This document shows positions 1 to 64,000 of a stretch of DNA of 64,000 nt, one piece after another. The notes beneath the pieces were generated by a model that was not told the DNA's origin, did not search any database, and saw only the letters and a program-made list of their open reading frames with translations. Source of the DNA: Anaerolineae bacterium (lineage in GTDB: Bacteria; Chloroflexota; Anaerolineae; Anaerolineales; E44-bin32). Within the stretch, counting starts at the first letter, position 1; every line of letters starts with the position of its first letter. Made by a program: the position numbers and the translations under genes. Where the stretch lies: positions 171,857 through 235,856 of the forward strand of contig BTQZ01000001.1 in the NCBI GenBank assembly GCA_036986135.1, read 5' to 3'.

Positions 1-537
1 GCGCGGCATCAGGAAGTCGATGCAGTTCGGCAGGCAGGCCGTGCTGCAGTGATCGCACGGCAAATAGTTGGGAGGATCGTTGAGGCAATTCTCGATGTCG
101 ATCAGGTACGGACCCGGGACGGCTTGCGGAATTGGAGTGTAGACGGCCTTGCGAGCTGCCATGCCCGAGTCGTATTCATTGGGGAGTACGACCGGGCAGA
201 CCGCTACGCAATCATCGCACCGAGTGCACTCGTCGGTTACGAAGCGCGTCTTCTTGTGGATCTGCACCTTGAAATCCCCCGGTTCGCCCTCCAGGCCAAC
301 GACCTCGGAGAGTGCCAGGATCTCGATGTTTGGATGCAGGTCGACTTCTGACATCTTGGGGGCTTCGATGCAGATGGAGCAGTCCAAGGTGGGGAAGTTC
401 TTGTCCAGGACCGCCATCTTGCCCCCGATGGTGGCTTCTTTTTCGACCAGGGTCACACGTGCGCCGGCCTCCGCCAGATCGAGCGAGGCCTGGATGCCGG
501 CGATGCCGCCGCCGATGACGAGTATCGAGTCGCTCAT
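1..537 (-). CDS. HdrA-like FAD/FeS oxidoreductase (heterodisulfide reductase subunit A family). Only the N-terminal 179 codons are present; the 3' end runs off the window.
   Basis: Reverse-strand ATG at 537-535. Translation starts MSDSILVIGGGIAGIQASLDLAEAGARV (GxGxxG), followed by LDCSICIE and CTRCDDCVAVCP Cys clusters. It is absent from the ORF track because the frame is open at the window edge. Confidence 0.7.
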   Translation of the reverse strand, partial: MSDSILVIGGGIAGIQASLDLAEAGARVTLVEKEATIGGKMAVLDKNFPTLDCSICIEAPKMSEVDLHPNIEILALSEVVGLEGEPGDFKVQIHKKTRFVTDECTRCDDCVAVCPVVLPNEYDSGMAARKAVYTPIPQAVPGPYLIDIENCLNDPPNYLPCDHCSTACLPNCIDFLMPR

Positions 538-1073
538 GCCGTAGGCTCCAGTTGTTTGGCGTATTGGTAGCCTGTTTCGAAGGCCTTCATATTCAGCGGT
601 ATGGTCTTTTCCTTCACCGAACTCTTGATGGTACCTTCCATGGATTCGCGCTGGACCAGGTCGGTCGAAGCGGTAAAGAACCCCAGCATTACAACGTTGG
701 CGACGATGCGACGTCCCAATTCCTCGGCTAACTTAGTGGCGGGGATCATCAGCGGTCGATCATCGTCAAATGGAGTGACCAGATCTTCGTCGATGAGGCA
801 GAGGGCATCCGGCTTGGTTTGCGGTCTGAATTTTGTGTAGGCCTCCTGCGAGAGCGCCACTAGGATGTCGGCCCGTTGGACGAAGGGGAAGTCAATCGGA
901 TAATCGGCGACCACGATGTTGGAGCTCGAGGCTCCCCCGCGGGCCTCCGGCCCGTAGGCCTGCGTCATAACCGCTTCGAGGCCTTGGTGGAGAGACATGC
1001 ACTTTCCCAGGATGTAACCTGCGAGTACGACTCCCTGGCCGCCGAAGCCTGAGATCTTGATTTCTTTTCTCAT
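534..1073 (-). CDS. korC: 2-oxoacid:ferredoxin oxidoreductase gamma subunit
   Basis: 179 aa starting MRKEIKISGFGGQGVVLAGYILG (gamma-subunit GGQG motif). Its ATG at 1073 overlaps the beta-subunit stop (ATGA). The 430-aa track ORF is an upstream over-extension. Confidence 0.85.
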   Translation of the reverse strand: MRKEIKISGFGGQGVVLAGYILGKCMSLHQGLEAVMTQAYGPEARGGASSSNIVVADYPIDFPFVQRADILVALSQEAYTKFRPQTKPDALCLIDEDLVTPFDDDRPLMIPATKLAEELGRRIVANVVMLGFFTASTDLVQRESMEGTIKSSVKEKTIPLNMKAFETGYQYAKQLEPTA

Positions 1074-1900
1074 GAGGCGCCCTCCAGGCGCACGGGACGG
1101 TATGGCGTGAGATCCCGATCGACCATGCGTCCCACGTAGATGGGACGCTCCTCGCGCAGGTCGATCTCCAAGTCGGCCATAGCGACGTTGGGATCGACGA
1201 CGCATCGCTCGCGATACAGCTTCATCTCTGTCACGCCGTCGGGGATGTTGTTTGATTTCCCGAAGCCTATAGGGCAGGGAGCAAGGACCTCTATGAAGGT
1301 GAAGCCCGGCTTGTTGAAGGTGAACAGGATATCCTCCTGGATCTGTCGGATGTGAATGGTCGTCCAGCGGGAGACGAAACTGGCTCCCGCTGCGGCCAGC
1401 AAATAAGGCAGATTGAAGGGCTGTTCCGCGTTTCCATATGGGCTGGTCGTGCTGCGCGCCCCGCACGGGGTGGTAGGTCCGAACTGCCCGCCCGTCATTC
1501 CGTAGTTGAAATTGTTGACGCACACAATCTTGAGGTCGACGTTTCTGCGAGCGGCGTGGATGAGGTGATTGCCGCCGATGGCCGATAGATCTCCATCGCC
1601 GCTGAAAACGGTGACCATCAGATCGGGATTGGCCAGCTTCAGCCCAGTGGCGAAGGGGATGGGGCGTCCGTGGGTAGTGTGGTAAGAGTCGAGATCCATG
1701 TAGCCAGCCACGCGGCCGGTGCATCCGATTCCAGACACCACAATGTGGTTTGCTTCCGGGATGCCGGATTCCAGGATAGCCTTGGCGAAGCAGCGCATCA
1801 CTATTCCGATGCCACAGCCCGGACACCAGATGTGGGGCATGCGATCGTCGCGGATCAGCCTGTCGAGCGGGTGTTCCTTAACGAGTACGGCCGTTGTCAC
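1070..1900 (-). CDS. korB: 2-oxoacid:ferredoxin oxidoreductase beta (TPP-binding) subunit
   Basis: 276 aa with the WCPGCG motif and the TPP loop GDGD..IGGNH. Confidence 0.9.
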   Translation of the reverse strand: MTTAVLVKEHPLDRLIRDDRMPHIWCPGCGIGIVMRCFAKAILESGIPEANHIVVSGIGCTGRVAGYMDLDSYHTTHGRPIPFATGLKLANPDLMVTVFSGDGDLSAIGGNHLIHAARRNVDLKIVCVNNFNYGMTGGQFGPTTPCGARSTTSPYGNAEQPFNLPYLLAAAGASFVSRWTTIHIRQIQEDILFTFNKPGFTFIEVLAPCPIGFGKSNNIPDGVTEMKLYRERCVVDPNVAMADLEIDLREERPIYVGRMVDRDLTPYRPVRLEGAS

Positions 1901-3050
1901 TGGTGGACACCTCCCTGATCGTTTCCAGAATTGGGCCGGGACGCATCATCGCGCCCCCAGCGTGGAATACGCCCTCCACCGGCTGTGAAACGTGCCGCTG
2001 GACTTCGTGCGCCATCTGGCCCAAGTTCATCTCGGCCACCACGAAAGCGTCTGCATCCCGTGCGATCTCTCGAATTAGGCTCTCCGGGAAGGGCCAGAGC
2101 GAGATCAGTCTCAGGAAGCCGGCTGGAATCCCTTCCTGCCGTGCTTCCACGACGGCGCGACGTGCGGATCGTGCCGTGGCACCAAAGGAGATCACTACGA
2201 TCCTGGCGTCATCGAGGTATTGCTCCTCGGTCTTGATCAGGTCGTCCGCGTTTTTGTTGATTTTGTTCACTAGGCGTGTCACAAGACGGTGGTGATTTTC
2301 TGGCGTCAGGTCCGGGTAACCGCGCTCGTCATGTGTGAGACCAGAAATATGGATGTGGTGGCCCTCGCCGGCGTAGGCCATGGGCGGCACGAGATCCGGA
2401 TCGAGCGCCTCGAACGGCTTGAAGGGTCCGTTGGGGGACTTGGAGGGACGCTTGCGTTCCCAGATGGGGATCTCGTCCAGGGTGGGGATGATCACTCGCT
2501 CCACCATGTGACCCACCACCTCGTCCGACATAAGCAGGGCGGGTGTACGGTACCGGTCGGCCACATTGAAACAGTGCACAGTGAGGTCAAAGATCTCCTG
2601 CGGCGACTCGGGAGCGTAGGCCACGATTTCATAGTCGCCATGCGAGCCCCAGCGCGCCTGCATCACGTCCGATTGGCCCGGAGCCGTCGGCAGACCGGTG
2701 GAGGGCGAGCCGCGCTGAATGTTGACCACAACGCAGGGGATCTCCATCATCACACCCAGGCCGATGTTTTCCATCATCAGGCTGAAGCCTGGCCCCGAGG
2801 TGGCGGTCATGGATCTCAAACCGGCTGACGAGGCGCCCAGAATAGCGGCCATGGAGGCCAGCTCATCTTCCATTTGGATGTAGACGCCCTCCACTTCGGG
2901 CATGCGAAGCGAAAGGCGCTCGGCCACCTCGGTGGAGGGTGTGATTGGGTAGCCGGCGAAGAATCGGCAGCCGGCTGCCAGGGCACCCTCGGCGCAGGCG
3001 TGATCGCCGTTCATGAAGTGCTGGCCGGTCAGAATCCGGCGGTCAGCCAT
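1878..3050 (-). CDS. korA: 2-oxoacid:ferredoxin oxidoreductase alpha subunit
   Basis: 390 aa containing GYPITPSTE and ATSGPGFSLM. Confidence 0.9.
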   Translation of the reverse strand: MADRRILTGQHFMNGDHACAEGALAAGCRFFAGYPITPSTEVAERLSLRMPEVEGVYIQMEDELASMAAILGASSAGLRSMTATSGPGFSLMMENIGLGVMMEIPCVVVNIQRGSPSTGLPTAPGQSDVMQARWGSHGDYEIVAYAPESPQEIFDLTVHCFNVADRYRTPALLMSDEVVGHMVERVIIPTLDEIPIWERKRPSKSPNGPFKPFEALDPDLVPPMAYAGEGHHIHISGLTHDERGYPDLTPENHHRLVTRLVNKINKNADDLIKTEEQYLDDARIVVISFGATARSARRAVVEARQEGIPAGFLRLISLWPFPESLIREIARDADAFVVAEMNLGQMAHEVQRHVSQPVEGVFHAGGAMMRPGPILETIREVSTSDNGRTR

Positions 3051-3318
3051 CGGTCACCGCCAGCGTGAAGATGGCGAACTCGGGACAGACCAAGGAGCAG
3101 AATTCGCAGTGCACGCAGCTCTCCTCTTTCCCTGCAACAACATCGGGATAGTGGTAGCCCTTGGCATTGGTCTGGTCCGAGCTATAGAGCACATCCTCCG
3201 GGCAGAACACAATGCACAGCTCACACTCTTTGCAGCGCTCGGGAATGATGTAGACCTTGCCACGCGGCGTCGTGATCGTTTCGAGATCGATCGGAACTCG
3301 TGCAAATACCTGCGTCAC
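3043..3318 (-). CDS. korD: 2-oxoacid:ferredoxin oxidoreductase delta subunit (2x[4Fe-4S] ferredoxin)
   Basis: 91 aa with two clusters, CKECELCIVFCP and CVHCEFCSLVCP. GTG start with GAGGAGGG upstream. The D-A-B-C gene order matches oorDABC/korDABC. Confidence 0.85.
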   Translation of the reverse strand: MTQVFARVPIDLETITTPRGKVYIIPERCKECELCIVFCPEDVLYSSDQTNAKGYHYPDVVAGKEESCVHCEFCSLVCPEFAIFTLAVTDG

Positions 3319-3374
3319 GCGGTTGGGCCCTCCTCTCGAATTGTTGCGGTGACCCGCAGTCTGCTGGCAAATGC

Positions 3375-3401
3375 AAAAACCCGACCTACGAGGAAGTCGG
3401 G
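3375..3401 (-). terminator. Intrinsic terminator-like hairpin on the minus strand, 57 nt upstream of the korD start
   Basis: On the minus strand the sequence reads CCCGAC-N10-GUCGGG followed by UUUUU (plus-strand A-run at 3375-3379). Confidence 0.5.
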
Positions 3402-3605
3402 CTTCTCATCTCGATGTATGAACTGGATGCACCCCAGCTCAAGCAGATCCGCCATGGGTCACCTGTGGCACGGCCGCCACTCTGGAATTCGGCCACCAAT
3501 CCATGCTAAGGGTTCGACGCGTGCGAAACCGAATCGAACCTTAACTAAAAGGCTCTCACCCCCGTCGACCCTTTGGCAAGTGATACGCAGCCCACGCTCG
3601 CTCTC

Positions 3606-3626
3606 AATTGGACTATTAATCCAATT
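3606..3626. promoter_or_regulatory. Perfect inverted repeat AATTGGA-N7-TCCAATT in an AT-rich block; candidate operator
   Basis: Read directly from the sequence. It lies in the 409-nt non-coding gap between ybaK-like and korD, in an AT-rich stretch within a high-GC genome. Confidence 0.3.
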
Positions 3627-3727
3627 AATCGAAAATTGTCGGACTGATACGTTATCCTATGTCGCGGTCATCAACGAATTCAAGTGACAGAGATCACATA
3701 ATTCTGCGACTCAGCGTCTCGCCGTCA

Positions 3728-4207
3728 CTACTTCGCCGCGATTTGCGCCAGCTGGGCCCGGGCAACCCGGAACAGATCCTCGGTCGCGAGCTCCAAGCCG
3801 GCCATAGGATCCCCGCTGCTGATATTCACCTTCTTGCACTCGGCGATCCCTCGATCAAAGAGGACCGGGATATCATCCGCAAGGCCCACCGGTGCAACCG
3901 CACCCCGGACAAGACCCGCCACCTCTTGAATCTCCTCTGCAGTGGCAAACCTAAGCCGCCTCCAGCCCTCACCCAGGTGCGCGCGCACAGCATGCGGATC
4001 GAGCCGCGCATCCCCTGTAACACAAGCCATCACATGTTTCCCCTTCCGGTCTCGCAGCAGGATGGACTTCACCATTTCTTCCTTGATCACTCCGCGCTGC
4101 CGTGCGGCGGCCTCCACCGTGAACACCGGCTCGTCATGCGGGAGAAGCCGATAGTTGATGCCATGCGCATCCAGCGTGCGGATCACTTCTGTGTCGGGAG
4201 GGGTCAT
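3728..4207 (-). CDS. YbaK/ProX-family aminoacyl-tRNA deacylase
   Basis: 159 aa with a family-like pattern (...VKSILLRDRKG.., GAVAPVGL). Confidence 0.75.
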   Translation of the reverse strand: MTPPDTEVIRTLDAHGINYRLLPHDEPVFTVEAAARQRGVIKEEMVKSILLRDRKGKHVMACVTGDARLDPHAVRAHLGEGWRRLRFATAEEIQEVAGLVRGAVAPVGLADDIPVLFDRGIAECKKVNISSGDPMAGLELATEDLFRVARAQLAQIAAK

Positions 4208-4238
4208 CTGCGGATTGGGTGAGCGTGCAGGAGCGCAC

Positions 4239-5138
4239 TCACTGCGGATCGAGGTACATCTGGTCCGGGATCAGGATCTCGGGGAAGCGGGCTCGCAGCT
4301 CCCTGCGTGCGTGGTCGCACAGATGGCATGCATCGGCATACTGCTCTTCATGCGGGAGGTTGTACCGGAGAACAAGCTCGCGCGGCCCGCCCACCAGCAG
4401 CGGCCCCGTGATCGCATGCGCCTCTGGATCATAGGAACTGCATACGGCCGCCAGGGACTGCTCGAAGAGGTTCCCTATGACGACTCCCTGGCAGATGTGC
4501 AGATTGCCGAACGGATCCACATGGATGCGGCCCGGTTCGCGCAAGTCTTCATTCGGACATTCGGTGATCTCCTCCCAGGCGTGCGGCGCTGCTCGACCTG
4601 CTAGTTCTTGCGCCGCTCGCCCCCGATACATCACCGCCGATTCCCCGATCGGAAGCTGGCCCTTCGCGAGCGAGGTGTCGGCAGCTTCCGGTTGAGCGAT
4701 GCTGATGAGGCCCACCGGGATATTCAGCTGTTCCGCCGCCCCGGATGCAATCTTTGCCTGCCGACTGAGATTCTCGTCCCAATGGTAGAGGTCGCTGCTG
4801 ATCGAAAGATCCTGGATCAGGCCTGCGAACGGGCTCAGCCACTCAAGCGCATCCGCCTTGCTGGTGGCCCAGTATCCATTTGAAACGATTCCGACTTGGA
4901 GTCCCATCTCCGAGGCCTGCTGGACCGCCTTCATAAGGATGGGATAGTAGAGGAATGGTTCGCCGCCCTCGAAGTAGATCCATTCCAATGTTCCGAGCTC
5001 GACGGCCTGTTTCAGGATCTCGCGGATCCGGGCCAGGGTCATCGTGCCGCTCTGCCATGGACTTCCCCACACAAAGCAGTGATCGCACTCGAGATTGCAC
5101 TCGTATGTGAGAAGCAAGTGGAGACCTGAGAGCTTCAT
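4239..5138 (-). CDS. Radical SAM protein of unknown function
   Basis: CNLECDHC (CxxxCxxC) lies near the N-terminus. The start was chosen at MKLSGLH because that ATG overlaps the upstream stop (ATGA at 5135-5138). The C-terminal region carries CxxC-type cysteines. Confidence 0.8.
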   Translation of the reverse strand: MKLSGLHLLLTYECNLECDHCFVWGSPWQSGTMTLARIREILKQAVELGTLEWIYFEGGEPFLYYPILMKAVQQASEMGLQVGIVSNGYWATSKADALEWLSPFAGLIQDLSISSDLYHWDENLSRQAKIASGAAEQLNIPVGLISIAQPEAADTSLAKGQLPIGESAVMYRGRAAQELAGRAAPHAWEEITECPNEDLREPGRIHVDPFGNLHICQGVVIGNLFEQSLAAVCSSYDPEAHAITGPLLVGGPRELVLRYNLPHEEQYADACHLCDHARRELRARFPEILIPDQMYLDPQ

Positions 5139-5719
5139 GTCCTTCCCTTCCTCCGGCGCAAGAGCCACCACAGCAACACGAACGTAGACAGCGGCCAGAT
5201 CCACGCCAGATCGCCCGGTCCGCCCGGCCCGGTGACTGCCTCCGTCCGTTGGATACGGATCAGCCGATAGTCGGCCAGCAAGGCCTCAAAGTCATCGTTC
5301 GTAAGCTTCTTCGGATTCACGCCAAATAGCGGGCCTGCAAAACCGCTGGCGACGATCACGCGCCGCAGGAATTCGGCGCGATTCTCGGCATCGGTGACGT
5401 CTTCTGCGACGCCAGCCCAACGGCTGTCCGGCAGCCAGACCTCGATCTCCGGATTCGACCGAAGGTTGAGGTACCAATCTGCGGCTTCCCCAAGTGCGGC
5501 GGTGCAATAGATGTCGTCGTTGATCGTGGTGTAGTTCACCGGGGTCAGGCGGGTCAGACCAGTCTTACGACCTCGGTGTTTGATCACCATGATGCTGCCG
5601 CCGAACTTGGTTCCGTTACCCCAAGATCCAAGCCCCAGCCGCCAGAGCAGGATCATGAAGGTATTGAAGGCCTTAAAGGTCGTGCGCAGGCGTTCTTCTG
5701 AAATCCGTGAAAGGTCCAT
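5135..5719 (-). CDS. Deazaflavin (F420)-dependent nitroreductase-family protein (DUF385) with a C-terminal TM helix
   Basis: Contains HRGRKTGLTRLTPVNY...WYLNLRSNPEIEVW, characteristic of DUF385, and ends in the hydrophobic tail LAWIWPLSTFVLLWWLL. Confidence 0.65.
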   Translation of the reverse strand: MDLSRISEERLRTTFKAFNTFMILLWRLGLGSWGNGTKFGGSIMVIKHRGRKTGLTRLTPVNYTTINDDIYCTAALGEAADWYLNLRSNPEIEVWLPDSRWAGVAEDVTDAENRAEFLRRVIVASGFAGPLFGVNPKKLTNDDFEALLADYRLIRIQRTEAVTGPGGPGDLAWIWPLSTFVLLWWLLRRRKGRT

Positions 5720-5907
5720 CCTCGACTCCTCGCAATGAAGCCCTCACCCTACCTATGCTCATGATAAGCAGTTTCTCGCGGCAAATTGTCACAGATTGAG
5801 GGGTCTCTTTTTCCTGATCCAGGGAGCCTGGATGACTTGCCTGTGGAGGGTCGTGGCACTCAGCATGAGCGCACCAACGGCGAGAGGCGCTCGCGGTTCA
5901 ACGATCT

Positions 5908-6591
5908 TCATTTGGCCAGCTTGGCCTGCACCTTCTCGCTTTCAAGCTCCCGAATGGCGTCAGAGGCGATCCAGCGCGCCGATTTCGAATCCATTTGCTG
6001 GATCTCATTGGCGGTCTTGATGGCGGCTGCGTTAAGCACGGAATTTCGCTTCCCGATATTCCGCAGAGCCCAGTTAACGGCCTTCTTGACGAAATTGCGC
6101 TCGTCCGTCGCTCCGTGCTTGATCACCGGGAAGTACCCGATGAACCGATCGTCGGCGGCCTTCTTGTCATGCCATGCCAGACCGGCGATGAGGGCATAAG
6201 CCGCGCGTTTGACGAACTCTTCTTCGCGTACTGACCACTCGTCGATCTTCTGTTGGGAGAATGCGGTTTTCTCAAACAGGTTGAGGCAGACCTGGTCGCA
6301 GACGTCCCAGGAGTCGAAATCGACGACCCAGGCCTCCATCTGATCCTCCGAGACTTGCTCTGGCACGTCGATCATCGAGGCCACGATGCGCGCCTCCTGC
6401 ACGCCGGTCTTCCACAACTCCAGGGCCAGCTCGTGGTCCTTGCCGATGCCTTTGGCGATCTTCCGCATTTCTGGGACCGGTACTCCCAATCGCTGGTCGG
6501 TAGCCATCCCAAACTTGCCCATCCCCTCGACGTTTCGGGCGCTGCCTTTGTCTCTCAGCTGTTCAAGCACAGCATCCGCAGCGGTCGTCAT
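5908..6591 (-). CDS. DNA alkylation repair protein (AlkD-like HEAT repeat)
   Basis: 227 aa with family-like motifs GMGKFGM..LGVPVPEMRKIAK and VKKAVNWALR. Confidence 0.7.
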   Translation of the reverse strand: MTTAADAVLEQLRDKGSARNVEGMGKFGMATDQRLGVPVPEMRKIAKGIGKDHELALELWKTGVQEARIVASMIDVPEQVSEDQMEAWVVDFDSWDVCDQVCLNLFEKTAFSQQKIDEWSVREEEFVKRAAYALIAGLAWHDKKAADDRFIGYFPVIKHGATDERNFVKKAVNWALRNIGKRNSVLNAAAIKTANEIQQMDSKSARWIASDAIRELESEKVQAKLAK

Positions 6592-6878
6592 CGCTCGGAA
6601 CCTCCAAGGATGTTCCTACTGTAACAGGGAACGGAAAACTGACTCGGCCAGCTACCAGCTAGACGAGCGCAACGTCGAAAGCGCGAGGCCGGCAGTCGCC
6701 GTCTAAAGATCGCAACGGACTCGCGGCTTGGCGCCATCGTCATGGGAATTGCTGTGTTCGCAGGAATGGTCACCATGATCCTGAGGCTGCGTGCCAGCGG
6801 CAAGTAGGGAGAAGAGCTTGCGCGTTCGGAAGCTATGGCCTAGTCCGAGTTGCCGATAGAAGATACGGGGGCGCGGGA

Positions 6879-8141
6879 TTAGGGGAAGATGCCGCGTCCC
6901 TGATACACGGCCTCGAGACGCGAGAGCGCGATGATGTACGCCGCCGTTCTCCAATCAGTGGGGACCTCTTCAGACTTGTCTTTCACGCGACCATAGGCCT
7001 TCATCAGCATCTTATGCAGCTTGCGGTCCACCTCTTCCAGGTCCCAGAATTCGCTGCGCTTGTTCTGCAGCCACTCAAAGTAGCTGACGATCACTCCGCC
7101 CGCATTGCAGAGAACATCCGGGATCACGTGGATATCTCGGTCCTGTAGTATCGTGTCGCCGTCGGTGTCGGTGGGGCCGTTCGCTCCCTCCGCCACGAGC
7201 TTCACGTTCAACAGTGGCGCCGTATCTGCCGTGATCTGACTCGCCAGAGCTGCTGGAACGAAAATGTCTGCCTGCGTTCCCAAAAAAGCTTCGTGGTCCA
7301 CTGGCGAGGCGCCTGCAAAGCCGCTCAATCCTTGGTGAGACTGCGCATACTCGAACAGCTCCGCGGGGTCAATTCCCTTCGGATTGAAAATGGCCCCGGA
7401 GGCATCTTCCACTGCAATCAGCGTTGCTCCGAACGGCTTCAACAGGCGAGCCGTCCAGGAGCCCACGTTTCCAAACCCCTGTACGAAGTAAGTCGCTTTG
7501 CTCAGGTCGAAACCGTGATTGCTGGCCCAGCGTTCGATCAGGAAGACAACGCCTTGACCGGTGGCCTTATCCCGTCCCGCGCTGCCACCTAGGTCGACCG
7601 GCTTCCCGGTCACAACGTGGTAGGAACATTGTCGTTCATTGGGCGGAATGGTGGAGATGTAGGTATCCAGGATCCAGGCCATGATCTGGGCGTTGGTGTT
7701 CATGTCTGGCGCGGGGATATCGAACTCCGGCCCGATGTTGCTGCCCAGCGCGAAGGTGAAGCGGCGCGTGATTCGTTCAATTTCGGATCGCGAGTACCGC
7801 TTGGGATCGAACTGGATGCCGCCCTTGGCACCGCCAAGTGGCAGACCGGCAATCGCGGTCTTCCAGGTCATCCAGGTCGCCAATGCCCGCACCTCGTCGA
7901 TGTCCATCGCCGGGTGAAAGCGAAGCCCGCCTTTGAACGGCCCCAGCACGTTGTTGTGCTGGACGCGGTAGGCGGTAAACATCTCTACGCGGCCGTCGTC
8001 CATGATGGCCGGGAAGTTCACCACGATCTCGTTCATGGGCTTCTCAAGAATCTTCCGCACATCCGGATCGAGGTTCATGAGATCGGCAGCCTTCTTGAAC
8101 TGCCTGCCGACGTTCTCGTATACTCTGGAGCCGTTCGTCAT
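6879..8141 (-). CDS. gdhA: Glutamate dehydrogenase (Glu/Leu/Phe/Val dehydrogenase family)
   Basis: 420 aa with the catalytic motif LPLGGAKGGI and the Rossmann motif GFGNVG. Confidence 0.9.
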   Translation of the reverse strand: MTNGSRVYENVGRQFKKAADLMNLDPDVRKILEKPMNEIVVNFPAIMDDGRVEMFTAYRVQHNNVLGPFKGGLRFHPAMDIDEVRALATWMTWKTAIAGLPLGGAKGGIQFDPKRYSRSEIERITRRFTFALGSNIGPEFDIPAPDMNTNAQIMAWILDTYISTIPPNERQCSYHVVTGKPVDLGGSAGRDKATGQGVVFLIERWASNHGFDLSKATYFVQGFGNVGSWTARLLKPFGATLIAVEDASGAIFNPKGIDPAELFEYAQSHQGLSGFAGASPVDHEAFLGTQADIFVPAALASQITADTAPLLNVKLVAEGANGPTDTDGDTILQDRDIHVIPDVLCNAGGVIVSYFEWLQNKRSEFWDLEEVDRKLHKMLMKAYGRVKDKSEEVPTDWRTAAYIIALSRLEAVYQGRGIFP

Positions 8142-8260
8142 GTGCGCGCTCTCCTCGTCACGAACTTAGCCTTGCATTGGTTCTCAGTAGGATTGTGAGT
8201 AGGGGAGATTCCACCGAATCTCTTTTGAATACCAACAGGGATGCAGCCAGATCGCGAGTT

Positions 8261-11200
8261 TCAAATCCCAAGCTCCTTGAGCTGTGCTTCGAGGCGCTCC
8301 ACGTATCCGGGAGAGCCCATCTCCCTGAATTCCGAAACGGCCTCGTTCAGCAGCTCTTTTGCCCGCTCGCCATCCCCCGGTTCGCCTCTACGCAAATGGG
8401 CTCGAGACCAATCCTGCATTCGGATCGCCCTCCAGATTCTGGCCTCTGCCCGGCCAAGCTCAAGGTCGGCCTGCTCGAACGCGGAAAAAGCCTCCTCCCA
8501 CCGCTTTTCGGCCGCCAGCAGGCTCGCGCGCGCCATGCTGAGAACAACTGCGGACCAGCCACGCGAGTGCTCCGCATGAATGGTCTGCGCCTGCTCAAAG
8601 ACTTCTCGCGCGCCTGCCGTATCACCTTTCTCGGCCAAGACGACGCTGAGCACCGAGCGGTTGACCACTCGGGCCGCCCGAATCTTGTCCGCAGCCTCGT
8701 TCCCTTCCCGCATCACCATCTCGGCCTCGTCAAGCTCTCCGAGCCCAATCAGCAGCAGCCCGGTGAGGATCGAATCTGTTGCGATTTCATAGGCGGAGTT
8801 GGATTCCTTCGCCTGCCTGAAGATTTCTCGGTAGAGATCGACCGCTTTCGCCAGGTTGCCCTTGGCGTGATCAAGGGCTGCAAGAGCGGATGGGAAGGTC
8901 CTATCTGCTGCCTTCGCCTCGGGCATCTGCTCAATGATGTCCTCGATTTGGGTGATCATCTGCTCAGCATTCGATATCTCACCCAGGGTGGCGGCACTGC
9001 TGGCGGCATTGGATAGGGTGAATACCTCACCCGTGAGATCGCCAAGCTTACGATCGATTTCCGCGGCTTGCAGGTAGTGCTTGTATGCCGCGCGAATGTC
9101 GGCACCATAGAAAAAATAGATGACACCGAGGTTATTGTGCGCTCGAGATTCTTCTACCAATAAGCCCTCTGCTTTGCAGATCTCGACTGCCTCTTCAAGC
9201 GCTGCAATCGCATCTTCGGAACGCATGCTGGGCAAGATCCCGAGAGTGATGAGCGACTCGGCCTCGACGCGACGGGCGCGCACGTCTCTTGCCATCTCAA
9301 GCGCCTGATGACATAGCGGCTCAGCTTCGTCTGCCTCACCCAGGAAGTAGTGAGCTCGAGCAGTCTCATGAAGCAGGTCCGCAAGCTCGGGACTTTCCGG
9401 AGCGCCCTCCGCAAGTTTCAGACCTTGTTCGCATAGATCGAGCGTACCTGCGTTATCACCGGACCACCATCTTGCGCGCGCCATGCGCGAATAGCACCTG
9501 GCCACTTGGTCTGTGTTCCCTAGATCGCCATAGAGACCAGCCGCTTGTTCCCAGGCCGCTATGCCTTGGTCGTAGCGACCTACGCGAGCGACCACCTCGG
9601 CCAGGAGAGCCAGGAGCGAGGCACGCTGCTCTTCGGAGGGTTCAAGGTCTAGCGCGGCGCGGAAGTGATTCTCGGCCTCCTGGTTGGCAAATGCGGCGGA
9701 GGCCCGCTCCCCGGCCTTGACATAATACTGGCGAGCCTGCTCTTCGTCCCCTGCTTCCTCATGGTGGTATGCCAGGTCTTCGAAGTCTTCCGGCCGGGTG
9801 ACTTCGATGGCTGCTGCCGCACGGCGGTGGAGCCTTCGCCTGCGCAATGTACGGACTCCTTCGGCCAATGTAGTGGGAATGAGAGCGTGGACAAAGGAAA
9901 ACGTGGCGCTCCCCTCGCGGCTGATCTCTTCGATCAACTGCGCGTCTTCCGCGGTTTCGAGCGCGTCGATGAGCGTGTCCTCATCAAGATCGCTGGCTTC
10001 CGCCAGGGTGTCGAAATCAAACTCGCGACCCAGGATCGCGGCCAGATTGAGCGTGTCCTGATACTCCCCGGGGAACTTTGAGACGCGTGACTGGATCGCA
10101 ACCCGCACGCTCTGGGGAATCTCGATCTCCTCCATGTCGAGGCGGTCCCACCCGTCTTCCGTGTGGAACACCTGGCCGCTCTCGACCAGCGCCTTGCACA
10201 CTTCCTCGATGAAGAAGGGATTACCTTCCGTTTCTCCATATATAGCATCCAGGAACTCGGGGGTGATCTCTTCATCGAAGACGGCCGCGAGCAGGTCGCG
10301 GCTCTGTAGTTCGTCAAACCTCTTTAGCTTGAGGCGAGTGCCCAGCCGCTTGCGGTTGAGCTCGAGTAAGGCCTCGTGAAAGGGTCGTGCCTCATCGAGC
10401 TCTACTTCTCGGTAGGTTGCGGCTAGGAGCACTCGCTGATGCTGCGTTCTTCTAGCCAAATATCGAAGAAGCGAAAGCGATCCACTATCGGCCCAATGGG
10501 CATCATCGATAACCAGCATCAGGGGAGTGTGTTCGCTGATGGCCTGGCAAAACGCCACCACGTTCTCGAACAGTCGCTGTTGTTCGGCTTCCGGCTCCAA
10601 CTTCGGGTTGGGGAGGACGTCGGGGTAGTAGGGCTTCAGTTCCGGGGCCAATTCCAGCAGATCCCCCAGCACAAACTCCGGGAGCTTGAACCCATTCTCA
10701 GCGCCCTGCCGGAGTGCCATGCGAACGATCTGGGCGAATGGCGCATAGGGTGCACCGCCTTCGGATTCGCATTCGCCAATCAGCGATCTGCCCCCGGTGA
10801 CCTCGACGTGGGTAGAAAGCTCCCTGATCAGACGCGTCTTGCCGATTCCCGGCTCCCCGCTGATCAGCAGCAGCTGCCCCTCGCCCGCTAGGGCTTTGTT
10901 CCACAACCCGGTGGCGTCCATCAATTCCTGCTCCCGGCCAACAAAGCGGCCGCGAGCGATCCGACGCACGACCGCGATCTCTTTCACGCCCTCCGCCTCC
11001 GGATCGAGCAGGTCGCTTCGCTCTAGGATCTTCTGGACCTCACCCGCGGAAGTGGGCCTATTCTCGGGGGATTTCTCCATTAACTGCAGGATCAGGTTAT
11101 CGAGGCGCGGCGGCACATCTTCGTTCTTGGCCCGCGGAGGCACGACCGAGGCGTGTATATGCTGCGAGATGACGGCCAGTGGGTCGCCCTGGGCGAAGGG

Positions 11201-11815
11201 GAGTTCGCCGGTTGTGAGTTCATACAGCATGACGCCCAGCGAATAGAGGTCGGCCCGGCCGTCGAAGTCCTGCCCCAGCGCGATTTCGGGCGCCAGATAA
11301 AAAACCGTACCGACGATCTCGCCCTCCGAGGTCATGCGGGAGGCCACCGAACGGGCGATGCCGAAATCCATAAGCTTGGCGGCACCGTCGCCTGCGATGA
11401 GCACGTTTTCGGGTTTTAGATCACGATGCACCACGCCATGACTATGAGCGTGCTCCAACGCGGCGCATACCTGAGCTGCCACGCTGACGATGCCCCGCAT
11501 GTCTTTGGGAGGACGATCATGCAGGCTGGCGCCCTCGATCACCTCCATGACGATATAGGGGGAGCCGTCTTCCTCGCCCGCGTCGAAGACGGCTACGATG
11601 TTTGAGTGGCTCAGTTTGGCAATCGCCTGCGCTTCATTAAGCAGCCGATCGCGTCCCTCGGTGCCGAGCCCCGAGTCGGAGAGCACCTTCACCGCCACGT
11701 CGCGCTCCAGGGTCTGGTCGTGCGCGCGGTACACGGTGCCCATGCCGCCGCTACCGAGCTGCTGGTCTAATCGGTAGCGGTCATTAAGTACAGTTTGCTC
11801 TGAAATACTTGTCAT
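8261..11815 (-). CDS. Ser/Thr protein kinase fused to an AAA/STAND-type ATPase and TPR repeats
   Basis: Kinase motifs GSGGMGTV, VAVKVL, HRDLKPEN, DFG and APE. Walker A GEPGIGKT and Walker B LVIDDAHWAD. Long C-terminal TPR-like repeat region. Confidence 0.85.
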   Translation of the reverse strand: MTSISEQTVLNDRYRLDQQLGSGGMGTVYRAHDQTLERDVAVKVLSDSGLGTEGRDRLLNEAQAIAKLSHSNIVAVFDAGEEDGSPYIVMEVIEGASLHDRPPKDMRGIVSVAAQVCAALEHAHSHGVVHRDLKPENVLIAGDGAAKLMDFGIARSVASRMTSEGEIVGTVFYLAPEIALGQDFDGRADLYSLGVMLYELTTGELPFAQGDPLAVISQHIHASVVPPRAKNEDVPPRLDNLILQLMEKSPENRPTSAGEVQKILERSDLLDPEAEGVKEIAVVRRIARGRFVGREQELMDATGLWNKALAGEGQLLLISGEPGIGKTRLIRELSTHVEVTGGRSLIGECESEGGAPYAPFAQIVRMALRQGAENGFKLPEFVLGDLLELAPELKPYYPDVLPNPKLEPEAEQQRLFENVVAFCQAISEHTPLMLVIDDAHWADSGSLSLLRYLARRTQHQRVLLAATYREVELDEARPFHEALLELNRKRLGTRLKLKRFDELQSRDLLAAVFDEEITPEFLDAIYGETEGNPFFIEEVCKALVESGQVFHTEDGWDRLDMEEIEIPQSVRVAIQSRVSKFPGEYQDTLNLAAILGREFDFDTLAEASDLDEDTLIDALETAEDAQLIEEISREGSATFSFVHALIPTTLAEGVRTLRRRRLHRRAAAAIEVTRPEDFEDLAYHHEEAGDEEQARQYYVKAGERASAAFANQEAENHFRAALDLEPSEEQRASLLALLAEVVARVGRYDQGIAAWEQAAGLYGDLGNTDQVARCYSRMARARWWSGDNAGTLDLCEQGLKLAEGAPESPELADLLHETARAHYFLGEADEAEPLCHQALEMARDVRARRVEAESLITLGILPSMRSEDAIAALEEAVEICKAEGLLVEESRAHNNLGVIYFFYGADIRAAYKHYLQAAEIDRKLGDLTGEVFTLSNAASSAATLGEISNAEQMITQIEDIIEQMPEAKAADRTFPSALAALDHAKGNLAKAVDLYREIFRQAKESNSAYEIATDSILTGLLLIGLGELDEAEMVMREGNEAADKIRAARVVNRSVLSVVLAEKGDTAGAREVFEQAQTIHAEHSRGWSAVVLSMARASLLAAEKRWEEAFSAFEQADLELGRAEARIWRAIRMQDWSRAHLRRGEPGDGERAKELLNEAVSEFREMGSPGYVERLEAQLKELGI

Positions 11816-11963
11816 AAGTGTTTTCGTTGAGGACTTTGACGGCGACGTCGCGATTCATCTCGGGATCGTGGGCTTGACCGACCGTGCCGGTGCCTCCCCT
11901 GCCCAACTCAGCCTCGAGCCGATAGCGATCGTTGAGTCCCGCACCTGAGGGGAACTGGGTCAT
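11784..11963 (-). pseudogene. Remnant of a paralogous Ser/Thr kinase N-lobe (59-codon ORF)
   Basis: Translates as MTQFPSGAGLNDRYRLEAELGRGGTGTVGQAHDPEMNRDVAVKVLNENTYDKYFRANCT*. About 25 of 38 residues match the N-terminus of the adjacent kinase. The ATG overlaps the phosphatase stop (ATGA at 11960-11963), and the 3' end overlaps the kinase start out of frame. Confidence 0.55.
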
Positions 11964-13222
11964 TCGCGCTTGGCTACGAGCAGGGTGATGTCGTCGAAGG
12001 GCTGAGCATCGCCGATGAATTGCTGCAATGCCTGAAGCAGATTGAGGGAAATTTCCTGAGCGGAACGCGATCCGGCGGATTTAATCGACTCCCGCATGCG
12101 ATCCTCGCCGAAGGCTTCCTCCGCTGAATTCAACGCGTCCGGCACGCCGTCCGTGTACATGATCAGGGTATCACCGGGTTCGAGCTCCGCAGTGCTTTGC
12201 TCCAATACGAGCGATTCGTCCACGCCCAGTAGAATGCCGGTTCGATCGAGTTCCTCGAATGAGCCCGAAGCGGCGCGGTAGATCAGCGGCGGGTTGTGTC
12301 CGGCGTTGACATAGACCATTTCGCCATCCTCAGGGCTCACTCGCCCATAGAAGAACGTCACCGGCATGGCGGAGGTTGAATTCGCGCATACCAGGCGGTT
12401 GGCCTTCGTGATGGCCTCTGCAGGCGAAGCGGCTTCCTCCAGACTGGCCCGGACCATGCTGCGTGTCAACGCCATGAAGAGCGCAGCTCCCATGCCTTTA
12501 TCGGTGACATCGGCAATCACCAGGCCCATTCTCTCATCATCCGTAGCGATGAAGTCGTAGAAGTCGCCTGCCACTTCACGCGCCGGCAGCCAGCTGGCGG
12601 CAAACTGCCAGCCCTTCAGCTTGGGTATCTCCTCCGGAATCAGCCCGGTCTGAACCGTGCGTGCCATCGAGAGCTCCCGCTCCATGCGACCCTTGTCGAC
12701 TGCCACTTGATATAGGCGTGCGTTTTCAATGGCTGTAGCCGCACTAGAGGCGATGGCGTTCAGGAGCTCGAGGTCGTCGTTGGTGAAGATGCCTGCATGC
12801 AGGCGGTTGTCCACATAGATCGCACCAAGGGTTTGATCCTTGACATGCAGGGGTGAGCAAAGAATGGATCGCAGACCCAGGCTCATTACACTCTGCCGGC
12901 CCATGAACCGTTTATCATGCTGGGCGTCGCTGGTGAGCACACCCTGACCCTCACCGATCACCTCCCCAACCACGCCGCGAGAAATCTTAAAATCCGGATC
13001 TTCAAGGGTCTCTTTTTCCATGCCGCGCGCGGCGCGGAACACGAGGCTACCATGCGGTTCTTTAAGCACCACGAAGCCACGTTCGGCGTTGACGGCCGAA
13101 ATCACCTCGTCCATGACGGTGTTCAACACATCATCCAAGTCAAGGGACGAATTAAATGTCTTGGAGAGTTGGTAGACTAACTCTAAACGATCGGTATTGG
13201 GCTCAGGTGCTTTATCAGTCAT
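11960..13222 (-). CDS. GAF-domain PP2C (SpoIIE/RsbU-type) protein phosphatase
   Basis: 420 aa with an N-terminal GAF domain (ERGFVVLKE.., AIYVDN) and a C-terminal PPM domain (GDFYDF, VIADVTDKG, MYTDGV, DDITLL). Confidence 0.85.
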   Translation of the reverse strand: MTDKAPEPNTDRLELVYQLSKTFNSSLDLDDVLNTVMDEVISAVNAERGFVVLKEPHGSLVFRAARGMEKETLEDPDFKISRGVVGEVIGEGQGVLTSDAQHDKRFMGRQSVMSLGLRSILCSPLHVKDQTLGAIYVDNRLHAGIFTNDDLELLNAIASSAATAIENARLYQVAVDKGRMERELSMARTVQTGLIPEEIPKLKGWQFAASWLPAREVAGDFYDFIATDDERMGLVIADVTDKGMGAALFMALTRSMVRASLEEAASPAEAITKANRLVCANSTSAMPVTFFYGRVSPEDGEMVYVNAGHNPPLIYRAASGSFEELDRTGILLGVDESLVLEQSTAELEPGDTLIMYTDGVPDALNSAEEAFGEDRMRESIKSAGSRSAQEISLNLLQALQQFIGDAQPFDDITLLVAKRE

Positions 13223-13523
13223 GTGTTCTACCGAGCAGAAAATGATGCCTGGGCCCCAAGCATCATTGTTGCTGACAACGTTGATAACACCGAACTGGAT
13301 AATGGGAGCTTATCACCGTCCTCTTCGAGATCGTCTAACCTCCGAAAGGAGAGTTGAAATCGTGTCAACGCCCTTCTCCACATCCAGAATAGACGGGAAG
13401 CTCACCGAATCTGTCCTCTTCGACGGTGCTCTTCTTTACTACAATCATGACGCGCGAAAACGCATCCTTGTCTCGGCACCAAAGAGTAGTCATCTCACTC
13501 GTATTATCACATAGGGAACTGAA

Positions 13524-15050
13524 TTGGCGCGCTTGCACGAATATCAAGGAAAGGCGCTTCTCAAGGCGCTCAAGATCGCCGTCCCGAAGGGAGAGCCCGC
13601 CCGGAGCCCCGATGAAGCGCGAGCAATCACCGAGGAATTGGCATGCCCGGTAGCAGTGAAGGGCCAGGCATGGGTAACTGGCCGCGCCGGGTACGGCGCG
13701 ATTCGCTTCGCTAAGACGCCCCAAGAAGCAGGTGAGGCGGCCACCGCAATCCTCGGAATGCAGATCGATGGTTTCCAGGTAGATACAGTGCTGGTCGAAG
13801 AGAAGCTCGACGTCGAAAGGGAATTCTATGCCGGGCTGATCATCGACGACCGTTGCCAGGCGCCGGTGTTGATCTTCAGTAGCCAGGGTGGAAGCGGGAT
13901 CGAGGAAATCGCACGCGAGCATCCCGAATCCATCGCCCGGGAAGTCATCGATGTTCGCCGCGGCTTGTCCGAATATCGGGCACGTGACCTCATCCGCCAG
14001 GTCGATCTGCACGGGAAGCTTCAGGCCGGCCTGGGCCGCATGGTAAGCCAACTCTACCAAGTTGCCCGGCGCTATGATGCGCGCGCGGCTGAGATCAACC
14101 CCATCGTGCTCACCACGGAGGGTGCGCTCTACGCGGCAGATTGCCGTATCACCGTGGACGACAACGCGGTTTACCGTCACCCGGATCTCGGAATTGAGGT
14201 CGCCCGCGAATTCGACAGGCCTGCCTCGCGCCTCGAAACCATCGCGTGGCAGGTGGAAAAGGACGACTATCGCGGAACCTTTTATTTCATCCAGCTCGAG
14301 CACGATTTCGAAGGTGGAGAGGGAGTGATTGGTTTTCATGGCGCCGGCGGTGGAGGCTCAATGATGAGCATGGATGCCGTGCTGAACCGCGGCTACCGGC
14401 TGGCAAATTTCGTGGACACAAGCGGGAACCCGCCGGCCTCCAAGGTATACCGCGCGGCGCGAATTGTGCTGGCTCAGGAAGGAATCGATGGGTATTTTGC
14501 CTCCGGCTCAGGAGTGGCTTCACAAGAGCAATTTCACAGTGCGCGCGGGCTTGTCAAAGCCTTCATGGAAGTTCCGCTGAGGGTGCCGGCTGTGATCCGA
14601 CTGGGCGGCAACGCCGAAGACCGAGCGATCGCGATCCTGGAGCGAGCGCGTGACGAGATTCCAGCACCGGTCGAGGGCTACGGCAAGGATGATGCCCCCG
14701 AATTCTGTGCCGAGAGACTTGATTATTTAGTCCGAAACCTCGAGCCGCGTGCTGAGAAACATGACGGCTGGAGCCGATCCGAGCCCCGGCAGCCGTACAG
14801 CTTTGGGACGGTGACCGGCGGCGAGGTGACGCTCGACCATCGAGCCTGCCAAGATTGCGCGTCCAAGATCTGTATTGAAACCTGCGTGCCCGGAATCCTC
14901 GAGTTGCAGGGTGGTCTCCCGGTCCTGAATATCACGCCGGAGGAGGCCCAGAAGGGTGGTTGTAGCGAGTGCCTGGCCTGTGAAATTGAATGCTTCTTCG
15001 AAGGCAACCGCGGCGGGTATGTCAGTCTGCCGATTGCAGGGCTCGATTGA
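13524..15050 (+). CDS. SucC/CcsA-like ATP-grasp CoA ligase beta-type subunit with a C-terminal 2x[4Fe-4S] ferredoxin-like domain
   Basis: TTG start. The N-terminus [13 protein letters not shown] matches the SucC N-terminus. The C-terminal 80 aa carry [15 protein letters not shown] and [11 protein letters not shown]. Confidence 0.75.
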
Positions 15051-15163
15051 TCCGAGGCTTCGGATGAGTGTCCCCAAGCAGTTCCCGGCAACCGGCGCAT
15101 GCCATGTCACCAGGCTCATAACTGAAACACAGAGATCCGAATTTGGCAGACGCAGAGGTCTGA

Positions 15164-16075
15164 ATGGCCGTCCTGATTAACGAGACCAAGCGGGTGCTGG
15201 TGCAAGGCATCACCGGTCGTGAGGGAAGCGCGCGCGCGCATTTGATGAAGGAATATGGAACCCAGGTAGTGGCTGGCGTGACGCCAGGGAAGGGCGGCAA
15301 AGACGTCGTTGGAATTCCGGTATTCGATACCGTCTTGGAGGCCATCGAGCGGGCCGGACCGATCGACGTCAGCGTGCTATTCATTCCCGCGCCATTGGTA
15401 AAGGGAGCGGCTCTGGAAGCGATCGATGGCGGGGTCAAGCTGCTCATTATCGTCCCGGATCGCGTACCGATCTACGATGTGCTGGAAATTGCCGAGGCCG
15501 CCAAGCGAACGGGAGCGCGATTCGTTGGTCCGAATACCCTTGGGGTACTCTCCCCGGACAGAGCGGTGCTGGGAATGATCGGTGGACGAGCAAGCTCTGC
15601 AAGATCCTGGTTCTTCCCTGGGCCGGTCGGCATCGCCTCGCGCTCTGGTGGGATCACGTCCTCGATGGCTTACTACCTGGGCCAGGCAGGGATCGGCGCT
15701 ACGACCCTTCTGCACGTGGGCGGGGATCCGGTGGTTGGGACGCCGCTTCCGGACGCTGCCGAGCTCTTTGAAGGGGATCCGGATACCAAGGCCATCGTGA
15801 TGTTCGGCGAGATAGGCAGCAGCCAGGAGGAACGGGTTGCTGACCTTGTAGAATCGGGAGCAGTGACTAAGCCGATCGTGGCGTACATCGGTGGGAAAGC
15901 AGCCAAGAGCGGGACTCGATTCAGCCACGCCGGCGCGATTGTCGAGGGCAGCCGCGGTACATATGAGGGCAAGGTGAAACGCCTGCGAGAAGTGGGTGTG
16001 ACGATCGTGGAAGCGTTTGGGGAACTACCGCAGGTGACGGCAAATGTAATGAAAGAGCATGGGATCCATCAATGA
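15164..16075 (+). CDS. SucD/CcsB-like CoA-binding alpha-type subunit
   Basis: 303 aa with [17 protein letters not shown] and the phosphohistidine loop SHAGAIV. Confidence 0.8.
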
Positions 16076-16851
16076 GTGAATCTAGCTGGAAGACCTCTAT
16101 TACCGAGATCAAGCCCAATGAAGTGCGATTGCGGGGCTACTTGATCGATGAGTTGATGGGCCGGGTCAGCTTCGGCCAAGCGGTACACCTCGCGCTGAAG
16201 GGCGAGCTCCCAACATCGGAGGTCGGGAAATTGCTGGATGCGATCCTGGTCTGCTCCATCGACCATGGCGCCTCGCCGCCATCCGCTTTGGCGGCGAGAA
16301 CGGCCGCCTCCACCGGAGCGCCGCTAAATGCTGCTGTGGCCGCCGGCCTGCTCTCGATCAACCGCTACCACGGAGGAGCGATCGAGGATTGCATGGCGGT
16401 GCTAGAGACAGGAATTGAACGCGCAAGAGAGGCCGGAAGCCAGCTCTCAGAAGTCGCCGGAGAGCTCGTGCAAGAGCATCGCGCGGCCAAGAAACGGATC
16501 CCCGGGCTGGGCCATCGGATTCATGCCAAAGACCCGCGTACTGGCAAGCTCTTCGCGCTGGCCCATGAAGCCGGAATTGCGGGTCAGGGCGTGGAAATGA
16601 TCCGGGCTCTCCGGGAGGCGATGGCAGCTGACGGGAAGGAGCTGCCGATCAATGTGGATGGCGCGATCGCGGCGCTGCTCATAGACATGGAGATCCCGCG
16701 TAAGCTTGGCAACGCATTCTTTATGATGGCGAGGGTCCCGGGCTTGGTGGCACAAGTTCATGAGGAGCAAAGCCGCGAGCGTCCCATGCGCCGGATCCAT
16801 CCCACAGATCACATCTATGACGGCCCCGATGCCAGGTCGTTGACGGAGTGA
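16072..16851 (+). CDS. Citryl-CoA lyase-like protein (short citrate-synthase-fold protein)
   Basis: 259 aa with HGASPPS, INRYHGGA and GLGHRIHAKDPR. Overlaps the upstream gene by 4 nt. Confidence 0.7.
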   Translation: MSESSWKTSITEIKPNEVRLRGYLIDELMGRVSFGQAVHLALKGELPTSEVGKLLDAILVCSIDHGASPPSALAARTAASTGAPLNAAVAAGLLSINRYHGGAIEDCMAVLETGIERAREAGSQLSEVAGELVQEHRAAKKRIPGLGHRIHAKDPRTGKLFALAHEAGIAGQGVEMIRALREAMAADGKELPINVDGAIAALLIDMEIPRKLGNAFFMMARVPGLVAQVHEEQSRERPMRRIHPTDHIYDGPDARSLTE

Positions 16852-16858
16852 GGCAAGC

Positions 16859-17401
16859 ATGTCAGAAGAATTAATGGAACTGATCCCCGAGTTTCGTCTG
16901 ATCCAAGACCGCGACCTCCGTCAAAGGACACTGGCAGTGTGGCAGGAGGCGATGGAGATCGGGGGCTGGTCTGCAGATGACCTGCGCCGGATGCCTTATA
17001 CGCTGCTGGTTGAAGGGGTGGACATCCCCTTTCCCCAACACGTCAGCGTCGTCTGTCGTCTGTGCGTCGCCATGCTTGACATTCTTCTGGAAGACTATGG
17101 CGATCGGTATGAGATCGACCGCGACACCCTGATCGCAGGCGCACTGCTTGCGGATGTCGGCAAGCTGATTGAATTCCGCGAGCAGGACGGCGAATACCAG
17201 TGGGCGAGCATGTACAAGTACCTGCGACACCCATTCACCGGCGTGGGGCTGTGCTTCAAGCATGACATACCTGAAGCCGTGATGCATGTGGTCGCTACCC
17301 ATTCATGGGAGGGGGACAAGTTCAAGCGACGACCGGAGTCCATCATTTTTCATCACGCCGACTTTACCGATTTCGATCTCACGAAGTTCGCGAGCAGCTG
17401 A
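16859..17401 (+). CDS. HD-domain-like protein with a degenerate metal motif
   Basis: 180 aa. GALLADVGK occupies the position where HD proteins carry GxLLHDIGK. Confidence 0.5.
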
Positions 17402-17403
17402 GC

Positions 17404-18660
17404 ATGGGACAGACATTCGCTGAGAAGGTTCTAGCCAAGAAGGCGGGCGTGGAGGCGACCTCCCCCGGAGAGATCGTCGAGATTTCGCCTGACGTCGCCC
17501 TATCCCACGACAACACGGCGCCAATACGAGGGATATTCGAGGAGATGGGCGGGGTCAGGGTGCATGATCCTGAGATGCATGCCATCTTCTTGGACCATGC
17601 CGCGCCGGCGCCAACCACGCAGCACGCTGAGAACCATCGCATTATTCGTGAATTCGTGCGCGATCAGGGTATCCCGCACTTCTTCGACGTGGGACGCGGC
17701 ATTTGCCACCAGGTCCTGGTTGAAGAGGGATTGGCGCTGCCGGGGGAAGTGGTGCTCGGATCCGATTCGCACACCCCGCATGCGGGCGTGATGGGGGCCT
17801 TCGGCGCGGGAATCGGCCGCAGCGAGATGGCATCCGTATGGGCATTGGGGAGTCTGTGGCTGCGAATCCCAGAAAGTCTACAGATTATCGTCCACGGGGA
17901 GCTTCCGCCTGGAGTTACAGCCAAAGATCTTGCGCTTCACGTCATTGGTGATCTGGGCGCGGATGGCGCGCTATACATGTCGGTCGAGTGGCATGGAGAT
18001 GCGATCCGACGGCTGGGTTTGAGCGAGCGGGCGGTGCTGCCCAACATCTCAGCGGAGATGGGCGCCAAGAACAGCTACCTCCCTCCGGACGAGCTGGTCT
18101 TCGACTATCTCGAGCGCCGAGCCCAAAGGGCATATGAAGCCGTATTCCCGGATCCTGACGCCGAGTATGCCAGGAAGGTCGAATATGAGGCTGATACGTT
18201 GGAAGCTATGGTTGCCTGTCCACACACGGTGGATCACGTGAAGCCGCTGTCCGAGGTTGCAGGCACGCGCGTGGATCAGGCGTTTATCGGCACCTGCTCC
18301 AATGGCCGCTTGGAGGACTTGGCGTCCGCGGCCGAGGTGCTGGCCGATCGACAAGTAGCCAATGGCACCCGCCTGATCGTGATCCCGGCCTCATCTGAAG
18401 TATTCAAGCAGGCCTTGGGCGCGGGCTACATCGATGTCTTCCTACAGGCTGGCGCACTGCTTCAGAGCCCCGGCTGTGGGCCCTGCATGGGGAATCACAT
18501 GGGCGTGCCGGCAGTCGGTGAAGCCACCATCAGCACCGCCAATCGCAATTTCAAGGGGCGCATGGGCACCAAGGAGAGCGAAATCTATCTGGCCAATCCG
18601 TCGGTGGTCGCCGCTTCGGCGGTGGCAGGCGAAATCTGCAGCGCGAACGATTTGAATTAG
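17404..18660 (+). CDS. Aconitase-superfamily hydro-lyase large subunit (archaeal-type LeuC/HacA, 418 aa)
   Basis: Start chosen at [15 protein letters not shown]. Motifs GSDSHT, GTCSNGR and CGPCMG (FeS ligands). The track start at 17305 overlaps the previous gene. Confidence 0.85.
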
Positions 18661-18674
18661 GAGACCTGAGCGAG

Positions 18675-19175
18675 ATGAGCATCATCAACGGGCGCGTTTG
18701 GAAATACGGAGATAGCGTAAACACCGACGTCATCTTCCCCGGCAAGTACACCTACACTGTCAGCGATCCGGCCGATATGCCACAGCATGCGCTGGAGGAT
18801 TTGGATCCGTGCTTTGCCGCGGAGGTGCGGCCGGGCGACATCATCGTCGCCGGGAAGAACTGGGGCTGCGGCTCATCCCGCGAGCAGGCGGTGACCTGCT
18901 TGAAGGAGAGCGGGGTGGGCGCCATCGTAGCCGAGTCCTTCGCTCGCATTTACTACCGTAACTGCCTGAATGCGGCCCTGCCGGCGCTGACCTGTGCCGA
19001 GGCGGTTGAGAACATCGAAGACGGACAGCAGATCGAAATTGATCTGGAAGCCGGCGAGATTCGCAGTTCCGAAGGCACCTTCTCGTTTCCGCCGCTTCCG
19101 GAAGCGGTGATGGGGATCTTTGCGGCCGGAGGTCTGGTGCCCTACACGCGACAGCGTATCCGAAAGGGGAAGTGA
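18675..19175 (+). CDS. Aconitase-superfamily hydro-lyase small subunit (LeuD/HacB type)
   Basis: 166 aa with [13 protein letters not shown]. The substrate loop reads PGKYTYTV. Confidence 0.85.
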
Positions 19176-20287
19176 TGTATCGAATAGCCTGGATGCCCGG
19201 CGATGGCATCGGCGCGGAGGTCATGGAAGCAGCCAGGATCGTCCTGGATCGCTTGGAGCTGGAGGCGGAATACGTGCCGGCCGATATCGGGTGGGAGTTC
19301 TGGTGCACCGAAGGAGACCCGCTGCCCGAGCGCACGATCGAGATCCTGAAGACCTGCACTTGCGGTCTCTTCGGCGCTATCACTTCTAAACCTAAAGAGG
19401 AAGCCGCCAAGGAACTTGCCACTGAGCTACAAGGCAAGGGCCTGAGCTACCGCAGCCCGATCGTGCGGCTGCGCCAACACTTCGATCTCTATACCAACTT
19501 GCGGCCCTGCAAGGCTTATCCTGGAAACCCGCTCAACTACCGCGATGATGTCGATCTCATCGTGTTCCGCGAGAACACCGAAGGACTCTACAGTGGGATC
19601 GAGTTCCATCCCCTTCCTGACGAGGTCCGGCGCGTGATGGCGAAGCACAACCCCGCCATGGCTCGCTTCGATGGAGTGGCGGGCGATGAGATGGCCGTGA
19701 GCCTACGGGTGATTACCAACGTGGGCGCGCGGCGGATCATCAAGAAGGCGTTCGAGTATGCGCGGGATTTCGGCTACCCCACCGTCACTCTGGTAGAGAA
19801 GCCCAATGTGCTGCGCGAGACCAGCGGGCTCATGCGGAGGGCGGCCGCATCCGTTGCGAAGGAATTCCCCACCATTGAACTCTGGGAAACCAACATCGAT
19901 GCCCAGATGATGTGGCTGTTGAAGAACCCGGATGATTACGGCGTGATGGTAACCAGCAACATGTTCGGCGACATCCTTTCCGATCTGTCAGCCCAGTTGG
20001 TAGGGGGTCTGGGCTTCGCCTCAAGCGGAAATATCGGCGATGAGTTTGCGGTTTTTGAGCCAACCCATGGTTCCGCGCCCAAATATGCCGGCCAATACAA
20101 GGTCAACCCGACCGCCATGCTGCTGGCGGCAAAGCTGATGCTCGAATGGCTAGGCGAGCGCGGGAAGGCCGAGGCGCTTGATGCTGGGATGGCGGCCGTG
20201 ATCCATGAGGGTAAAGTACGTACCTACGATATGGGCGGTGACAGCTCGACCCTCGAGATGGCCCAGGCGGTAGCTGACCGCCTCTAA
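19172..20287 (+). CDS. Beta-decarboxylating dehydrogenase (isocitrate/homoisocitrate/isopropylmalate dehydrogenase family)
   Basis: 371 aa with [31 protein letters not shown] and NMFGDILSD. The start is either GTG at 19172 or ATG at 19175, overlapping the upstream stop. Confidence 0.85.
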
Positions 20288-20373
20288 GCATTCCCGTCCT
20301 ACAGTCGGGGACCGCCTGCTTCGGTAAGCGGGATGCTCGCGGGGCTTGGCTCGATATCAATGAGGATCAATAA

Positions 20374-21750
20374 ATGAGTTCGATCAGCCATCAAATGGCA
20401 GAGTTCGCGCACGCGCTGCGCTACGAAGACATCCCCGCGGTAGCTATTCACGAAGCCAAGCGCTTCTTGCTTGACAGTGTTGGATGCGCCCTGGCCGCGG
20501 TGGACAATGACGACATGCAGGCCATGCACCGGTTTACAGAGAAGCTGGGGGGCACTCCGGAGGCGACCGTCATAGGAAGCGGGCTGCAGACGAATGCACC
20601 CAGTGCGGCATTGATGAATTGCCTGCTGGTCCGTGCTCTGGATTACAACGATATCTACTGGGTTCAGGATCCCAGTCATCCCTCCGACATCATCGGAGTC
20701 GCGCTGGCGGTGGCGGAGGCGAACCAGAAGAGCACCGTTGAGGCAATAGTGGCCATCGTGATCGCATATGAGCTGGAGATGCGATGGTGCCATGCTGCCG
20801 AGCCAGGCATCCGGGAGGTGGGATGGCACCATGCCTCGCTGACGCAGTTCGTGAGCCCGCTGGTCGCGGGTCGGCTCTATGATCTCGACCTGGATCAGCT
20901 TGTGGCGGCGGTTGGAATCAGCGGCAGCAGCCACTTTACTCTCGGCGGAGTGGTTGCGGGTCACCTGACGAACATGAAAAACACTGCCGATCCCCTGGCG
21001 GCACAGGCCGGCGTGCTTGCTGCGCTCATGGCGCGGGAAGGCTGCAGTGGACCGGTGGAGGTGATCGAGGGGAAGGAAGGGCTGATCGAAGTTCTGTCCA
21101 ACGTGGAATGGCTGGAGCAGGAACTGACGAAGGGGCTGGGATCGGATTTCCTGATCACGAACTGCAGCTACAAGGCCTTCCCAACCGAAGCTCTCACGCA
21201 CCAGCCGATCAGCGCCGCGCTGGCAGTGTGCCGTGATCACGGCATTGCTCACGATCAGGTGGCTGAGCTGCTGGTGGAGACCACTACTCGTGGCGCCGAT
21301 ATCCTCTCCGATCCGAGCAAGTACAAGCCAGAGACGAAAGAGACCGCAGACCACAGCCTCCCGTACGTAATCGCGGCCGCGGTCGTGGACGGAAACGTCC
21401 TGCCAGAAAGCTTCAGCGTAGAAAAGCTGAAGGACCCACGAATCCGAGAGCTGCTTCCGAAGATCAAGGTGGTCGCCGATTCTGAGATTGACGACCTCTT
21501 CCCAAAGATCAAACGCGCCCGCGTGACGATCACAACCACCGACGGCCAGAGTCACACTGCGCAGACGGATGTCGCAAAGGGCGATCCAGCAGATCCCATG
21601 AGTGACGAGGATATCGAGGCCAAATTCCGGGACAATGCGCATGGAGTTCTAGGCTCCGCGCGGATGGATGAAGTGATTGAAGCGACCTGGCAGCTCGATG
21701 GCCTAGCCGGCATGCGCGAATATCTAGGGCTTCTCACATCCGACATCTAA
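20374..21750 (+). CDS. MmgE/PrpD-family dehydratase
   Basis: 458 aa. The overall PrpD-like sequence starts MAEFAHALRYEDIP. The antisense 447-aa ORF on the opposite strand is treated as an artefact. Confidence 0.8.
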   Translation: MSSISHQMAEFAHALRYEDIPAVAIHEAKRFLLDSVGCALAAVDNDDMQAMHRFTEKLGGTPEATVIGSGLQTNAPSAALMNCLLVRALDYNDIYWVQDPSHPSDIIGVALAVAEANQKSTVEAIVAIVIAYELEMRWCHAAEPGIREVGWHHASLTQFVSPLVAGRLYDLDLDQLVAAVGISGSSHFTLGGVVAGHLTNMKNTADPLAAQAGVLAALMAREGCSGPVEVIEGKEGLIEVLSNVEWLEQELTKGLGSDFLITNCSYKAFPTEALTHQPISAALAVCRDHGIAHDQVAELLVETTTRGADILSDPSKYKPETKETADHSLPYVIAAAVVDGNVLPESFSVEKLKDPRIRELLPKIKVVADSEIDDLFPKIKRARVTITTTDGQSHTAQTDVAKGDPADPMSDEDIEAKFRDNAHGVLGSARMDEVIEATWQLDGLAGMREYLGLLTSDI

Positions 21751-21870
21751 ACCGGGGCCAGAATCGATCGCTACCGGCTGAGACCCTCCGCGGGCGCGTA
21801 GGTGAAATTAGAATACCGAACGACCCGCAGGGGTTCGCGCGCCGGACTCCGGACTTGACCCAGGCGTGAT

Positions 21871-22305
21871 ATGACGAATCAGGAACACTACCGAAAACTG
21901 GAGCGGATGTACCTGCGCGCGCGTGTAAATGAGTATTTCGCGCCGACCGTTCAGATTGGCGAGGGGAAGGCGGAGGTCGGCATCGAAGTCCGGCCCGATT
22001 TCTTCCACGCCGCTAATGCGGTGCACGGGTATCTATACTTCAAGGTGCTGGATGACTCAACGTTCTTCGCCGTGAACTCGCTCGTAGAGGACGTCTTCGT
22101 TCTCACGGTTTCGTTCAATCTGCACTTCACTCGCCCGGTCACCAAAGGAGTTCTGAAGGCGACCGCCGAGGTCGTACACCGGTCAAAGCGACTCTTCATC
22201 GCCGAAGGAGTAGCGATGGACTCGCACGGGAGAGTAGTCGGTCGCGGCACCGGCACCTTCATGCGCAGCGACATACTATTGACGCCGGGAACGGGCTATG
22301 AGTAG
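21871..22305 (+). CDS. PaaI/4HBT-type hotdog thioesterase
   Basis: 144 aa with an N-x-x-x-HG motif (ANAVHGY) and hotdog-like length. Confidence 0.65.
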   Translation: MTNQEHYRKLERMYLRARVNEYFAPTVQIGEGKAEVGIEVRPDFFHAANAVHGYLYFKVLDDSTFFAVNSLVEDVFVLTVSFNLHFTRPVTKGVLKATAEVVHRSKRLFIAEGVAMDSHGRVVGRGTGTFMRSDILLTPGTGYE

Positions 22306-22412
22306 ACCGAGTCACTACCGCGCAGTTGAGAAAGGGGGTTGTGGGCACCTTGAGCTCGACCCACAGCACGGAAGTCGACTGGTAGCGGCCAGGATCAATC
22401 GATGGATCAAGA

Positions 22413-24272
22413 ATGTCTGCTGAATCTCGGGTGAGGCTAAACCCGCCTGTTTCCGATCGGGATCACACGAAAGGACCCGACGACTCGCCCGTAACGCTCG
22501 TCGAGTACGGCGACTACGAATGCCCGTATTGTGGACAGGCGGAGAACTCGGTCCATGAGATTCAGGAGCGCACTGGCGACGCAGTGCGGCTGGTCTTCCG
22601 CCACTTTCCCAATCGAACGGTACACCCACATGCCAGGCTCGCCGCGGAAGCGGCAGAGGCCGCTGGGGCGCAGGGCAAGTTCTGGGAAATGCATGATCTG
22701 CTGTTTCAGCATCAGGATCGTCTGGAAGAATGGGACATGGTCGAGTACGCGCGTGAGCTGGGCCTGGACGAGGGTAAGTTTCGTGCCGAGCTAGAAGAAC
22801 ACAGGCACTCAAAGACGATCCATGAGGATTTCAGGAGCGGCATAGAGAGCGGGGTGCAAGGTACGCCGACCTGGTTCATTAACGGCACGCGCTACGACGG
22901 AGCATGGGATCCAGAATCCCTCCTGGAAGCCGTACGCAAGCCGATGGGCGTACGTATCAGTGCGCTGACGCAGGAGTTTACGCGCCTTGCGGCCTCCGGC
23001 GGGCTGATGCTTCTGATCTTCAGCGCCTTGGCACTGCTCTGGGCCAACTCTGCTTTCGCCGAGTCATATTTTCAGCTCTGGCAAACGGAAATTGGGATTT
23101 CCCTGGGCAATCTCCATCTCGAAAGATCCCTCCTGGAGTGGGTCAACGAAGGCCTCATGGTGATCTTCTTCTTTGTCCTGAGTCTGGAGATCAAGCGCGA
23201 GGTCACCGCTGGGGAGCTCGCAAGTGTGAGGAAGGCGGCATTGCCCATAGCCGCGGCCGCAGGTGGAATGTTTCTGCCGGCACTGATCTATGCCGCATTT
23301 AGCTTCTCAAACCCGATCGCGATGCGGGGGTGGGCAATTCCGGTAGCCACCGATATCGCGTTCACACTGGGCGTACTGGCCTTGCTCGGCGGGCGCGTAC
23401 CGCTCTCCCTCAAGGTATTCTTCACCGCCATGGCTATTGCGGATGACGTGGGCGGTATTCTGATCATTGCGCTCTTCTATACCTCTGAGATCAACGTTGC
23501 AAGCCTGGTGGTGGCGGCCATTTTCTTCGCCGGCCTGCTGGTTCTGAACCGGTGGCGCGTGTTCTCGCCGCTGCCTTATGCGCTGCTTGGCATCGGACTG
23601 TGGTTGGCTTTCTTGTCCTCCGGCGTCCATCCTACGCTCGCCGGCGTACTGCTTGCGGCCACGATTCCGACCCGCAGCCCGCCAAACGTTTCGAGACTTA
23701 TGGCGCAGACGGATACGGTACTCAATCGGTATGAATACGACGACGATGAAAGCCGCGAGCAGGCGCTGGTTCATGCATTGAAGACGATCCTGGATCGCAT
23801 GGAGCCGCCGGCCCAACGGCTCGAGCACGAGCTGCAGCCATGGGTAACCTATTTAATCTTGCCCATTTTTGCGCTGGCCAATGCGGGTGTCCCATTAGGA
23901 GGCGCGGACGGCCTCGCGCTCTTTAATCCGGTTAGCCTGGGAATTATCTTCGCCCTGGTTCTGGGAAAGCCAATCGGGGTTGGGATCTTTGCCTGGCTAG
24001 CAGCGAGGACCGGAGTGGCCGAGAAACCGCTGGACATCAGCTGGCGTCAATTCTTTAGCGCCAGCGTCTTGGCCGGCATCGGCTTCACGATATCGCTCTT
24101 TATCGCACAAGCGGCCTTCCAGGATTCAAGGCTGCTCTCCAACGCGAAAATCGGAATACTGGCGGGCTCGATCCTTGCCGCGGGAGTAGGTTGGGGGCTG
24201 CTCAACCTGAACAGCCCGCGATATGACACGGTTACTGAAGTGCAGGCGGAGCCTGCGCCGGCCACTGATTGA
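22413..24272 (+). CDS. nhaA: DsbA-like thioredoxin domain fused to the NhaA Na+/H+ antiporter
   Basis: The N-terminal region of about 170 aa carries CPYC. The C-terminal polytopic domain has NhaA motifs (AIADDVGGIL, PIFALANAGV). Confidence 0.85.
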   Translation: MSAESRVRLNPPVSDRDHTKGPDDSPVTLVEYGDYECPYCGQAENSVHEIQERTGDAVRLVFRHFPNRTVHPHARLAAEAAEAAGAQGKFWEMHDLLFQHQDRLEEWDMVEYARELGLDEGKFRAELEEHRHSKTIHEDFRSGIESGVQGTPTWFINGTRYDGAWDPESLLEAVRKPMGVRISALTQEFTRLAASGGLMLLIFSALALLWANSAFAESYFQLWQTEIGISLGNLHLERSLLEWVNEGLMVIFFFVLSLEIKREVTAGELASVRKAALPIAAAAGGMFLPALIYAAFSFSNPIAMRGWAIPVATDIAFTLGVLALLGGRVPLSLKVFFTAMAIADDVGGILIIALFYTSEINVASLVVAAIFFAGLLVLNRWRVFSPLPYALLGIGLWLAFLSSGVHPTLAGVLLAATIPTRSPPNVSRLMAQTDTVLNRYEYDDDESREQALVHALKTILDRMEPPAQRLEHELQPWVTYLILPIFALANAGVPLGGADGLALFNPVSLGIIFALVLGKPIGVGIFAWLAARTGVAEKPLDISWRQFFSASVLAGIGFTISLFIAQAAFQDSRLLSNAKIGILAGSILAAGVGWGLLNLNSPRYDTVTEVQAEPAPATD

Positions 24273-24310
24273 GTTCTAACTACCTATCCTAGAATGCGAG
24301 GAGCGACCTA

Positions 24311-26116
24311 GTGTCGGAAAACACCGTTCGTGAGCGCCGCGAGATCCCGATCGAATTCACATGGAATGCCGAAAGCGTCTTCCCGGATCGGTCAGCCTGG
24401 AGCGAGGAATTCGAGGCGCTGGTTGAAGATCTGGCTCAGCTGGAGCATTATCATGGCCGGCTCAGTGAAGGTCCGAAAACCCTGCTCGAAGCGATTGGCG
24501 CCATCGAGAACATCGTCGGCCGAGCGTACAAACTAGTGAGCTATGCCTACGTTGGGTTGGCGGTCGATTCGCTTGACCCGCAGGCAGTAGAAATGTATGG
24601 CCGGGTGCAAGGTCTGGTGGGGCAGGCGCTTGCAGCTCTTGCTTTCATCGATCCGGAGCTGATCGCGGCCGGCGAGGACACGGTGAAAGGTTGGATCGAT
24701 GAGGACGAGAGGCTAGCTAAATACGACCACTACGCTGACAACCTGTTCCGAAAGCAAAAACATGTGAGATCACATGAAGTCGAGGAGCTTCTGGGTACGC
24801 TTCGAGGAATGTTCTTGGGCGCGCGCACGACCGCAGAGGCGCTAGCGGATTCGGATTTCACATTTCGGCCGGCAACCGCGGCTGACGGCACAGAGATTCC
24901 ATTTACGCAGGGAACGCTGCGGCGGATCTACACTGGTACGGATCGCGAAGCTCGGCGCACGGCCTGGGAAAATTACGCCGACCAGTACCTGGCCTACAGG
25001 AATACGCTAGCCAGCAACCTCACCAATTCCATACAACAGAATGTCTTCTCCATGCGAGCCCGCAAACATGAATCTACCCTGGCGATGGCTCTGTTTGACA
25101 ACAACATCCCGGTAGCAGTCTTTCACAACCTTATCGAAACCTTCCGCGCGAACGTTGGAATCTGGGAACGGTATTTCTCGATCAAGCGCCAAGCCTTGGG
25201 ATTCGAAAAGCTCTTCCCCTACGATGTGTGGGCCCCCCTCACGCCTAAGGCGGCCGAGATCACCTATTCGCAAGCGGTGGATTGGATCTGCGAGGGAATG
25301 CGGCCGCTAGGGGAGGACTACGTGCAGGTCATGCGCCGCGGCTGTCTGGAACAGCGCTGGGTGGATGTATATCCGAACAAGGGGAAACGTCAGGGCGCAT
25401 TCTCTTTCGGTTCGTCGGGCACCTATCCCTTCATCGTGATGAGCTACAACGACAACGCACTTAGCTTCAGCACGCTGGCGCACGAGTTGGGGCATTCCAT
25501 GCATTCTTATCTGGCCTGGGAAACCCAACCCGTGATTTACGCTCAATACTCGATATTCGTCGCCGAGGTGGCCTCCAACTTTAACCAGGCCATGGTCCGC
25601 GCCTACATTCTCGAAAACATCGACGACAGGGCACTGAAAATCGCGCTCATCGAGGAGGCCATGGCTAACTTCTATCGCTATTTCTTCATCATGCCGACCC
25701 TGGCACGGTTCGAACTCGAAACACACGAAAGAATAGAGCGGGGAGAGGGTCTCAACGCCGACAGCATGATCGAGCTGATGGCAGATATGTTTGAGGAACC
25801 CTACGGAACCGCCATGGAGTTGGATCGTGAGCGGGTTGGGATTACCTGGGCGCAGTTTCATCACCTCTACGCCGACTACTACGTTTATCAATATGCCACC
25901 GGAATCGCGGGAGCCCACGCCCTGGTCGGGCGCATATCGGGCGGGGAGCCTGGCGCAGCCGAGGACTACCTAGGATTCCTGAAAGCCGGCGGATCGGAAT
26001 ACCCGCTGGATGCACTGAAGGCTGCAGGCGTGGACCTGAGCTCGCCCGAGCCTGTGGAGCAGGCTTTCTCGGAGATGGCAGGATACGTGGATCGTCTGGA
26101 GCAGCTGCTCAGTTGA
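24311..26116 (+). CDS. pepF: Oligoendopeptidase F (M3B)
   Basis: 601 aa with the zinc motif HELGHSMH. GTG start. Confidence 0.9.
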   Translation: MSENTVRERREIPIEFTWNAESVFPDRSAWSEEFEALVEDLAQLEHYHGRLSEGPKTLLEAIGAIENIVGRAYKLVSYAYVGLAVDSLDPQAVEMYGRVQGLVGQALAALAFIDPELIAAGEDTVKGWIDEDERLAKYDHYADNLFRKQKHVRSHEVEELLGTLRGMFLGARTTAEALADSDFTFRPATAADGTEIPFTQGTLRRIYTGTDREARRTAWENYADQYLAYRNTLASNLTNSIQQNVFSMRARKHESTLAMALFDNNIPVAVFHNLIETFRANVGIWERYFSIKRQALGFEKLFPYDVWAPLTPKAAEITYSQAVDWICEGMRPLGEDYVQVMRRGCLEQRWVDVYPNKGKRQGAFSFGSSGTYPFIVMSYNDNALSFSTLAHELGHSMHSYLAWETQPVIYAQYSIFVAEVASNFNQAMVRAYILENIDDRALKIALIEEAMANFYRYFFIMPTLARFELETHERIERGEGLNADSMIELMADMFEEPYGTAMELDRERVGITWAQFHHLYADYYVYQYATGIAGAHALVGRISGGEPGAAEDYLGFLKAGGSEYPLDALKAAGVDLSSPEPVEQAFSEMAGYVDRLEQLLS

Positions 26117-26146
26117 CGATCCTGCATGTGCAGGGGTGTGTAGAAG

Positions 26147-27175
26147 ATTAGGGTCCAAGGTCTACCGATCTTTGTTCTCCTATTTATGGCGGCCTGCAGT
26201 CCGGCTCAAGGCATCTATGAGCGCGGCCTGAAGCATGTGGAGCAGGGAGAAATCGATGCCGCATTGGCCGCCTTCGACGAAGCGCTAGCCGAAGATCCCG
26301 AGTTCGGCGCCGCTTACCTCGAGCGGGGACAGCTGCATCTCGATTCTGGCAACGAATCCGCGGCATTGGCGGATTTCGAGATGGCCGTTCAATTCGATTC
26401 TGATAATCCTGGGTCCTACGCTAATCGAGGCGTGGTGCTCGCCGAACAAGGCGAATTCGAGGCAGCCATCGCCGATTTCGAGTACGCCATCGAGCTCGAT
26501 CCGGAGTACGCCCGCGCCTACAACAACCGCGGCAACACCTATCGTCGCATGAAGCGGTATCAGGAGGCCATGCAGGACTTTGAAACGGCCATCGAGCTCG
26601 ACCCCGAATACGCCCGTGCCTATAACAACCTCGGCAATATGTATCAAGAGATCGATGAGGTCTTCTTGGCCCTGGAAAACTTCAACCGGGCCATAGAGCT
26701 CGACGATGAGTACCCGCTGGCGCACAACAACCGCGGCATCTTGTACGCAACCTTTGGGGATCTCGAATCGGCAATTGCAGACTTCGATCGCGCCATCGAA
26801 CTCGATCCGGGCTACGCCGACGCCTACTACAATCGGGGGCTCACGCAGGAGCGTCTTGGCAACATTCGCTTCGCGCTCGAGGATTACGCCGCCACTATCG
26901 ATGCCGACCCTGAGTACGTTTACGCGTATATCAACCGCGGTGTGATCTGGGCCACCATTGGCGAGCTTGAAGATGCCATAGCGGAATACACTGCGGCCAT
27001 CGAAGTGGATCCCGAGTTCGCCGGCGCCTATCTCAATCGAGCGCTCGCTTACGAGGACTTAGGTAGGCGAGAATTTGCGCTTGCGGACTATGAACGATTT
27101 GTTGAGCTCTACTCCATTCAAGACCGACTGCGCTTCATGGCCGAGACGCGCATAAACCTCCTGCGCCAAGAATAA
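26147..27175 (+). CDS. TPR-repeat protein, probably a lipoprotein
   Basis: About 9 tandem 34-aa TPRs with a 102-nt DNA periodicity (for example 26486 versus 26588). An in-frame upstream stretch, IRVQGLPIFVLLFMAAC, looks like a lipoprotein signal, so the start was moved to ATT 26147. The first ATG is at 26186. Confidence 0.7.
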   Translation: MRVQGLPIFVLLFMAACSPAQGIYERGLKHVEQGEIDAALAAFDEALAEDPEFGAAYLERGQLHLDSGNESAALADFEMAVQFDSDNPGSYANRGVVLAEQGEFEAAIADFEYAIELDPEYARAYNNRGNTYRRMKRYQEAMQDFETAIELDPEYARAYNNLGNMYQEIDEVFLALENFNRAIELDDEYPLAHNNRGILYATFGDLESAIADFDRAIELDPGYADAYYNRGLTQERLGNIRFALEDYAATIDADPEYVYAYINRGVIWATIGELEDAIAEYTAAIEVDPEFAGAYLNRALAYEDLGRREFALADYERFVELYSIQDRLRFMAETRINLLRQE

Positions 27176-27244
27176 AGCCAAGTACTCGAGGATCGATTCC
27201 GTCGTTCGCAGCTTCCTCCTGAACTGAAATCTCAGGAGAACACT

Positions 27245-27672
27245 ATGAACAAAGGAATCGCGATCGGAACCGTCTTGATCCTGGGGTCGCTGCTCGCCAC
27301 GGTGTGCAATTTGTCATTTGCCGGCGAGCAGGCCGAGCCCGAGGCTCAGGAACCCGCCGCGCGGGCACCACCCGAGCAGGAGGCCGACGAAGCACTTTCC
27401 GAGCCGACCGAGGCTCCCGAAGAGTCAATCGAAGAGCCTCAGGGCACGCCGATCGCGCTTATCCTGGTCACCCACATTCAAATGATCAGTCAGGAACGGG
27501 GTTGGGGCATCGGAGGTCTGGATGGAGATTCTGACCACGTGCTCCTAACCAATGATGGCGGCCAGACTTGGATGGGCGGGCGGTCGCTCGACAAGGCGAC
27601 GCGTTTGCGTTGGTCACCACGACTAACGGCGGCAGAACTTGGAATCTGCTGAAGCCCTCCATCACGTCCTAG
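27245..27672 (+). pseudogene. Truncated and frameshifted BNR/Ycf48-like secreted protein remnant
   Basis: A signal peptide and an acidic linker are followed by one Asp-box, TNDGGQTW. A second Asp-box, TNGGRTW, is in another frame (27601-27672). Only about 2 blades remain. Confidence 0.45.
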
Positions 27673-27761
27673 CTCAAGGCAAGTAATCCAGAAGACCTCG
27701 CTTATACTCAAGGGTCTTTTTGGCCTAAATGGGGCCGGGAAGCTCGCATCGCACATCGATC

Positions 27762-28751
27762 ATGAAGTCAGCGATCTCCGCAAGGAACCTATCCAAGACC
27801 TATATCGTCCACGAGCGGTCGGGCGGTCTGCGCGCCGCGCTGCGCGGAGTTTTCCGCCGCGAGAAAAAGGAAGTGGAGGCGGTTAAATCCATCAGTTTCG
27901 AGATCCAGCCGGGCGAGATCATCGGCTTCCTGGGCCCCAACGGCGCGGGTAAGACGACCACGCTCAAAATGCTTTCTGGTCTGCTGCACCCGACAGGCGG
28001 CCAGGGCTTCGTGTTGGGTTATGAGCCGCACAAGCGTGAAAAAGACTTCCTAAAACAGATCACGCTCGTCACGGGCCAGCGCAACCAATTGGTGTGGGAT
28101 ATCCCGGCTATCGATTCGTTTGAAGTCAATCAAGCCGTCTACGATATCGACCGGGAGCAATTTAGGCGAACGGTCGACGAATATATTGAATTACTTGAGC
28201 TTCAAGAACTCGTGCGGAAGCCAGTGCGACAGCTCTCTCTGGGGGAGCGCATGAAAGTGGAGATTGCGGCAGCCTTGCTCCATCGGCCAAAGGTGCTCTT
28301 CCTCGATGAACCCACCCTCGGCCTGGATGTTCCCATGCAGCGACGCATCCGTAGGTTCATCGCAGATTACAACAAACAGGAAGGCGCCACTGTGCTGCTC
28401 ACCAGCCACTACATGTCGGATGTCCAGGCGCTATGCAAGCGGGTGATCGTGATCCACCAGGGGGAGATCCTCTTCGACGGTCAGCTTTCGCATCTGGTCC
28501 AGCAATTCACCGGCTACAAGGAGATCGTGGTTGAACCCAAGGAACGCGGGATCGACCTCTCTCGCTACGGCGAGATCATGGGTGAGGACGCGGGGCGCGT
28601 GTCTTTTCGAATACCGCGCGAGGAAGTTCCGGCGGTCGCGGCCAAGCTATTGGCGGACATTCCAATGTTTGATCTAAGCGTCGAGGAACCGCCGATCGAG
28701 GATGTGATCGAGCGTGTATTCGCTGGGGGGAACATTGAGACAGCTAGCTAA
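27762..28751 (+). CDS. ABC transporter ATP-binding protein (ABC-2 type)
   Basis: Walker A GPNGAGKTT, signature LSLGERMK and Walker B LFLDEP. Start chosen at MKSAISARNL. Confidence 0.85.
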   Translation: MKSAISARNLSKTYIVHERSGGLRAALRGVFRREKKEVEAVKSISFEIQPGEIIGFLGPNGAGKTTTLKMLSGLLHPTGGQGFVLGYEPHKREKDFLKQITLVTGQRNQLVWDIPAIDSFEVNQAVYDIDREQFRRTVDEYIELLELQELVRKPVRQLSLGERMKVEIAAALLHRPKVLFLDEPTLGLDVPMQRRIRRFIADYNKQEGATVLLTSHYMSDVQALCKRVIVIHQGEILFDGQLSHLVQQFTGYKEIVVEPKERGIDLSRYGEIMGEDAGRVSFRIPREEVPAVAAKLLADIPMFDLSVEEPPIEDVIERVFAGGNIETAS

Positions 28752-29538
28752 CATCCTGGTGGCCGAGTACAAGGTCCGGCTCATGGCGGGCTGGCAATAT
28801 CGATTCCAGCAGAGCCTGGGGCTTATGGGCTTGATGTTTGAGGCCGTCATTTACCTGGTGGTATGGACCACGGTTGCCGAATCCCGGGGTGGCGAGGTCG
28901 GGGGGTTCACGACCGGAGAGCTGGCCGGCTACTACATCGGATGGATGTTCGTGCGGAACATGACCACCGGCTGGAGCCCCCAATGGTTCGAGTACCGGAT
29001 CCGTGAAGGGGAGTTCAACACTGCCCTGCTGCGCCCGATACATCCTTTCTTCCCGGATATCTCGCACATGATGGCCGGCAAGACCACCTGGCTGATCACG
29101 TTGCTGCCCAGTATGGCCATTCTGGCCTGGATCTTCCAGCCGCAAGTAACCTTTGTGGCCTGGTCGCTCATCGCGATGGCCCCGGCGCTGATCCTGGCCT
29201 TTTTGCTCCGGTACACATTGATGTATGTCTGGGCCCTTACCGCGTTTTGGACCACGCGCATAACGGCTCTCTTTGAACTGTATTTCGCGCTCGAATTCTT
29301 TTTCTCTGGCAGGATCGCGCCCCTTGCGCTGCTGCCCGAATGGGCGCAGACGATCGCACGCTATTTGCCCTTTCCCTGGACCTTCGCGTTCCCGCTCGAG
29401 CTAATGTTGGGACGTCTTACACCGAATGAAACGTTGTTCGGCTTTGCGATGCAGGCCCTGTGGCTGACGATTGCAGTGATTGCGGTGCGTGCAATTTGGC
29501 GCCGGGCCGTTAGACATTATTCGGCGGTTGGAGGCTGA
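28714..29538 (+). CDS. ABC-2 family permease
   Basis: Polytopic membrane protein overlapping the ATPase gene. The start is uncertain (GTG 28714 or TTG 28735). Confidence 0.65.
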   Translation: MYSLGGTLRQLANILVAEYKVRLMAGWQYRFQQSLGLMGLMFEAVIYLVVWTTVAESRGGEVGGFTTGELAGYYIGWMFVRNMTTGWSPQWFEYRIREGEFNTALLRPIHPFFPDISHMMAGKTTWLITLLPSMAILAWIFQPQVTFVAWSLIAMAPALILAFLLRYTLMYVWALTAFWTTRITALFELYFALEFFFSGRIAPLALLPEWAQTIARYLPFPWTFAFPLELMLGRLTPNETLFGFAMQALWLTIAVIAVRAIWRRAVRHYSAVGG

Positions 29539-29539
29539 C

Positions 29540-30325
29540 GTGCACTATTTGCGTTTGCTACAGACCTACTACCGGCTGAGCATCCTCAATGAGCTGCAGT
29601 ACCGCGCCAATCTGGTGATGCAGACCTTTAGCTCTCTGGTGCAACTCGGGATCGGCCTGGCCGGGATTGGTCTCGTGTTTTACAACGCCGATTCCCTGGG
29701 TGGGTGGCAACCAGCCGAATTACTGGTGGTGCTCGGCGTATACACCCTGATTGCGGGGATCTCTCGGAGCCTTATCATGCCCAATATGTATGAGCTCATG
29801 GAAGGGATCTACGACGGGAAACTCGACTACACGCTCACGAAACCAGAGGATTCTCAATTGCTGATTAGTATCACGCGCTTTCAGCCCTGGAGGCTGGTGG
29901 ACGTGATCGTGGGCCTGGTCGTGATCGGATTGGCGATCAGCCGCCTGGCAGGCACAATAGGCGCCGGGCAAGCTCTTGTATTTGCCATCCTGCTCTTGTG
30001 TGGTGCGATCATCATCTATTGCTTCTGGGTTGCCATAACCACGCTGACGTTCTGGGTGATTCGGATGTGGGAAGTGTTTGAGATGTTTGAGGCGGCCTAC
30101 CAGGCGGGCCGTTGGCCGGTCGGGATCTACCCCACCTGGCTCCAACTGGGATTGACCTTTATCGTGCCGGTGGCGTTTGCGGTGACCGTCCCGGCGCAAG
30201 CCCTCACCGCTCGATTATCGCTTCCCATTCTTCTGATGGCGCTCTTTGTCACCGCGCTCGCTTTGGGCGCCTCGCGGTGGTTCTGGTTCCGCGGTCTCAA
30301 GAGTTACGCGGGCGCCACGGCGTAG
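29540..30325 (+). CDS. ABC-2 family permease
   Basis: GTG at 29540 with GGAGG 5 nt upstream, beginning immediately after the previous stop. Polytopic membrane protein. Confidence 0.65.
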   Translation: MHYLRLLQTYYRLSILNELQYRANLVMQTFSSLVQLGIGLAGIGLVFYNADSLGGWQPAELLVVLGVYTLIAGISRSLIMPNMYELMEGIYDGKLDYTLTKPEDSQLLISITRFQPWRLVDVIVGLVVIGLAISRLAGTIGAGQALVFAILLLCGAIIIYCFWVAITTLTFWVIRMWEVFEMFEAAYQAGRWPVGIYPTWLQLGLTFIVPVAFAVTVPAQALTARLSLPILLMALFVTALALGASRWFWFRGLKSYAGATA

Positions 30326-30407
30326 ATCCCCAGCGTCCAAGACCTCGTTCAGGCCATCGTGCAACGAGAGTTCCATTCGGCGCTCTCCCACAATGTAGAA
30401 TAGTCTC

Positions 30408-32894
30408 ATGAAGCACAAGTTCCGTGGATTCAAGCGCAGCGCGATTCAGGTGGATTTCAACCTATACCGGACCAATGTCCCGATCCGGGGAGTGTCGGAC
30501 TCGTTCCTGAGCGTCATCGACCTGTGGCCGGAGGGCGTCGAGCGCACGATCGTGTTCGTGCATGGGTACGCGGGAGTAGCAGAAACCTGGGAGCACCAGC
30601 TCAATTACTTCTCGCGAGAAAATCGTGTAATTGCGCCCGACCTGCGCGGGCATGGGCAAAGCGACGCGCCGTATACACGGTACACGATGCCCGAGCTCGT
30701 CGACGACATCCTCAACATCGCCGACACACTCAACCTCCCAGAACGGTTCACACTGGCCGGCCACTCCTTTGGCGGCTCTATCTGTGTGGAGTTCGCCAGA
30801 GCCCACCCGGAGCGACTGGAGAAACTCATCCTGGTGGCAACCGCCGGCGAATATCCGCTGCCTCGGGCGACCTCGCTCCTATCACGCGTTCCAACTGCGG
30901 CCATGATCCCCTTCTGGCGCTATCGCCCGCGTTGGAACGCCGAAGTGCACGTGATGAAGCGGATGTTGCTCAACAACATGAAGCAATGGAACGGCTGGGA
31001 GATGCTGCGTGAGATCTCTACTCCGACCATGGTGATCACCGGCGAACGCGATCGGTACTTCCCGCGCCGGGTCTTTGAAGGCCTCGGGGAAGCGATCCCC
31101 GGCGCGGAAATCGTCGACGTAGGGGCCTCCAAGCACAAGGTGCAGTTGGAGCGGCATGCTGCAGTAAACCGCGCCATCGAGCGTTTCGTTGGAGAGGGGG
31201 ACCGGCGCTTCACCTGGAGAGACCAAGCCGCGAAATCCGGTTCCGTGGCCGAGCGGCCATGGCTAATGAGCTACGATGAGCATGTTCCCCAAACCATACC
31301 GATCCCGCGGCAACCACTGCACAAATTTCTGGAGACGACTGCGGACTGGATGCCGAACCGCACCGCGACCCTGTTCTACGGCTCCCATCTCACCTACAAG
31401 CAGCTCAATCGGCGCGTAAATCAGTTTGCGCACACGCTGCACGGACTCGGTGTCGGCCCCGGAGACAGGGTGATGATCGTGCTGCCCAACATGCCACAAA
31501 TGATCATTGCCTACTATGCGACGTTGAAGATTGGGGCGGTCGTGGTTCTGGCCAATCCGGAGGCCAATGCACAGCAGATTGCGGCCCAACTCCGGCGCGC
31601 AGCGGCCAAAGTCCTGGTGACCCTGACTGATTTCGCCGAACTGGCGCAGGCCGCGGGAGAGGGGCTGAAGGTCGTGCTGACCGACATCCGGCAGGCGGTA
31701 TCGAAACGGGTGTACCAGCAGCTCATGGCGCGTTGGCAATTAGCCGGGCTCGGTCAGGAGGGTGCCAATACGTCTGCGGCGCTCAACATGGAAGAACTGA
31801 TGATGGATGCCTCCCGAGAGGCGCCCGATGTGGAGGTTGCCGGGGAGGATCTTGCCGTTATTTTGTTCACCAGTGGGACGACGGAGGAGCCAAAAGGAGT
31901 GCAGCTCAGCCACGCGAACCTTGTGGCGAATGCCCTTCAACTGCGGCACTGGGTGCCGGACATGGCGACCGGCCGCGAGACCTTTCTTTGTGTGCTCCCG
32001 TTCTCCCACAGCTATGCAATGACCGTTGCCATGAACCTGCCCATCGCGATCGGCGCCACCATGGTGCTGCTGCCGGTCTTCGAATTACAGCAAGTGCTGG
32101 ATCATATCAAGGAGCACAAGCCGACACTGTTTCCGGGCGTTCCTACCATCTATATGGCGCTGAATAATGCCCCAAACGTCCGATCCTACGGCCTTGGGGC
32201 CATCCGCTTCTGCATCAGCGGCGCCGCGCCACTTCCGGTGGAAGTGCAGGAGAAGTTTGAGAAATTAACGAGGGGCCGGCTGGTGGAGGGATACGGATTA
32301 ACGGAAGCCTCGCCTACCACGCACGCCAATCCCTTCGGACCCACGGGGAAGGAGGGCTCTATTGGAGTGCCGCTCCCGAACACGGAGGCCAAGATTGTCG
32401 ATCTGATGTCGAGCGCGGACTTACCGGCCGGCAGCGTCGGCGAGCTGGTCATTAGGGGCCCGCAGGTCATGCAGGGTTATCTAGGGGGCGGTGAAGGTGG
32501 GGAGTCGGTCCTGCGGGACGGTTGGCTCCACACAGGCGACGTGGCCGTTATGGACGCGGATGGTTTTTTCACCATCATCAGCCGAGTACGAGATACGATT
32601 ATGGCGGGTGAGTACAGCGTTTATCCACGAGATGTAGAGGAAGTCCTTTACGAAAATGGAAAGGTTATGGAGGTTGCGGTCGTCGGAGTCACAGCCGAAG
32701 GTGGTGACCAGCGCGTGAAGGCCTTTGTCGTGCCCCGGCCGGGATCGGACCTTACAGAGGACGAGCTTTTGGAAATGTGTAGACGCCGTTTGGAGCCCTA
32801 CGCGGTGCCTTGGGAAATCGAATTTAGGCAGGACCTGCCGAAGTCGTTTGTCGGTAAGGTGCTGAGGCGCATGCTGGTCGAGGACCGTGCCTAG
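30408..32894 (+). CDS. Alpha/beta-hydrolase fused to a long-chain acyl-CoA synthetase (AMP-forming)
   Basis: The N-terminal region of about 270 aa has VFVHGYAG and the nucleophile elbow GHSFGG. The C-terminal region has FTSGTTEEPKG, GYGLTEA, TGD...D and GKVLRR. Confidence 0.85.
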   Translation: MKHKFRGFKRSAIQVDFNLYRTNVPIRGVSDSFLSVIDLWPEGVERTIVFVHGYAGVAETWEHQLNYFSRENRVIAPDLRGHGQSDAPYTRYTMPELVDDILNIADTLNLPERFTLAGHSFGGSICVEFARAHPERLEKLILVATAGEYPLPRATSLLSRVPTAAMIPFWRYRPRWNAEVHVMKRMLLNNMKQWNGWEMLREISTPTMVITGERDRYFPRRVFEGLGEAIPGAEIVDVGASKHKVQLERHAAVNRAIERFVGEGDRRFTWRDQAAKSGSVAERPWLMSYDEHVPQTIPIPRQPLHKFLETTADWMPNRTATLFYGSHLTYKQLNRRVNQFAHTLHGLGVGPGDRVMIVLPNMPQMIIAYYATLKIGAVVVLANPEANAQQIAAQLRRAAAKVLVTLTDFAELAQAAGEGLKVVLTDIRQAVSKRVYQQLMARWQLAGLGQEGANTSAALNMEELMMDASREAPDVEVAGEDLAVILFTSGTTEEPKGVQLSHANLVANALQLRHWVPDMATGRETFLCVLPFSHSYAMTVAMNLPIAIGATMVLLPVFELQQVLDHIKEHKPTLFPGVPTIYMALNNAPNVRSYGLGAIRFCISGAAPLPVEVQEKFEKLTRGRLVEGYGLTEASPTTHANPFGPTGKEGSIGVPLPNTEAKIVDLMSSADLPAGSVGELVIRGPQVMQGYLGGGEGGESVLRDGWLHTGDVAVMDADGFFTIISRVRDTIMAGEYSVYPRDVEEVLYENGKVMEVAVVGVTAEGGDQRVKAFVVPRPGSDLTEDELLEMCRRRLEPYAVPWEIEFRQDLPKSFVGKVLRRMLVEDRA

Positions 32895-32909
32895 AGGAGA
32901 TAGTAAGAA

Positions 32910-33602
32910 ATCAGCAAGCGACGTCTCATTGCCGCGCTGGCGCTTGTGCTGCTGGCGTTGCTCATGATTCAACCTGACTGGCTATTGGGATCGTTGTCCA
33001 AACGCGTGACTTACTCTGTGCGGACAGAGGAGCGCGTCGTGGCTCTCACGATTGACGACGGCCCGGACGCTTCAACAACTCCAGCTATTCTGGATCTACT
33101 CCAGGAATATGGGTCGAAGGCGACTTTCTTCGTGATCACAGAACGTATTCCCGGCAACGAGCGTTTGATGGAGCGGATGATCGAGGAAGGTCACGAGCTT
33201 GGCAATCACATGACCAACGAGGAGCCCAGCATTCGGCTGAGTCGCGAAGGATTCGCGGAAGATCTCATCGCAGCCGATTCAGCTCTGACCAAGTTCGACG
33301 AGATTCGGTGGTTGCGGCCGGGATCCGGTTGGTTTACAGCCAACATGATCGATACGGCGGAGTCGCGCGGATATCGTATGGCGCTCGGTTCGGTCTATCC
33401 ATTCGACCATCTCATCCCTTCCTCCTGGTTCGCCTCGGAATTCATCTTATGGCGGATCCGGCCCGGAGATGTAATTGTGCTGCATGATCACCGGTGGCGC
33501 GGAGAGCGGACCGCCGATACCCTCCGCCGGGTGCTGCCGGAACTGACCGCTCGAGGCTACAAAGTTGTTACGCTCTCGGAACTGGTGGACCTGGCAGAAT
33601 AG
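32910..33602 (+). CDS. Polysaccharide deacetylase (NodB homology domain) with an N-terminal signal anchor
   Basis: Contains ALTIDDGPD. The in-frame stretch SKRRLIAALALVLLALLMI precedes the first canonical start (GTG 32946). ATC at 32910 lies 10 nt after GAGGAG. Confidence 0.7.
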   Translation: MSKRRLIAALALVLLALLMIQPDWLLGSLSKRVTYSVRTEERVVALTIDDGPDASTTPAILDLLQEYGSKATFFVITERIPGNERLMERMIEEGHELGNHMTNEEPSIRLSREGFAEDLIAADSALTKFDEIRWLRPGSGWFTANMIDTAESRGYRMALGSVYPFDHLIPSSWFASEFILWRIRPGDVIVLHDHRWRGERTADTLRRVLPELTARGYKVVTLSELVDLAE

Positions 33603-33631
33603 CTCTCGGGTCGCCCCACGCCATGAGTAAG

Positions 33632-33664
33632 GACGACGGGTCGCATGGCCCGCCGTCTTTTGTT
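33632..33664 (+). terminator. Intrinsic terminator after the deacetylase gene
   Basis: GACGACGGG-N8-CCCGCCGTC (one mismatch) followed by TTTTGTT. Confidence 0.6.
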
Positions 33665-33750
33665 GGTGAACCTGTGGTTCGAATGCGAATTTAAGCCACT
33701 GCCTTCGAAGACGAACCACCCTTACTCTGAGGTGTTACACTCGCGGCCGC

Positions 33751-36105
33751 ATGGACCCCAAAGACCTCCGGACGCTTGAACTTCCCATCGTTCTAGAGCG
33801 GCTTGCGCAACTCACCGACTTCTCTGCCTCGCGCCAGCTTGCGCTGGACCTCGCCCCCACCACGTATGTGGAAATTGCGCATCAGCTGCAGGCCGAGACG
33901 ACCGAGGCGCGCCAATTGCTTGCGGGCGACGGGAAGCTGACGGTAGGTGGAGCGCGGGATGTTCGATCGGAGGTGGAAGCGGCCGGGCGCGGTTCTGTTC
34001 TGGAGCCACAGGAGCTATTGGACATCCAGGCCACGCTGATCTCGGCGCGCACACTCGCCCGTAGATTCAAGAAGGAGGAAGAGACCTATCCTGTTTTAAG
34101 CCGCATCGCGGCCGACCTCAGCGAAGAAACGGAACTCATCGACTCTATTTCTCGCACAGTAGACGATCGTGGCCAGGTGCGGGATGGGGCCTCCAAGAAG
34201 CTCGGTTCCGTCCGGCGAAACTTGCGCAGCGCCCGTGAGCGGGTGACAAAGAAACTAGAGAGTATGGTGAGTGACCCGAAGGTCGTCTCGATGCTTCAAG
34301 AACCGATCGTCACGCAGCGTGAGGGCCGATCGGTGATCCCCCTGAAGGCAGAATTCAAGGGAAAGATGGAAGCAGTAATCCATGATCAATCCACATCCGG
34401 AGCGACCTTGTTTGTCGAGCCCCTGCCGGTTGTCGAGCTAAACAACGAAGTGCGGGAGCTCGAGCTAGAGGAGCGAGCAGAGGTCCGCCGAATCTTAAAG
34501 AAACTGTCGGAAGCGGTTGGTGGCAAGAGCGACGAAGTGGTCGTCACTGTCGAAGCCTTGGCCATACTGGATCTGGCCTTCGCAAAGGCGCGTTACGCGG
34601 AGGCGATCGATGCCACGGAGCCGGCCCTACGCGATCTCGACCATTCAGGATCCCGCCTAAGTCTTGAGCGTGCGCGGCACCCGCTCCTGGATCCGGATAC
34701 CGTGGTGCCTATTGATCTGGTGCTGGAGCGTGAAGTTCAAGCCCTGGTCATCACCGGACCGAACACTGGCGGCAAAACCGTGACCCTCAAAACCGCAGGC
34801 TTGCTAGCAGCCATGGCTCAATGCGGAATGCACGTTCCGGCCGCACCGGGCGCGGAGCTCGGCATGTTCCGGGCCATCTTTGCCGACATTGGAGACGAAC
34901 AATCCCTGGAGCAATCCCTTTCCACCTTTTCTTCCCACATCTCGAACATTGTTCGCATCCTGGGCTCTGCAGACGGAGCCTCGCTTGTATTGCTGGACGA
35001 ATTGGGAGCGGGGACGGATCCAGGAGAGGGAGCCGCGCTGGCTCAGGCACTCCTGGCCGAGTTTGTTGAGCGCGGCGCGGTGACCCTCGTGGCCACGCAC
35101 TTTCCTGAACTGAAACTGTATGCGCACCAAAAAGCTGGAGTGCGCAACGCGAGCGTAGAGTTCGACGTGGAAAGCCTGAGGCCGACCTACCGATTGAGAA
35201 TCGGCTTGCCCGGTCGGTCGAACGCCCTGGCAATCGCAGAACGCCTGGGTCTCGATCCCAGCCTGATTGGTCGGGCCCGCGAGCGGATTTCGCTGGAAGA
35301 TCAGCAAGAGGACAGCCTGCTCGAAGAGATCCGGCATCAGCGCGACGAGGCAGAAGAGGCCCGGAGCTCCGCGCAAGAAGCCAGTGCGGAAGCGAGACTG
35401 CTTCGGGATGAGCTTCGGGAGCGCCTGGATCGTATTGAAGATGAAAGGCTGGAGATCCTGGAAGCCGCACGCCGGCAGGCGATAGCTCAGACCGAAGAGC
35501 TCTCAAAAGAGGTGGACCGCCTCCGGCTGAAATTGGCGGCGGCCGGAGCGGCACTGGATCCGGTCAGCGAAGTCGAGCAGGAGCTCGAAGAAGTAGAGAG
35601 CGCCCTGGAACCCGCCGTCGTCGAGCGGGGCCAGGATGTCGAGCAGTTGGAGGATCTGAAAGTAGGCGACTACGTTCATCTTCGGACCATCGACGCGGAT
35701 GGGGTCGTGACGGCTCTTCAGAGAGGAAAGGTAGAAGTTCAGGTGGGGAGGCTCAGGGTGCAGGCCCGGTTGGCGGAATTGGGACCGCCGACCGAACTCC
35801 CCGTGCGAGACCAGGCGACGAGCGACTCGGTGGGGCTGCGCGTTAGGAACGAAGCCCCGCCGATGGAACTCTATGTGCGAGGACAGACCGTGGAGGAGGC
35901 GCTTGAGGCATTGGAGCGCAGGCTGGACGCCGCCTATCTGGCTGGGATGCCATCGCTTCGAGTAGTGCACGGAAAAGGATCGGGCACGCTGCGGCGCGCC
36001 ATCCGCGAGGAGCTGAGCCGCAGCCCCTATATCTCGTCCTTCCGCCCCGGGGAACCCTCCGAGGGTGGGGAGGGAGTGACGGTGGCGGAATTGGCGGAGA
36101 ACTGA
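33751..36105 (+). CDS. mutS2: Endonuclease MutS2
   Basis: 784 aa with Walker A GPNTGGKT and a C-terminal Smr domain (VVHGKGSGTLR). Confidence 0.9.
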   Translation: MDPKDLRTLELPIVLERLAQLTDFSASRQLALDLAPTTYVEIAHQLQAETTEARQLLAGDGKLTVGGARDVRSEVEAAGRGSVLEPQELLDIQATLISARTLARRFKKEEETYPVLSRIAADLSEETELIDSISRTVDDRGQVRDGASKKLGSVRRNLRSARERVTKKLESMVSDPKVVSMLQEPIVTQREGRSVIPLKAEFKGKMEAVIHDQSTSGATLFVEPLPVVELNNEVRELELEERAEVRRILKKLSEAVGGKSDEVVVTVEALAILDLAFAKARYAEAIDATEPALRDLDHSGSRLSLERARHPLLDPDTVVPIDLVLEREVQALVITGPNTGGKTVTLKTAGLLAAMAQCGMHVPAAPGAELGMFRAIFADIGDEQSLEQSLSTFSSHISNIVRILGSADGASLVLLDELGAGTDPGEGAALAQALLAEFVERGAVTLVATHFPELKLYAHQKAGVRNASVEFDVESLRPTYRLRIGLPGRSNALAIAERLGLDPSLIGRARERISLEDQQEDSLLEEIRHQRDEAEEARSSAQEASAEARLLRDELRERLDRIEDERLEILEAARRQAIAQTEELSKEVDRLRLKLAAAGAALDPVSEVEQELEEVESALEPAVVERGQDVEQLEDLKVGDYVHLRTIDADGVVTALQRGKVEVQVGRLRVQARLAELGPPTELPVRDQATSDSVGLRVRNEAPPMELYVRGQTVEEALEALERRLDAAYLAGMPSLRVVHGKGSGTLRRAIREELSRSPYISSFRPGEPSEGGEGVTVAELAEN

Positions 36106-36160
36106 TCGACCCGAGGGAAATGCAAGCCGGACTTCTTGGAGATAATGTGGAGGAGCGAAA

Positions 36161-36730
36161 TTGAGCGAGGAGATCTCACGTTGCTGGGGCGACGAGGACC
36201 CGCTGATGGCGGACTACCACGACAACGAATGGGGTAGGCCGGAGCACGATGACCAAATGCTTTTCGAGCATCTCGCCTTGGACAGCTTCCAGGCCGGCCT
36301 ATCGTGGCGGACTATACTGAATAAACGCGGGAATTTCCGCAAAGCCTTCGCCAATTTCGATCTCAACCAAGTCGCAAACTTTGGGGAGAAAGATCGGGAG
36401 CGACTGCTGGCTGATGCAGGTATCGTCCGCAACCGCCAGAAGATCGATGCCACGATCAACAACGCCCAGCGCGTACTGGAAATCCAGGTGGAAATGGGGT
36501 CCTTCGACAAGTACATCTGGGGATTCACCGGGCACAAGACCTTGCTCAGCGATCCGGTCAGTGATTGGCGAGAGCTGCCAAGCACCAGCCTCGAGTCCGG
36601 GACTATGGCGGCCGACTTGAAGGCACGCGGGTTCAAATTTGTTGGAAGCACGATCTGCTACGCCTTCATGCAGGCGGTGGGGATGGTGGACGATCACATG
36701 ATCGGGTGTTTTAGATTTCGCGATCGGTGA
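36161..36730 (+). CDS. tag: DNA-3-methyladenine glycosylase I
   Basis: 189 aa with YHDNEWG and FQAGLSW. TTG start with GGAGG upstream. Confidence 0.9.
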   Translation: MSEEISRCWGDEDPLMADYHDNEWGRPEHDDQMLFEHLALDSFQAGLSWRTILNKRGNFRKAFANFDLNQVANFGEKDRERLLADAGIVRNRQKIDATINNAQRVLEIQVEMGSFDKYIWGFTGHKTLLSDPVSDWRELPSTSLESGTMAADLKARGFKFVGSTICYAFMQAVGMVDDHMIGCFRFRDR

Positions 36731-36833
36731 TCTCGGACGTTGGGGGCGCGACTTTACCCCAATGATCTACGTTAACAATATTTGAGGCCTCATTCGGGGG
36801 CCAATATCGGATCCATATTACGGAGAGTGAATA

Positions 36834-37037
36834 GTGAGTGAAGCACGACCAGCGCTTCGTCGCTCGCGCAGCGATAGAGTACTCGGTGGCGTATGCGGCG
36901 GACTGGGAGAGTTCTTCGGGCTCAAGCCCCTCTGGTTCCGCATCGTATTCGTGATCCTGGCCATTCCCGGGGGCCTGCCAGGGCTTATCCCTTATTTCCT
37001 GCTCTGGTTGATCATCCCAAAGGAGGGCTCAGAGTAA
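36834..37037 (+). CDS. PspC-domain membrane protein
   Basis: 67 aa with RSRSDRVLGGVCGGLGEFFG plus a TM helix. Confidence 0.7.
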   Translation: MSEARPALRRSRSDRVLGGVCGGLGEFFGLKPLWFRIVFVILAIPGGLPGLIPYFLLWLIIPKEGSE

Positions 37038-37154
37038 TTCGACCATCACCGATGGGGGCCGCTCGCACTATTCTGCGGTCCCAACCTAAGCAGACTTGGC
37101 GGGTGCGAAACCAGAAGATACGGGAATCAGGATTGGGCGGAATCTTCTGTGCTC

Positions 37155-37182
37155 TTGACATGCCGCCGACTTCGCCTACAAT
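37155..37182 (+). promoter_or_regulatory. Near-consensus sigma70-type promoter for the pyr operon
   Basis: TTGACA (37155-37160), a 16-nt spacer, then TACAAT (37177-37182). Confidence 0.55.
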
Positions 37183-37277
37183 TCTCCGGGTTAACTGATG
37201 GGAGTGGAATCAAGCGCACACACCGCCTGTCCTGAGGCACTGGCCTCTAGGCAGGCGTCTTTCTTTCTCAGCCGACT

Positions 37278-37300
37278 AAGAGCCGCAAGGCTCTTTTTTT
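37278..37300 (+). terminator. Leader terminator/attenuator hairpin 55 nt upstream of pyrC
   Basis: AAGAGCC-GCAA-GGCTCTT followed by a T-run (TTTTTT). It lies between the promoter above and the pyrC ATG at 37355. Confidence 0.55.
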
Positions 37301-37354
37301 CATGAATGATTTGGGCAGCGGATCAATTTTCAAATCGAAGGAAGCTCGCGATCC

Positions 37355-38425
37355 ATGCTTGAACTGCCGGGTCTGATCGATCCGCATGTCCACCTGCGGG
37401 AGCCGGGCGGCATCCACAAAGAGGACTTCGGTACAGGCACTATCGCCGCGCTGGCGGGAGGATTCACGGCGGTGCTGGCGATGCCCAACACGCAGCCTCC
37501 TCTCAACGACTCCGAAAGTTTGGACCTTGCGCAGTCGGCTGCCCGAGAAAATGCGCGCTGTGACTACGGATTGTTTCTCGGCGCGGGAGAGGCAAATGCC
37601 GCGGCTGCCTCCAAGCTGGCGCCCCAGGTCTGCGGGCTCAAGGTTTACATGGACCGCACCTACGGGCCGCTGCGGATGCAGTCGCTTCCCGCGCTGATCG
37701 AGCACTTCAAGAGATGGCCGGGGTCGCGACCGATCGCATGCCACGCCGAGGGCCACAGCCTGGCGGTCGTTTTGGCCATGGCGCACCTGTTCGATCGCCG
37801 AGTGCACATATGTCACGTCAGCACCGCAGTTGAAATCCAGCTCATTCGGCTGGCCAAGGAACGCGGCACTCATGTGACATGCGAGGTCACACCGCATCAC
37901 CTGGTTCTCTCCAAAGCCGATCTCCCCGCGCTAGGCAGTGGAAGGGGCGAAGTACGACCACGCTTGGCGATGCCTGAGGATGTTGTCGCGCTTTGGGAGT
38001 CACTCGAGGTCATCGACTGCTTTGCTACAGATCACGCGCCGCACACACTGGCCGAGAAAGACGGCGAGAAGCCGCCGCCCGGTTTCCCGGGCCTCGAAAC
38101 CGCACTGAGCCTGATGCTGAATGCGGTCCGTGAAGGCCGGTTGGGCATGGACGGCCTGGTGCTGCGTATGCACACTAATCCACAGCGCATTTTCGATTTG
38201 CCACCGCAACCGGATACTCGGATCGAAGTAGACCACGACCATTTCTGGGAAGTCCGTGGCGCCGAGCTGCAAAGCCGCAGCGGTTGGAGTCCGTTTGAAG
38301 GAATGAAACTGCGTGGGCGCGTTCGCCGCGTGCACCTGCGCGGCCAACCAGCATACGAGGATGGGCAGGCGCTTGCGCCGCCCGGATACGGACGCGATTT
38401 GATTTCCACACCCGTTCCCGCCTGA
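37355..38425 (+). CDS. pyrC: Dihydroorotase, short CAD-like form (356 aa)
   Basis: Starts [19 protein letters not shown].HKEDF and contains MPNTQPP, DHAPH and [10 protein letters not shown]. An in-frame stop at 37307 excludes a longer N-terminus. Confidence 0.9.
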   Translation: [356 protein letters not shown]

Positions 38426-38437
38426 AAGGAGGCACCT

Positions 38438-39436
38438 ATGGCTACATTCGTACCCGCTACCGAGCGCCGGACCAGAAGCCCACACCTGCCCTTTGGGGAC
38501 CGACGAGACGGTCCGTTCTATGGAATGGATATCCTCTCGGTCCTGCAATTCCGAAGGGAGGACCTGGAGTACATCTTTGGCGTGGCGAGGGAAATGCGCT
38601 CCATGGTGGAACGCATCGGCACCTTCGATCTGCTCAAGGGAAAGATCCTGGCGAATCTCTTCTACGAACCCTCCACCCGAACATCGTCCTCATTTCTTGC
38701 CGCGATGGAGCGGCTGGGGGGAAGTGTGATTCCGATCAATGAGGTCACTTATTCCTCCGTGGCAAAGGGGGAGTCGCTGCCGGACACCGTACGCACGCTG
38801 CAGACCTATGCGGATGTGATCGTACTGCGTCACCCGGAGGTCGGCGCCGCCAAGCTGGCCGCTCAATACACCACCAAGCCGATCATCAATGCCGGGGATG
38901 GGATCGGCGAGCATCCAACTCAGGCGCTGCTCGATCTCTTCACCATCCAAGAGGAGTTGGGGCAAGTTGATGGACTGACGGTCACCATGCTGGGCGACCT
39001 CAAGTTCGGGCGCACTGTGCACTCTCTTTCCCGATTGCTGTCGATGTTTGACGTTCGCATCAACCTCGTTTCCCCTGACATCCTGAGCATGCCTCCTGAA
39101 CTGCTGACGGAGCTGACCCGAGAGGGGATGGAACAACGGGCACACACGACGCTGTCACCGGTTCTGCCGGAGACAGACGTGCTCTACGTCACGCGGGTGC
39201 AGAAGGAGCGCTTTGAAGATCTGGACGACTACGAAGCGGTGAAGGATGCCTATGTGATCTCGCCGGAAGTGCTGGCCGAGGCAAAAGACGAAATGATCGT
39301 CATGCATCCCTTCCCGCGGGTGGGAGAGATCAGCATGGAGGTCGACGACGATCCACGCGCGGCATACTTCCGCCAAATGGAATACGGCTTGTACGTTCGC
39401 ATGGCGCTGCTAGCGATGGTGCTCGGGAAAGCATAG
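38438..39436 (+). CDS. pyrB: Aspartate carbamoyltransferase catalytic chain
   Basis: Motifs [27 protein letters not shown] and HPFPRV. AAGGAGG lies 5 nt upstream of the ATG at 38438, giving a 29-aa N-terminal extension relative to MDILSV. Confidence 0.9.
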
Positions 39437-39455
39437 GCGATCCGGCAGGAGAGCA

Positions 39456-40970
39456 GTGGACATGACATCCTTCTTTTCCCGCCTCACCGACCGCGCCCAG
39501 GCGGCAGATTCGCTGCTGTGCGTGGGGCTCGATCCGCATCCTGAGTTGTTGGGGGATCCTTCCGCGGCGGCCGCGCGCGACTTCTGCCTCAAGCTCATCG
39601 AGGCCACTGCTGATTTCGCCTGCGCATTCAAGCCCAACAGCGCCTTCTTCGAAGTCTTTGGTGCGCCGGGGTGGGCTGCACTGGGGGATGTGATCGCGAG
39701 AGTGCCGGAAGAAATCCCGGTGATCCTGGACGCTAAGCGGGGGGATATCGCTTCGACCGCGCGCCAATACGCGCGGGCGGCCTTCGTGTCGCTCGGCGCC
39801 GACGCGCTGACCGTGAACCCCTATTTGGGTCATGATGCGGTCGAGCCATTCATCGAAGATCGAGCTCGCGGGATATTCCTGCTTTGTAAGACCTCCAATC
39901 CGGGATCGGATGACTTTCAGTCTCTCGAAGAGGGCGGCGAGGCGATCTACCTCCATGTGGCTCGGGCGGCCGAGCAATGGAATAAGAAGGACAACGTGGG
40001 CCTGGTCGTCGGCGCAACGGATCCTGTGGCGTTGGCGGCGGTTCGCTCGGTCGCTCCTCGGCTCTGGATCCTGGCGCCGGGCGTGGGATCGCAGGGGGGG
40101 GATCTCGAAGTAGCGCTGCGCTCCGGATTGCGTCCGGACGGGCTCGGGATGCTGATCGCTGTCTCGCGCGGCATTGCCGCCGCGTCCTCCCCGCGGGAGG
40201 AGGCGGCGCGCTTGCGGGAGGCCATCCATCGCGTCCGATCAACGCATTTAGATTCCAGTGGCGGGAACACAGTCTCAGTGCTTCTCACACCGGCGGCCAC
40301 CCATCGCGTTCGCCCGACTTATTTGCAGCCCGGCAGCCGCTCGGCGCCTACCTCGGGGACCCTCAACCAAGAGCAAGCAGCTCTAGCGGATGCAATCCTG
40401 GGTGCCGGATGCGCGAGGTTCGGCGATTTCGAACTAAAGTCCGGCGAGCGCTCGCCGATCTATTTCGATCTTCGCCTGCTGGCGGGGCATCCCAAGCTGC
40501 TCTCCCGTGTTGCAGGCGCATATCTTCCTATCCTGCAGCGGCTCACTTTCGACCGGCTGGCGGCAGTGCCGTATGCGGGATTGCCGATCGCCACTGCCAT
40601 CGCGCTGCAATCGGTCCGGCCATTGATCTATCCCCGGAAGGAAGTGAAAGAGTACGGCACCAAAGCTACTGTCGAGGGCGGTTTTGAACCCGGCGATATT
40701 GCAGTATTGATCGACGACCTCACAACAAGCGGGGGCAGCAAGTTCGAAGCGGTTGATAAACTCACGGCAGCCGGGCTGGAAGTGCGGGACGTGGTCGTAT
40801 TGATCGACCGACAAGCGGGGGCGAGTGAGGCACTGCTTGCGGCAGGTCTTAAATTGCACTCGGTGTTCACGCTCCGACAGTTGATCGGGCACTGGACCAC
40901 TTCAGGTATCCTCAATGAGGGCATGCTGGCAAAACTTGAAGAGTTCCTCGCTCGAGAGGCCACGGGTTGA
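39456..40970 (+). CDS. pyrF-pyrE: Bifunctional OMP decarboxylase (type 2) :: orotate phosphoribosyltransferase
   Basis: The N-terminal half has LCVGLDPH and LDAKRGDI. A linker of about 50 aa follows. The C-terminal half has FELKSGERSPIYFD and VLIDDLTTSGGS. Confidence 0.85.
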   Translation: MDMTSFFSRLTDRAQAADSLLCVGLDPHPELLGDPSAAAARDFCLKLIEATADFACAFKPNSAFFEVFGAPGWAALGDVIARVPEEIPVILDAKRGDIASTARQYARAAFVSLGADALTVNPYLGHDAVEPFIEDRARGIFLLCKTSNPGSDDFQSLEEGGEAIYLHVARAAEQWNKKDNVGLVVGATDPVALAAVRSVAPRLWILAPGVGSQGGDLEVALRSGLRPDGLGMLIAVSRGIAAASSPREEAARLREAIHRVRSTHLDSSGGNTVSVLLTPAATHRVRPTYLQPGSRSAPTSGTLNQEQAALADAILGAGCARFGDFELKSGERSPIYFDLRLLAGHPKLLSRVAGAYLPILQRLTFDRLAAVPYAGLPIATAIALQSVRPLIYPRKEVKEYGTKATVEGGFEPGDIAVLIDDLTTSGGSKFEAVDKLTAAGLEVRDVVVLIDRQAGASEALLAAGLKLHSVFTLRQLIGHWTTSGILNEGMLAKLEEFLAREATG

Positions 40971-41358
40971 GCTCAGCTCAGGTCGTCAGCCCGCGGCCGG
41001 CAACCGCTAGGTTCCAAGCATAATCACGAAATCATCGAGAAGAATCGCTGCGTAGATGTGATGATTTAGTGCGATCAAGGCGAGAAATGGCAGGGTCCAA
41101 CAGGTCAGGGAAGGTCCACCTATTGGCGAACTTGTGAAACTCGTTTTCTCAGGAACGGATCCTAGCGGCTACTACGTGGCGACCGCCGACATTTAGAGCA
41201 CGCCATTGAACTCAACGAAGGAAACAACTCTAAAGACTCTCATGCTCCAACAGCCACGCCGCCTCCACTTTGACTAACACACCCGATCCTGCAGAGCCCG
41301 AAGGAACAGATGTTCAGTCTTGAGATAAGAATGTGTTTAGGAGATGAAAGGAGATCGT

Positions 41359-41832
41359 ATGTCCAGAAACCTTACTTTGGCATCGCTGGCAGTTGTCTTG
41401 TTGGGCGCGTGTGCCACACCGGCCCCCACGCTCCCAGCCACGGACCTGCAGCATCCACTCGTCATCCGGGTATTCAAATCGCCCACTTGAGGATGCTGCG
41501 GCGGTTGGGTTCAATATATGGAACAGAATGGCTTTACTGTGGCCGCCGAAGAGGTCCAGGACTTGGCCGCAGTAGAGGCTCGTTATCTAGTCCCTAAAGA
41601 ACTCCAATCTTGCCACATTGCCATCGTAGATGGCTATATCATTGAAGGTCACGTGCCCGCGGCAGAGGTCCAGCGAATGTTGGATGAGCGCCCTGACATC
41701 ATTGGGCTAGCAGTAGTGGGGATGCCTCTGGGTTCACCGGGCATGGGTGGTGAGGGTTCTGCATCCGAGCCGTTCGATGTAATCGCCTTTGGTCAGGCTG
41801 GCCGAATTGAGGTATTCGCAAGCTATCCTTAG
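41359..41832 (+). CDS. CopG/DUF411-family metal-binding lipoprotein with an in-frame TGA at codon 44 (selenocysteine or nonsense)
   Basis: SD AAAGGAG, then the lipobox signal LLGAC. The sequence reads VFKSPT-TGA-GCCGGW, where the family has KSPxCGCC. Downstream are SCHIAIVDGYIIEGHVPA and GMPLGSPGM. The track lists only 41518..41832. Confidence 0.6.
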
Positions 41833-41937
41833 TGCTTTGGCGCGGCGATCCTTGTGCCTCGCGGCATAACCATCAGCAGGAGCCCGCTCCGCTTCGCTCC
41901 AATGACGGGCGGGCCTGGCCTGAGTGATGAACCTCGA

Positions 41938-43341
41938 ATGCGAACAGTGACAGGCATACCGATCCTGGCGCTCATGGCACTGTCTTTGGCTGCGGCGAGC
42001 TGCAGACCCGAAGCGAAGGTGCAGACAGCGCCGAGCGTGCCTCGAGTAGAGTCGGGAGGCGAGGGGACCTTGAAGCCTGGACCGAAGGTCACCGATTCGC
42101 CAGGTCCTCGCGCGACCTCGGCTGAAGCAGGACTCCCTTCCTCTGGCTTTACCTACCAGCAACCAGATGGCAACCGCCTCGCTGCTGGAAAGGGGCAGTT
42201 GCCTGACATCGAGCCTCGGGACCTCGCGCTGGATGGACGACCATTGTGGCTGGTCGCGGCGCCTTTGGGAGAGGGAAGCATCTGGGTGGCGATCCTGGAT
42301 GACGGGCGCGCCGAGGCGTTTCATATCGTCGGGGACACTGTGAAACCGATCGCCGTCGAGCCGCCAAGGTTGTCTCCCGGAATGCCTCCCATGCTCGTGG
42401 TAGAGGATGGTTCCCCGCGGCTCCTGACAGGTCCAGAGAACGATGCATCCATCTTGACTCACGCCGTAAGAATAGCGCCTCCCATTGATTCCTCGGCCTA
42501 CATAACCGGTGCGGGCGACTTGGCGATTGAGAAGAGTGGAGAACGGGTTCGGATCGCGGTGAATGCCTTGCCGGACGCGCGTTTGCTGATGGACGAGTTT
42601 GGGCGATTGCTGCTGTTGTCGGACCCGACAACCCGATACGGGCATGGCGTGCTTGGAGATGAACTCGAAGCTGGCAGCATCACAATGGTGGAAACTGTGC
42701 CGTCGCCACGCGTTTCTCTTCGGCTGGAGATCGAGCCTGAGAAGGTAATTGAAGGGATTGCCCCCATTTGGGCCGATCTAGATGGAGATGGGGCTCGAGA
42801 GATCATCGTTACAGAAAGCGACGCGGATCAGGGAGCTCAGATCGTCGCCTATGACGAACGGGGGATTCGCGTGGCTGCCGGCCCGGCCATCGGGGCCGGA
42901 TCTCGATGGCGTCACCAGCTCGCGGTTGCGCCTTTCGGACCGAACGGAGAGCTAGAGTTGGCCAGCGTGCTCACTCCGCATATCGGCGGGGTCGTGGAGT
43001 TCTACCAGATGCGCGGAGATAGGCTGGAGATCGTGGCCCGAGTACCCGGATACAGCTCACATGCCATCGGTTCCCGAAATCTTGACATGGCGATTGCTGG
43101 GGATCTAGATGGAGACGGTCGTATCGAGCTGCTGGTGCCAGACCAGGCGCAGGAAATCCTAGGAGCGATCCGCCGTAATAGCGAAGGGGCTGAGGCAGTG
43201 TGGTCGATCCCAATAGGGGGGAAACTGAGCTCAAACCTTGCGGCAGTGGCTTTCCCAAATGGGGATATGGCTGTCGGCGTAGGTCGCGAGGACGGTGTCC
43301 TGAGGCTCTGGCTTCCAACGAATTGGCGTCTGGCTGAGTAG
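41938..43341 (+). CDS. FG-GAP/VCBS-repeat lipoprotein
   Basis: Signal MRTVTGIPILALMALSLAAASC. Repeats include ADLDGDGAREIIV and AGDLDGDGRIELLV. Confidence 0.65.
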   Translation: MRTVTGIPILALMALSLAAASCRPEAKVQTAPSVPRVESGGEGTLKPGPKVTDSPGPRATSAEAGLPSSGFTYQQPDGNRLAAGKGQLPDIEPRDLALDGRPLWLVAAPLGEGSIWVAILDDGRAEAFHIVGDTVKPIAVEPPRLSPGMPPMLVVEDGSPRLLTGPENDASILTHAVRIAPPIDSSAYITGAGDLAIEKSGERVRIAVNALPDARLLMDEFGRLLLLSDPTTRYGHGVLGDELEAGSITMVETVPSPRVSLRLEIEPEKVIEGIAPIWADLDGDGAREIIVTESDADQGAQIVAYDERGIRVAAGPAIGAGSRWRHQLAVAPFGPNGELELASVLTPHIGGVVEFYQMRGDRLEIVARVPGYSSHAIGSRNLDMAIAGDLDGDGRIELLVPDQAQEILGAIRRNSEGAEAVWSIPIGGKLSSNLAAVAFPNGDMAVGVGREDGVLRLWLPTNWRLAE

Positions 43342-43397
43342 AGGCTAGAGGAATGAGCGGGACGAAATCGGTTAATCTGGGCCTCTGCGCCGGTCTG

Positions 43398-44573
43398 CTA
43401 CGCGATAAGTTCTTCGATCGGTCGCTCCAAGGTCAAAAGGTCAGGCTCATGATGGAGCACCTCACCATGCGCCCTGTCCTCCGATCTATGCCACCTCTCC
43501 GTTAGTAACACCCTGCCCGTTTCATCGCGGTAGCTGATCGTCAGCGCTTCGTCATTGAATTCAAGGAAGGCGAATCCGCAGTAGCCCACCTCGGTCCCGT
43601 CGACGCTGCCGGAAGACCGTCGATCGTGGGCCACCAGATTTCGATCCCGCTTGATTGGTGAATGGATGTCCTCAATGGGCATGCCCCCATGGCCTATACA
43701 TCGGGCACGGACACGGGGAGCCTTCGGGTGAGCTTGATATTCTCCATAGGCCGCAAGTCGATGCTCGTGGCCCCAAAACCAGAGCAAATACCTCGGATCA
43801 TTTCCCAGTTCACTCCCGAATCGCCTGTACTCGAGATCGAAACTGCTGAAACATTGGTGATGTGACAGCAGAATGATCGGCCTGGAATCGTTCGAGCCCA
43901 GAATGTTTTCTTTGAGCCACTGCAGATTGTGTGCATGCAGATGGATCCACCACGGAATCAGCTCAAGCACTGGGATCAACCGGGATGAATAACCGCTATC
44001 AAGCGCCACGACGCGCCAATGCTCGTTTTCAAGACAAAAGAAGCTTGCCTCCTGTCCGAAGTGCTTTTTAATGGAATTGAAGTAGGCGTGGCCGCCCGAA
44101 TACATCTCGTGGTTGCCGTTTAGCGCATAGCTCGGCAAAGCGGTGATTTCCTCCGTCCGGCGCAAGGAGCCTCTTGGCCAATCATCTTCCCCCACGAAGT
44201 ATTCGTCGAATTCCTCCTGCTTACCGGTGAAATAGACATCCCCCAAGTGGATCGTAATATCCGGCTCCAGCTCCTTCATCTCATACCTGACGCGGTAGGC
44301 ACTAATGGTGCCGCTCCCCCAATCTCCGGCGAGGCCGATCTTGACGGAATTCGGCATGACATGAATTCCGGCGCGGGGATTTGACAGGTCGTACTCTGGG
44401 AACGGGTGCTTGCCCCTGAGAACCGTCGCGAGGTAGTCGGCCAGCCATATCAAGAAGGATCCCTTCAAGAGATCGCCCTTGTAGCGGACGTTGTGCGTCA
44501 GCTGCAGCGAGCGAGCACAATCGCGGGGCGTCTTGAGCATTTCAGCCATGCTGCGCTTTTCCTGGATTTCCAT
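43398..44573 (-). CDS. Calcineurin-like metallophosphoesterase
   Basis: Motifs GDWG, GDVYF, GNHE and GHEH. Confidence 0.8.
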   Translation of the reverse strand: MEIQEKRSMAEMLKTPRDCARSLQLTHNVRYKGDLLKGSFLIWLADYLATVLRGKHPFPEYDLSNPRAGIHVMPNSVKIGLAGDWGSGTISAYRVRYEMKELEPDITIHLGDVYFTGKQEEFDEYFVGEDDWPRGSLRRTEEITALPSYALNGNHEMYSGGHAYFNSIKKHFGQEASFFCLENEHWRVVALDSGYSSRLIPVLELIPWWIHLHAHNLQWLKENILGSNDSRPIILLSHHQCFSSFDLEYRRFGSELGNDPRYLLWFWGHEHRLAAYGEYQAHPKAPRVRARCIGHGGMPIEDIHSPIKRDRNLVAHDRRSSGSVDGTEVGYCGFAFLEFNDEALTISYRDETGRVLLTERWHRSEDRAHGEVLHHEPDLLTLERPIEELIA

Positions 44574-44742
44574 TGGGCCGCTTTCACCTCCGCGCTCATT
44601 CTATCCCGGGTTGACAAACGAACGGAAACGTCCAATATCGACAAGTAGGCCTTCGCTCCTGTTATCTCGATGATGGTAGCATCCCCCGAATGCTAGCCGG
44701 TCATGCTCTTTGTTAGTCCAGCCGGTATCTTGAGCAGGAGGA

Positions 44743-45162
44743 ATGCATTCAATGTCAGAGCTAAAGACCCAAAAGAACGACGCGAACGTAGAAGGTTTCC
44801 TCAACCGCGTGGAAAATGAGAAGCGGCGGGCGGATAGCTTCGTGGTTCTGGAACTCATGAAGGAGGTCACCGGCGAAGAGCCCGCCATGTGGGGAACCAG
44901 CATAGTTGGATTCGGCAGCTATCACTACAAGTACGCCAGCGGCCGGGAAGGCGACTGGTTCGTAGTTGGTTTCTCCCCGCGCAAGCAAAATATGACGCTG
45001 TATTTCATGGATGGCTTCGACAACCACAACGCATTGCTGGGAGAGTTGGGAAAGCACAAGAGCGGGAAGTCCTGCCTTTACATCAACAAGCTGGAAGACG
45101 TTGACCAGGCGGTCTTGAAGGAATTGGTCAGGCAATCCGTCGAGTCTGTCTCGCGGAAGTAA
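44743..45162 (+). CDS. DUF1801 (YdhG-like) protein
   Basis: 139 aa with family-like motifs MWGTSIVGFGSYHYKYASGREGDW and SPRKQNMTLY. Confidence 0.65.
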   Translation: MHSMSELKTQKNDANVEGFLNRVENEKRRADSFVVLELMKEVTGEEPAMWGTSIVGFGSYHYKYASGREGDWFVVGFSPRKQNMTLYFMDGFDNHNALLGELGKHKSGKSCLYINKLEDVDQAVLKELVRQSVESVSRK

Positions 45163-45253
45163 TTCGCTCCCGATCCAATAACAGCCGCTAACCTTGACCG
45201 GGCGCCGAGCGCGCACTTAGAATTCCGTGTTCTTCGGTGTTGGGTGATTCCTA

Positions 45254-46123
45254 TTGATCCAAAATACTATGCTGCGTCCCGGCCGCTGGATATTCTTGAT
45301 GTTCCTGCTTCTGCTCGCAGGATGTGGCTTGTCAGAGGACTCTGTCGAGCAGTCGCTCGGTGCCGATGACCCGTCGCTCGTAAGTACGCCACAGCCGCAG
45401 GTGGAGCAAACCGTCTCGGTTATCTATGCGACGGAAACGGCTAATCCGAGCCCGACCCCTTCAGCTACGCCTACCCTACCACCCACGGAGACACCGACCT
45501 CCACGCCGGAACCTGTGTACATTGGTGTGTCCGCCCCCACCAATTGCAGAGTGGGGCCCGGGGTCAGGTATCAGAAGACCGGCACGCTCCTCATCGAGGC
45601 CACCGCCGAGGTCGTTGCCAAAAGCTCAACGCTTAATTTCTGGTACATCGCTAACCCGGACCGATCGGGTGAATACTGCTGGCTATGGGGGAAATACGCG
45701 AGCATCGAAGGAGACGCGGAGGTGCTTCCGGTCTATACGCCTCCTCCCAGTCCCACGCCGAGCCCAGCCTTCACCATGAGCCTGGATGGGTTCTTCACGT
45801 GTGAGGGAGACGAGTATATAGTCTTCAAGATCCACAATCCGACTCAAATCACCTACATGACTGCACAGCGGCATCTGATCGACCTCGATACTTCGAAAGA
45901 TCTCTACGGGCCCGCGCTGGATCGTTATCCCTTTGCGCCCGGTCCCCGCGATTGTCCTCCGGGGCACGAGAACGAAATCTACCCCGATCGCGTCGCATAC
46001 ATTTATGTGCCCCTTCGCGGCGCGGAGAGCGGGCATGGAGTGCGTGCGATCATCATGGTTTGCACCGAGGACTACCTGGGGGGAGATTGTTGGGCGAATG
46101 CGGCCGACATTAGGATTCCATAG
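45254..46123 (+). CDS. Secreted lipoprotein with a Pro/Thr-rich linker and an SH3b-like domain
   Basis: Lipobox LLLLAGC, a PT-rich low-complexity region, then CRVGPGVRYQKTG...WYIAN. Confidence 0.5.
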   Translation: MIQNTMLRPGRWIFLMFLLLLAGCGLSEDSVEQSLGADDPSLVSTPQPQVEQTVSVIYATETANPSPTPSATPTLPPTETPTSTPEPVYIGVSAPTNCRVGPGVRYQKTGTLLIEATAEVVAKSSTLNFWYIANPDRSGEYCWLWGKYASIEGDAEVLPVYTPPPSPTPSPAFTMSLDGFFTCEGDEYIVFKIHNPTQITYMTAQRHLIDLDTSKDLYGPALDRYPFAPGPRDCPPGHENEIYPDRVAYIYVPLRGAESGHGVRAIIMVCTEDYLGGDCWANAADIRIP

Positions 46124-46335
46124 CCCGGCGCTAAGCGAAATGTACCCACAGCCTTTGATATCCCAACAAATCCCCAAAACTGCATCGACTGCTCACTAGG
46201 ATATGCGGGATTCTTCATTCGTGCGTTCCCCATGCCAAGGTAAGCCAACACCCGGATCGGATAGGAGCCGGTAGGATAGACTACTAGCGGCTGCTTGCGA
46301 ATACAATCCAAAGTAGTGAATCTGAGAAGGTTTAC

Positions 46336-47196
46336 ATGACCCAAGGACCCAGAGCTGTTGAACAAGTGATCGAGCCGCAAATGGTGATTGAAGGCGCCGG
46401 TGTGCTGCTGCGCCGCTCTTTCGGGCCCAGCAGGGAAAATCCTTTCGATCCATTCCTGCTGTTTGACCACTTTGCCTTTAACGATCCGATCGAGGGACCC
46501 TTGGTCGGCTTTCCCATGCATCCGCACCGGGGGATCGAGACCGTTACTTACATGCTGGAAGGCAACACACGCCATCGAGACAGCCTTGGGAATATGGGCG
46601 TCATCGGCCCGGGCGATGTGCAGTGGATGACGAGCGGGCGCGGCATAATGCATGAGGAGATGCCTAAGCGCGGACCGGAAGGCACGGTTTACGGTTTTCA
46701 ATTATGGGTCAATCTTCCGGCGGCAGAGAAAATGGGATCGCCACGCTACCAAGAGGTGAGCTCGGAGACGATTCCGACCGCAGGGCAGAACGGTGCAAAA
46801 GTGCGTGTGGTGGCGGGGAAATATGCCGGCGTGTCGGGACCCGTTACGGAAATTGCCGCACAGCCACAATATATGGATGTGACGTTGAAGGCAGGAGAGG
46901 AATTCTCGCTGCCGGTGCCGGGCGGCCATACCGTCGTTGCCTATGTCTTCGAAGGTCGAGGGCTCTTCGGGGATGGCGTGGATGAAATAGTTGAGGCGGT
47001 CCGAATGCTCGTATTTGGGGAGGGCGATCGGATCCTGGCTCGAGCGGCTCCGAACTCCCATGTCCGATTCATGCTCATAGCCGGCGCGCCCTTTGGTGAA
47101 CCGATTGTGCCCTACGGACCCTTTGTGATGAACACCGAAGATGAAATCATGCAGGCAGTGACGGACCTGCGAAACGGTACTTTTGTGCGGAATTGA
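46336..47196 (+). CDS. Pirin-family protein
   Basis: Motifs GFPMHPHRGIETVTYMLEG and QLWVNLP. Confidence 0.9.
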   Translation: MTQGPRAVEQVIEPQMVIEGAGVLLRRSFGPSRENPFDPFLLFDHFAFNDPIEGPLVGFPMHPHRGIETVTYMLEGNTRHRDSLGNMGVIGPGDVQWMTSGRGIMHEEMPKRGPEGTVYGFQLWVNLPAAEKMGSPRYQEVSSETIPTAGQNGAKVRVVAGKYAGVSGPVTEIAAQPQYMDVTLKAGEEFSLPVPGGHTVVAYVFEGRGLFGDGVDEIVEAVRMLVFGEGDRILARAAPNSHVRFMLIAGAPFGEPIVPYGPFVMNTEDEIMQAVTDLRNGTFVRN

Positions 47197-47479
47197 TGAC
47201 CTAGATCGAATCTCCCTTTAATTCCCAAACTAGCCTTAGCAGCAAGCTTCTCTAAGCCAGGTCTCCGCGAGATCGGAATCAATTCGTGTGGGCCCACAAG
47301 CCCAGTGGCGATGGTCGTCATTGCGCTTGCAGGCAGGGTGGCGACCATTGCGACAAGGTATATCCTTTCTTGATGATTGTCCGTGTGAGGCGGGAACCGC
47401 CGACTGATGAGATGGCGGCGGCAAAGAACCCTTCGAGGCCGTTCACGAGTGTAGATTCGCCAGTGCCTATAAAGTCGGA

Positions 47480-48580
47480 TTGCCTACTATGCGCCTAAGT
47501 TGGTCTCCGAATTGGACCAAGGGCTTGATGGCCTTTTCCTTTCTTGCTCTGGCGTTCGCCCTTGTAGGCGTTTTCGCCTCCTTTGTTGGATATCGTCCCC
47601 TCGACTGGCGCAATTACATCCTGGCTGCATCTCAGGTGCTTGAGGGAGGATCTCCCTATCGTTCGGTGGAATTCTTCGGCCCCCCATGGCTTGCCGTGGC
47701 TTTGATCCCCCTCGCACTCATACCCGCCAGTCTGTCCTCTGCCGCGTGGCTCCTGTTATTGGTTTCAGCCGTGTTTATTTCATCTGTCACTTGGACAAAG
47801 TTCGATGGCTATCCTTCAAAGCCTATAGCGCGGTTGTTGCTTTCTGCCGCCAGTGTTGCCTCACCGGTCGCGCTTTTTGTCTATATCACTGGCCAGATCA
47901 CACCGCTCGTGGAGCTCGCGCTCATTTGGCTGGCCATATACACCACGAGGGGCGGAAAACGACGGATTATCGTTGTGGCGATCGCCTCTTTCCTAGTTAC
48001 GTCGAAGCCTCACATCATCGGCTTTCCGATGGTTCTCGTGTTGCTAGAGGCAATGCGAAAAGGCTTGTGGAGAGTTCCAATCACGTTCCTGGCCACTGTC
48101 TTGGTCGCTGGAATTGGAGCCCTGCAGCTCCTTCCTTCCTGGCCCAGTGAGTGGCTCGCCGCTATCGTAGATGGTAGGTACCTTGGAGGACCTGGATTGG
48201 TGGCTCAAGGCTATTATGGACTTCGAGAAGCAGGAGTTCCAGAATCCTTGCTTGTTTTGCCCGCGATTTACACGTTCTTCTACTGGAGGCGGCATGGCTT
48301 GACCGCCGCGACCATTGCGCTGTCCCTTGCGAGTGGACTTATACTGATTCCGTATGCCCGAACGTACGACTATATTATTTTGTGGCCTTCTATCATCACG
48401 GCCTCGGGTCTGTGGCTGCAAAAAAGCCACCGAGTGATTCAGTTCGCGCCTATAGTAGTTTTCATGCTGCTCCCCCTATCAAGCCTCGCATTACTGCTAC
48501 CCGTCCTGACCATGGGTTTTCTCTTATTGCGCGTGTCGTTCGATAGGCGACCCACTGCCCTTTCTGTGAATTCCAGCTGA
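47480..48580 (+). CDS. Polytopic membrane protein, possibly a DUF2029/GT87-like glycosyltransferase
   Basis: 366 aa with about 10 hydrophobic segments. The family assignment is weak. Confidence 0.45.
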   Translation: MPTMRLSWSPNWTKGLMAFSFLALAFALVGVFASFVGYRPLDWRNYILAASQVLEGGSPYRSVEFFGPPWLAVALIPLALIPASLSSAAWLLLLVSAVFISSVTWTKFDGYPSKPIARLLLSAASVASPVALFVYITGQITPLVELALIWLAIYTTRGGKRRIIVVAIASFLVTSKPHIIGFPMVLVLLEAMRKGLWRVPITFLATVLVAGIGALQLLPSWPSEWLAAIVDGRYLGGPGLVAQGYYGLREAGVPESLLVLPAIYTFFYWRRHGLTAATIALSLASGLILIPYARTYDYIILWPSIITASGLWLQKSHRVIQFAPIVVFMLLPLSSLALLLPVLTMGFLLLRVSFDRRPTALSVNSS

Positions 48581-48689
48581 GAGGAGCGCCTGGTGGCATC
48601 TGATGTAGTTTTGGGCCTGCGCTTGCGAGCTCGCGTGAGTTCCTTCTGCGAGATGATTGCGATGCGCGCCCTTTCGATCTAGCGACAAG

Positions 48690-50258
48690 ATGCAAAGAAG
48701 AAGCCGCACTCTCGGCCTTGCCGCCATCGCCACCGTCCTCTTGGTGGGCGGCTACCTGGCCTACCGCGCGATTTCCGGCCAGGTGAACCTGGTTGGGATG
48801 CTCGCCAGAGGTGGTGCGGCCAATGTCAGCGTGCCGGAGGGTTTCGAAGTAAGCATCTTTGCCGAGGGGCTCCAAAGCCCTCGTTTCATCCGCTTCGATC
48901 CGCAAGGGAAGCTCTTTGTGGCGGAGCGCGGCGCGGATCGGATCGTGGTTCTGGAAGACAAGGACGGCGATGGTCGCTCCGATTCCCGGCAAGTATTCGC
49001 GGACAATTTGCCGAACCCCCACAGCCTGGTTTTTCACGAGGGTGCCTGGTACGTCGGAGTGCCAAGTGGGGTGGTAAGAATTACAGATTACGATAGCAAT
49101 GGCCGGGCAGATGAGCGGACATCGCTGATCGACGACTATCCGACCTCCGGCGCACACACTACGCGCACGGTTGAGTTTCTCAACGATGGGCGCATGGTGG
49201 TATCTGTCGGTTCGAGCTGCAACGTATGTGAAGAGCAGGACGCACGCCGCGCGGCCGTTCTGGTCTATGACAATGCTGCTGCAGAGGGGGAAAAGCTTTT
49301 TGCGACCGGTCTGCGAAACGCAGTAGGGCTGACACTCCATCCCGACACTGGAGAACTCTGGGCCACCAACAACGGCCGCGACTTGATGGGGGATGATCTC
49401 CCCCCTGAAAACATTTACGTCGTGAGAGAGGGAGCCGATTACGGTTGGCCAGGCTGCCACAGCGGCCGAATTCTCGACCCAGATTACGGCTACGAAGGAG
49501 CCTGCGACAACGTTGAAAAGCCGATCGCGGAGATGCAGGCCCACTCGGCGCCGCTCGGTCTGGTCTTCTATGAAGGGGATGCCTTTCCCGAGCCTTATCG
49601 AGACGACCTTTTTATTGCCTACCACGGGTCCTGGAATCGCAGCGTGCCGACCGGTTACAAGGTGGTTCGGCTGCCCTTCGAAGGATCTGAGCCCGGCTCG
49701 GAAGTCGTCGACTTCGCCACCGGTTGGCTTGAAGAGGATCTGGAGACAGTGACCGGCCGTCCAGTGGGGCTCGCCGTTGGCCCGGACGGGGCGCTCTATG
49801 TGAGCGACGATTCGGGAGGCTTCATTTATCGGATTGCTTATACGGGGGATGAGGATTTGGAGGCAGCTCAAATGCGCGGTTCTTCTGATGTTCTCGCGGT
49901 TCGTGTGGCCGGGGAGTCGAACGCGTACGAATTCTCGGTCGAGGTAGCCAGTCCGGACACCGGATGCGACCAATACGCCGATTGGTGGGAGGTCGTATCG
50001 GAAAATGGCGAATTAATCTATCGCCGCACGTTGCTTCACAGCCATGTCAACGAACAACCCTTCACAAGATCGGGAGGTCCTGTACCTATTGGGCCTGACG
50101 CTGTGGTGGTTGTCCGCGCACACATGTACCCTGGGGGCTACGGTGGAAGGGCTATGCGGGGAAGCGTTGCGAACGGCTTCGTAGCTTGGGATGCTGAGGC
50201 TGATTTTGCCGCAGGACTAGAGGAGGCTCCTCCTCAACCCCCCGATTGTAGCTTCTAG
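48690..50258 (+). CDS. PQQ-dependent sugar (sorbosone/glucose) dehydrogenase-like beta-propeller with an extra C-terminal domain of about 140 aa
   Basis: Start chosen at MQRRSRTLGLAAIATVLLVGG. Motifs GLRNAVGL, DYGWPGCH and PLGLVFY. The C-terminal region from about MRGSSDVLAVRV has no family I recognise. Confidence 0.75.
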   Translation: MQRRSRTLGLAAIATVLLVGGYLAYRAISGQVNLVGMLARGGAANVSVPEGFEVSIFAEGLQSPRFIRFDPQGKLFVAERGADRIVVLEDKDGDGRSDSRQVFADNLPNPHSLVFHEGAWYVGVPSGVVRITDYDSNGRADERTSLIDDYPTSGAHTTRTVEFLNDGRMVVSVGSSCNVCEEQDARRAAVLVYDNAAAEGEKLFATGLRNAVGLTLHPDTGELWATNNGRDLMGDDLPPENIYVVREGADYGWPGCHSGRILDPDYGYEGACDNVEKPIAEMQAHSAPLGLVFYEGDAFPEPYRDDLFIAYHGSWNRSVPTGYKVVRLPFEGSEPGSEVVDFATGWLEEDLETVTGRPVGLAVGPDGALYVSDDSGGFIYRIAYTGDEDLEAAQMRGSSDVLAVRVAGESNAYEFSVEVASPDTGCDQYADWWEVVSENGELIYRRTLLHSHVNEQPFTRSGGPVPIGPDAVVVVRAHMYPGGYGGRAMRGSVANGFVAWDAEADFAAGLEEAPPQPPDCSF

Positions 50259-50442
50259 CCAACGGTGCAACGGATCTGGCACCTACCCGGGCCGAACCCT
50301 CTACCGCACATTTCTATCGTGCTCACGCCATAGCCTCGCTTAGGTAGTCTTACATGTGCGGTGAAAGTCGATCACGATCTCACCCACTCCGTTAAATTAG
50401 CAGCTTTGAGATAAGATTTCTGCCACCGGGGAGAGACACTCG

Positions 50443-51417
50443 ATGGAGTATCGTCGTCTTGGAAACTCAGGCTTGAAGGTCAGCGCCTTGTCCTTTGGTG
50501 CATGGGTAACGTTCTCCAATCAGCTGGATGTGGGCCGGGCAGTCGAGATCATGGGTTCGGCCTACGACAATGGTGTTAATTTCTTCGACAATGCGGAAGT
50601 GTATGCCCACGGGGAAGCCGAGAGGATCATGGGTCGCGCGTTGGAGCAGCTTGCCTGGCCACGCGATAGCTATCTGGTTTCGAGCAAAGTGCGCTTTGGA
50701 AGTGTGCAGGATCCCAAGCCGACGCAGCTCGGGCTGAGCCGCAAACATGTTATTGAAGCCTGCGATCAGGCGCTGGAGCGACTGGGGGTAGATTACCTGG
50801 ATCTCTATCTTTGCCATCGGCCCGATTCGGAGGTTCCCATCAAAGAAACGGTGTGGGCGATGAGCGATCTCATTCAAATGGGAAAAGTCCACTATTGGGG
50901 AACATCGGAATGGCCAGCCGATGATCTCAGAGAAGCGCACGCATTGGCCAAGGAATGGAGACTCATCGCACCCACAACAGAACAAACAGAGTACAACCTG
51001 TTTCATCGTGAGCGAATCGAGGTGGAGTACTTGGACCTCTATAACAGCCTGGGCCTCGGCACGACGACCTTTTCACCGCTCGCTTCGGGCGTGTTGACCG
51101 GCAAATACAACCAGGGCATCCCGGAAGGTTCGCGCATGAAGCTCCCTGGCTATGAGTGGCTGCTCCGGTCGTTGAATAGTGAAGAAGGCCAGGCGCGCAT
51201 CGCTAAGGTCCGTGAGCTGGAGGCCGTTGCCGAAGAACTCGGGATAAGCATGGCTCAACTAGCCCTTGCATGGTGTCTTAGAAACCCGAACGTGAGCACC
51301 GTGATTACCGGCGCAACCACCTCGGATCAGGTCAAAGAGAATTTGGCAGCGCTGGAGGCCGTCACGTTGCTGACCGACGAAGTAATGGAGCGCATCGAGG
51401 GAGTTCTGGCGAGCTAG
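50443..51417 (+). CDS. Aldo/keto reductase (Kv-beta-like)
   Basis: 324 aa with LGNSGLKVS, FDNAEVY and LYLCHRPD. Confidence 0.9.
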   Translation: MEYRRLGNSGLKVSALSFGAWVTFSNQLDVGRAVEIMGSAYDNGVNFFDNAEVYAHGEAERIMGRALEQLAWPRDSYLVSSKVRFGSVQDPKPTQLGLSRKHVIEACDQALERLGVDYLDLYLCHRPDSEVPIKETVWAMSDLIQMGKVHYWGTSEWPADDLREAHALAKEWRLIAPTTEQTEYNLFHRERIEVEYLDLYNSLGLGTTTFSPLASGVLTGKYNQGIPEGSRMKLPGYEWLLRSLNSEEGQARIAKVRELEAVAEELGISMAQLALAWCLRNPNVSTVITGATTSDQVKENLAALEAVTLLTDEVMERIEGVLAS

Positions 51418-51454
51418 TGCCCGTAGTTGCGTTGATTCGGATAGGAGCTCTGAG

Positions 51455-52207
51455 ATCAAGGTAACAGTTTGCGAAACGAGCGATCCCTTGCAGGAGGCCG
51501 AGTGGACGCGGCTGGTTGAGCACGTGGCCCGCGAGCAAAGTGAATTGGTGCTGCTGCCTGAGATGCCGTTCTTCCCCTGGATCGCGGCCGCAAAACCCTT
51601 CGAAGTCGGAAAGTGGGAGGCCTCGGTCGAGGAACATGAGCGCTGGATGACGCGCCTGACCGATCTCGCTCCCGCCAATGTGCTCGCCTCGCGCCCCGTC
51701 GCCGAGCGGCGCAACGAGGGATTCGTCTGGGATTCAACGTCGGGCTACCTGCGCGTTCATGACAAGTACTACCTTCCGGACGAGGAGCGCTTCTGGGAGG
51801 CGACCTGGTACGAACGTGGAGAGGCGGATTTCACTGTAGTAGAGACAAAGGCCATCCAGGCAGGATTTTCCATCTGCACCGAGATTTGGTTCACGGAGCA
51901 CGCGCGAGATTACGCACGACAAGGAATTCACTTGCTCGCATGTCCGCGCGCAACAGAAAGCTCGACCGTGGGCAAATGGATCGCCGGCGGACGGGCGGCA
52001 GCCGTCATGGCTGGCGCCTTCTGCATATCCTCCAACAGAAGCGGAGAAGGCAGCGGAGTCCAATGGGGAGGTAGCGGCTGGATCATCGATCCGGACGGTG
52101 AGGTACTTGGATTGACCAGCAGCAAAGAACCCTTCGTCACCCTGGATTTGGACTTTGAGAAGGCCGAGGCGGCTAAGGAGACCTACCCTCGCTACGTTTC
52201 TGAGTAA
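51455..52207 (+). CDS. Carbon-nitrogen hydrolase family protein
   Basis: Contains LLPEM (Glu) and ICTEIWF (Cys). The first beta-strand, IKVTVCE, lies upstream of the first canonical start (TTG 51488). ATC at 51455 lies 7 nt after AGGAG. Confidence 0.7.
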   Translation: MKVTVCETSDPLQEAEWTRLVEHVAREQSELVLLPEMPFFPWIAAAKPFEVGKWEASVEEHERWMTRLTDLAPANVLASRPVAERRNEGFVWDSTSGYLRVHDKYYLPDEERFWEATWYERGEADFTVVETKAIQAGFSICTEIWFTEHARDYARQGIHLLACPRATESSTVGKWIAGGRAAAVMAGAFCISSNRSGEGSGVQWGGSGWIIDPDGEVLGLTSSKEPFVTLDLDFEKAEAAKETYPRYVSE

Positions 52208-52357
52208 GCATCCCTCGTACCATCCGAATAGGCGAAAAGAATCGTTTGCCGATTGAGCGTATTTGCTACGGACCTGGCTTGTAAATCGCGCCCTACGGCA
52301 AGCTGGTATGATCATTTCGAACTTCGTTAGTTGAGGCTGGGGAAGGAGACGAATCTG

Positions 52358-53032
52358 ATGAGCTGGAACGCATCGCTAACCACGGCACAAATCCAAACGG
52401 TTTTCGAAGAAGAGGTCAAATCGGCCGGCGGCAAGGTCACTGACACTTTCGATGACGGTACGTTACTGTTCACGCGAGCCGTGCTGCCCAAGAATGAGAA
52501 GGTGGCGCGCCGAGATCGTGTCGACAAAGGTGTTGCACTGAAGGCGGCCTGGGAGGACATTTGGGTGCATCCATACGTCTTCCGTCGCGTTTGCATCAAC
52601 GGAGCGATCGTGGCCCAAGCCGTGGCGACAAAGCACGTTGCGAACGCTGAACATATCAGCCCGATCGAGATGGAAATCGGCCTCCGAGAGTCGGTGCGCA
52701 TGTGCATTCAAGAGCAGGATTTCGAAGGCTATGCCGAGAAAATGAAGCGAGCCCGGGGCTTGTTCCCTGATCCACGCCTAACGCTCATGCCGCATCTGTC
52801 CATGCTGCCGGCCGATCAAGCGAGCGAGATCATCGAGGAGACGCACCGGCGCTTCGCAAAAGGCGCAGATGAATCTCGCTACGGCCTGATCAACGCGGTC
52901 ACGTCGCTAGCTCGCGATACTCGCAATCCTGAATTGCGATGGTCGCTGGAGACCATCGGAGGAGCGCTCATCGTCACCTCCACTCCAGCTCCTTCTGGCG
53001 CAGGATCTGGCAAGCTCGAGGTCGTGCGCTAA
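52358..53032 (+). CDS. DUF932-like hypothetical protein
   Basis: FRRVCINGAIV and GLINAVTSLARD resemble DUF932 motifs. It is shorter than typical family members. SD AAGGAG upstream. Confidence 0.4.
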   Translation: MSWNASLTTAQIQTVFEEEVKSAGGKVTDTFDDGTLLFTRAVLPKNEKVARRDRVDKGVALKAAWEDIWVHPYVFRRVCINGAIVAQAVATKHVANAEHISPIEMEIGLRESVRMCIQEQDFEGYAEKMKRARGLFPDPRLTLMPHLSMLPADQASEIIEETHRRFAKGADESRYGLINAVTSLARDTRNPELRWSLETIGGALIVTSTPAPSGAGSGKLEVVR

Positions 53033-53191
53033 GCAGCTGGGACTCTTATAACCAACCACCATATTAACTACGAGCGATTGAAATCACCCGCTATTACTTG
53101 ATCCTGGATTTGGCGCGCCGTCCAGAGGCGCGGGGGAGGCCCGTGGATTTCACTCGGTGGTGACAAAACGTCGCATGGGGAGGGGACTCGA

Positions 53192-53851
53192 ATGACCGAA
53201 GCCGTCGACCCGGCGATCGCTGTTCTGATCTTCGCCTCCGCAGTGGTCGCCATCCTCAGCAGCTACTTCGTCCGCAAACCGATCGTCTTCTACATTACCA
53301 AGCCGCTGACGACCACGCTTATTCTTGTGCCCGTCCTGGTCCTAGTGCCCGATTCGGGGGGCGCTTACATTCCGCTCATCGCGGGAGGCCTGGCGTTCGC
53401 ACTCCTTGGCGATATCCTGCTGATGCTGCCGGAGGAGCGGTTTGTGTTGGGGATCGCGAGTTTTGCGGTCACGCACGTGCTCTACCTTGCAGCCTTTATC
53501 GCGGCGGCCGGCGTCGCCTTGATAAACCCCTCCACCATTCCGCTAATCATCTTTGCGGTCCTCATGGCTCGCTTCCTCTGGCCCGGGGTACGGAAGTCGC
53601 TCCAAATCCCTGTCCTTGCATACGTCTTGCTCATCACCGTCATGACTGCGCAGGCAGTTGGCGCAGCTCTGGTGTCGGAGAGTACCGGACTTGCGATCGC
53701 CGCAGCGGGCGCGGTACTCTTCATTGCCTCTGACTCAATGTTGGCCGTCAATCGGTTTCGAATACCATTCCCGGCAGCTCGGTCTCTGGTGTTGTCCACC
53801 TACTGGCTGGGACAATGGCTGATCGCGCTTTCGACACGACTAGGCGCTTAG
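53192..53851 (+). CDS. YhhN-family (lysoplasmalogenase-like) membrane protein
   Basis: 219 aa, polytopic, with LGDILLML and FAVTHVLY. Confidence 0.7.
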   Translation: MTEAVDPAIAVLIFASAVVAILSSYFVRKPIVFYITKPLTTTLILVPVLVLVPDSGGAYIPLIAGGLAFALLGDILLMLPEERFVLGIASFAVTHVLYLAAFIAAAGVALINPSTIPLIIFAVLMARFLWPGVRKSLQIPVLAYVLLITVMTAQAVGAALVSESTGLAIAAAGAVLFIASDSMLAVNRFRIPFPAARSLVLSTYWLGQWLIALSTRLGA

Positions 53852-53942
53852 ATGATCAAGCAGACCGCAATTCGGCTGTGGAGGGAAGAACTGCCGTCGA
53901 ACGCTTGATTAAGCGCTCTGCTCATGATGAAATGCGAACTAG

Positions 53943-54971
53943 ATGGCAAGCTATGACGCGTTTCGCAACCTCCTGTTTCGGCTGGAACCTGAACGCGCCC
54001 ACCGCCTGACGCTGCAAATGCTAGCACTGGCGGGCGCCATCCCGGCGTTGAGGTCCGGCATGCGCCGGATCTTTTCATTCGAGGATCCGGCGCTCAGGGT
54101 ACGGGCATTTGGATTGGAGTTCGCGAATCCAGTGGGGTTAGCCGCCGGCTACGATAAGGACGGGCTGGCCATGCACGGGCTTGCCTGCCTTGGGTTCGGC
54201 CACCTCGAACTCGGGACGGTGACATCGGCGCCCCAGCAGGGGAATCCTCGACCGCGCCTCTTTCGTCTGGCGGAAGATCAGGCACTCATAAATCGAATGG
54301 GCTTCCCAAATCAAGGCGTTTCGCGGATGCTTGAAAGGCTCAAGAAACGGCCGGCCGGCATAGTGCTGGGGATCAACATTGGCAAATCGGCCGAGACGCC
54401 CATTCAAGAGGCGAGTCGGGATTACACGCGCTTGATGGAGCTCGTCTATGAGAGCGCCGACTACCTGGCAATAAACGTCTCTTCGCCCAACACGACTGGC
54501 CTTCGACAACTGCAGGGACGCCGATACCTCGAAGACCTTCTGAGTGATCTAGCCGGCACGCGCGCACGGCTCATTGCCGAGTCCGGGAAGAGCCGGCCGG
54601 TGCTGGTGAAGCTGGCTCCCGATCTGGACGATACCGGACTTGAGCAGGCGATTGAGGTCATCCAGGGAACCGGAATGGATGGGATCATCGTAGCCAATAC
54701 AACGACCTCGCGAGACGGGCTGCGCGCGCCATCGGTAGACGAATCTGGTGGCCTGAGCGGCTTGCCCCTGTTCCGTCGGTCCACCGATATGATCCGACAT
54801 GTACGCGCCAAAACTGGCGGAGGACTTCCGATCATCGGAGTCGGCGGTGTCTTTGGGCCGGAGCAGGCGCTAGAGAAACTGAACGCGGGCGCGACTCTGA
54901 TTCAAATGTATACCGGTCTTATCTACCGAGGACCTGGTCTGATTCGTGAGATTCTGGTCGCAGTCGGTTAG
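53943..54971 (+). CDS. pyrD: Dihydroorotate dehydrogenase (quinone), class 2
   Basis: Motifs NPVGLAAGYDKDG, GTVT..PQ.GNPRPRLFRL and NVSSPNT. Confidence 0.9.
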   Translation: MASYDAFRNLLFRLEPERAHRLTLQMLALAGAIPALRSGMRRIFSFEDPALRVRAFGLEFANPVGLAAGYDKDGLAMHGLACLGFGHLELGTVTSAPQQGNPRPRLFRLAEDQALINRMGFPNQGVSRMLERLKKRPAGIVLGINIGKSAETPIQEASRDYTRLMELVYESADYLAINVSSPNTTGLRQLQGRRYLEDLLSDLAGTRARLIAESGKSRPVLVKLAPDLDDTGLEQAIEVIQGTGMDGIIVANTTTSRDGLRAPSVDESGGLSGLPLFRRSTDMIRHVRAKTGGGLPIIGVGGVFGPEQALEKLNAGATLIQMYTGLIYRGPGLIREILVAVG

Positions 54972-54974
54972 GAT

Positions 54975-56045
54975 TTGGATATGAACAGGCAGCGAGCCAG
55001 TAGATCCATTGCTCTCCTCCTGCTCTTCTACATCGTAAATCTAGCCATCCAATTCCTGACGACGCCCGAACCGACAGTCGAGCCTCAGGCGCAAGCAGAA
55101 ACTTGGTACGGCTTGTACTTCACCAATCCAGAGGGGGCCTCCGCTTCATCCTTGAGGGGAGGGCCGGATGCGAAGCTTGCGGCCGCGATGGATGCCGCCG
55201 CCGAATCCATCGATGTAGCCGCCCAGGAAATCGACCTATGGAGCATCCGGGACGCGCTAATCAGGGCGCATGAGCGGGGACTCACGGTGCGAGTAGTCAC
55301 CGAGTCCGACTACGCGTCAAATCCCGAGATGCAGGCGCTGGCACTGCCGGGCATTCCCTTGCGGGAGGATGAGCGGCAGCCACTGATGCACAACAAATTC
55401 GTAGTCATTGACGGAGAAGAAGTCTGGACCGGATCTATGAACCTGACGGTCAATGGCGCCTATCGCAACAACAATAACTTGTTACGCATCCAATCCACCA
55501 TGCTTGCCGAGCAATACACAGAGGAATTCGAAGAGATGTTTATCGAGGATCGTTTCGGACCTCTATCGTGGCCTGATGTCCCCCAGGGCGGCGTCGAGGC
55601 GGAAGGAACCCAGATAGAGGCGCTCTTCTCACCGGACATGCGCGTAGGGGACCGTATTGTCGCCCTGCTCCAAGGCGCTGAAAAGAGCATCCATGTGATG
55701 GCCTTTAACCTGACGCTTGACACAATCGCAGACACAATCTTGCGTCGGGCCAGCGAGGGAATCGAGGTGCAGGGCCTGTTTGACGCCGGTCAGTCGCAGA
55801 ACCAGGGCAGCGATGTGGCACGTCTACAAGAATCCGGTCTCGATATCATGCTCGATGGCAACCCGCGCAAGATGCACCACAAGGTAATCATCGTGGATGG
55901 GAGCATTGTTATCACCGGCTCCTACAACTTTAGCCGCAACGCCGAAGAGAAGAATGACGAGAACGTGCTCATCATCTACAGCCCGGAGCTGGCCGAACAG
56001 TATTTAGAAGAATTCTCTCGCTTGCGGGAAATTGCCAGCAACTAG
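54975..56045 (+). CDS. Phospholipase D-family protein with two HKD motifs and an N-terminal anchor
   Basis: HNKFVVIDGEEVWTGSMN and HHKVIIVDGSIVITGSYN. Confidence 0.8.
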   Translation: MDMNRQRASRSIALLLLFYIVNLAIQFLTTPEPTVEPQAQAETWYGLYFTNPEGASASSLRGGPDAKLAAAMDAAAESIDVAAQEIDLWSIRDALIRAHERGLTVRVVTESDYASNPEMQALALPGIPLREDERQPLMHNKFVVIDGEEVWTGSMNLTVNGAYRNNNNLLRIQSTMLAEQYTEEFEEMFIEDRFGPLSWPDVPQGGVEAEGTQIEALFSPDMRVGDRIVALLQGAEKSIHVMAFNLTLDTIADTILRRASEGIEVQGLFDAGQSQNQGSDVARLQESGLDIMLDGNPRKMHHKVIIVDGSIVITGSYNFSRNAEEKNDENVLIIYSPELAEQYLEEFSRLREIASN

Positions 56046-56187
56046 AAGAACAAGCTGGCTCACCGATAGGTTTCGACCTCTTCGGTGCGTTGGACCACGG
56101 CCCTTCTCTCGTATCAGGGAGTGAGACTCTGATCGGTAGGTGAATCCAGGCGCGAAAGCGCGAGGGTCGGAGCTATCCGATTGCTGC

Positions 56188-57237
56188 TTAGTTGGGACTT
56201 TGATCCAGTGGCCAGCTGGGAAGGACGTCCATATCCAGCGCGTCGCGCTGGCCGGCGCCGAAGCGCCGGTGTCCGACGGCGGCGGTCATGGCGGCATTGT
56301 CGGTGCAGAGCTCCAGGGGAGGGGTGCGCACCGGAAGCTTGGATTGAGCTTCGAAGGCCTCGCGTAGCGGCGTATTGGCAGACACTCCGCCCGCCACGAG
56401 GATCTCCTGTGCCTTGAAATCTTTGGCGGCCTCGAGCGTCTTCACCACAAGTACATCGACCACGGCCGCTTGAAAGGCGGCGGAGATATCCGCAATGGGC
56501 AGCCCGGGTCGCGGTGCCTCTACGCCTGCCTTCAATTCCGGTTGGCGCTCGCGCACTTCACGCAGCACGGCAGTCTTGAGTCCGCTGAAGGAGAAATCCC
56601 AGGTCCCTTCCAGCCAGGCGCGCGGAAACTTGAAGGCCACCGGATCGCCCTTTTCAGCGGCCTCCTGAACCGCCGGCCCGCCTGGATACGCCAGACCGAG
56701 CAGGCGGGCCACCTTATCAAAGGCTTCGCCCGCGGCATCGTCCAGCGTCCCGCCTAGACGCTTGTATTTAAGGTGGTCCTCCATCAGTACCAGCTCCGTG
56801 TGTCCACCGGAGACGATGAGCGCAAGCAGCGGAAAATTAGGCTCAGGCTCCTCTTCGACCAGCCAGATGGAGTAAAGGTGGGCTTCCAGGTGGTTGATGC
56901 CCAGGATCGGCAAGTTGGCAGCCAACGCCAGGCCTTTGGCCATGTTCATGCCCACCACGAGCGAGCCGGCCAGGCCCGGGCCGCGGGTTACGGCAATGGC
57001 ATCGATGGCCTCGAGTCCCGCATGGGCCGAATCTAAGGCCTCAGAAACAACCGAGTAGATCGCCTCAACGTGGATGCGCGAGGCGACCTCCGGGTAAACT
57101 CCGCCATAGGCGGCATGCTCCGCAGCCTGAGAGGCGACCACATTGGAGCGTATGGACCGCCCGTTTTCGACGACCGCCGCGGCAGTTTCGTCGCAAGAGG
57201 TCTCAATCCCTAGAATACGTGTTTCGCCGCTTGCCAT
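56188..57237 (-). CDS. tsaD: tRNA N6-adenosine threonylcarbamoyltransferase
   Basis: Motifs GIETSCDET and LIVSGGHT. Confidence 0.9.
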   Translation of the reverse strand: MASGETRILGIETSCDETAAAVVENGRSIRSNVVASQAAEHAAYGGVYPEVASRIHVEAIYSVVSEALDSAHAGLEAIDAIAVTRGPGLAGSLVVGMNMAKGLALAANLPILGINHLEAHLYSIWLVEEEPEPNFPLLALIVSGGHTELVLMEDHLKYKRLGGTLDDAAGEAFDKVARLLGLAYPGGPAVQEAAEKGDPVAFKFPRAWLEGTWDFSFSGLKTAVLREVRERQPELKAGVEAPRPGLPIADISAAFQAAVVDVLVVKTLEAAKDFKAQEILVAGGVSANTPLREAFEAQSKLPVRTPPLELCTDNAAMTAAVGHRRFGAGQRDALDMDVLPSWPLDQSPN

Positions 57238-57268
57238 TTCGTAATCCTGTACTGGTCTGCGATCGACC

Positions 57269-58507
57269 TCAAGCCTCCCGGATCTTCAGCAACAGGTCCA
57301 TCGGATATTCCGCAAGGACCTCGAAACCGCCCTGCGGATTGGCCCAGACCGTATCTTCAAGTCGCACTCCGACGCCGCGCGCCGGGTAGTAGAGCCCCGG
57401 CTCAAAGGCAAACACCGTGCCGGGAGCTAATATATCTTGGTTGCTCTCAATGTGGCTGAAGCCTGGCGCCTCGTGAATCGCCAGTCCCAATCCGTGGGCC
57501 AGGGAATGCACATATCCGTCCGTCGTTCCTGGTGTATTGTGCACGGTCGGATGACCCTTGGACTCGAACTGCTCGCAGGTCATGATCTGGAATTCCCGGC
57601 ACGGCGTGTCGGCCTTCAGCCGATCAAACACCGAATGATATACCTCAAGCACGTCCTGATAAAGCGCCTCTGCCTCATCCGTGGCCCAGCCCAGGCACCA
57701 CGTACGCGTGAAGTCGTAGAAGTACCCGCCGCCAGCCTCGCTGGGAAAGAGGTCAAAGATGATCGTCTTGCCAAGTTCCACCGGATGTTCGTCCTGGCCC
57801 GCGCTGTGGGGCACGGCCGCATCCCGGCCCATTGAGAATATAGTGCCTTCAGGATTCTCCGCCCCGCGCATGGCCAGCCACAGATTGATTCGCCGCTTGA
57901 CTTCTCCGATGGTCAGGACCTCGCCCGCTCGATTGACGAGCACTCCGTCCTTGGCCTGATGGGAGGTCAAGTAATCTGCCACTTCACCCACAACTTCCGT
58001 GGTGACCTTTCCCATCCGCCGAATGCGTTCCACTTCTTGCTCGTCTTTCGTCGCGCGCGCCCGAGACAGCACAGATCTGTTCTCGGACTCGCCGACCAGC
58101 TCGATTCCATCCAGGCTTTCCTGCAGCCGGTCGAAAATGCCAAATCCAACTCCAAGTTCTGCCTTGCCATATAGGGCCACGCGTCCAGAGACTTCATAGT
58201 CGCGGAGGATCTCTTCTAATAGCAGGGCGGCGGCTTGAATGTGATCCCCTTTCGACCTCTCAATGAGCTCCGTGGGCCGATAGTCGTCGAGGCTCTTAGT
58301 TTCCAGGCCGGCGCGGGCAGCCTCGTCGCGCTCCATCGAATGGTGGAAAAGCACAGGGGATTTACCTACCCGCTTCAATAGGTAGCCGGAGGTAACATGC
58401 ACCAAGCCGGTGAAGTAAGCCTTATTTGGATTGTGCGCCACGGGGCCAGAGATGAGCAGCGCCTGCAGGTCGGCCTCTCGCATGAGTCTATCGATGTCAG
58501 ATTTCAT
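57269..58507 (-). CDS. M24-family Xaa-Pro aminopeptidase
   Basis: Motifs HGLGLAIHE, FEPGLY and RLED. Confidence 0.85.
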   Translation of the reverse strand: MKSDIDRLMREADLQALLISGPVAHNPNKAYFTGLVHVTSGYLLKRVGKSPVLFHHSMERDEAARAGLETKSLDDYRPTELIERSKGDHIQAAALLLEEILRDYEVSGRVALYGKAELGVGFGIFDRLQESLDGIELVGESENRSVLSRARATKDEQEVERIRRMGKVTTEVVGEVADYLTSHQAKDGVLVNRAGEVLTIGEVKRRINLWLAMRGAENPEGTIFSMGRDAAVPHSAGQDEHPVELGKTIIFDLFPSEAGGGYFYDFTRTWCLGWATDEAEALYQDVLEVYHSVFDRLKADTPCREFQIMTCEQFESKGHPTVHNTPGTTDGYVHSLAHGLGLAIHEAPGFSHIESNQDILAPGTVFAFEPGLYYPARGVGVRLEDTVWANPQGGFEVLAEYPMDLLLKIREA

Positions 58508-58529
58508 GGATGAAGGATTTCAATGCCCG

Positions 58530-59924
58530 TCACTCGTTGAGCGCCGCTGCTAGGCCGCTCAACAGCGTCTGTTCCTGACCCGGCAACACCGTTCGCGGAT
58601 CGATCATCACGTGGTCATTCTCCACTCTGGCGACGATGGGCGGATCTGCCTTACGCAGCCGGTCAGCGAACGCGTTCGGGTGAGGAACATCCAGAGCCAG
58701 CAGCGAGGTGGGCAGGGTTTCCTCAGGCAGGCTGCCGCCTCCCACCGTGGAGCGGCCAGGCACCACTTCACCGGTTTCGAGCTGCTGAACCCATTCACCT
58801 GCGCGCCGCATTAACTGATCCTCGGAAGCGGCGATCATCATCCACACCGGGACCGCATCGGATGCCTCATCCATCATGAAGTGATTCAGAGTGGCGGAAA
58901 GCCCTGCCAGACACATCTTGTCCGGACGGACGGCACGCGCCATGGGATGCCTGGCAAGACGGTCGATCAGTGCCTTCTCGCCCACCAGGATCCCGGCCTG
59001 CGGGCCTCCGACCAGCTTGTCGCCCGAGAAGGCGACTAGATGGGCCCCCTCGCGGATCGATTCTTGCACCATCGGCTCGTGCCCGAGGCCGAACTGGGCC
59101 GTATCCAGCAAGGCGCCGGAGCCCAGGTCGTCCAGCACGGGCAGGTCATGTTTGTGGCCGACATCGATCAACTCCGGCAGGCTGGGCTCGGTGGCAAAAC
59201 CAACGATTTTAAAGTTGGAATGGTGAACACGAAGGATCAGCGCGGTCCTGTCGGTGAGGGCACCCTCGAAATCCTTCAGGTGGGTGCGATTTGTCGTACC
59301 GACCTCCCGCAGAATCGCTCCCGATTGCTCCATGATCTGCGGGATGCGGAAGCCGCCCCCGATCTCGATCAGCTGCGTGCGGGAAACGAGCACTTCCATT
59401 TCATGTGCCAGTACGGTGAGCACAAGCAGCACGGCCGCGGCGTTGTTATTTACGACAAGGGCGGATTCGGCCCCCGTCAATCGAACCAGGAGATGCTCGG
59501 CATGAACATCACGGCTCCCGCGCGCCCCACGCTCGAGGTCGTACTCCAATGAGCTGTATCCGGACGCCACGTCGGAAACGGCACGCTGGGCATCGGCGCT
59601 CAGCGGGGCGCGACCCAGGTTGGTATGGATAATGACGCCTGTGGCATTGATGACGGGTCGTAATGAAGGGAGCAGCCAGCTTTGCAGAGTGGCCCGTGTT
59701 CCGGAGATCAAATCTGCTTCTTCTGGAACATCCTGGCCCTGCTGGATCGCCAGCCGAGCGGATTCCAGGCTCGTACGAAGGGCCTGCACCGTAAGTGGCC
59801 GCCCGTACGCTGTGATGAGTTCGTCTGCCTGGTCCGCGCTGAGCAGGCGGTCGACCGAAGGCAAGTCACGCAAGCTCAACGGTTGGGCCTCCAAACGCTT
59901 CGTTCGAGGAGTCCGAGAAACCAC
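58530..59924 (-). CDS. selA: L-seryl-tRNA(Sec) selenium transferase
   Basis: Motifs LRDLPSVDRLL, VINATGVIIHTNLGRA and FSGDKLVGGPQAG (PLP Lys). The start is uncertain: GTG 59924, TTG 59894, or the track ATG at 60026. Confidence 0.85.
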   Translation of the reverse strand: MVSRTPRTKRLEAQPLSLRDLPSVDRLLSADQADELITAYGRPLTVQALRTSLESARLAIQQGQDVPEEADLISGTRATLQSWLLPSLRPVINATGVIIHTNLGRAPLSADAQRAVSDVASGYSSLEYDLERGARGSRDVHAEHLLVRLTGAESALVVNNNAAAVLLVLTVLAHEMEVLVSRTQLIEIGGGFRIPQIMEQSGAILREVGTTNRTHLKDFEGALTDRTALILRVHHSNFKIVGFATEPSLPELIDVGHKHDLPVLDDLGSGALLDTAQFGLGHEPMVQESIREGAHLVAFSGDKLVGGPQAGILVGEKALIDRLARHPMARAVRPDKMCLAGLSATLNHFMMDEASDAVPVWMMIAASEDQLMRRAGEWVQQLETGEVVPGRSTVGGGSLPEETLPTSLLALDVPHPNAFADRLRKADPPIVARVENDHVMIDPRTVLPGQEQTLLSGLAAALNE

Positions 59925-60256
59925 TCCAATAAAATGAAGCCGACTCCTAGAAGCAAACCCAACGAAAGGGTCAGCGATCGATTGATCTGCAGCCATACGG
60001 AGAATGAAACGAACAAGGCCACCCACAGCGCCTGCCGCAGCAGCACGGCGGAAGAGGCTGGGCCAAATCGCTTATGCAGCAACCATACAAAGGGAAGTGC
60101 GGTACCAGTGACGGCTATTGTGAGTAAGAAGAAGAACAGCCAACGCGGTCCGACGGTAGGCAGCGTCGTGGCCATGAGGAGGTACAGTCCGGTCCAGCCG
60201 ATCGCAATCAACAGCGAGGCGGCCGCAAACAGACCGCGGGACTGAGAACCAGACAT
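59876..60256 (-). CDS. Small membrane protein (4 TM), unknown function
   Basis: 126 aa and hydrophobic. Its 3' end overlaps the plausible selA starts. Confidence 0.45.
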   Translation of the reverse strand: MSGSQSRGLFAAASLLIAIGWTGLYLLMATTLPTVGPRWLFFFLLTIAVTGTALPFVWLLHKRFGPASSAVLLRQALWVALFVSFSVWLQINRSLTLSLGLLLGVGFILLEWFLGLLERSVWRPNR

Positions 60257-60370
60257 GGGCAGGGATTATAGCGCAGCGTATAGAATCGAGCGTGATATAC
60301 TCGCCGCCGCGCGCTCAGAAGCGCAGCGCTCGAGACGAATCTACGTGTTCAAATCGATATTGGGTTGCTT

Positions 60371-61756
60371 ATGAAACGCCCTCCAAAGTGGGCCGTTTGG
60401 GCCCTGGGTGGCGCGTTTGTTCTTATGGCGGTGTTCTCTGCGCTGCTGGTTTTCAGCACCGTCCGAGGTATCGCATCCACCTGGTCGGGGGTTGGACTGC
60501 CGGCGATTTTTGGCTCGCAAGAAGATGAGCCTGCTGTGGCCGGCGAAGGCACTTCTGTGCTCTCGGCAGCTCCCGAACTGGTCGTCGATACTCCTTCCTG
60601 GAACGGGGTTGACCGCATCAACATCCTTCTGCTCGGGCTAGATTTCCGAGACTGGGAGACGGGAAATGGCCCGCCGCGTACCGACACAATGATGCTGGTC
60701 ACCATCGATCCCATCGCTAAAACGGCAGGGATGCTTTCCATCCCGCGCGACCTGTGGGTTGAGATCCCCGGATTTGAACACAATCGTATCAACACCGCCT
60801 ACTTCCTGGGTGAAGCAAACCGGTTGCCGGGCGGGGGCCCAAGTTTGGCGATGGCAACCGTGGAAAACTTGCTGGGGGTCAACGTCAATTACTATGCATT
60901 GCTCGAATTCTCCACCTTCGAGCGCATGATTGACGAAATTGGGGGCGTGGAGGTACTCGTTCCTGAGAGGATGAAGATCTCACCGATCGGAGAGCAAAGC
61001 CTGTGGCTGGAGGCGAAACCCTATCATCTGGATGGGGCCAAGACACTGGCCTATGCTCGGGCCCGCAAAACCGAAGGGGGAGATTTCGATCGCGCCCAAC
61101 GGCAGCAGCAAGTGATCATGGCGGTGCGAGACAAGATCTTCCAACTCGATTCCATGCCCACTCTTCTTGCCAAGGCGCCCATTCTCTATCAGGAGCTGGC
61201 CTCCGGGATCTACACCAACCTCAGCTTCGATGAAATGGTCGGCCTCGCCTTGTTGGCAATGAAGGTATCCCCAAGCGACGTAGACCGAGGAGTCATCGCG
61301 CCCCCGGACATGGTGCTGCTGGAGACGCAATTTGACGGAGCACAGGTGCTCAAGCCGATTCCCGATAAGGTGCGGGCATTGCGGGATGAGATCTTCACTG
61401 GCACGGGAGCCATCGCTCCAACGGTGCAGGATTCTCAAGCGACTGAGGCCGCGCAAATCGAGAGCGCTCGTCTGGCAATTCTGAACGGAGCCGGTATCGA
61501 GGGGCTCGCCACCGAGACGGCAGAGTTTCTCACTAGCCAGGGGCTGAATATTGTTGAGATTTCCAACGCGGACCGTCTCGACTACAACAAATCGCGCATC
61601 ATCGTGCACAGCCAGAATTATCCGTACACGCTGCGTTATCTGACGGAGATGCTGGGCCTGACGGAGGGGCAGATCCTGCGACCCGTGTATCCGTTGCCCG
61701 ATATCGATTTAGCCGTGGTCCTGGGGTGGGACTGGGCCTACGGCGATCGCCCGTAG
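60371..61756 (+). CDS. LytR-CpsA-Psr (LCP) family protein with a LytR_C-like C-terminal domain
   Basis: Motifs INILLLGLD, RTDTMMLVTIDP and SIPRDLWV. Confidence 0.85.
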   Translation: MKRPPKWAVWALGGAFVLMAVFSALLVFSTVRGIASTWSGVGLPAIFGSQEDEPAVAGEGTSVLSAAPELVVDTPSWNGVDRINILLLGLDFRDWETGNGPPRTDTMMLVTIDPIAKTAGMLSIPRDLWVEIPGFEHNRINTAYFLGEANRLPGGGPSLAMATVENLLGVNVNYYALLEFSTFERMIDEIGGVEVLVPERMKISPIGEQSLWLEAKPYHLDGAKTLAYARARKTEGGDFDRAQRQQQVIMAVRDKIFQLDSMPTLLAKAPILYQELASGIYTNLSFDEMVGLALLAMKVSPSDVDRGVIAPPDMVLLETQFDGAQVLKPIPDKVRALRDEIFTGTGAIAPTVQDSQATEAAQIESARLAILNGAGIEGLATETAEFLTSQGLNIVEISNADRLDYNKSRIIVHSQNYPYTLRYLTEMLGLTEGQILRPVYPLPDIDLAVVLGWDWAYGDRP

Positions 61757-61852
61757 CCATTAAACGCGTGAGTCAACGAAAGGGCGTCCTCCCCGGCGCC
61801 CTTTTTGCTTTTCGTGGGCCGTACCCTATCTGCCGAAGCGATGGGAGCCCGA

Positions 61853-62359
61853 TCAAGCAATCAACAGAATCGCAATCCCAAGCATGATCCCCAACACAAC
61901 GCCTGCCAGGGCATCCGAGAGGTAGTGCAGATCCATCGCCACCCGCGAAAGCGTGACCAAGGGAGCCCAGATCAACAAAATGGGCGCGAGCCAGCTAGGG
62001 CCCCAGCCAAGTACCAACACCGCCAGCATCGTCGATCTGGCCGCGTGGCCGGAGGGGAAGGAATGTGGATCGGTGCGCCTATAAAGCGATCCAAATGTGC
62101 CTTCTGGTCGTTGCCGGCGGATCAAGAACTTCAACGCCATGACGATCACGGCCGTCACAAAGATTCCGATCAGCAGGCCGACCGCCCACTGTTTCTGGAA
62201 CGCATCGCCAAGCACCCACACCGCTGCCAACCCCGCGCCCCAGAACCAGGAATCGCCGGAATGCGCCAGCAGCGCGCCGATCGATCGCAGGGCCGCCGAT
62301 CGTTCGGCGAAACTTATCCTCGCCGACCAGCGGCGGTCGATCTCAAGTAAGGTATCCAA
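61853..62359 (-). CDS. PAP2-family phosphatase
   Basis: Motifs KFLIRRQRP, PSGHA and SRVAMDLHYLSD. Confidence 0.8.
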   Translation of the reverse strand: MDTLLEIDRRWSARISFAERSAALRSIGALLAHSGDSWFWGAGLAAVWVLGDAFQKQWAVGLLIGIFVTAVIVMALKFLIRRQRPEGTFGSLYRRTDPHSFPSGHAARSTMLAVLVLGWGPSWLAPILLIWAPLVTLSRVAMDLHYLSDALAGVVLGIMLGIAILLIA

Positions 62360-62361
62360 TT

Positions 62362-62742
62362 CTAGGCTGAGGAAATCGGCAGGGGATCGGGGTGCCAGTA
62401 GAGCGTCTCCAGATCGAGGCGGCCGCCTTCGTCGAAGGTAACGTTCTCCTCTTCGAGCAGATTTCGCTGCAAGCCGGGGCCAATGCCGTGTCGAGAGCTG
62501 ATCCTCCCCTGGGCATTGACTACCCGGTGCCAGGGCAGGTGCTCCGGGATCTGGCTGAGCGCGTATCCGACCCAGCGCGCTCTGATGCGCGCATAGGCCG
62601 CATAATCGATGCCGGATGGGGGTGGGATCAGGGCCGCGATTCCGCCGTAGGTCATCACGCGACCTTCCGGTATCCGCCGAACGATTTCGAAGACCGCCGC
62701 CCGGTACCCCTGCCGATCTTCGGATCGAGAGTTATCGGGTAT
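62362..62742 (-). CDS. Alkyltransferase-like (ATL) protein; MGMT fold with Trp in place of the active-site Cys
   Basis: Contains IPEGRVMTYGGIAA and LPWHRVVN (PWHR rather than PCHR). There is no canonical start after nadE. An ATA codon overlaps the nadE TAA (TAATA). Confidence 0.65.
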   Translation of the reverse strand: MPDNSRSEDRQGYRAAVFEIVRRIPEGRVMTYGGIAALIPPPSGIDYAAYARIRARWVGYALSQIPEHLPWHRVVNAQGRISSRHGIGPGLQRNLLEEENVTFDEGGRLDLETLYWHPDPLPISSA

Positions 62743-63575
62743 TAGGTCCCCCAGTCGCGCATGTAGAGGAAGTCGTATCCGATGGTGCGGTTGCTGAGTT
62801 TGGCGATGGGCGGCATCACGCGCTTGAAGTGGTTTCGTCGCACGAGCTCCACGACATCTTCGACAAATCCACGATCGAAGCCGGCGTCCACGCATTCACC
62901 TGGCGAGTGGCGCCGATCCACGAGCAGATACAGCAGCTTGTCGACCTCTTCATAGGTAAAGCCCAACTCCCCCTCGTCCGTCTGTCCGAGCCAAAGGTCG
63001 GCGGAGGGGGGCTTTTCCAGGATCACCTCGGGCACTCCCATCTCGACCGCAAGCTGACGAATCTGTGTCTTGTATAGATCCCCAAGTGGATTTATGGCGG
63101 AGGCTGCGTCCCCGAATTGGGTGGTGTAACCAAGCAGCATCTCCGTCTTATTTCCGGTTCCGATCACCAGGCCATGAAAATCGGCGGACTGATCGTACAA
63201 AACGATCATGCGCATGCGGGCCATGATATTCCCACGGCGCACCTGCTGATCCTCAGGTATGCCAGCAATCAGCGCGTCCACCGCCTCAGAAATTGGCAGA
63301 GTCTCCTCCAGAACACCGGTCATTTCAATCACCAGTCCGGCGTGCTCGAGCGAATCGGGGGAGGAATTGGTATATGGCATGCGCACTGCCAAAACATTTT
63401 CTGGGCCCAGCGCCTCTGCGGCCAGAGTACAGGCCAATGAGGAATCGACTCCGCCGGACAGCCCCACGACGGCCCGGTCGAACCCAGCTCGGCTCGTCTC
63501 GCTGCGGATGAAGCCGGTGAGGATCTTTCGGGCGAGCGCAGGGTTGATTTCGAGCTTGATCTCGTCTTGTGTCAT
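62742..63575 (-). CDS. nadE: NAD+ synthetase (synthetase domain as a stand-alone protein)
   Basis: 277 aa with the P-loop GLSGGVDSS. The ATG overlaps the upstream stop (ATGA). Confidence 0.9.
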   Translation of the reverse strand: MTQDEIKLEINPALARKILTGFIRSETSRAGFDRAVVGLSGGVDSSLACTLAAEALGPENVLAVRMPYTNSSPDSLEHAGLVIEMTGVLEETLPISEAVDALIAGIPEDQQVRRGNIMARMRMIVLYDQSADFHGLVIGTGNKTEMLLGYTTQFGDAASAINPLGDLYKTQIRQLAVEMGVPEVILEKPPSADLWLGQTDEGELGFTYEEVDKLLYLLVDRRHSPGECVDAGFDRGFVEDVVELVRRNHFKRVMPPIAKLSNRTIGYDFLYMRDWGT

Positions 63576-64000
63576 TCGGAATGTTCTCGGGGACCGCGCC
63601 CTCCGAGCACACGGGAGCGCCGGATGCGCACCAATTCGCGCTGAACCAGCTCCGTTCGCTCATCGCGCAGCAGCGGAAGTCGGGTGCGAGCGCGATTTAG
63701 CTGGTGTAAATCAAGCTCGGCAATAAACAAGCTCTCCTCGTGATACGGACCGCGCGCGACCCGTTCACCATGCGGATTGAACACTACGGAGCCACCCCAG
63801 AATCCCAACCCGTCTTCAAAGCCAACCCGGCCTACGTTAGTGACAAACGTGGTGAAGAGACTGGCGTAGGCCTGTGCCACATGCTCGACCCAGCGAGCAG
63901 ATTCTAGAGCTTGCTCGGTGTCGAGCCCGCGTCCCGGCGAGGCAGAGATAAAGAGCAGGACATCCGCACCGTCCAGCCACAGCAGATAAGGCGGCGAAGC
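63572..64000 (-). CDS. Carbon-nitrogen hydrolase (NadE glutaminase-type) protein, C-terminal part; the 5' end is beyond the window
   Basis: The frame stays open to the window edge (...PPYLLWLDGADVLLFISASPGRG...WVEHVAQAYA...FWGGSVVFNPHGE). The track ORF (GTG 63880) is only an internal start. Confidence 0.75.
   Translation of the reverse strand, partial: ASPPYLLWLDGADVLLFISASPGRGLDTEQALESARWVEHVAQAYASLFTTFVTNVGRVGFEDGLGFWGGSVVFNPHGERVARGPYHEESLFIAELDLHQLNRARTRLPLLRDERTELVQRELVRIRRSRVLGGRGPREHSE

What the first reader, a model, noticed from the sequence alone, without database searches (positions are those of the whole stretch)
13524..22305. Eight-gene operon-like cluster joining citryl-CoA synthetase/lyase-like genes to a homoaconitase-type hydro-lyase, an IDH/HICDH-type dehydrogenase, PrpD and a thioesterase
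All eight genes are co-directional and tightly spaced or overlapping. In order they are:
- a SucC-like ligase subunit;
- a SucD-like subunit with the phosphohistidine loop SHAGAIV;
- a 259-aa citrate-synthase-fold protein the size of citryl-CoA lyase (4-nt overlap with the previous gene);
- an HD-like protein;
- an archaeal-type LeuC/HacA plus LeuD/HacB pair;
- a beta-decarboxylating dehydrogenase (overlapping start);
- an MmgE/PrpD dehydratase;
- a PaaI hotdog thioesterase.
Established knowledge: CcsAB plus Ccl perform two-step ATP-dependent citrate cleavage in the reductive TCA cycle of Hydrogenobacter-type organisms. HacAB/LeuCD with HICDH/IPMDH run 2-oxoacid chain elongation. PrpD dehydrates 2-methylcitrate. 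I do not know a textbook pathway that puts all of these in one operon. The dehydrogenase lacks the LeuB-type GAVGGPKW signature. It has [10 protein letters not shown]...[21 protein letters not shown] instead, which from memory is closer to isocitrate/homoisocitrate dehydrogenases. Two hypotheses follow. (a) It is a reductive-TCA module running 2-oxoglutarate to isocitrate to citrate to acetyl-CoA plus oxaloacetate, with LeuCD-like/PrpD standing in for aconitase; the OorDABC-type oxidoreductase lies 10 kb upstream. (b) It makes or cleaves a substituted tricarboxylate (homocitrate, methylcitrate or citramalate type) through a CoA-ester intermediate, with PrpD supplying the dehydration that homoaconitases do not perform.
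Basis: partly seen in the sequence, partly recalled or inferred. Interest (0 to 1): 0.7.

Follow-up and report, generated by a model that had tools for sequence, protein, structure and literature searches.

The report
Unusual tricarboxylic-acid gene cluster in Anaerolineae
A conserved operon-like cluster in Anaerolineae bacteria joins a two-enzyme, ATP-citrate-lyase-like system to lysine-pathway-type homoaconitase and dehydrogenase genes plus an extra dehydratase; it most likely acts as a non-standard link between acetyl-CoA, citrate and 2-oxoglutarate, though a homocitrate role cannot be excluded.

Summary
Nine co-directional genes lie at 13524-22305, tightly spaced. The core is conserved: A-B-C occur together in 56 of 61 related genomes that could be judged. 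D-E-F-G follow in two deep Anaerolineae clades and partly in a KSB1 genome.

- **A/B/C** is an ATP-citrate-lyase-like unit. C is a citryl-CoA-lyase family member. A/B derives from succinyl-CoA synthetase, but A carries an ACL/CCS-type citrate-binding domain. A also has a new, invariant 8-Cys Fe-S tail. In four genomes B and C are fused.
- **E/F** are co-orthologues of the homoaconitase found in LysW/homocitrate-synthase lysine clusters. They show no sign of changed specificity.
- **G** is a distinct NADP-type dehydrogenase subfamily that also occurs in one such lysine cluster.
- **H** (PrpD-like, not a true PrpD) and a second LeuCD-like pair are mutually exclusive. This points to a separate first-half dehydratase.
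- **The thioesterase** is not conserved.

Best reading (about 0.45): acetyl-CoA + oxaloacetate ⇌ citrate ⇌ isocitrate ⇌ 2-oxoglutarate, run by recruited enzymes. Rivals are two separate modules (ACL plus 2-oxoadipate synthesis), or a homocitrate-synthase-independent route to 2-oxoadipate.

The chain length of the substrate could not be settled in silico. I found no published description of this cluster.

The parts
13524..15050 (+). A: ligase beta subunit (ADP-forming type, SucC-like ATP-grasp) with an ACL/CCS-type citrate-binding C-domain
   Evidence: Pfam ATP-grasp_2 plus Citrate_bind (28 bits, above the gathering cut-off), and no Ligase_CoA hit. A control Thermus SucC gives Ligase_CoA. The C-domain alone hits CcsA 6HXQ_B best and shares its RPxxxxE / DDxRG / GGGGS / GNPPAxKxY motifs. 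The whole protein is closest to Thermus SCS beta. It scores below the SucC equivalog cut-off (255 vs 370).
14736..15050 (+). C-terminal Cys-rich (2x[4Fe-4S]-like) tail of A
   Evidence: Cys442, 445, 450, 454, 480, 483, 486 and 490 (and C395) are 100% conserved in 81 sequences. Pfam gives only a weak Fer4_9/Fer4_7 hit. The AF2 model has pLDDT 78-88 here, and no PDB SCS/ACL structure covers it. Only 114 relatives exist among 1.84 billion representative proteins; they include stand-alone 85-113 aa proteins with the same 8-Cys pattern.
15164..16075 (+). B: ligase alpha subunit (SucD-like, phosphohistidine loop SHAGAIV)
   Evidence: Pfam CoA_binding plus Ligase_CoA. The SucD equivalog scores 288, below its 336 cut-off. 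PDB ranking: archaeal/Thermus SucD 245-278 bits, CcsB 180, AclA 120. B is fused to C in L023, L034, L077 and L079.
16072..16851 (+). C: citryl-CoA-lyase family protein (citrate-synthase fold)
   Evidence: NF004869 scores 262 against a cut-off of 212, and NF004866 scores 256 against 245. It gives 191 bits to H. thermophilus CCL 6HXP. The HGG, GHR, DPR, NVDG, RxPG and ERP motifs are kept and invariant in 58 orthologues.
16859..17401 (+). D: small HD-superfamily protein of unknown role; always the first gene of the D-G(H) block
   Evidence: Weak hits only: HD 18.6 bits and HDIG 23.8 bits. An orthologue profile hits only the HD domain of YhaM, at E = 0.011. The 'HD' histidine is Ala in clade 1 and KSB1 but intact in clade 2. 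D is present in 37 loci and never in ABC-only loci.
17404..18660 (+). E: homoaconitase-type large subunit (aconitase family)
   Evidence: hacA_fam scores 517 bits. E is 58-61% identical to the HacA of LysW/HCS lysine clusters, and those HacA sequences nest inside the E clade. Only 6 conservative fixed differences separate the two groups.
18675..19175 (+). F: homoaconitase-type small subunit; specificity loop PGKYTYT
   Evidence: LEUD_arch scores 183 bits. The loop is invariant in 26 orthologues. The identical loop occurs in the AAA-cluster HacB of L089. AAA HacB nests inside the F clade.
19172..20287 (+). G: NADP-type beta-decarboxylating dehydrogenase of a distinct subfamily (sister to the HICDH/AksF group)
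   Evidence: All catalytic residues are kept. The loop Y-x-S-P-I-V matches AksF/HICDH (E. coli IDH Asn115 is Ile here). G has an E. coli-IDH-like clasp insertion and the motif [16 protein letters not shown]. A 69%-identical G-type gene closes a LysW-LysX-HCS-HacA-HacB cluster in L129.
20374..21750 (+). H: MmgE/PrpD-family protein, not a PrpD equivalog; candidate first-half dehydratase
   Evidence: It scores only 95 bits against PrpD models with cut-offs of 458-950. The closest PDB entries are IRG1/CAD and IDS epimerase, at about 100 bits. H is present in all clade-1 loci with enough flank and in KSB1. It is absent where the second LeuCD-like pair E'F' is present.
21871..22305 (+). I: PaaI-like hotdog thioesterase; not a conserved member of the cluster
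   Evidence: 4HBT and TIGR00369 hits. It is found only in the window and its 94%-identical relative L001.
534..3318 (-). Context: four-subunit 2-oxoacid:ferredoxin oxidoreductase (delta, alpha, beta, gamma)
   Evidence: In many clade-1 loci this block lies directly and divergently upstream of A, together with HdrA-like, CCG-domain and EtfAB genes.
6879..8141 (-). Context: glutamate dehydrogenase
   Evidence: Pfam ELFV_dehydrog and NCBIfam GdhA-like at 446 bits. Its position near the cluster is not conserved in other loci.

Best explanation
The cluster encodes a non-canonical link between acetyl-CoA + oxaloacetate and 2-oxoglutarate.

**Proposed steps**
- **A/B:** an SCS-derived, ADP-forming ligase whose beta subunit has an ACL/CCS-type acid-binding domain and an Fe-S tail.
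- **C:** a citryl-CoA lyase. Together A/B/C interconvert citrate + ATP + CoA with acetyl-CoA + oxaloacetate, as a two-enzyme ATP-citrate lyase.
- **H:** the PrpD-like protein interconverts citrate and cis-aconitate. In the second Anaerolineae clade a divergent LeuCD-like pair, E'F', does this instead.
- **E/F:** the homoaconitase-type hydro-lyase interconverts cis-aconitate and isocitrate. As in Thermus, this type is taken to perform only the second half-reaction.
- **G:** interconverts isocitrate and 2-oxoglutarate with NADP(H).
- E/F/G were recruited from the lysine (AAA) pathway and probably still accept the homocitrate series.
- Direction is not fixed by sequence. It could be oxidative with ATP gain, or reductive from glutamate/2-oxoglutarate to acetyl-CoA.

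**Shown versus inferred**
- Shown: family memberships, conserved synteny, B-C fusions, and the H versus E'F' exclusivity.
- Inferred: the substrates, the absence of canonical aconitase and IDH in these genomes, and the roles of D and of the Fe-S tail.
For: **C**
- Meets the citryl-CoA-lyase cut-offs and keeps all catalytic and oxaloacetate-binding residues.

**A**
- Has Pfam Citrate_bind where a control SucC has Ligase_CoA.
- Shares CcsA-specific motifs.

**A-B-C as a unit**
- A-B-C co-occur in 56 of 61 loci.
- B and C are fused as in ACL alpha in 4 loci.
- A, B and C show no fixed differences between ABC-only and extended clusters. That implies one function everywhere.

**Operon structure and spread**
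- Gaps C-D and D-E are 7 and 2 nt.
- The ABC + D-G adjacency is conserved in two deep clades and in a KSB1 genome.

**First-half dehydratase**
- H and E'F' are mutually exclusive. LysW/HCS clusters contain neither.
- Thermoflexus hugenholtzii has a canonical aconitase, a citrate synthase and its own AAA cluster (PMC8129789 supplement). A related Thermoflexus MAG (L042) has A-B-C only.

**Context**
- A 2-oxoacid:ferredoxin oxidoreductase lies divergently adjacent in clade 1.
- lpdA, lipB and nuo genes flank the KSB1 cluster.

**From memory**
- Thermus HICDH and T. kodakarensis TK0280 use isocitrate well.
Against: - E/F are indistinguishable from AAA homoaconitases. They have the same PGKYTYT loop and only conservative differences. 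No homoaconitase of this type is known to me to hydrate cis-aconitate.
- G has the HICDH/AksF substrate loop rather than the Ser-x-Asn of isocitrate dehydrogenases. From memory, AksF does not use isocitrate.
- A G-type gene sits in a LysW-HCS cluster.
- A and B are overall closer to SucCD than to CcsAB.
- The absence of canonical aconitase and IDH in these genomes could not be checked.
- The KSB1 cluster lacks E/F.
Confidence: 0.45

Rival explanations
1. Two separate modules that merely share an operon. A/B/C is an ATP-citrate-lyase-like system. D-E-F-G-H is the upper lysine (alpha-aminoadipate) pathway: homocitrate to cis-homoaconitate (H or E'F'), to homoisocitrate (E/F), to 2-oxoadipate (G). 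Homocitrate synthase and lysWXYZJK lie elsewhere in the genome.
For: - Each enzyme would keep the function of its closest relatives.
- E/F nest with HacAB of LysW/HCS clusters.
- A G-type dehydrogenase closes such a cluster in L129.
- A/B/C are unchanged between contexts and occur alone in 13 loci.
- H would fill the homocitrate-dehydratase step that Thermus-type homoaconitase lacks (from memory: Jia et al. 2006).
Against: - There is no metabolic reason for co-transcribing the two modules. Yet the adjacency is kept with 2-7 nt gaps across two deep clades and in another phylum.
- No HCS or LysW gene lies in any of the 80 loci or in the window.
- AAA clusters elsewhere keep HCS next to HacA and need no H.
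Confidence: 0.28
2. A homocitrate-synthase-independent route to 2-oxoadipate. C condenses acetyl-CoA with 2-oxoglutarate to homocitryl-CoA. A/B release homocitrate with ATP gain. H performs a PrpD-type syn-dehydration, needed because a citrate-synthase-fold enzyme gives the 'wrong' stereoisomer. E/F and G then finish. The pathway could also run in reverse, as ATP-dependent homocitrate cleavage.
For: - In gene order, A-B-C-D occupies the position that HCS holds in LysW clusters: HCS-HacA-HacB-DH versus ABCD-E-F-G.
- The trio of a CS-fold enzyme, a PrpD-family enzyme and an aconitase-family enzyme mirrors the 2-methylcitrate cycle (established knowledge).
- E/F/G have the AAA-type specificity features.
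- A's acid-binding loop (GSGVASQEQ) differs from those of ACLY and CcsA (the ACLY sequence is from memory).
Against: - Every characterised citrate-synthase-fold enzyme uses oxaloacetate.
- C keeps the same binding residues as H. thermophilus CCL.
- A/B/C show no substitutions specific to extended clusters.
- A/B/C also occur alone. This includes the genus Thermoflexus, whose type strain has its own HCS.
Confidence: 0.12
3. Part of an autotrophic reductive TCA cycle. A/B/C would be the citrate-cleaving step and G the carboxylating step.
For: - A CCS/CCL-like unit is present.
- A 2-oxoacid:ferredoxin oxidoreductase lies nearby.
- G has an NADP-type cofactor site.
Against: - No other rTCA marker was seen in 64 kb of window or in 80 loci.
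- Surveys of rTCA genomes do not list Anaerolineae for CCS/CCL (PMC9802188; PMC13147460).
- From memory, cultured Anaerolineae are fermentative heterotrophs.
- ABC-only genomes such as Thermoflexus are proteolytic heterotrophs (PMC8129789).
Confidence: 0.07
4. A/B is simply the organism's succinyl-CoA synthetase, and the rest are leucine or other branched-chain biosynthesis genes.
For: - A's ATP-grasp domain and B are most similar to SucC and SucD.
- JGI annotates A as the SCS beta subunit.
Against: - Both subunits score below the SucC and SucD equivalog cut-offs.
- A has no Ligase_CoA domain and has lost the SucC NIFGGI motif.
- A/B are constantly linked to, and sometimes fused with, a CCL.
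- E/F/G group with the homoaconitase/HICDH lineage, not with LeuCD/LeuB.
Confidence: 0.05

Closest known systems
Citryl-CoA synthetase (CcsAB) plus citryl-CoA lyase (Ccl) of Hydrogenobacter thermophilus
   Same: - The split is the same: a SucCD-like ligase plus a roughly 260-aa citrate-synthase-fold lyase.
- C gives 191 bits to Ccl (6HXP) and keeps the catalytic residues.
- A's C-domain shares CcsA motifs and the ACL-type citrate-binding domain.
   Different: - A and B are closer to bona fide SCS subunits than to CcsA/CcsB. This suggests an independent recruitment from SCS.
- A carries an extra Fe-S tail.
- The hosts are heterotrophic Chloroflexota.
- The partner genes are homoaconitase/HICDH-type rather than aconitase/ICDH.
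Heteromeric ATP-citrate lyase (AclBA) of Chlorobium and similar organisms
   Same: In L023, L034, L077 and L079 the SucD-like and CCL-like parts form one 588-aa protein next to A. This is the AclB + AclA architecture.
   Different: - Sequence similarity to AclA and AclB is low, at 88-120 bits.
- In the window the genes are separate, overlapping by 4 nt.
Upper alpha-aminoadipate lysine pathway (HCS-HacA-HacB-HICDH in LysW clusters of Thermus, Chloroflexota and CPR bacteria)
   Same: - E/F are co-orthologues of the HacAB found in such clusters.
- The gene order HacA-HacB-dehydrogenase is the same.
- G-type enzymes occur in such a cluster.
-.
   Different: - No homocitrate synthase and no LysW genes are present here.
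- A CCS/CCL unit, an HD protein and a PrpD-like protein are added.
- G is only 39-43% identical to the usual Chloroflexota HICDH.
2-Methylcitrate cycle (PrpC-PrpD-aconitase)
   Same: The logic is the same: a citrate-synthase-fold enzyme, then a PrpD-family dehydratase for the first half-reaction, then an aconitase-family hydratase for the second.
   Different: - H is not a PrpD equivalog (95 bits against cut-offs of 458-950).
- There is no PrpB lyase.
- A beta-decarboxylating dehydrogenase follows. It could not oxidise 2-methylisocitrate, which is a tertiary alcohol.
Methanogen 2-oxoacid elongation enzymes (AksD/E homoaconitase, AksF)
   Same: - G's substrate loop Y-x-S-P-I-[IV] matches that of M. 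jannaschii AksF.
- E/F/G score best against the archaeal hacA/LEUD_arch/AksF2 models.
   Different: - All scores fall below the equivalog cut-offs.
- G is NADP-type and has two insertions.
- F's loop is YTYT, not YLRT.

Membership tests
Citryl-CoA lyase (citrate-synthase-fold, Ccl) | Scores above the curated family cut-off | tested here: met
   NF004869 scores 262.4 against a cut-off of 212, and NF004866 scores 256.4 against 245. The score is below the H. thermophilus-type equivalog NF004864 (212.7 against 261).
Citryl-CoA lyase (citrate-synthase-fold, Ccl) | Catalytic His/His/Asp and the three oxaloacetate-binding Arg of citrate synthase | tested here: met
   The HGG, GHR, NVDG, DPR, RxPG and ERP motifs align with 6HXP and are invariant in 58 orthologues. 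The mapping to pig CS numbering is from memory.
Citryl-CoA lyase (citrate-synthase-fold, Ccl) | Cleaves citryl-CoA to acetyl-CoA + oxaloacetate | not testable with these tools
   Needs an enzyme assay.
Citryl-CoA synthetase (CcsAB) | Two-subunit SucCD-like ligase with a phosphohistidine loop, genetically linked to Ccl | tested here: met
   B-C fusions.
Citryl-CoA synthetase (CcsAB) | ACL/CCS-type citrate-binding domain in the beta subunit | tested here: met
   PF16114 scores 27.7-28.9 bits against a gathering cut-off of 26.8 in three diverse A orthologues. The control Thermus SucC hits PF00549 instead. CcsA is the best PDB hit for the C-domain alone, but only marginally (47.2 vs 46.4 bits).
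Citryl-CoA synthetase (CcsAB) | Closest characterised relatives are CcsA and CcsB | tested here: not met
   A: Thermus SucC 235 bits, CcsA 125 bits; Foldseek TM 0.90 vs 0.72. B: SucD 245-278 bits, CcsB 180 bits.
Succinyl-CoA synthetase (SucCD) | Scores above the SucC and SucD equivalog cut-offs | tested here: not met
   A scores 255.4 against 370. B scores 288.4 against 336.
Succinyl-CoA synthetase (SucCD) | Ligase_CoA domain and the GNGAGL / NIFGGI loops in the beta subunit | tested here: not met
   No PF00549 hit in A. The loops read GAGGGGS and ASGSGVAS instead.
ATP-citrate lyase (AclBA) | SucD-like and CCL-like parts in one polypeptide | tested here: not met
   The genes are separate in the window, with a 4-nt overlap. 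They are fused in four related loci.
AAA-pathway homoaconitase (LysT/LysU-type HacAB) | Two-subunit aconitase-family enzyme orthologous to the HacAB of LysW/HCS clusters | tested here: met
   58-61% identity. AAA HacA and HacB nest inside the E and F clades. The PGKYTYT loop is identical. Fixed differences number 6 (E) and 3 (F), all conservative.
AAA-pathway homoaconitase (LysT/LysU-type HacAB) | Encoded with homocitrate synthase and LysW genes | tested here: not met
   No HCS or LysW/X/Y/Z/J/K hit in the window or in the 80 loci.
Homoisocitrate dehydrogenase | HICDH/AksF-type substrate loop and a place in an AAA cluster | tested here: inconclusive
   The loop Y-x-S-P-I-V is shared with AksF and with AAA-cluster HICDHs. 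A 69%-identical G-type gene sits in a LysW-HCS cluster. The window's own copy is not in such a cluster. G forms its own clade, 39-43% identical to the usual Chloroflexota HICDH.
Isocitrate dehydrogenase (E. coli type) | Ser113 and Asn115, which bind the gamma-carboxylate | tested here: not met
   The Ser is kept (S95) but Asn115 is Ile97, invariant in 26 orthologues.
Isocitrate dehydrogenase (E. coli type) | NADP-binding Lys344/Tyr345/Val351 and the clasp insertion | tested here: met
   [16 protein letters not shown] aligns with THGTAPKYAGQDKVNP. An insertion of the same length follows GIEF (GIEW in E. coli). The roles of these residues are from memory.
2-Methylcitrate dehydratase PrpD | Scores above the PrpD equivalog cut-offs | tested here: not met
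   94.7-95 bits against cut-offs of 575 and 950, and 74 bits against 458. PDB PrpDs score 51-61 bits, against about 100 for IRG1 and IDS epimerase.
cis-Aconitate decarboxylase (IRG1/CAD) | Close similarity to CAD and a context of itaconate metabolism | tested here: not met
   About 100 bits and roughly 25% identity only. No itaconyl-CoA hydratase or similar gene is present. Replacement of H by an aconitase-family pair points to a (de)hydratase role.
HD-domain phosphohydrolases | The H...HD...D metal-binding motif | tested here: inconclusive
   Scores fall below the Pfam and TIGR cut-offs. The motif's His is Ala in the window and intact in clade 2.
Reductive TCA cycle | A full set: citrate cleavage, 2-oxoglutarate synthase, fumarate reductase, pyruvate synthase | not testable with these tools
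   Only 64 kb of a 307-kb contig is visible.

The most novel reading that the evidence does not exclude
The cluster is a self-contained, homocitrate-synthase-independent and ATP-conserving 2-oxoacid elongation pathway. A citrate-synthase-fold lyase/synthase plus an SCS-derived ligase would make (homo)citrate through the CoA ester. A PrpD-like enzyme, or a specialised second aconitase-family pair, would be the long-sought dehydratase for the first half-reaction that Thermus-type homoaconitases cannot perform. The ligase's Fe-S tail would couple the pathway to the cell's redox state.
Probability: 0.15. Interest if true: 0.85.

Novelty: new variant of a known kind. Interest (0 to 1): 0.62.

Why it matters
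- **Abundance.** Anaerolineae are among the most abundant bacteria in digesters, sediments and hot-spring mats. Automated annotation calls these genes 'succinyl-CoA synthetase', 'citrate synthase', 'LeuCD', 'IDH' and '2-methylcitrate dehydratase'. Metabolic reconstructions therefore silently misread this locus.
- **If the best reading is right,** a widespread lineage runs the citrate-to-2-oxoglutarate segment with recruited lysine-pathway enzymes. It would also use an ATP-citrate-lyase-like system that arose independently from SCS and carries an Fe-S domain. That bears on how the TCA cycle was assembled by enzyme recruitment, and on ATP conservation in fermenters.
- **If a rival is right,** the PrpD-like protein or the E'F' pair identifies a candidate for the unassigned homocitrate dehydratase step of bacterial lysine biosynthesis.
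- **Either way,** the exclusive H versus E'F' pattern and the B-C fusions give testable assignments.

Tried and rejected
**Hypotheses rejected**
- *Itaconate route* (H as cis-aconitate decarboxylase, A/B activating itaconate, C cleaving citramalyl-CoA). No itaconyl-CoA hydratase is present, E/F/G would have no role, and H is replaceable by an aconitase-family pair.
- *2-Methylcitrate cycle.* There is no PrpB, and a dehydrogenase cannot oxidise 2-methylisocitrate.
- *Citramalate/isoleucine route.* C keeps all three oxaloacetate-binding arginines, and E/F/G are homoaconitase/HICDH-type rather than LeuCD/LeuB-type.

**Searches that led nowhere**
- Riboswitch or other RNA clue upstream of A: no Rfam hit in the window or in 13150-13600.
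- Sigma-70 promoter scan: none found.
- Single-sequence AlphaFold of D: pLDDT 45, unusable.
- PDB profile search for D: only a generic HD-domain hit.
- Literature searches for CCS/CCL in Chloroflexi or Anaerolineae, and for this gene combination: no description found. The Thermus and methanogen homoaconitase papers are not held.
- Attempt to link AAA-cluster contigs and ABC-cluster contigs to the same genomes: no organism names returned.
- The T. hugenholtzii KO table is truncated before the genes of interest.
- The search with H as query returned only close Anaerolineales orthologues, so it gave no distant contexts.

Full report
**1. Observation**

ORF listing and family scans confirm nine co-directional genes between 13524 and 22305. 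I label them A to I.

- A: SucC-like, 508 aa.
- B: SucD-like, with the loop SHAGAIV.
- C: a 259-aa citrate-synthase-fold protein that overlaps B by 4 nt.
- D: a weak HD-like protein.
- E/F: an archaeal-type HacA/LeuC plus HacB/LeuD pair.
- G: an Iso_dh dehydrogenase that overlaps F by 4 nt.
- H: an MmgE/PrpD protein.
- I: a hotdog thioesterase.

E's homology-supported start is Met34 at 17404, 2 nt after D's stop. No terminator-like site on the + strand lies inside the cluster.

The window comes from an Anaerolineae MAG. H is 100% identical to an NCBI protein on a 307-kb contig, and locus L001 is 94% identical.

**2. Conservation**

A scan of one genome per GTDB species returned 80 loci, mostly Anaerolineae/Chloroflexota. 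Mapping the window's proteins onto them gave the following.

- Of 61 loci with at least 2.5 kb after A, 56 have B and C.
- Of 45 loci with at least 8 kb after A, 29 also have D, 23 have E plus G, 13 are A-B-C only, and 3 have A alone.

Two architectures exist.

- Clade 1 (A at least 67% identical to the window's): A-B-C-D-E-F-G-H.
- Clade 2: A-B-C-D-E'-F'-E-F-G. E'F' is a second, divergent LeuCD-like pair, 36-44% identical to E/F. There is no H.

H and E'F' never co-occur. The apparent exception in L073 is a LEU2-type LeuC lying 4 kb upstream.

A KSB1 genome (L073) has A-B-C-D-G-H, flanked by lpdA, lipB and nuo genes. Unrelated genes have been inserted into the cluster in several loci without breaking its order. 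The thioesterase I occurs only in the window and L001.

**3. The A-B-C unit**

*C.* C passes two NCBIfam citryl-CoA-lyase cut-offs. It gives 191 bits to the H. thermophilus CCL structure 6HXP. It keeps the catalytic and oxaloacetate-binding motifs, which are invariant in 58 orthologues.

*A and B.* These are more ambiguous.
- Over full length, both are closest to genuine SCS subunits. A scores 235 bits to Thermus SucC against 125 to CcsA. B scores 245-278 bits to SucD against 180 to CcsB. Foldseek gives TM 0.90 against 0.72.
- Both fall below the SucC and SucD equivalog cut-offs.
- A's C-terminal domain is not SucC-like.
  - It hits Pfam 'ATP citrate lyase citrate-binding' above the gathering score in three diverse orthologues. 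A control Thermus SucC hits Ligase_CoA instead.
  - It has replaced the SucC GNGAGL and NIFGGI loops.
  - It shares with CcsA an inserted RPxxxxE...DDxRG segment, GGGGS and GNPPAxKxY.

*Fusions and uniformity.*
- In four loci B and C form a single 588-aa protein, which is the AclA architecture.
- A, B and C have no residues that distinguish extended clusters from ABC-only loci, so the unit has one function everywhere.

I conclude that A/B/C is an ATP-citrate-lyase-like system. Its ligase was recruited from the SCS lineage independently of the Aquificae CCS.

**4. The Fe-S tail of A**

- All 81 A sequences end in a roughly 80-aa domain with eight invariant cysteines, in the pattern CX2CX4CX3C...CX2CX2CX3C.
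- Generic ferredoxin models barely detect it.
- It is modelled with pLDDT 78-88, and no solved SCS, CCS or ACL structure has it.
- Only 114 relatives exist among 1.84 billion representative proteins. They include stand-alone 85-113 aa proteins with the same pattern.
- Its role is unknown. Redox regulation or electron transfer are guesses.

**5. E/F**

The specificity loop of F, PGKYTY(T/S), is invariant in its 26 orthologues. It differs from methanogen HACN (YLRT), IPMI (YLVY) and Pyrococcus (YNLT).

The key result came from tracing relatives of the dehydrogenase. That led to Chloroflexota LysW clusters arranged as LysW-X-Y-Z-J-HCS-HacA-HacB-HICDH-LysK (L087, L089, L090).
- Their HacA and HacB are 58-61% identical to E and F.
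- They nest inside the E and F clades in NJ trees.
- One carries the identical PGKYTYT loop.
- They differ from 30 cluster E and 26 cluster F sequences at only 6 and 3 conserved positions, all conservative.

A metagenome scan seeded with that HacA returned 80 loci. About 50 carry HCS and/or LysW-pathway genes next to HacA; the others are short contigs or HacA-only hits. None contains A, B, C, D or H.

E/F are therefore co-orthologues of the mainstream bacterial AAA homoaconitase.

**6. G**

- G keeps every catalytic residue of the family.
- Its substrate loop, Y-x-S-P-I-V, is that of M. jannaschii AksF. I confirmed the AksF sequence as a 100% match.
- The same loop occurs in HICDHs that sit in CPR and Chloroflexota LysW-HCS clusters. 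It is not the Ser-x-Asn of isocitrate dehydrogenases: E. coli Asn115 is Ile97 here.
- G also has an E. coli-IDH-like clasp insertion and the NADP signature [16 protein letters not shown]. It has a unique 12-aa insertion just before the substrate loop.
- It forms its own clade, sister to the HICDH/AksF group.
- A 69%-identical G-type enzyme with all these features closes a cluster LysW-LysX-HCS-HacA-...-HacB in L129. So the IDH-like features do not by themselves argue for isocitrate.

**7. H, E'F', D**

- H is an MmgE/PrpD-family protein, but it scores far below the PrpD equivalogs. It is nearer to IRG1 and IDS epimerase, at about 100 bits. The family-wide carboxylate-binding residues are kept (residue list from memory).
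- H is mutually exclusive with E'F'. Both are absent from LysW clusters. This suggests they supply the same step, most simply the tertiary-alcohol dehydration (citrate or homocitrate to the cis-alkene). From memory (Jia et al. 2006), Thermus-type homoaconitase does not perform that step.
- E'F' fall into two separate groups, with loops YLPLT and YLHIT.
- D is a conserved HD-superfamily protein. Its canonical His is Ala in clade 1. I cannot assign it a role.

**8. Context**

- The window carries a four-subunit 2-oxoacid:ferredoxin oxidoreductase (534-3318) and a glutamate dehydrogenase (6879-8141) upstream.
- In many clade-1 loci the oxidoreductase lies directly and divergently next to A, together with HdrA-like, CCG-domain and EtfAB genes.
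- The rest of the window is unrelated housekeeping.
- In Thermoflexus hugenholtzii the published KO table lists a canonical aconitase, a citrate synthase and a complete LysW-HCS-HacAB cluster (PMC8129789 supplement). A Thermoflexus MAG (L042) has A-B-C only.

**9. Synthesis**

Two modules, each unchanged relative to its relatives elsewhere, are welded into one operon-like unit. One is a citrate-type ACL-like unit. The other is an AAA-type homoaconitase/dehydrogenase set with an added dehydratase.

*Best reading (about 0.45).* The AAA-type enzymes, together with H or E'F', stand in for aconitase and IDH. The cluster then runs acetyl-CoA + oxaloacetate ⇌ citrate ⇌ isocitrate ⇌ 2-oxoglutarate, and possibly also handles the homocitrate series.
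- It gives every conserved gene except D a role.
- It explains the conserved co-transcription and the transfer of the unit into KSB1.
- It explains why H or E'F' appear only here: presumably no canonical aconitase exists in these genomes. Without H plus E/F, the citrate handled by A/B/C would then be a dead end.
- It rests on enzyme promiscuity. That is known to me for HICDHs but not for this type of homoaconitase. It also rests on an unverified absence of canonical genes.

*Rivals.*
- Two independent modules: ACL plus the upper AAA pathway (about 0.28).
- An HCS-independent route to 2-oxoadipate, in which A/B/C act on 2-oxoglutarate/homocitrate (about 0.12). The gene-order displacement of HCS by A-B-C-D and the analogy to the methylcitrate cycle make it attractive. 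The unchanged A/B/C and the oxaloacetate rule of the citrate-synthase fold argue against it.
- An autotrophic rTCA role, or a plain SCS role, are unlikely.

**10. Literature and limits**

Full-text searches found no paper describing this gene combination or CCS/CCL in Anaerolineae. Absence from the searchable library is not proof of novelty.

Substrate assignments are inferences.

Noticed in passing
L023, L034, L077, L079 (e.g. L079:11652-13418): In these Aggregatilineales/Anaerolineae genomes the SucD-like and CCL-like genes are one 588-aa ORF next to A. This natural fusion reproduces the ATP-citrate-lyase alpha subunit.
   Followed up: yes
window 14736-15050; P0391, P0400, P0403, P0410: The 8-Cys tail of A belongs to a rare domain family: 114 relatives among 1.84 billion representative proteins. 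The family also exists as stand-alone 85-113 aa proteins of unknown function.
   Followed up: partly
L016, L018, L021, L027, L038: Five loci carry an A orthologue (66-69% identical, full length including the Fe-S tail) with no B or C within the available flank.
   Followed up: no
L082-L086 (CPR/Roizmanbacteria metagenome contigs): Candidate-phyla-radiation bacteria carry a compact LysW-LysX-LysY-HCS-HacA-HacB-HICDH-LysZ-LysJ lysine cluster. Its HICDH has an NADP-type 'KY' signature.
   Followed up: partly
L087:8708-9451, L088:3481-4224; L129:9215-10425: Chloroflexota AAA clusters have extra genes wedged between HacA and HacB: a methyltransferase in L087 and L088, and an unknown 187-aa ORF plus a NUDIX hydrolase in L129.
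   Followed up: no
L116 (LysW-X-Y-Z-J-HCS-HacA, then 10 kb without HacB or HICDH): Some LysW clusters contain HacA but no small subunit or dehydrogenase within 10 kb. These genes must be encoded elsewhere in those genomes.
   Followed up: no
clade-1 loci, e.g. L004, L008, L009, L015, L017, upstream of A (minus strand): A conserved divergent block holds a 2-oxoacid:ferredoxin oxidoreductase, a 1139-aa HdrA-like protein, a CCG-domain Fe-S protein and EtfAB. It looks like an electron-bifurcation-type module next to the cluster.
   Followed up: partly
L022:3559-4098: The D orthologue in this locus contains an in-frame stop codon. It is either a pseudogene or an assembly error.
   Followed up: no
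window 22413-24272 (+): A 619-aa protein fuses an N-terminal DsbA/thioredoxin-like domain to an NhaA Na+/H+ antiporter. It lies directly downstream of the cluster and is conserved in L001.
   Followed up: partly
window 8261-11815 (-) and 11960-13222 (-): A 1184-aa Ser/Thr kinase-AAA-TPR protein and a GAF-SpoIIE/PP2C phosphatase lie immediately and divergently upstream of A. The phosphatase recurs only in the close relative L001, so it is probably not a conserved regulator of the cluster.
   Followed up: partly
window 30408-32894 (+): An 828-aa fusion of an alpha/beta-hydrolase domain with an AMP-binding (acyl-CoA-synthetase-like) enzyme.
   Followed up: no
window 58530-60026 (-): Selenocysteine synthase SelA is encoded, so the organism probably makes selenoproteins.
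   Followed up: no
L039:11072-11593, and the equivalent gene in L029 and L051: In three clade-2 loci a hexapeptide-repeat (gamma-carbonic-anhydrase/PaaY-like) gene follows G. It sits where the window has H and the PaaI-like thioesterase.
   Followed up: no

Follow-up and report, generated by a model that had tools for sequence, protein, structure and literature searches.

CopG of Pseudomonas aeruginosa (PDB 6WIS/6WJE), a member of the DUF411 family (PF04214), is a thioredoxin-like periplasmic protein which binds a tetranuclear copper cluster via a CxCC motif and two Met residues (reviews PMC7558416, PMC8456105). The same reviews give as its proposed role the interconversion of Cu(I) and Cu(II) and a part in copper resistance under anaerobic conditions. 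Selenocysteine (Sec) in place of a metal-ligating Cys is found in formate dehydrogenase (Mo/W) and in [NiFeSe] hydrogenase, where it is believed to adjust the redox properties and the resistance to oxidation; in a CopG-type Sec protein, on the contrary, the metal would be copper. Sec at a probable metal-ligand position, predicted by Sec/Cys pairing, is also found in copper and heavy-metal homeostasis, namely in the CopZ-family (2Fe-2S)-binding selenoproteins, the SO_0444 Cu/Zn efflux transporter, the YHS-domain selenoprotein and the E1-E2 cation ATPase. These belong to other families and folds, none of them is a DUF411/CopG protein and none carries a multinuclear copper cluster. The UxxC motif is the commonest redox design of prokaryotic selenoproteins (May 2026 review), with Sec-thioredoxin, glutaredoxin, DsbA-like and Prx-like proteins as its representatives in the thioredoxin fold. 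Sec decoding has been documented in the Chloroflexota (Chloroflexi), from which a tRNA-Sec of the 8/4 type is reported.

The window analysed here, that is, the whole stretch of 64,000 nucleotides from an Anaerolineae bacterium, contains a DUF411 gene at 41359..41832 (plus strand, as all features below with the exception of selA). In all probability, this gene encodes an exported, lipid-anchored CopG-type copper protein in which the UGA at 41488 is recoded to Sec, so that CxCC becomes U-G-C-C, and it is thus presented as a candidate selenoprotein. This reading rests on the conserved in-frame TGA, the Sec/Cys pairing, the coding constraint on both sides of the codon, the homology to CopG and the presence of SelA.

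The coding sequence, as determined by translation, Pfam and alignment to 6WIS, starts at an ATG at 41359 and comprises 157 residues (with U at position 44) plus a stop at 41830-41832, all in one frame, of which the TGA at 41488-41490 is the sole break. A Shine-Dalgarno-like AAAGGAG, read from the sequence at 41347..41353, lies 5 nt upstream of the ATG, and another in-frame ATG at 41344 provides an alternative start. By motif inspection, the N-terminus is a hydrophobic segment ending in LLGAC, i.e., a signal peptide (41359..41412) with the lipobox L-G-A-C, whose Cys18 (41410-41412) is the presumed lipidation site. The start, the Shine-Dalgarno sequence and the lipoprotein signal were described by the first-pass annotation and all are present at these coordinates; its single 157-codon DUF411 frame interrupted by one TGA was likewise borne out by the translation and the Pfam match. 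Among 52 Sec-form homologues (those with the TGA), 35 carry a lipobox-like motif and three an RR motif, again by inspection. The mechanical ORF list includes only the two halves of the gene, 41344..41490 and 41518..41832. Similarly, in GenBank the gene is stored only as its 104-aa 3′ part (P0001), a "hypothetical protein" of Anaerolineae bacterium BMS9Abin28. Elsewhere in the window, a single other TGA-bridged open frame is not overlapped by a long ORF (84-518, TGA at 270); neither of its halves matched Pfam and it is probably non-coding.

With a Cys put in place of the stop, the protein matches DUF411 over the full model (positions 1-48 of 48; E 3.1e-25, 88 bits with a cut-off of 27), and the core of the domain, determined by this match and the 6WIS alignment, extends over residues 82-129 (41602..41745). 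Residues 33-157 align with residues 2-124 of the 6WIS chain (E 1.2e-31). The homology covers the whole mature domain; SCH, EGHVP and GMPxGSPGM are conserved, and they and the site of CxCC have the same positions in both proteins. In detail, S-C85-H86, H98 and M122-P-L-G-S-P-G-M129 of the core correspond to the conserved His and Met positions of CopG. The TGA, within ...VFKSPT-TGA-GCCGGW..., coincides with the first Cys of the CopG motif NCGCC. The window motif accordingly reads U-G-C-C, with UGA in place of the first Cys and the other two retained (proposed Sec44, 41488..41490, placed by both the homologue column and the 6WIS alignment), and would be a complete copper-cluster motif only with the UGA decoded as Sec or Cys. 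The remainder of the copper-cluster motif, G45-C46-C47 (41491..41499), is invariant as G-C-C in the first 18 aligned Sec forms; some of the Sec forms beyond these have Ala in place of the Gly after U. The placement of the TGA at the first Cys of CxCC had been proposed earlier with the help of a family motif given as KSPxCGCC. Both the placement and the motif hold, the homologues reading YKSPTCGCC.

Both CopG and, by its signal motif, the window protein are exported. They differ in that the first CxCC Cys of the latter is UGA-encoded, and in that CopG is a soluble periplasmic protein of a proteobacterium, whereas the window protein is a lipoprotein of the Chloroflexota encoded outside a copper operon. 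With the UxxC selenoproteins of the thioredoxin fold it shares the motif (U-G-C-C being UxxC), the thioredoxin-like domain and the existence of Cys homologues. Unlike in these proteins, the motif of CopG ligates a tetranuclear copper cluster and is not known as a simple dithiol/disulfide couple.

Homologue DNA was retrieved for 172 loci, either out of collections of genomes and metagenomes or via look-up of exact proteins, with the TGA-form sequences drawn from NCBI, JGI, ENA and Logan. Long contigs or complete chromosomes with a TGA form include CP070764.1, CAVYDY010000001.1 and JADJXK010000002.1. In-frame translation showed a TGA in 53 distinct sequences and a Cys in 102 at the same column, the first Cys of CxCC, in agreement with the Sec/Cys pair suggested by the first-pass annotation. 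The TGA copies originate from independent genomes and metagenomes and are 45-91% identical. They belong mostly to Chloroflexota, but also to Methylomirabilota and Gemmatimonadota, and the labels of their metagenome-assembled genomes (MAGs) are Anaerolineae, Caldilineales, "Chloroflexia", Methylomirabilota and Gemmatimonadota. Their motif variants include SPT-U-GCCG[DGSN]W, SPG-U-ACC and EPG-U-GCC. A protein search with the window gene returned many matches of 104-106 aa with 70-91% identity, all over the same 66% of the query, which suggests that gene callers truncate these proteins at the same point.

The nearest relatives of the window copy are 91%, 88% and 77% identical, come from separate samples and all have the TGA. 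This applies to all of the closest relatives (91-70% identity, at least four independent samples), which is the opposite of a decaying copy surrounded by close relatives with TGC. Three loci (L161-L163) share the gene order of the window, pyrC-pyrB-pyrF-DUF411-FG-GAP-metallophosphoesterase. Close Cys forms with the same lipoprotein architecture are P0004 and P0040, at 69% and 65% identity, respectively. In a rough neighbor-joining (NJ) tree, one large clade of 38 members, including the window copy, consists exclusively of Sec forms, and seven small Sec groups with a total of 14 members are placed among the Cys forms. This topology requires at least seven Sec/Cys switches. One big Sec clade accompanied by several small ones is the usual pattern in selenoprotein families.

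Two sequences of this data set deserve separate mention. An ENA entry of 149 aa (P0009) has a Trp in place of the Sec (SPT-W-GCCGDW), apparently because a different code table was applied to the TGA, and thus illustrates a second type of misannotation in this family. In a Caldilineaceae MAG (L002:2800-3060), a DUF411 copy starts with ...HLQENGF; an in-frame N-terminus, a signal peptide and the U/CxCC motif are all missing, and the copy resembles a shortened remnant or the product of a join in the assembly.

As for the Sec machinery, the selA gene (L-seryl-tRNA(Sec) selenium transferase; 58530..60026, minus strand) is intact and located 17 kb from the DUF411 gene. Its product matches Pfam SelA with E 1e-133 over positions 1-366 of the 367 of the model, together with Se-cys_synth_N. 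The first-pass annotation was right about the gene but not about its extent (58530..59924): the ORF starts at a GTG and occupies 58530..60026, with 59924 presumably an internal start. It is the sole Sec-machinery gene in the window, as neither selB nor selD was found among the Pfam-annotated ORFs of the 64 kb, and ARAGORN detected no tRNA-Sec in the window or in 49 Sec-form loci. In the window, ARAGORN found no tRNAs of any kind and the Rfam scan gave no matches. We know of no role of SelA besides Sec-tRNA synthesis.

The RNA downstream of the UGA was compared with the published criteria for bacterial SECIS elements (bSECIS), that is, a loop of 3-9 nt with G in the first two loop positions, an upper stem of at least 4 bp, a spacing of 16-37 nt and an MFE of -7.5 kcal/mol or lower. 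The window copy, for which such a check had been proposed by the first-pass annotation, fails the strict model and passes a relaxed scan with an upper stem of 3 bp. A tentative candidate SECIS is an extended imperfect hairpin beginning at the UGA (41486..41560), obtained by the MFE fold and by RNAalifold on the 8-sequence subclade of the window copy. Its apical loop, GGAACAGA, is located at 41520-41527, 29 nt past the UGA, on an upper stem of only 3 bp; its MFE is -22.2 kcal/mol, but with a z of -0.8.

The hairpin contains a long-range stem, formed by the 5′ arm CGGCGGU (41499..41505) and the 3′ arm GCCGCCG (41542..41548), i.e., columns 15-21 and 58-64 of alignment A2. The pairing of CGGCGG (41499-41504) with CCGCCG (41543-41548), already seen in the first-pass annotation, is present in the MFE fold and is kept in 8/8 members of the subclade, but its covariation support is modest. 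In the subclade, 93.9% of the cells of the long stem are paired, a value reached by 7 of 500 shuffles. Changes on both sides were seen in two of its pairs, a number also attained by 65 of 500 shuffles. The respective series is GGCGG/CCGCC in the window, GGCGA/UCGCC in L161 and L165, and GGUGA/UCACU in L172. On the contrary, the small GUUC/GAAC hairpin suggested within this stem does not persist: its letters are present (41509-41512 and 41521-41524), but it is broken in every close relative.

Across the family, the signal depends on the clade. In the first 18 Sec forms, the strict bSECIS model was found in 4/18 versus 27/62 Cys controls. Folding energy past the UGA (45, 60 and 75 nt), relative to synonymous-codon shuffles, was not lower in Sec forms (mean z -0.27 vs. 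-0.18 in Cys forms, p 0.41). RNAalifold recovered no common column-fixed structure from 18 or from 38 Sec-form sequences, and averaged pairing-probability profiles showed no clear difference. Within the main Chloroflexota clade, 7/38 sequences pass the strict model, the same rate as in shuffles (41/228). In the small non-Chloroflexi Sec clades, 11 of the 14 pass; the rate is lower both in synonymous shuffles of these same sequences (37/84, p 0.016) and in Cys forms (36/98, p 0.004).

A textbook hairpin is found, for example, in three non-Chloroflexi loci (L026, L111 and L118), in which a 7-bp stem (GUGGGUG...CACCUAC in L026) carries a GGU loop 21 nt past the UGA, in the region of nt 18-34. This loop is a Gly GGU codon, at a place where most Cys forms encode Glu or Asp, so that the RNA element has apparently influenced the amino acid sequence. 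Taken together, a SECIS can be shown for some members of the family, whereas for the window copy its assignment is only tentative. Two other candidate structures were rejected. One of them, a hairpin noticed by eye whose loop holds the invariant Trp codon, is thermodynamically weak and shows no enrichment among Sec forms (p 0.79). The other, a CCAC/GUGG stem enclosing the UGA, was discarded since it would be open during decoding of the UGA.

A different signal was found in the codons past the UGA in alignment A3, which consists of the 38 main-clade Sec-form loci. The third Cys codon of U-G-C-C, at nt 10-12 after the U of the UGA (window 41497-41499), is TGT in 33/38 of these genes, whereas their other two Cys codons are TGC in 32/38 and 37/38 (p 8e-15). 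Cys forms have TGC at the site of the third Cys in 72 of 98 cases. The window copy and L161 are among the five main-clade exceptions to TGT. An invariant A 17 nt downstream is a possible pairing partner for the U of this codon, and a 4-bp helix is possible in 27/38 main-clade sequences versus 6/98 Cys forms; the hairpin formed in this way, however, is weak and does not outperform shuffles.

In order to decide how the TGA is read, four explanations were weighed. The coding sequence on both sides of the TGA is under purifying selection: in the subclade of the window copy, dN/dS is about 0.2-0.75 (mostly 0.3-0.5) for the 30 codons 5′ of the TGA and about 0.1-0.4 3′ of it. A single-base change from TGC to TGA would suffice for a nonsense mutation in a decaying gene or for a sequencing error, and the window copy has no copper-gene context. 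The conservation of the TGA excludes this explanation for practical purposes, since the same codon is found in 53 distinct sequences with 45-91% identity and from many samples; additionally, the frame has no further disruptions, dN/dS is below 1 on both sides and synteny is kept in relatives. Were the TGA a true stop, the products would be a lipopeptide of 43 residues and a separately initiated DUF411 fragment of 104 residues without CxCC. These are exactly the two ORFs which gene callers yield, and an ATG is found ten codons past the TGA in 29 of the 53 Sec forms. In 15/53, on the contrary, there is no ATG, GTG or TTG within 15 codons 3′ of the TGA, and therefore the conserved domain is not made by re-initiation there. 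The GCCGxW bridge from the TGA to the next Met is conserved at the protein level with synonymous variation, the 104-residue fragment would have neither the signal peptide nor the family-defining metal motif, and no Shine-Dalgarno-like sequence precedes 41518 in the window. Termination at this codon is thus very improbable.

A genome-wide reassignment of TGA was ruled out by the stop-codon usage of the window, in which 48 long ORFs end with TGA (22), TAG (15) or TAA (11); TGA being the commonest ordinary stop, the code is the standard one. Recoding of this UGA to Cys, by a tRNA-Sec-like tRNA-Cys (SelC*/tRNA-ReC) or by near-cognate read-through, would give an ordinary CxCC CopG. Molecules of tRNA-ReC which read UGA as Cys, with a SECIS present, are reported from several phyla (citing Vargas-Rodriguez 2018), and the main clade shows no canonical SECIS. 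The missing SECIS does not favour this explanation, because decoding by tRNA-ReC also needs one. The intact SelA of the window, an enzyme with no other known role, also speaks against it, as do the lack of a tRNA-ReC-like tRNA in the window and the retention of a costly UGA over many lineages without obvious benefit, with TGC one mutation away. Cys recoding is consequently considered unlikely, and insertion of Sec is the preferred reading.

Under Sec insertion, translation would start at 41359, SelB with Sec-tRNA(Sec), the latter made by the SelA encoded 17 kb away, would insert Sec at the UGA, and translation would then run on to 41832. The Sec would serve as a selenolate ligand and redox centre of a multinuclear copper site, and may adjust, outside the cytoplasm, how Cu(I) and Cu(II) are interconverted or how copper is handed on. 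Such a role seems the most likely one because the Sec is placed at the first cluster-ligating Cys, in a thioredoxin-like fold and within a UxxC motif. From the sequences we infer that Sec is actually inserted, that an RNA element would direct the insertion in the main clade and that the protein may act in copper chemistry.

In the search for neighboring genes, the CopA-type P1B ATPase was the commonest neighbor across loci (15 Cys-form and four Sec-form loci), and multicopper oxidases adjoin nine Cys-form loci. An example among the Sec forms is L098:1066-5207, where a csoR-like metal repressor (PF02583), a DUF411 gene with TGA at 1999 and a CopA-type P1B ATPase with HMA domains follow one another in an arrangement suggestive of a copper operon that includes the selenoprotein form. 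Some Sec-form relatives thus adjoin CopA and CsoR, in likeness to the association of the Cys forms with CopA and multicopper oxidases. No copper genes are located beside the window copy; its neighbors are pyrC-pyrB-pyrF on one side and the FG-GAP and metallophosphoesterase genes on the other. The association of DUF411 with copper genes is common but not strictly required.

Other neighbors were recorded in single cases. A TPMT/TehB-type methyltransferase is found directly 3′ of a Sec-form DUF411 gene (L165:2369-2971) and a gene with a MerB (alkylmercury lyase) domain about 2 kb 3′ of another (L167:6047-6706); the links of these two to metalloid and organometal chemistry are anecdotal. In the window, the pyrF ORF (39456-40970) has 504 aa. 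Its match to OMP decarboxylase is confined to residues 20-252, and no Pfam model matches the C-terminal half; the syntenic ORF of L161 has 477 aa. Further upstream, a citrate/TCA-related run (13524-21747) begins with an ATP-grasp_2 protein with a citrate-binding domain, a CoA-binding/CoA-ligase subunit and a protein with a citrate-synthase C-terminal domain, which resemble a citryl-CoA synthetase/lyase set, and continues with aconitase-family large and small subunits, an isocitrate/isopropylmalate dehydrogenase and PrpD. An ORF of 619 aa (22413-24272) encodes an N-terminal DsbA-like thioredoxin domain fused to an NhaA-type Na+/H+ antiporter.

The May 2026 review lists 119 prokaryotic selenoprotein families and subfamilies, with no entry for DUF411, PF04214 or CopG and no natural Cu-Sec centre. 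A full-text literature search for DUF411 or CopG as a selenoprotein returned nothing relevant, the text of BSepDB, which was built from previously reported families, does not mention the family, and NCBIfam has no matching model. In NCBI, JGI and ENA, the respective proteins are stored as 104-aa "DUF411" or hypothetical fragments. The Sec form of CopG therefore probably represents a further Sec/Cys selenoprotein family, absent from the catalogues searched, with the position at a copper-cluster ligand and the missing canonical SECIS of its largest clade as additional features. A more far-reaching proposal, which we regard as speculative, is that CopG-U is a widespread uncatalogued family whose Sec ligates the copper cluster, i.e., a natural Cu-selenolate, and that the Chloroflexota decode its UGA via a non-consensus RNA signal. 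Such a signal is hinted at by the strong site-specific synonymous constraint (TGT) 9 nt past the UGA.

These results add a probable selenoprotein family that is systematically missed by annotation pipelines and would extend the use of selenium to an extracytoplasmic copper-cluster protein. The largest clade, in which no SECIS is recognisable, is a test case for the divergence limits of bacterial SECIS elements. Natural Sec and Cys versions of one Cu4 site would reveal the contribution of selenium to copper redox chemistry and resistance. In the Chloroflexota of environmental and engineered habitats, where the family is abundant, it would link the availability of selenium to the handling of copper.
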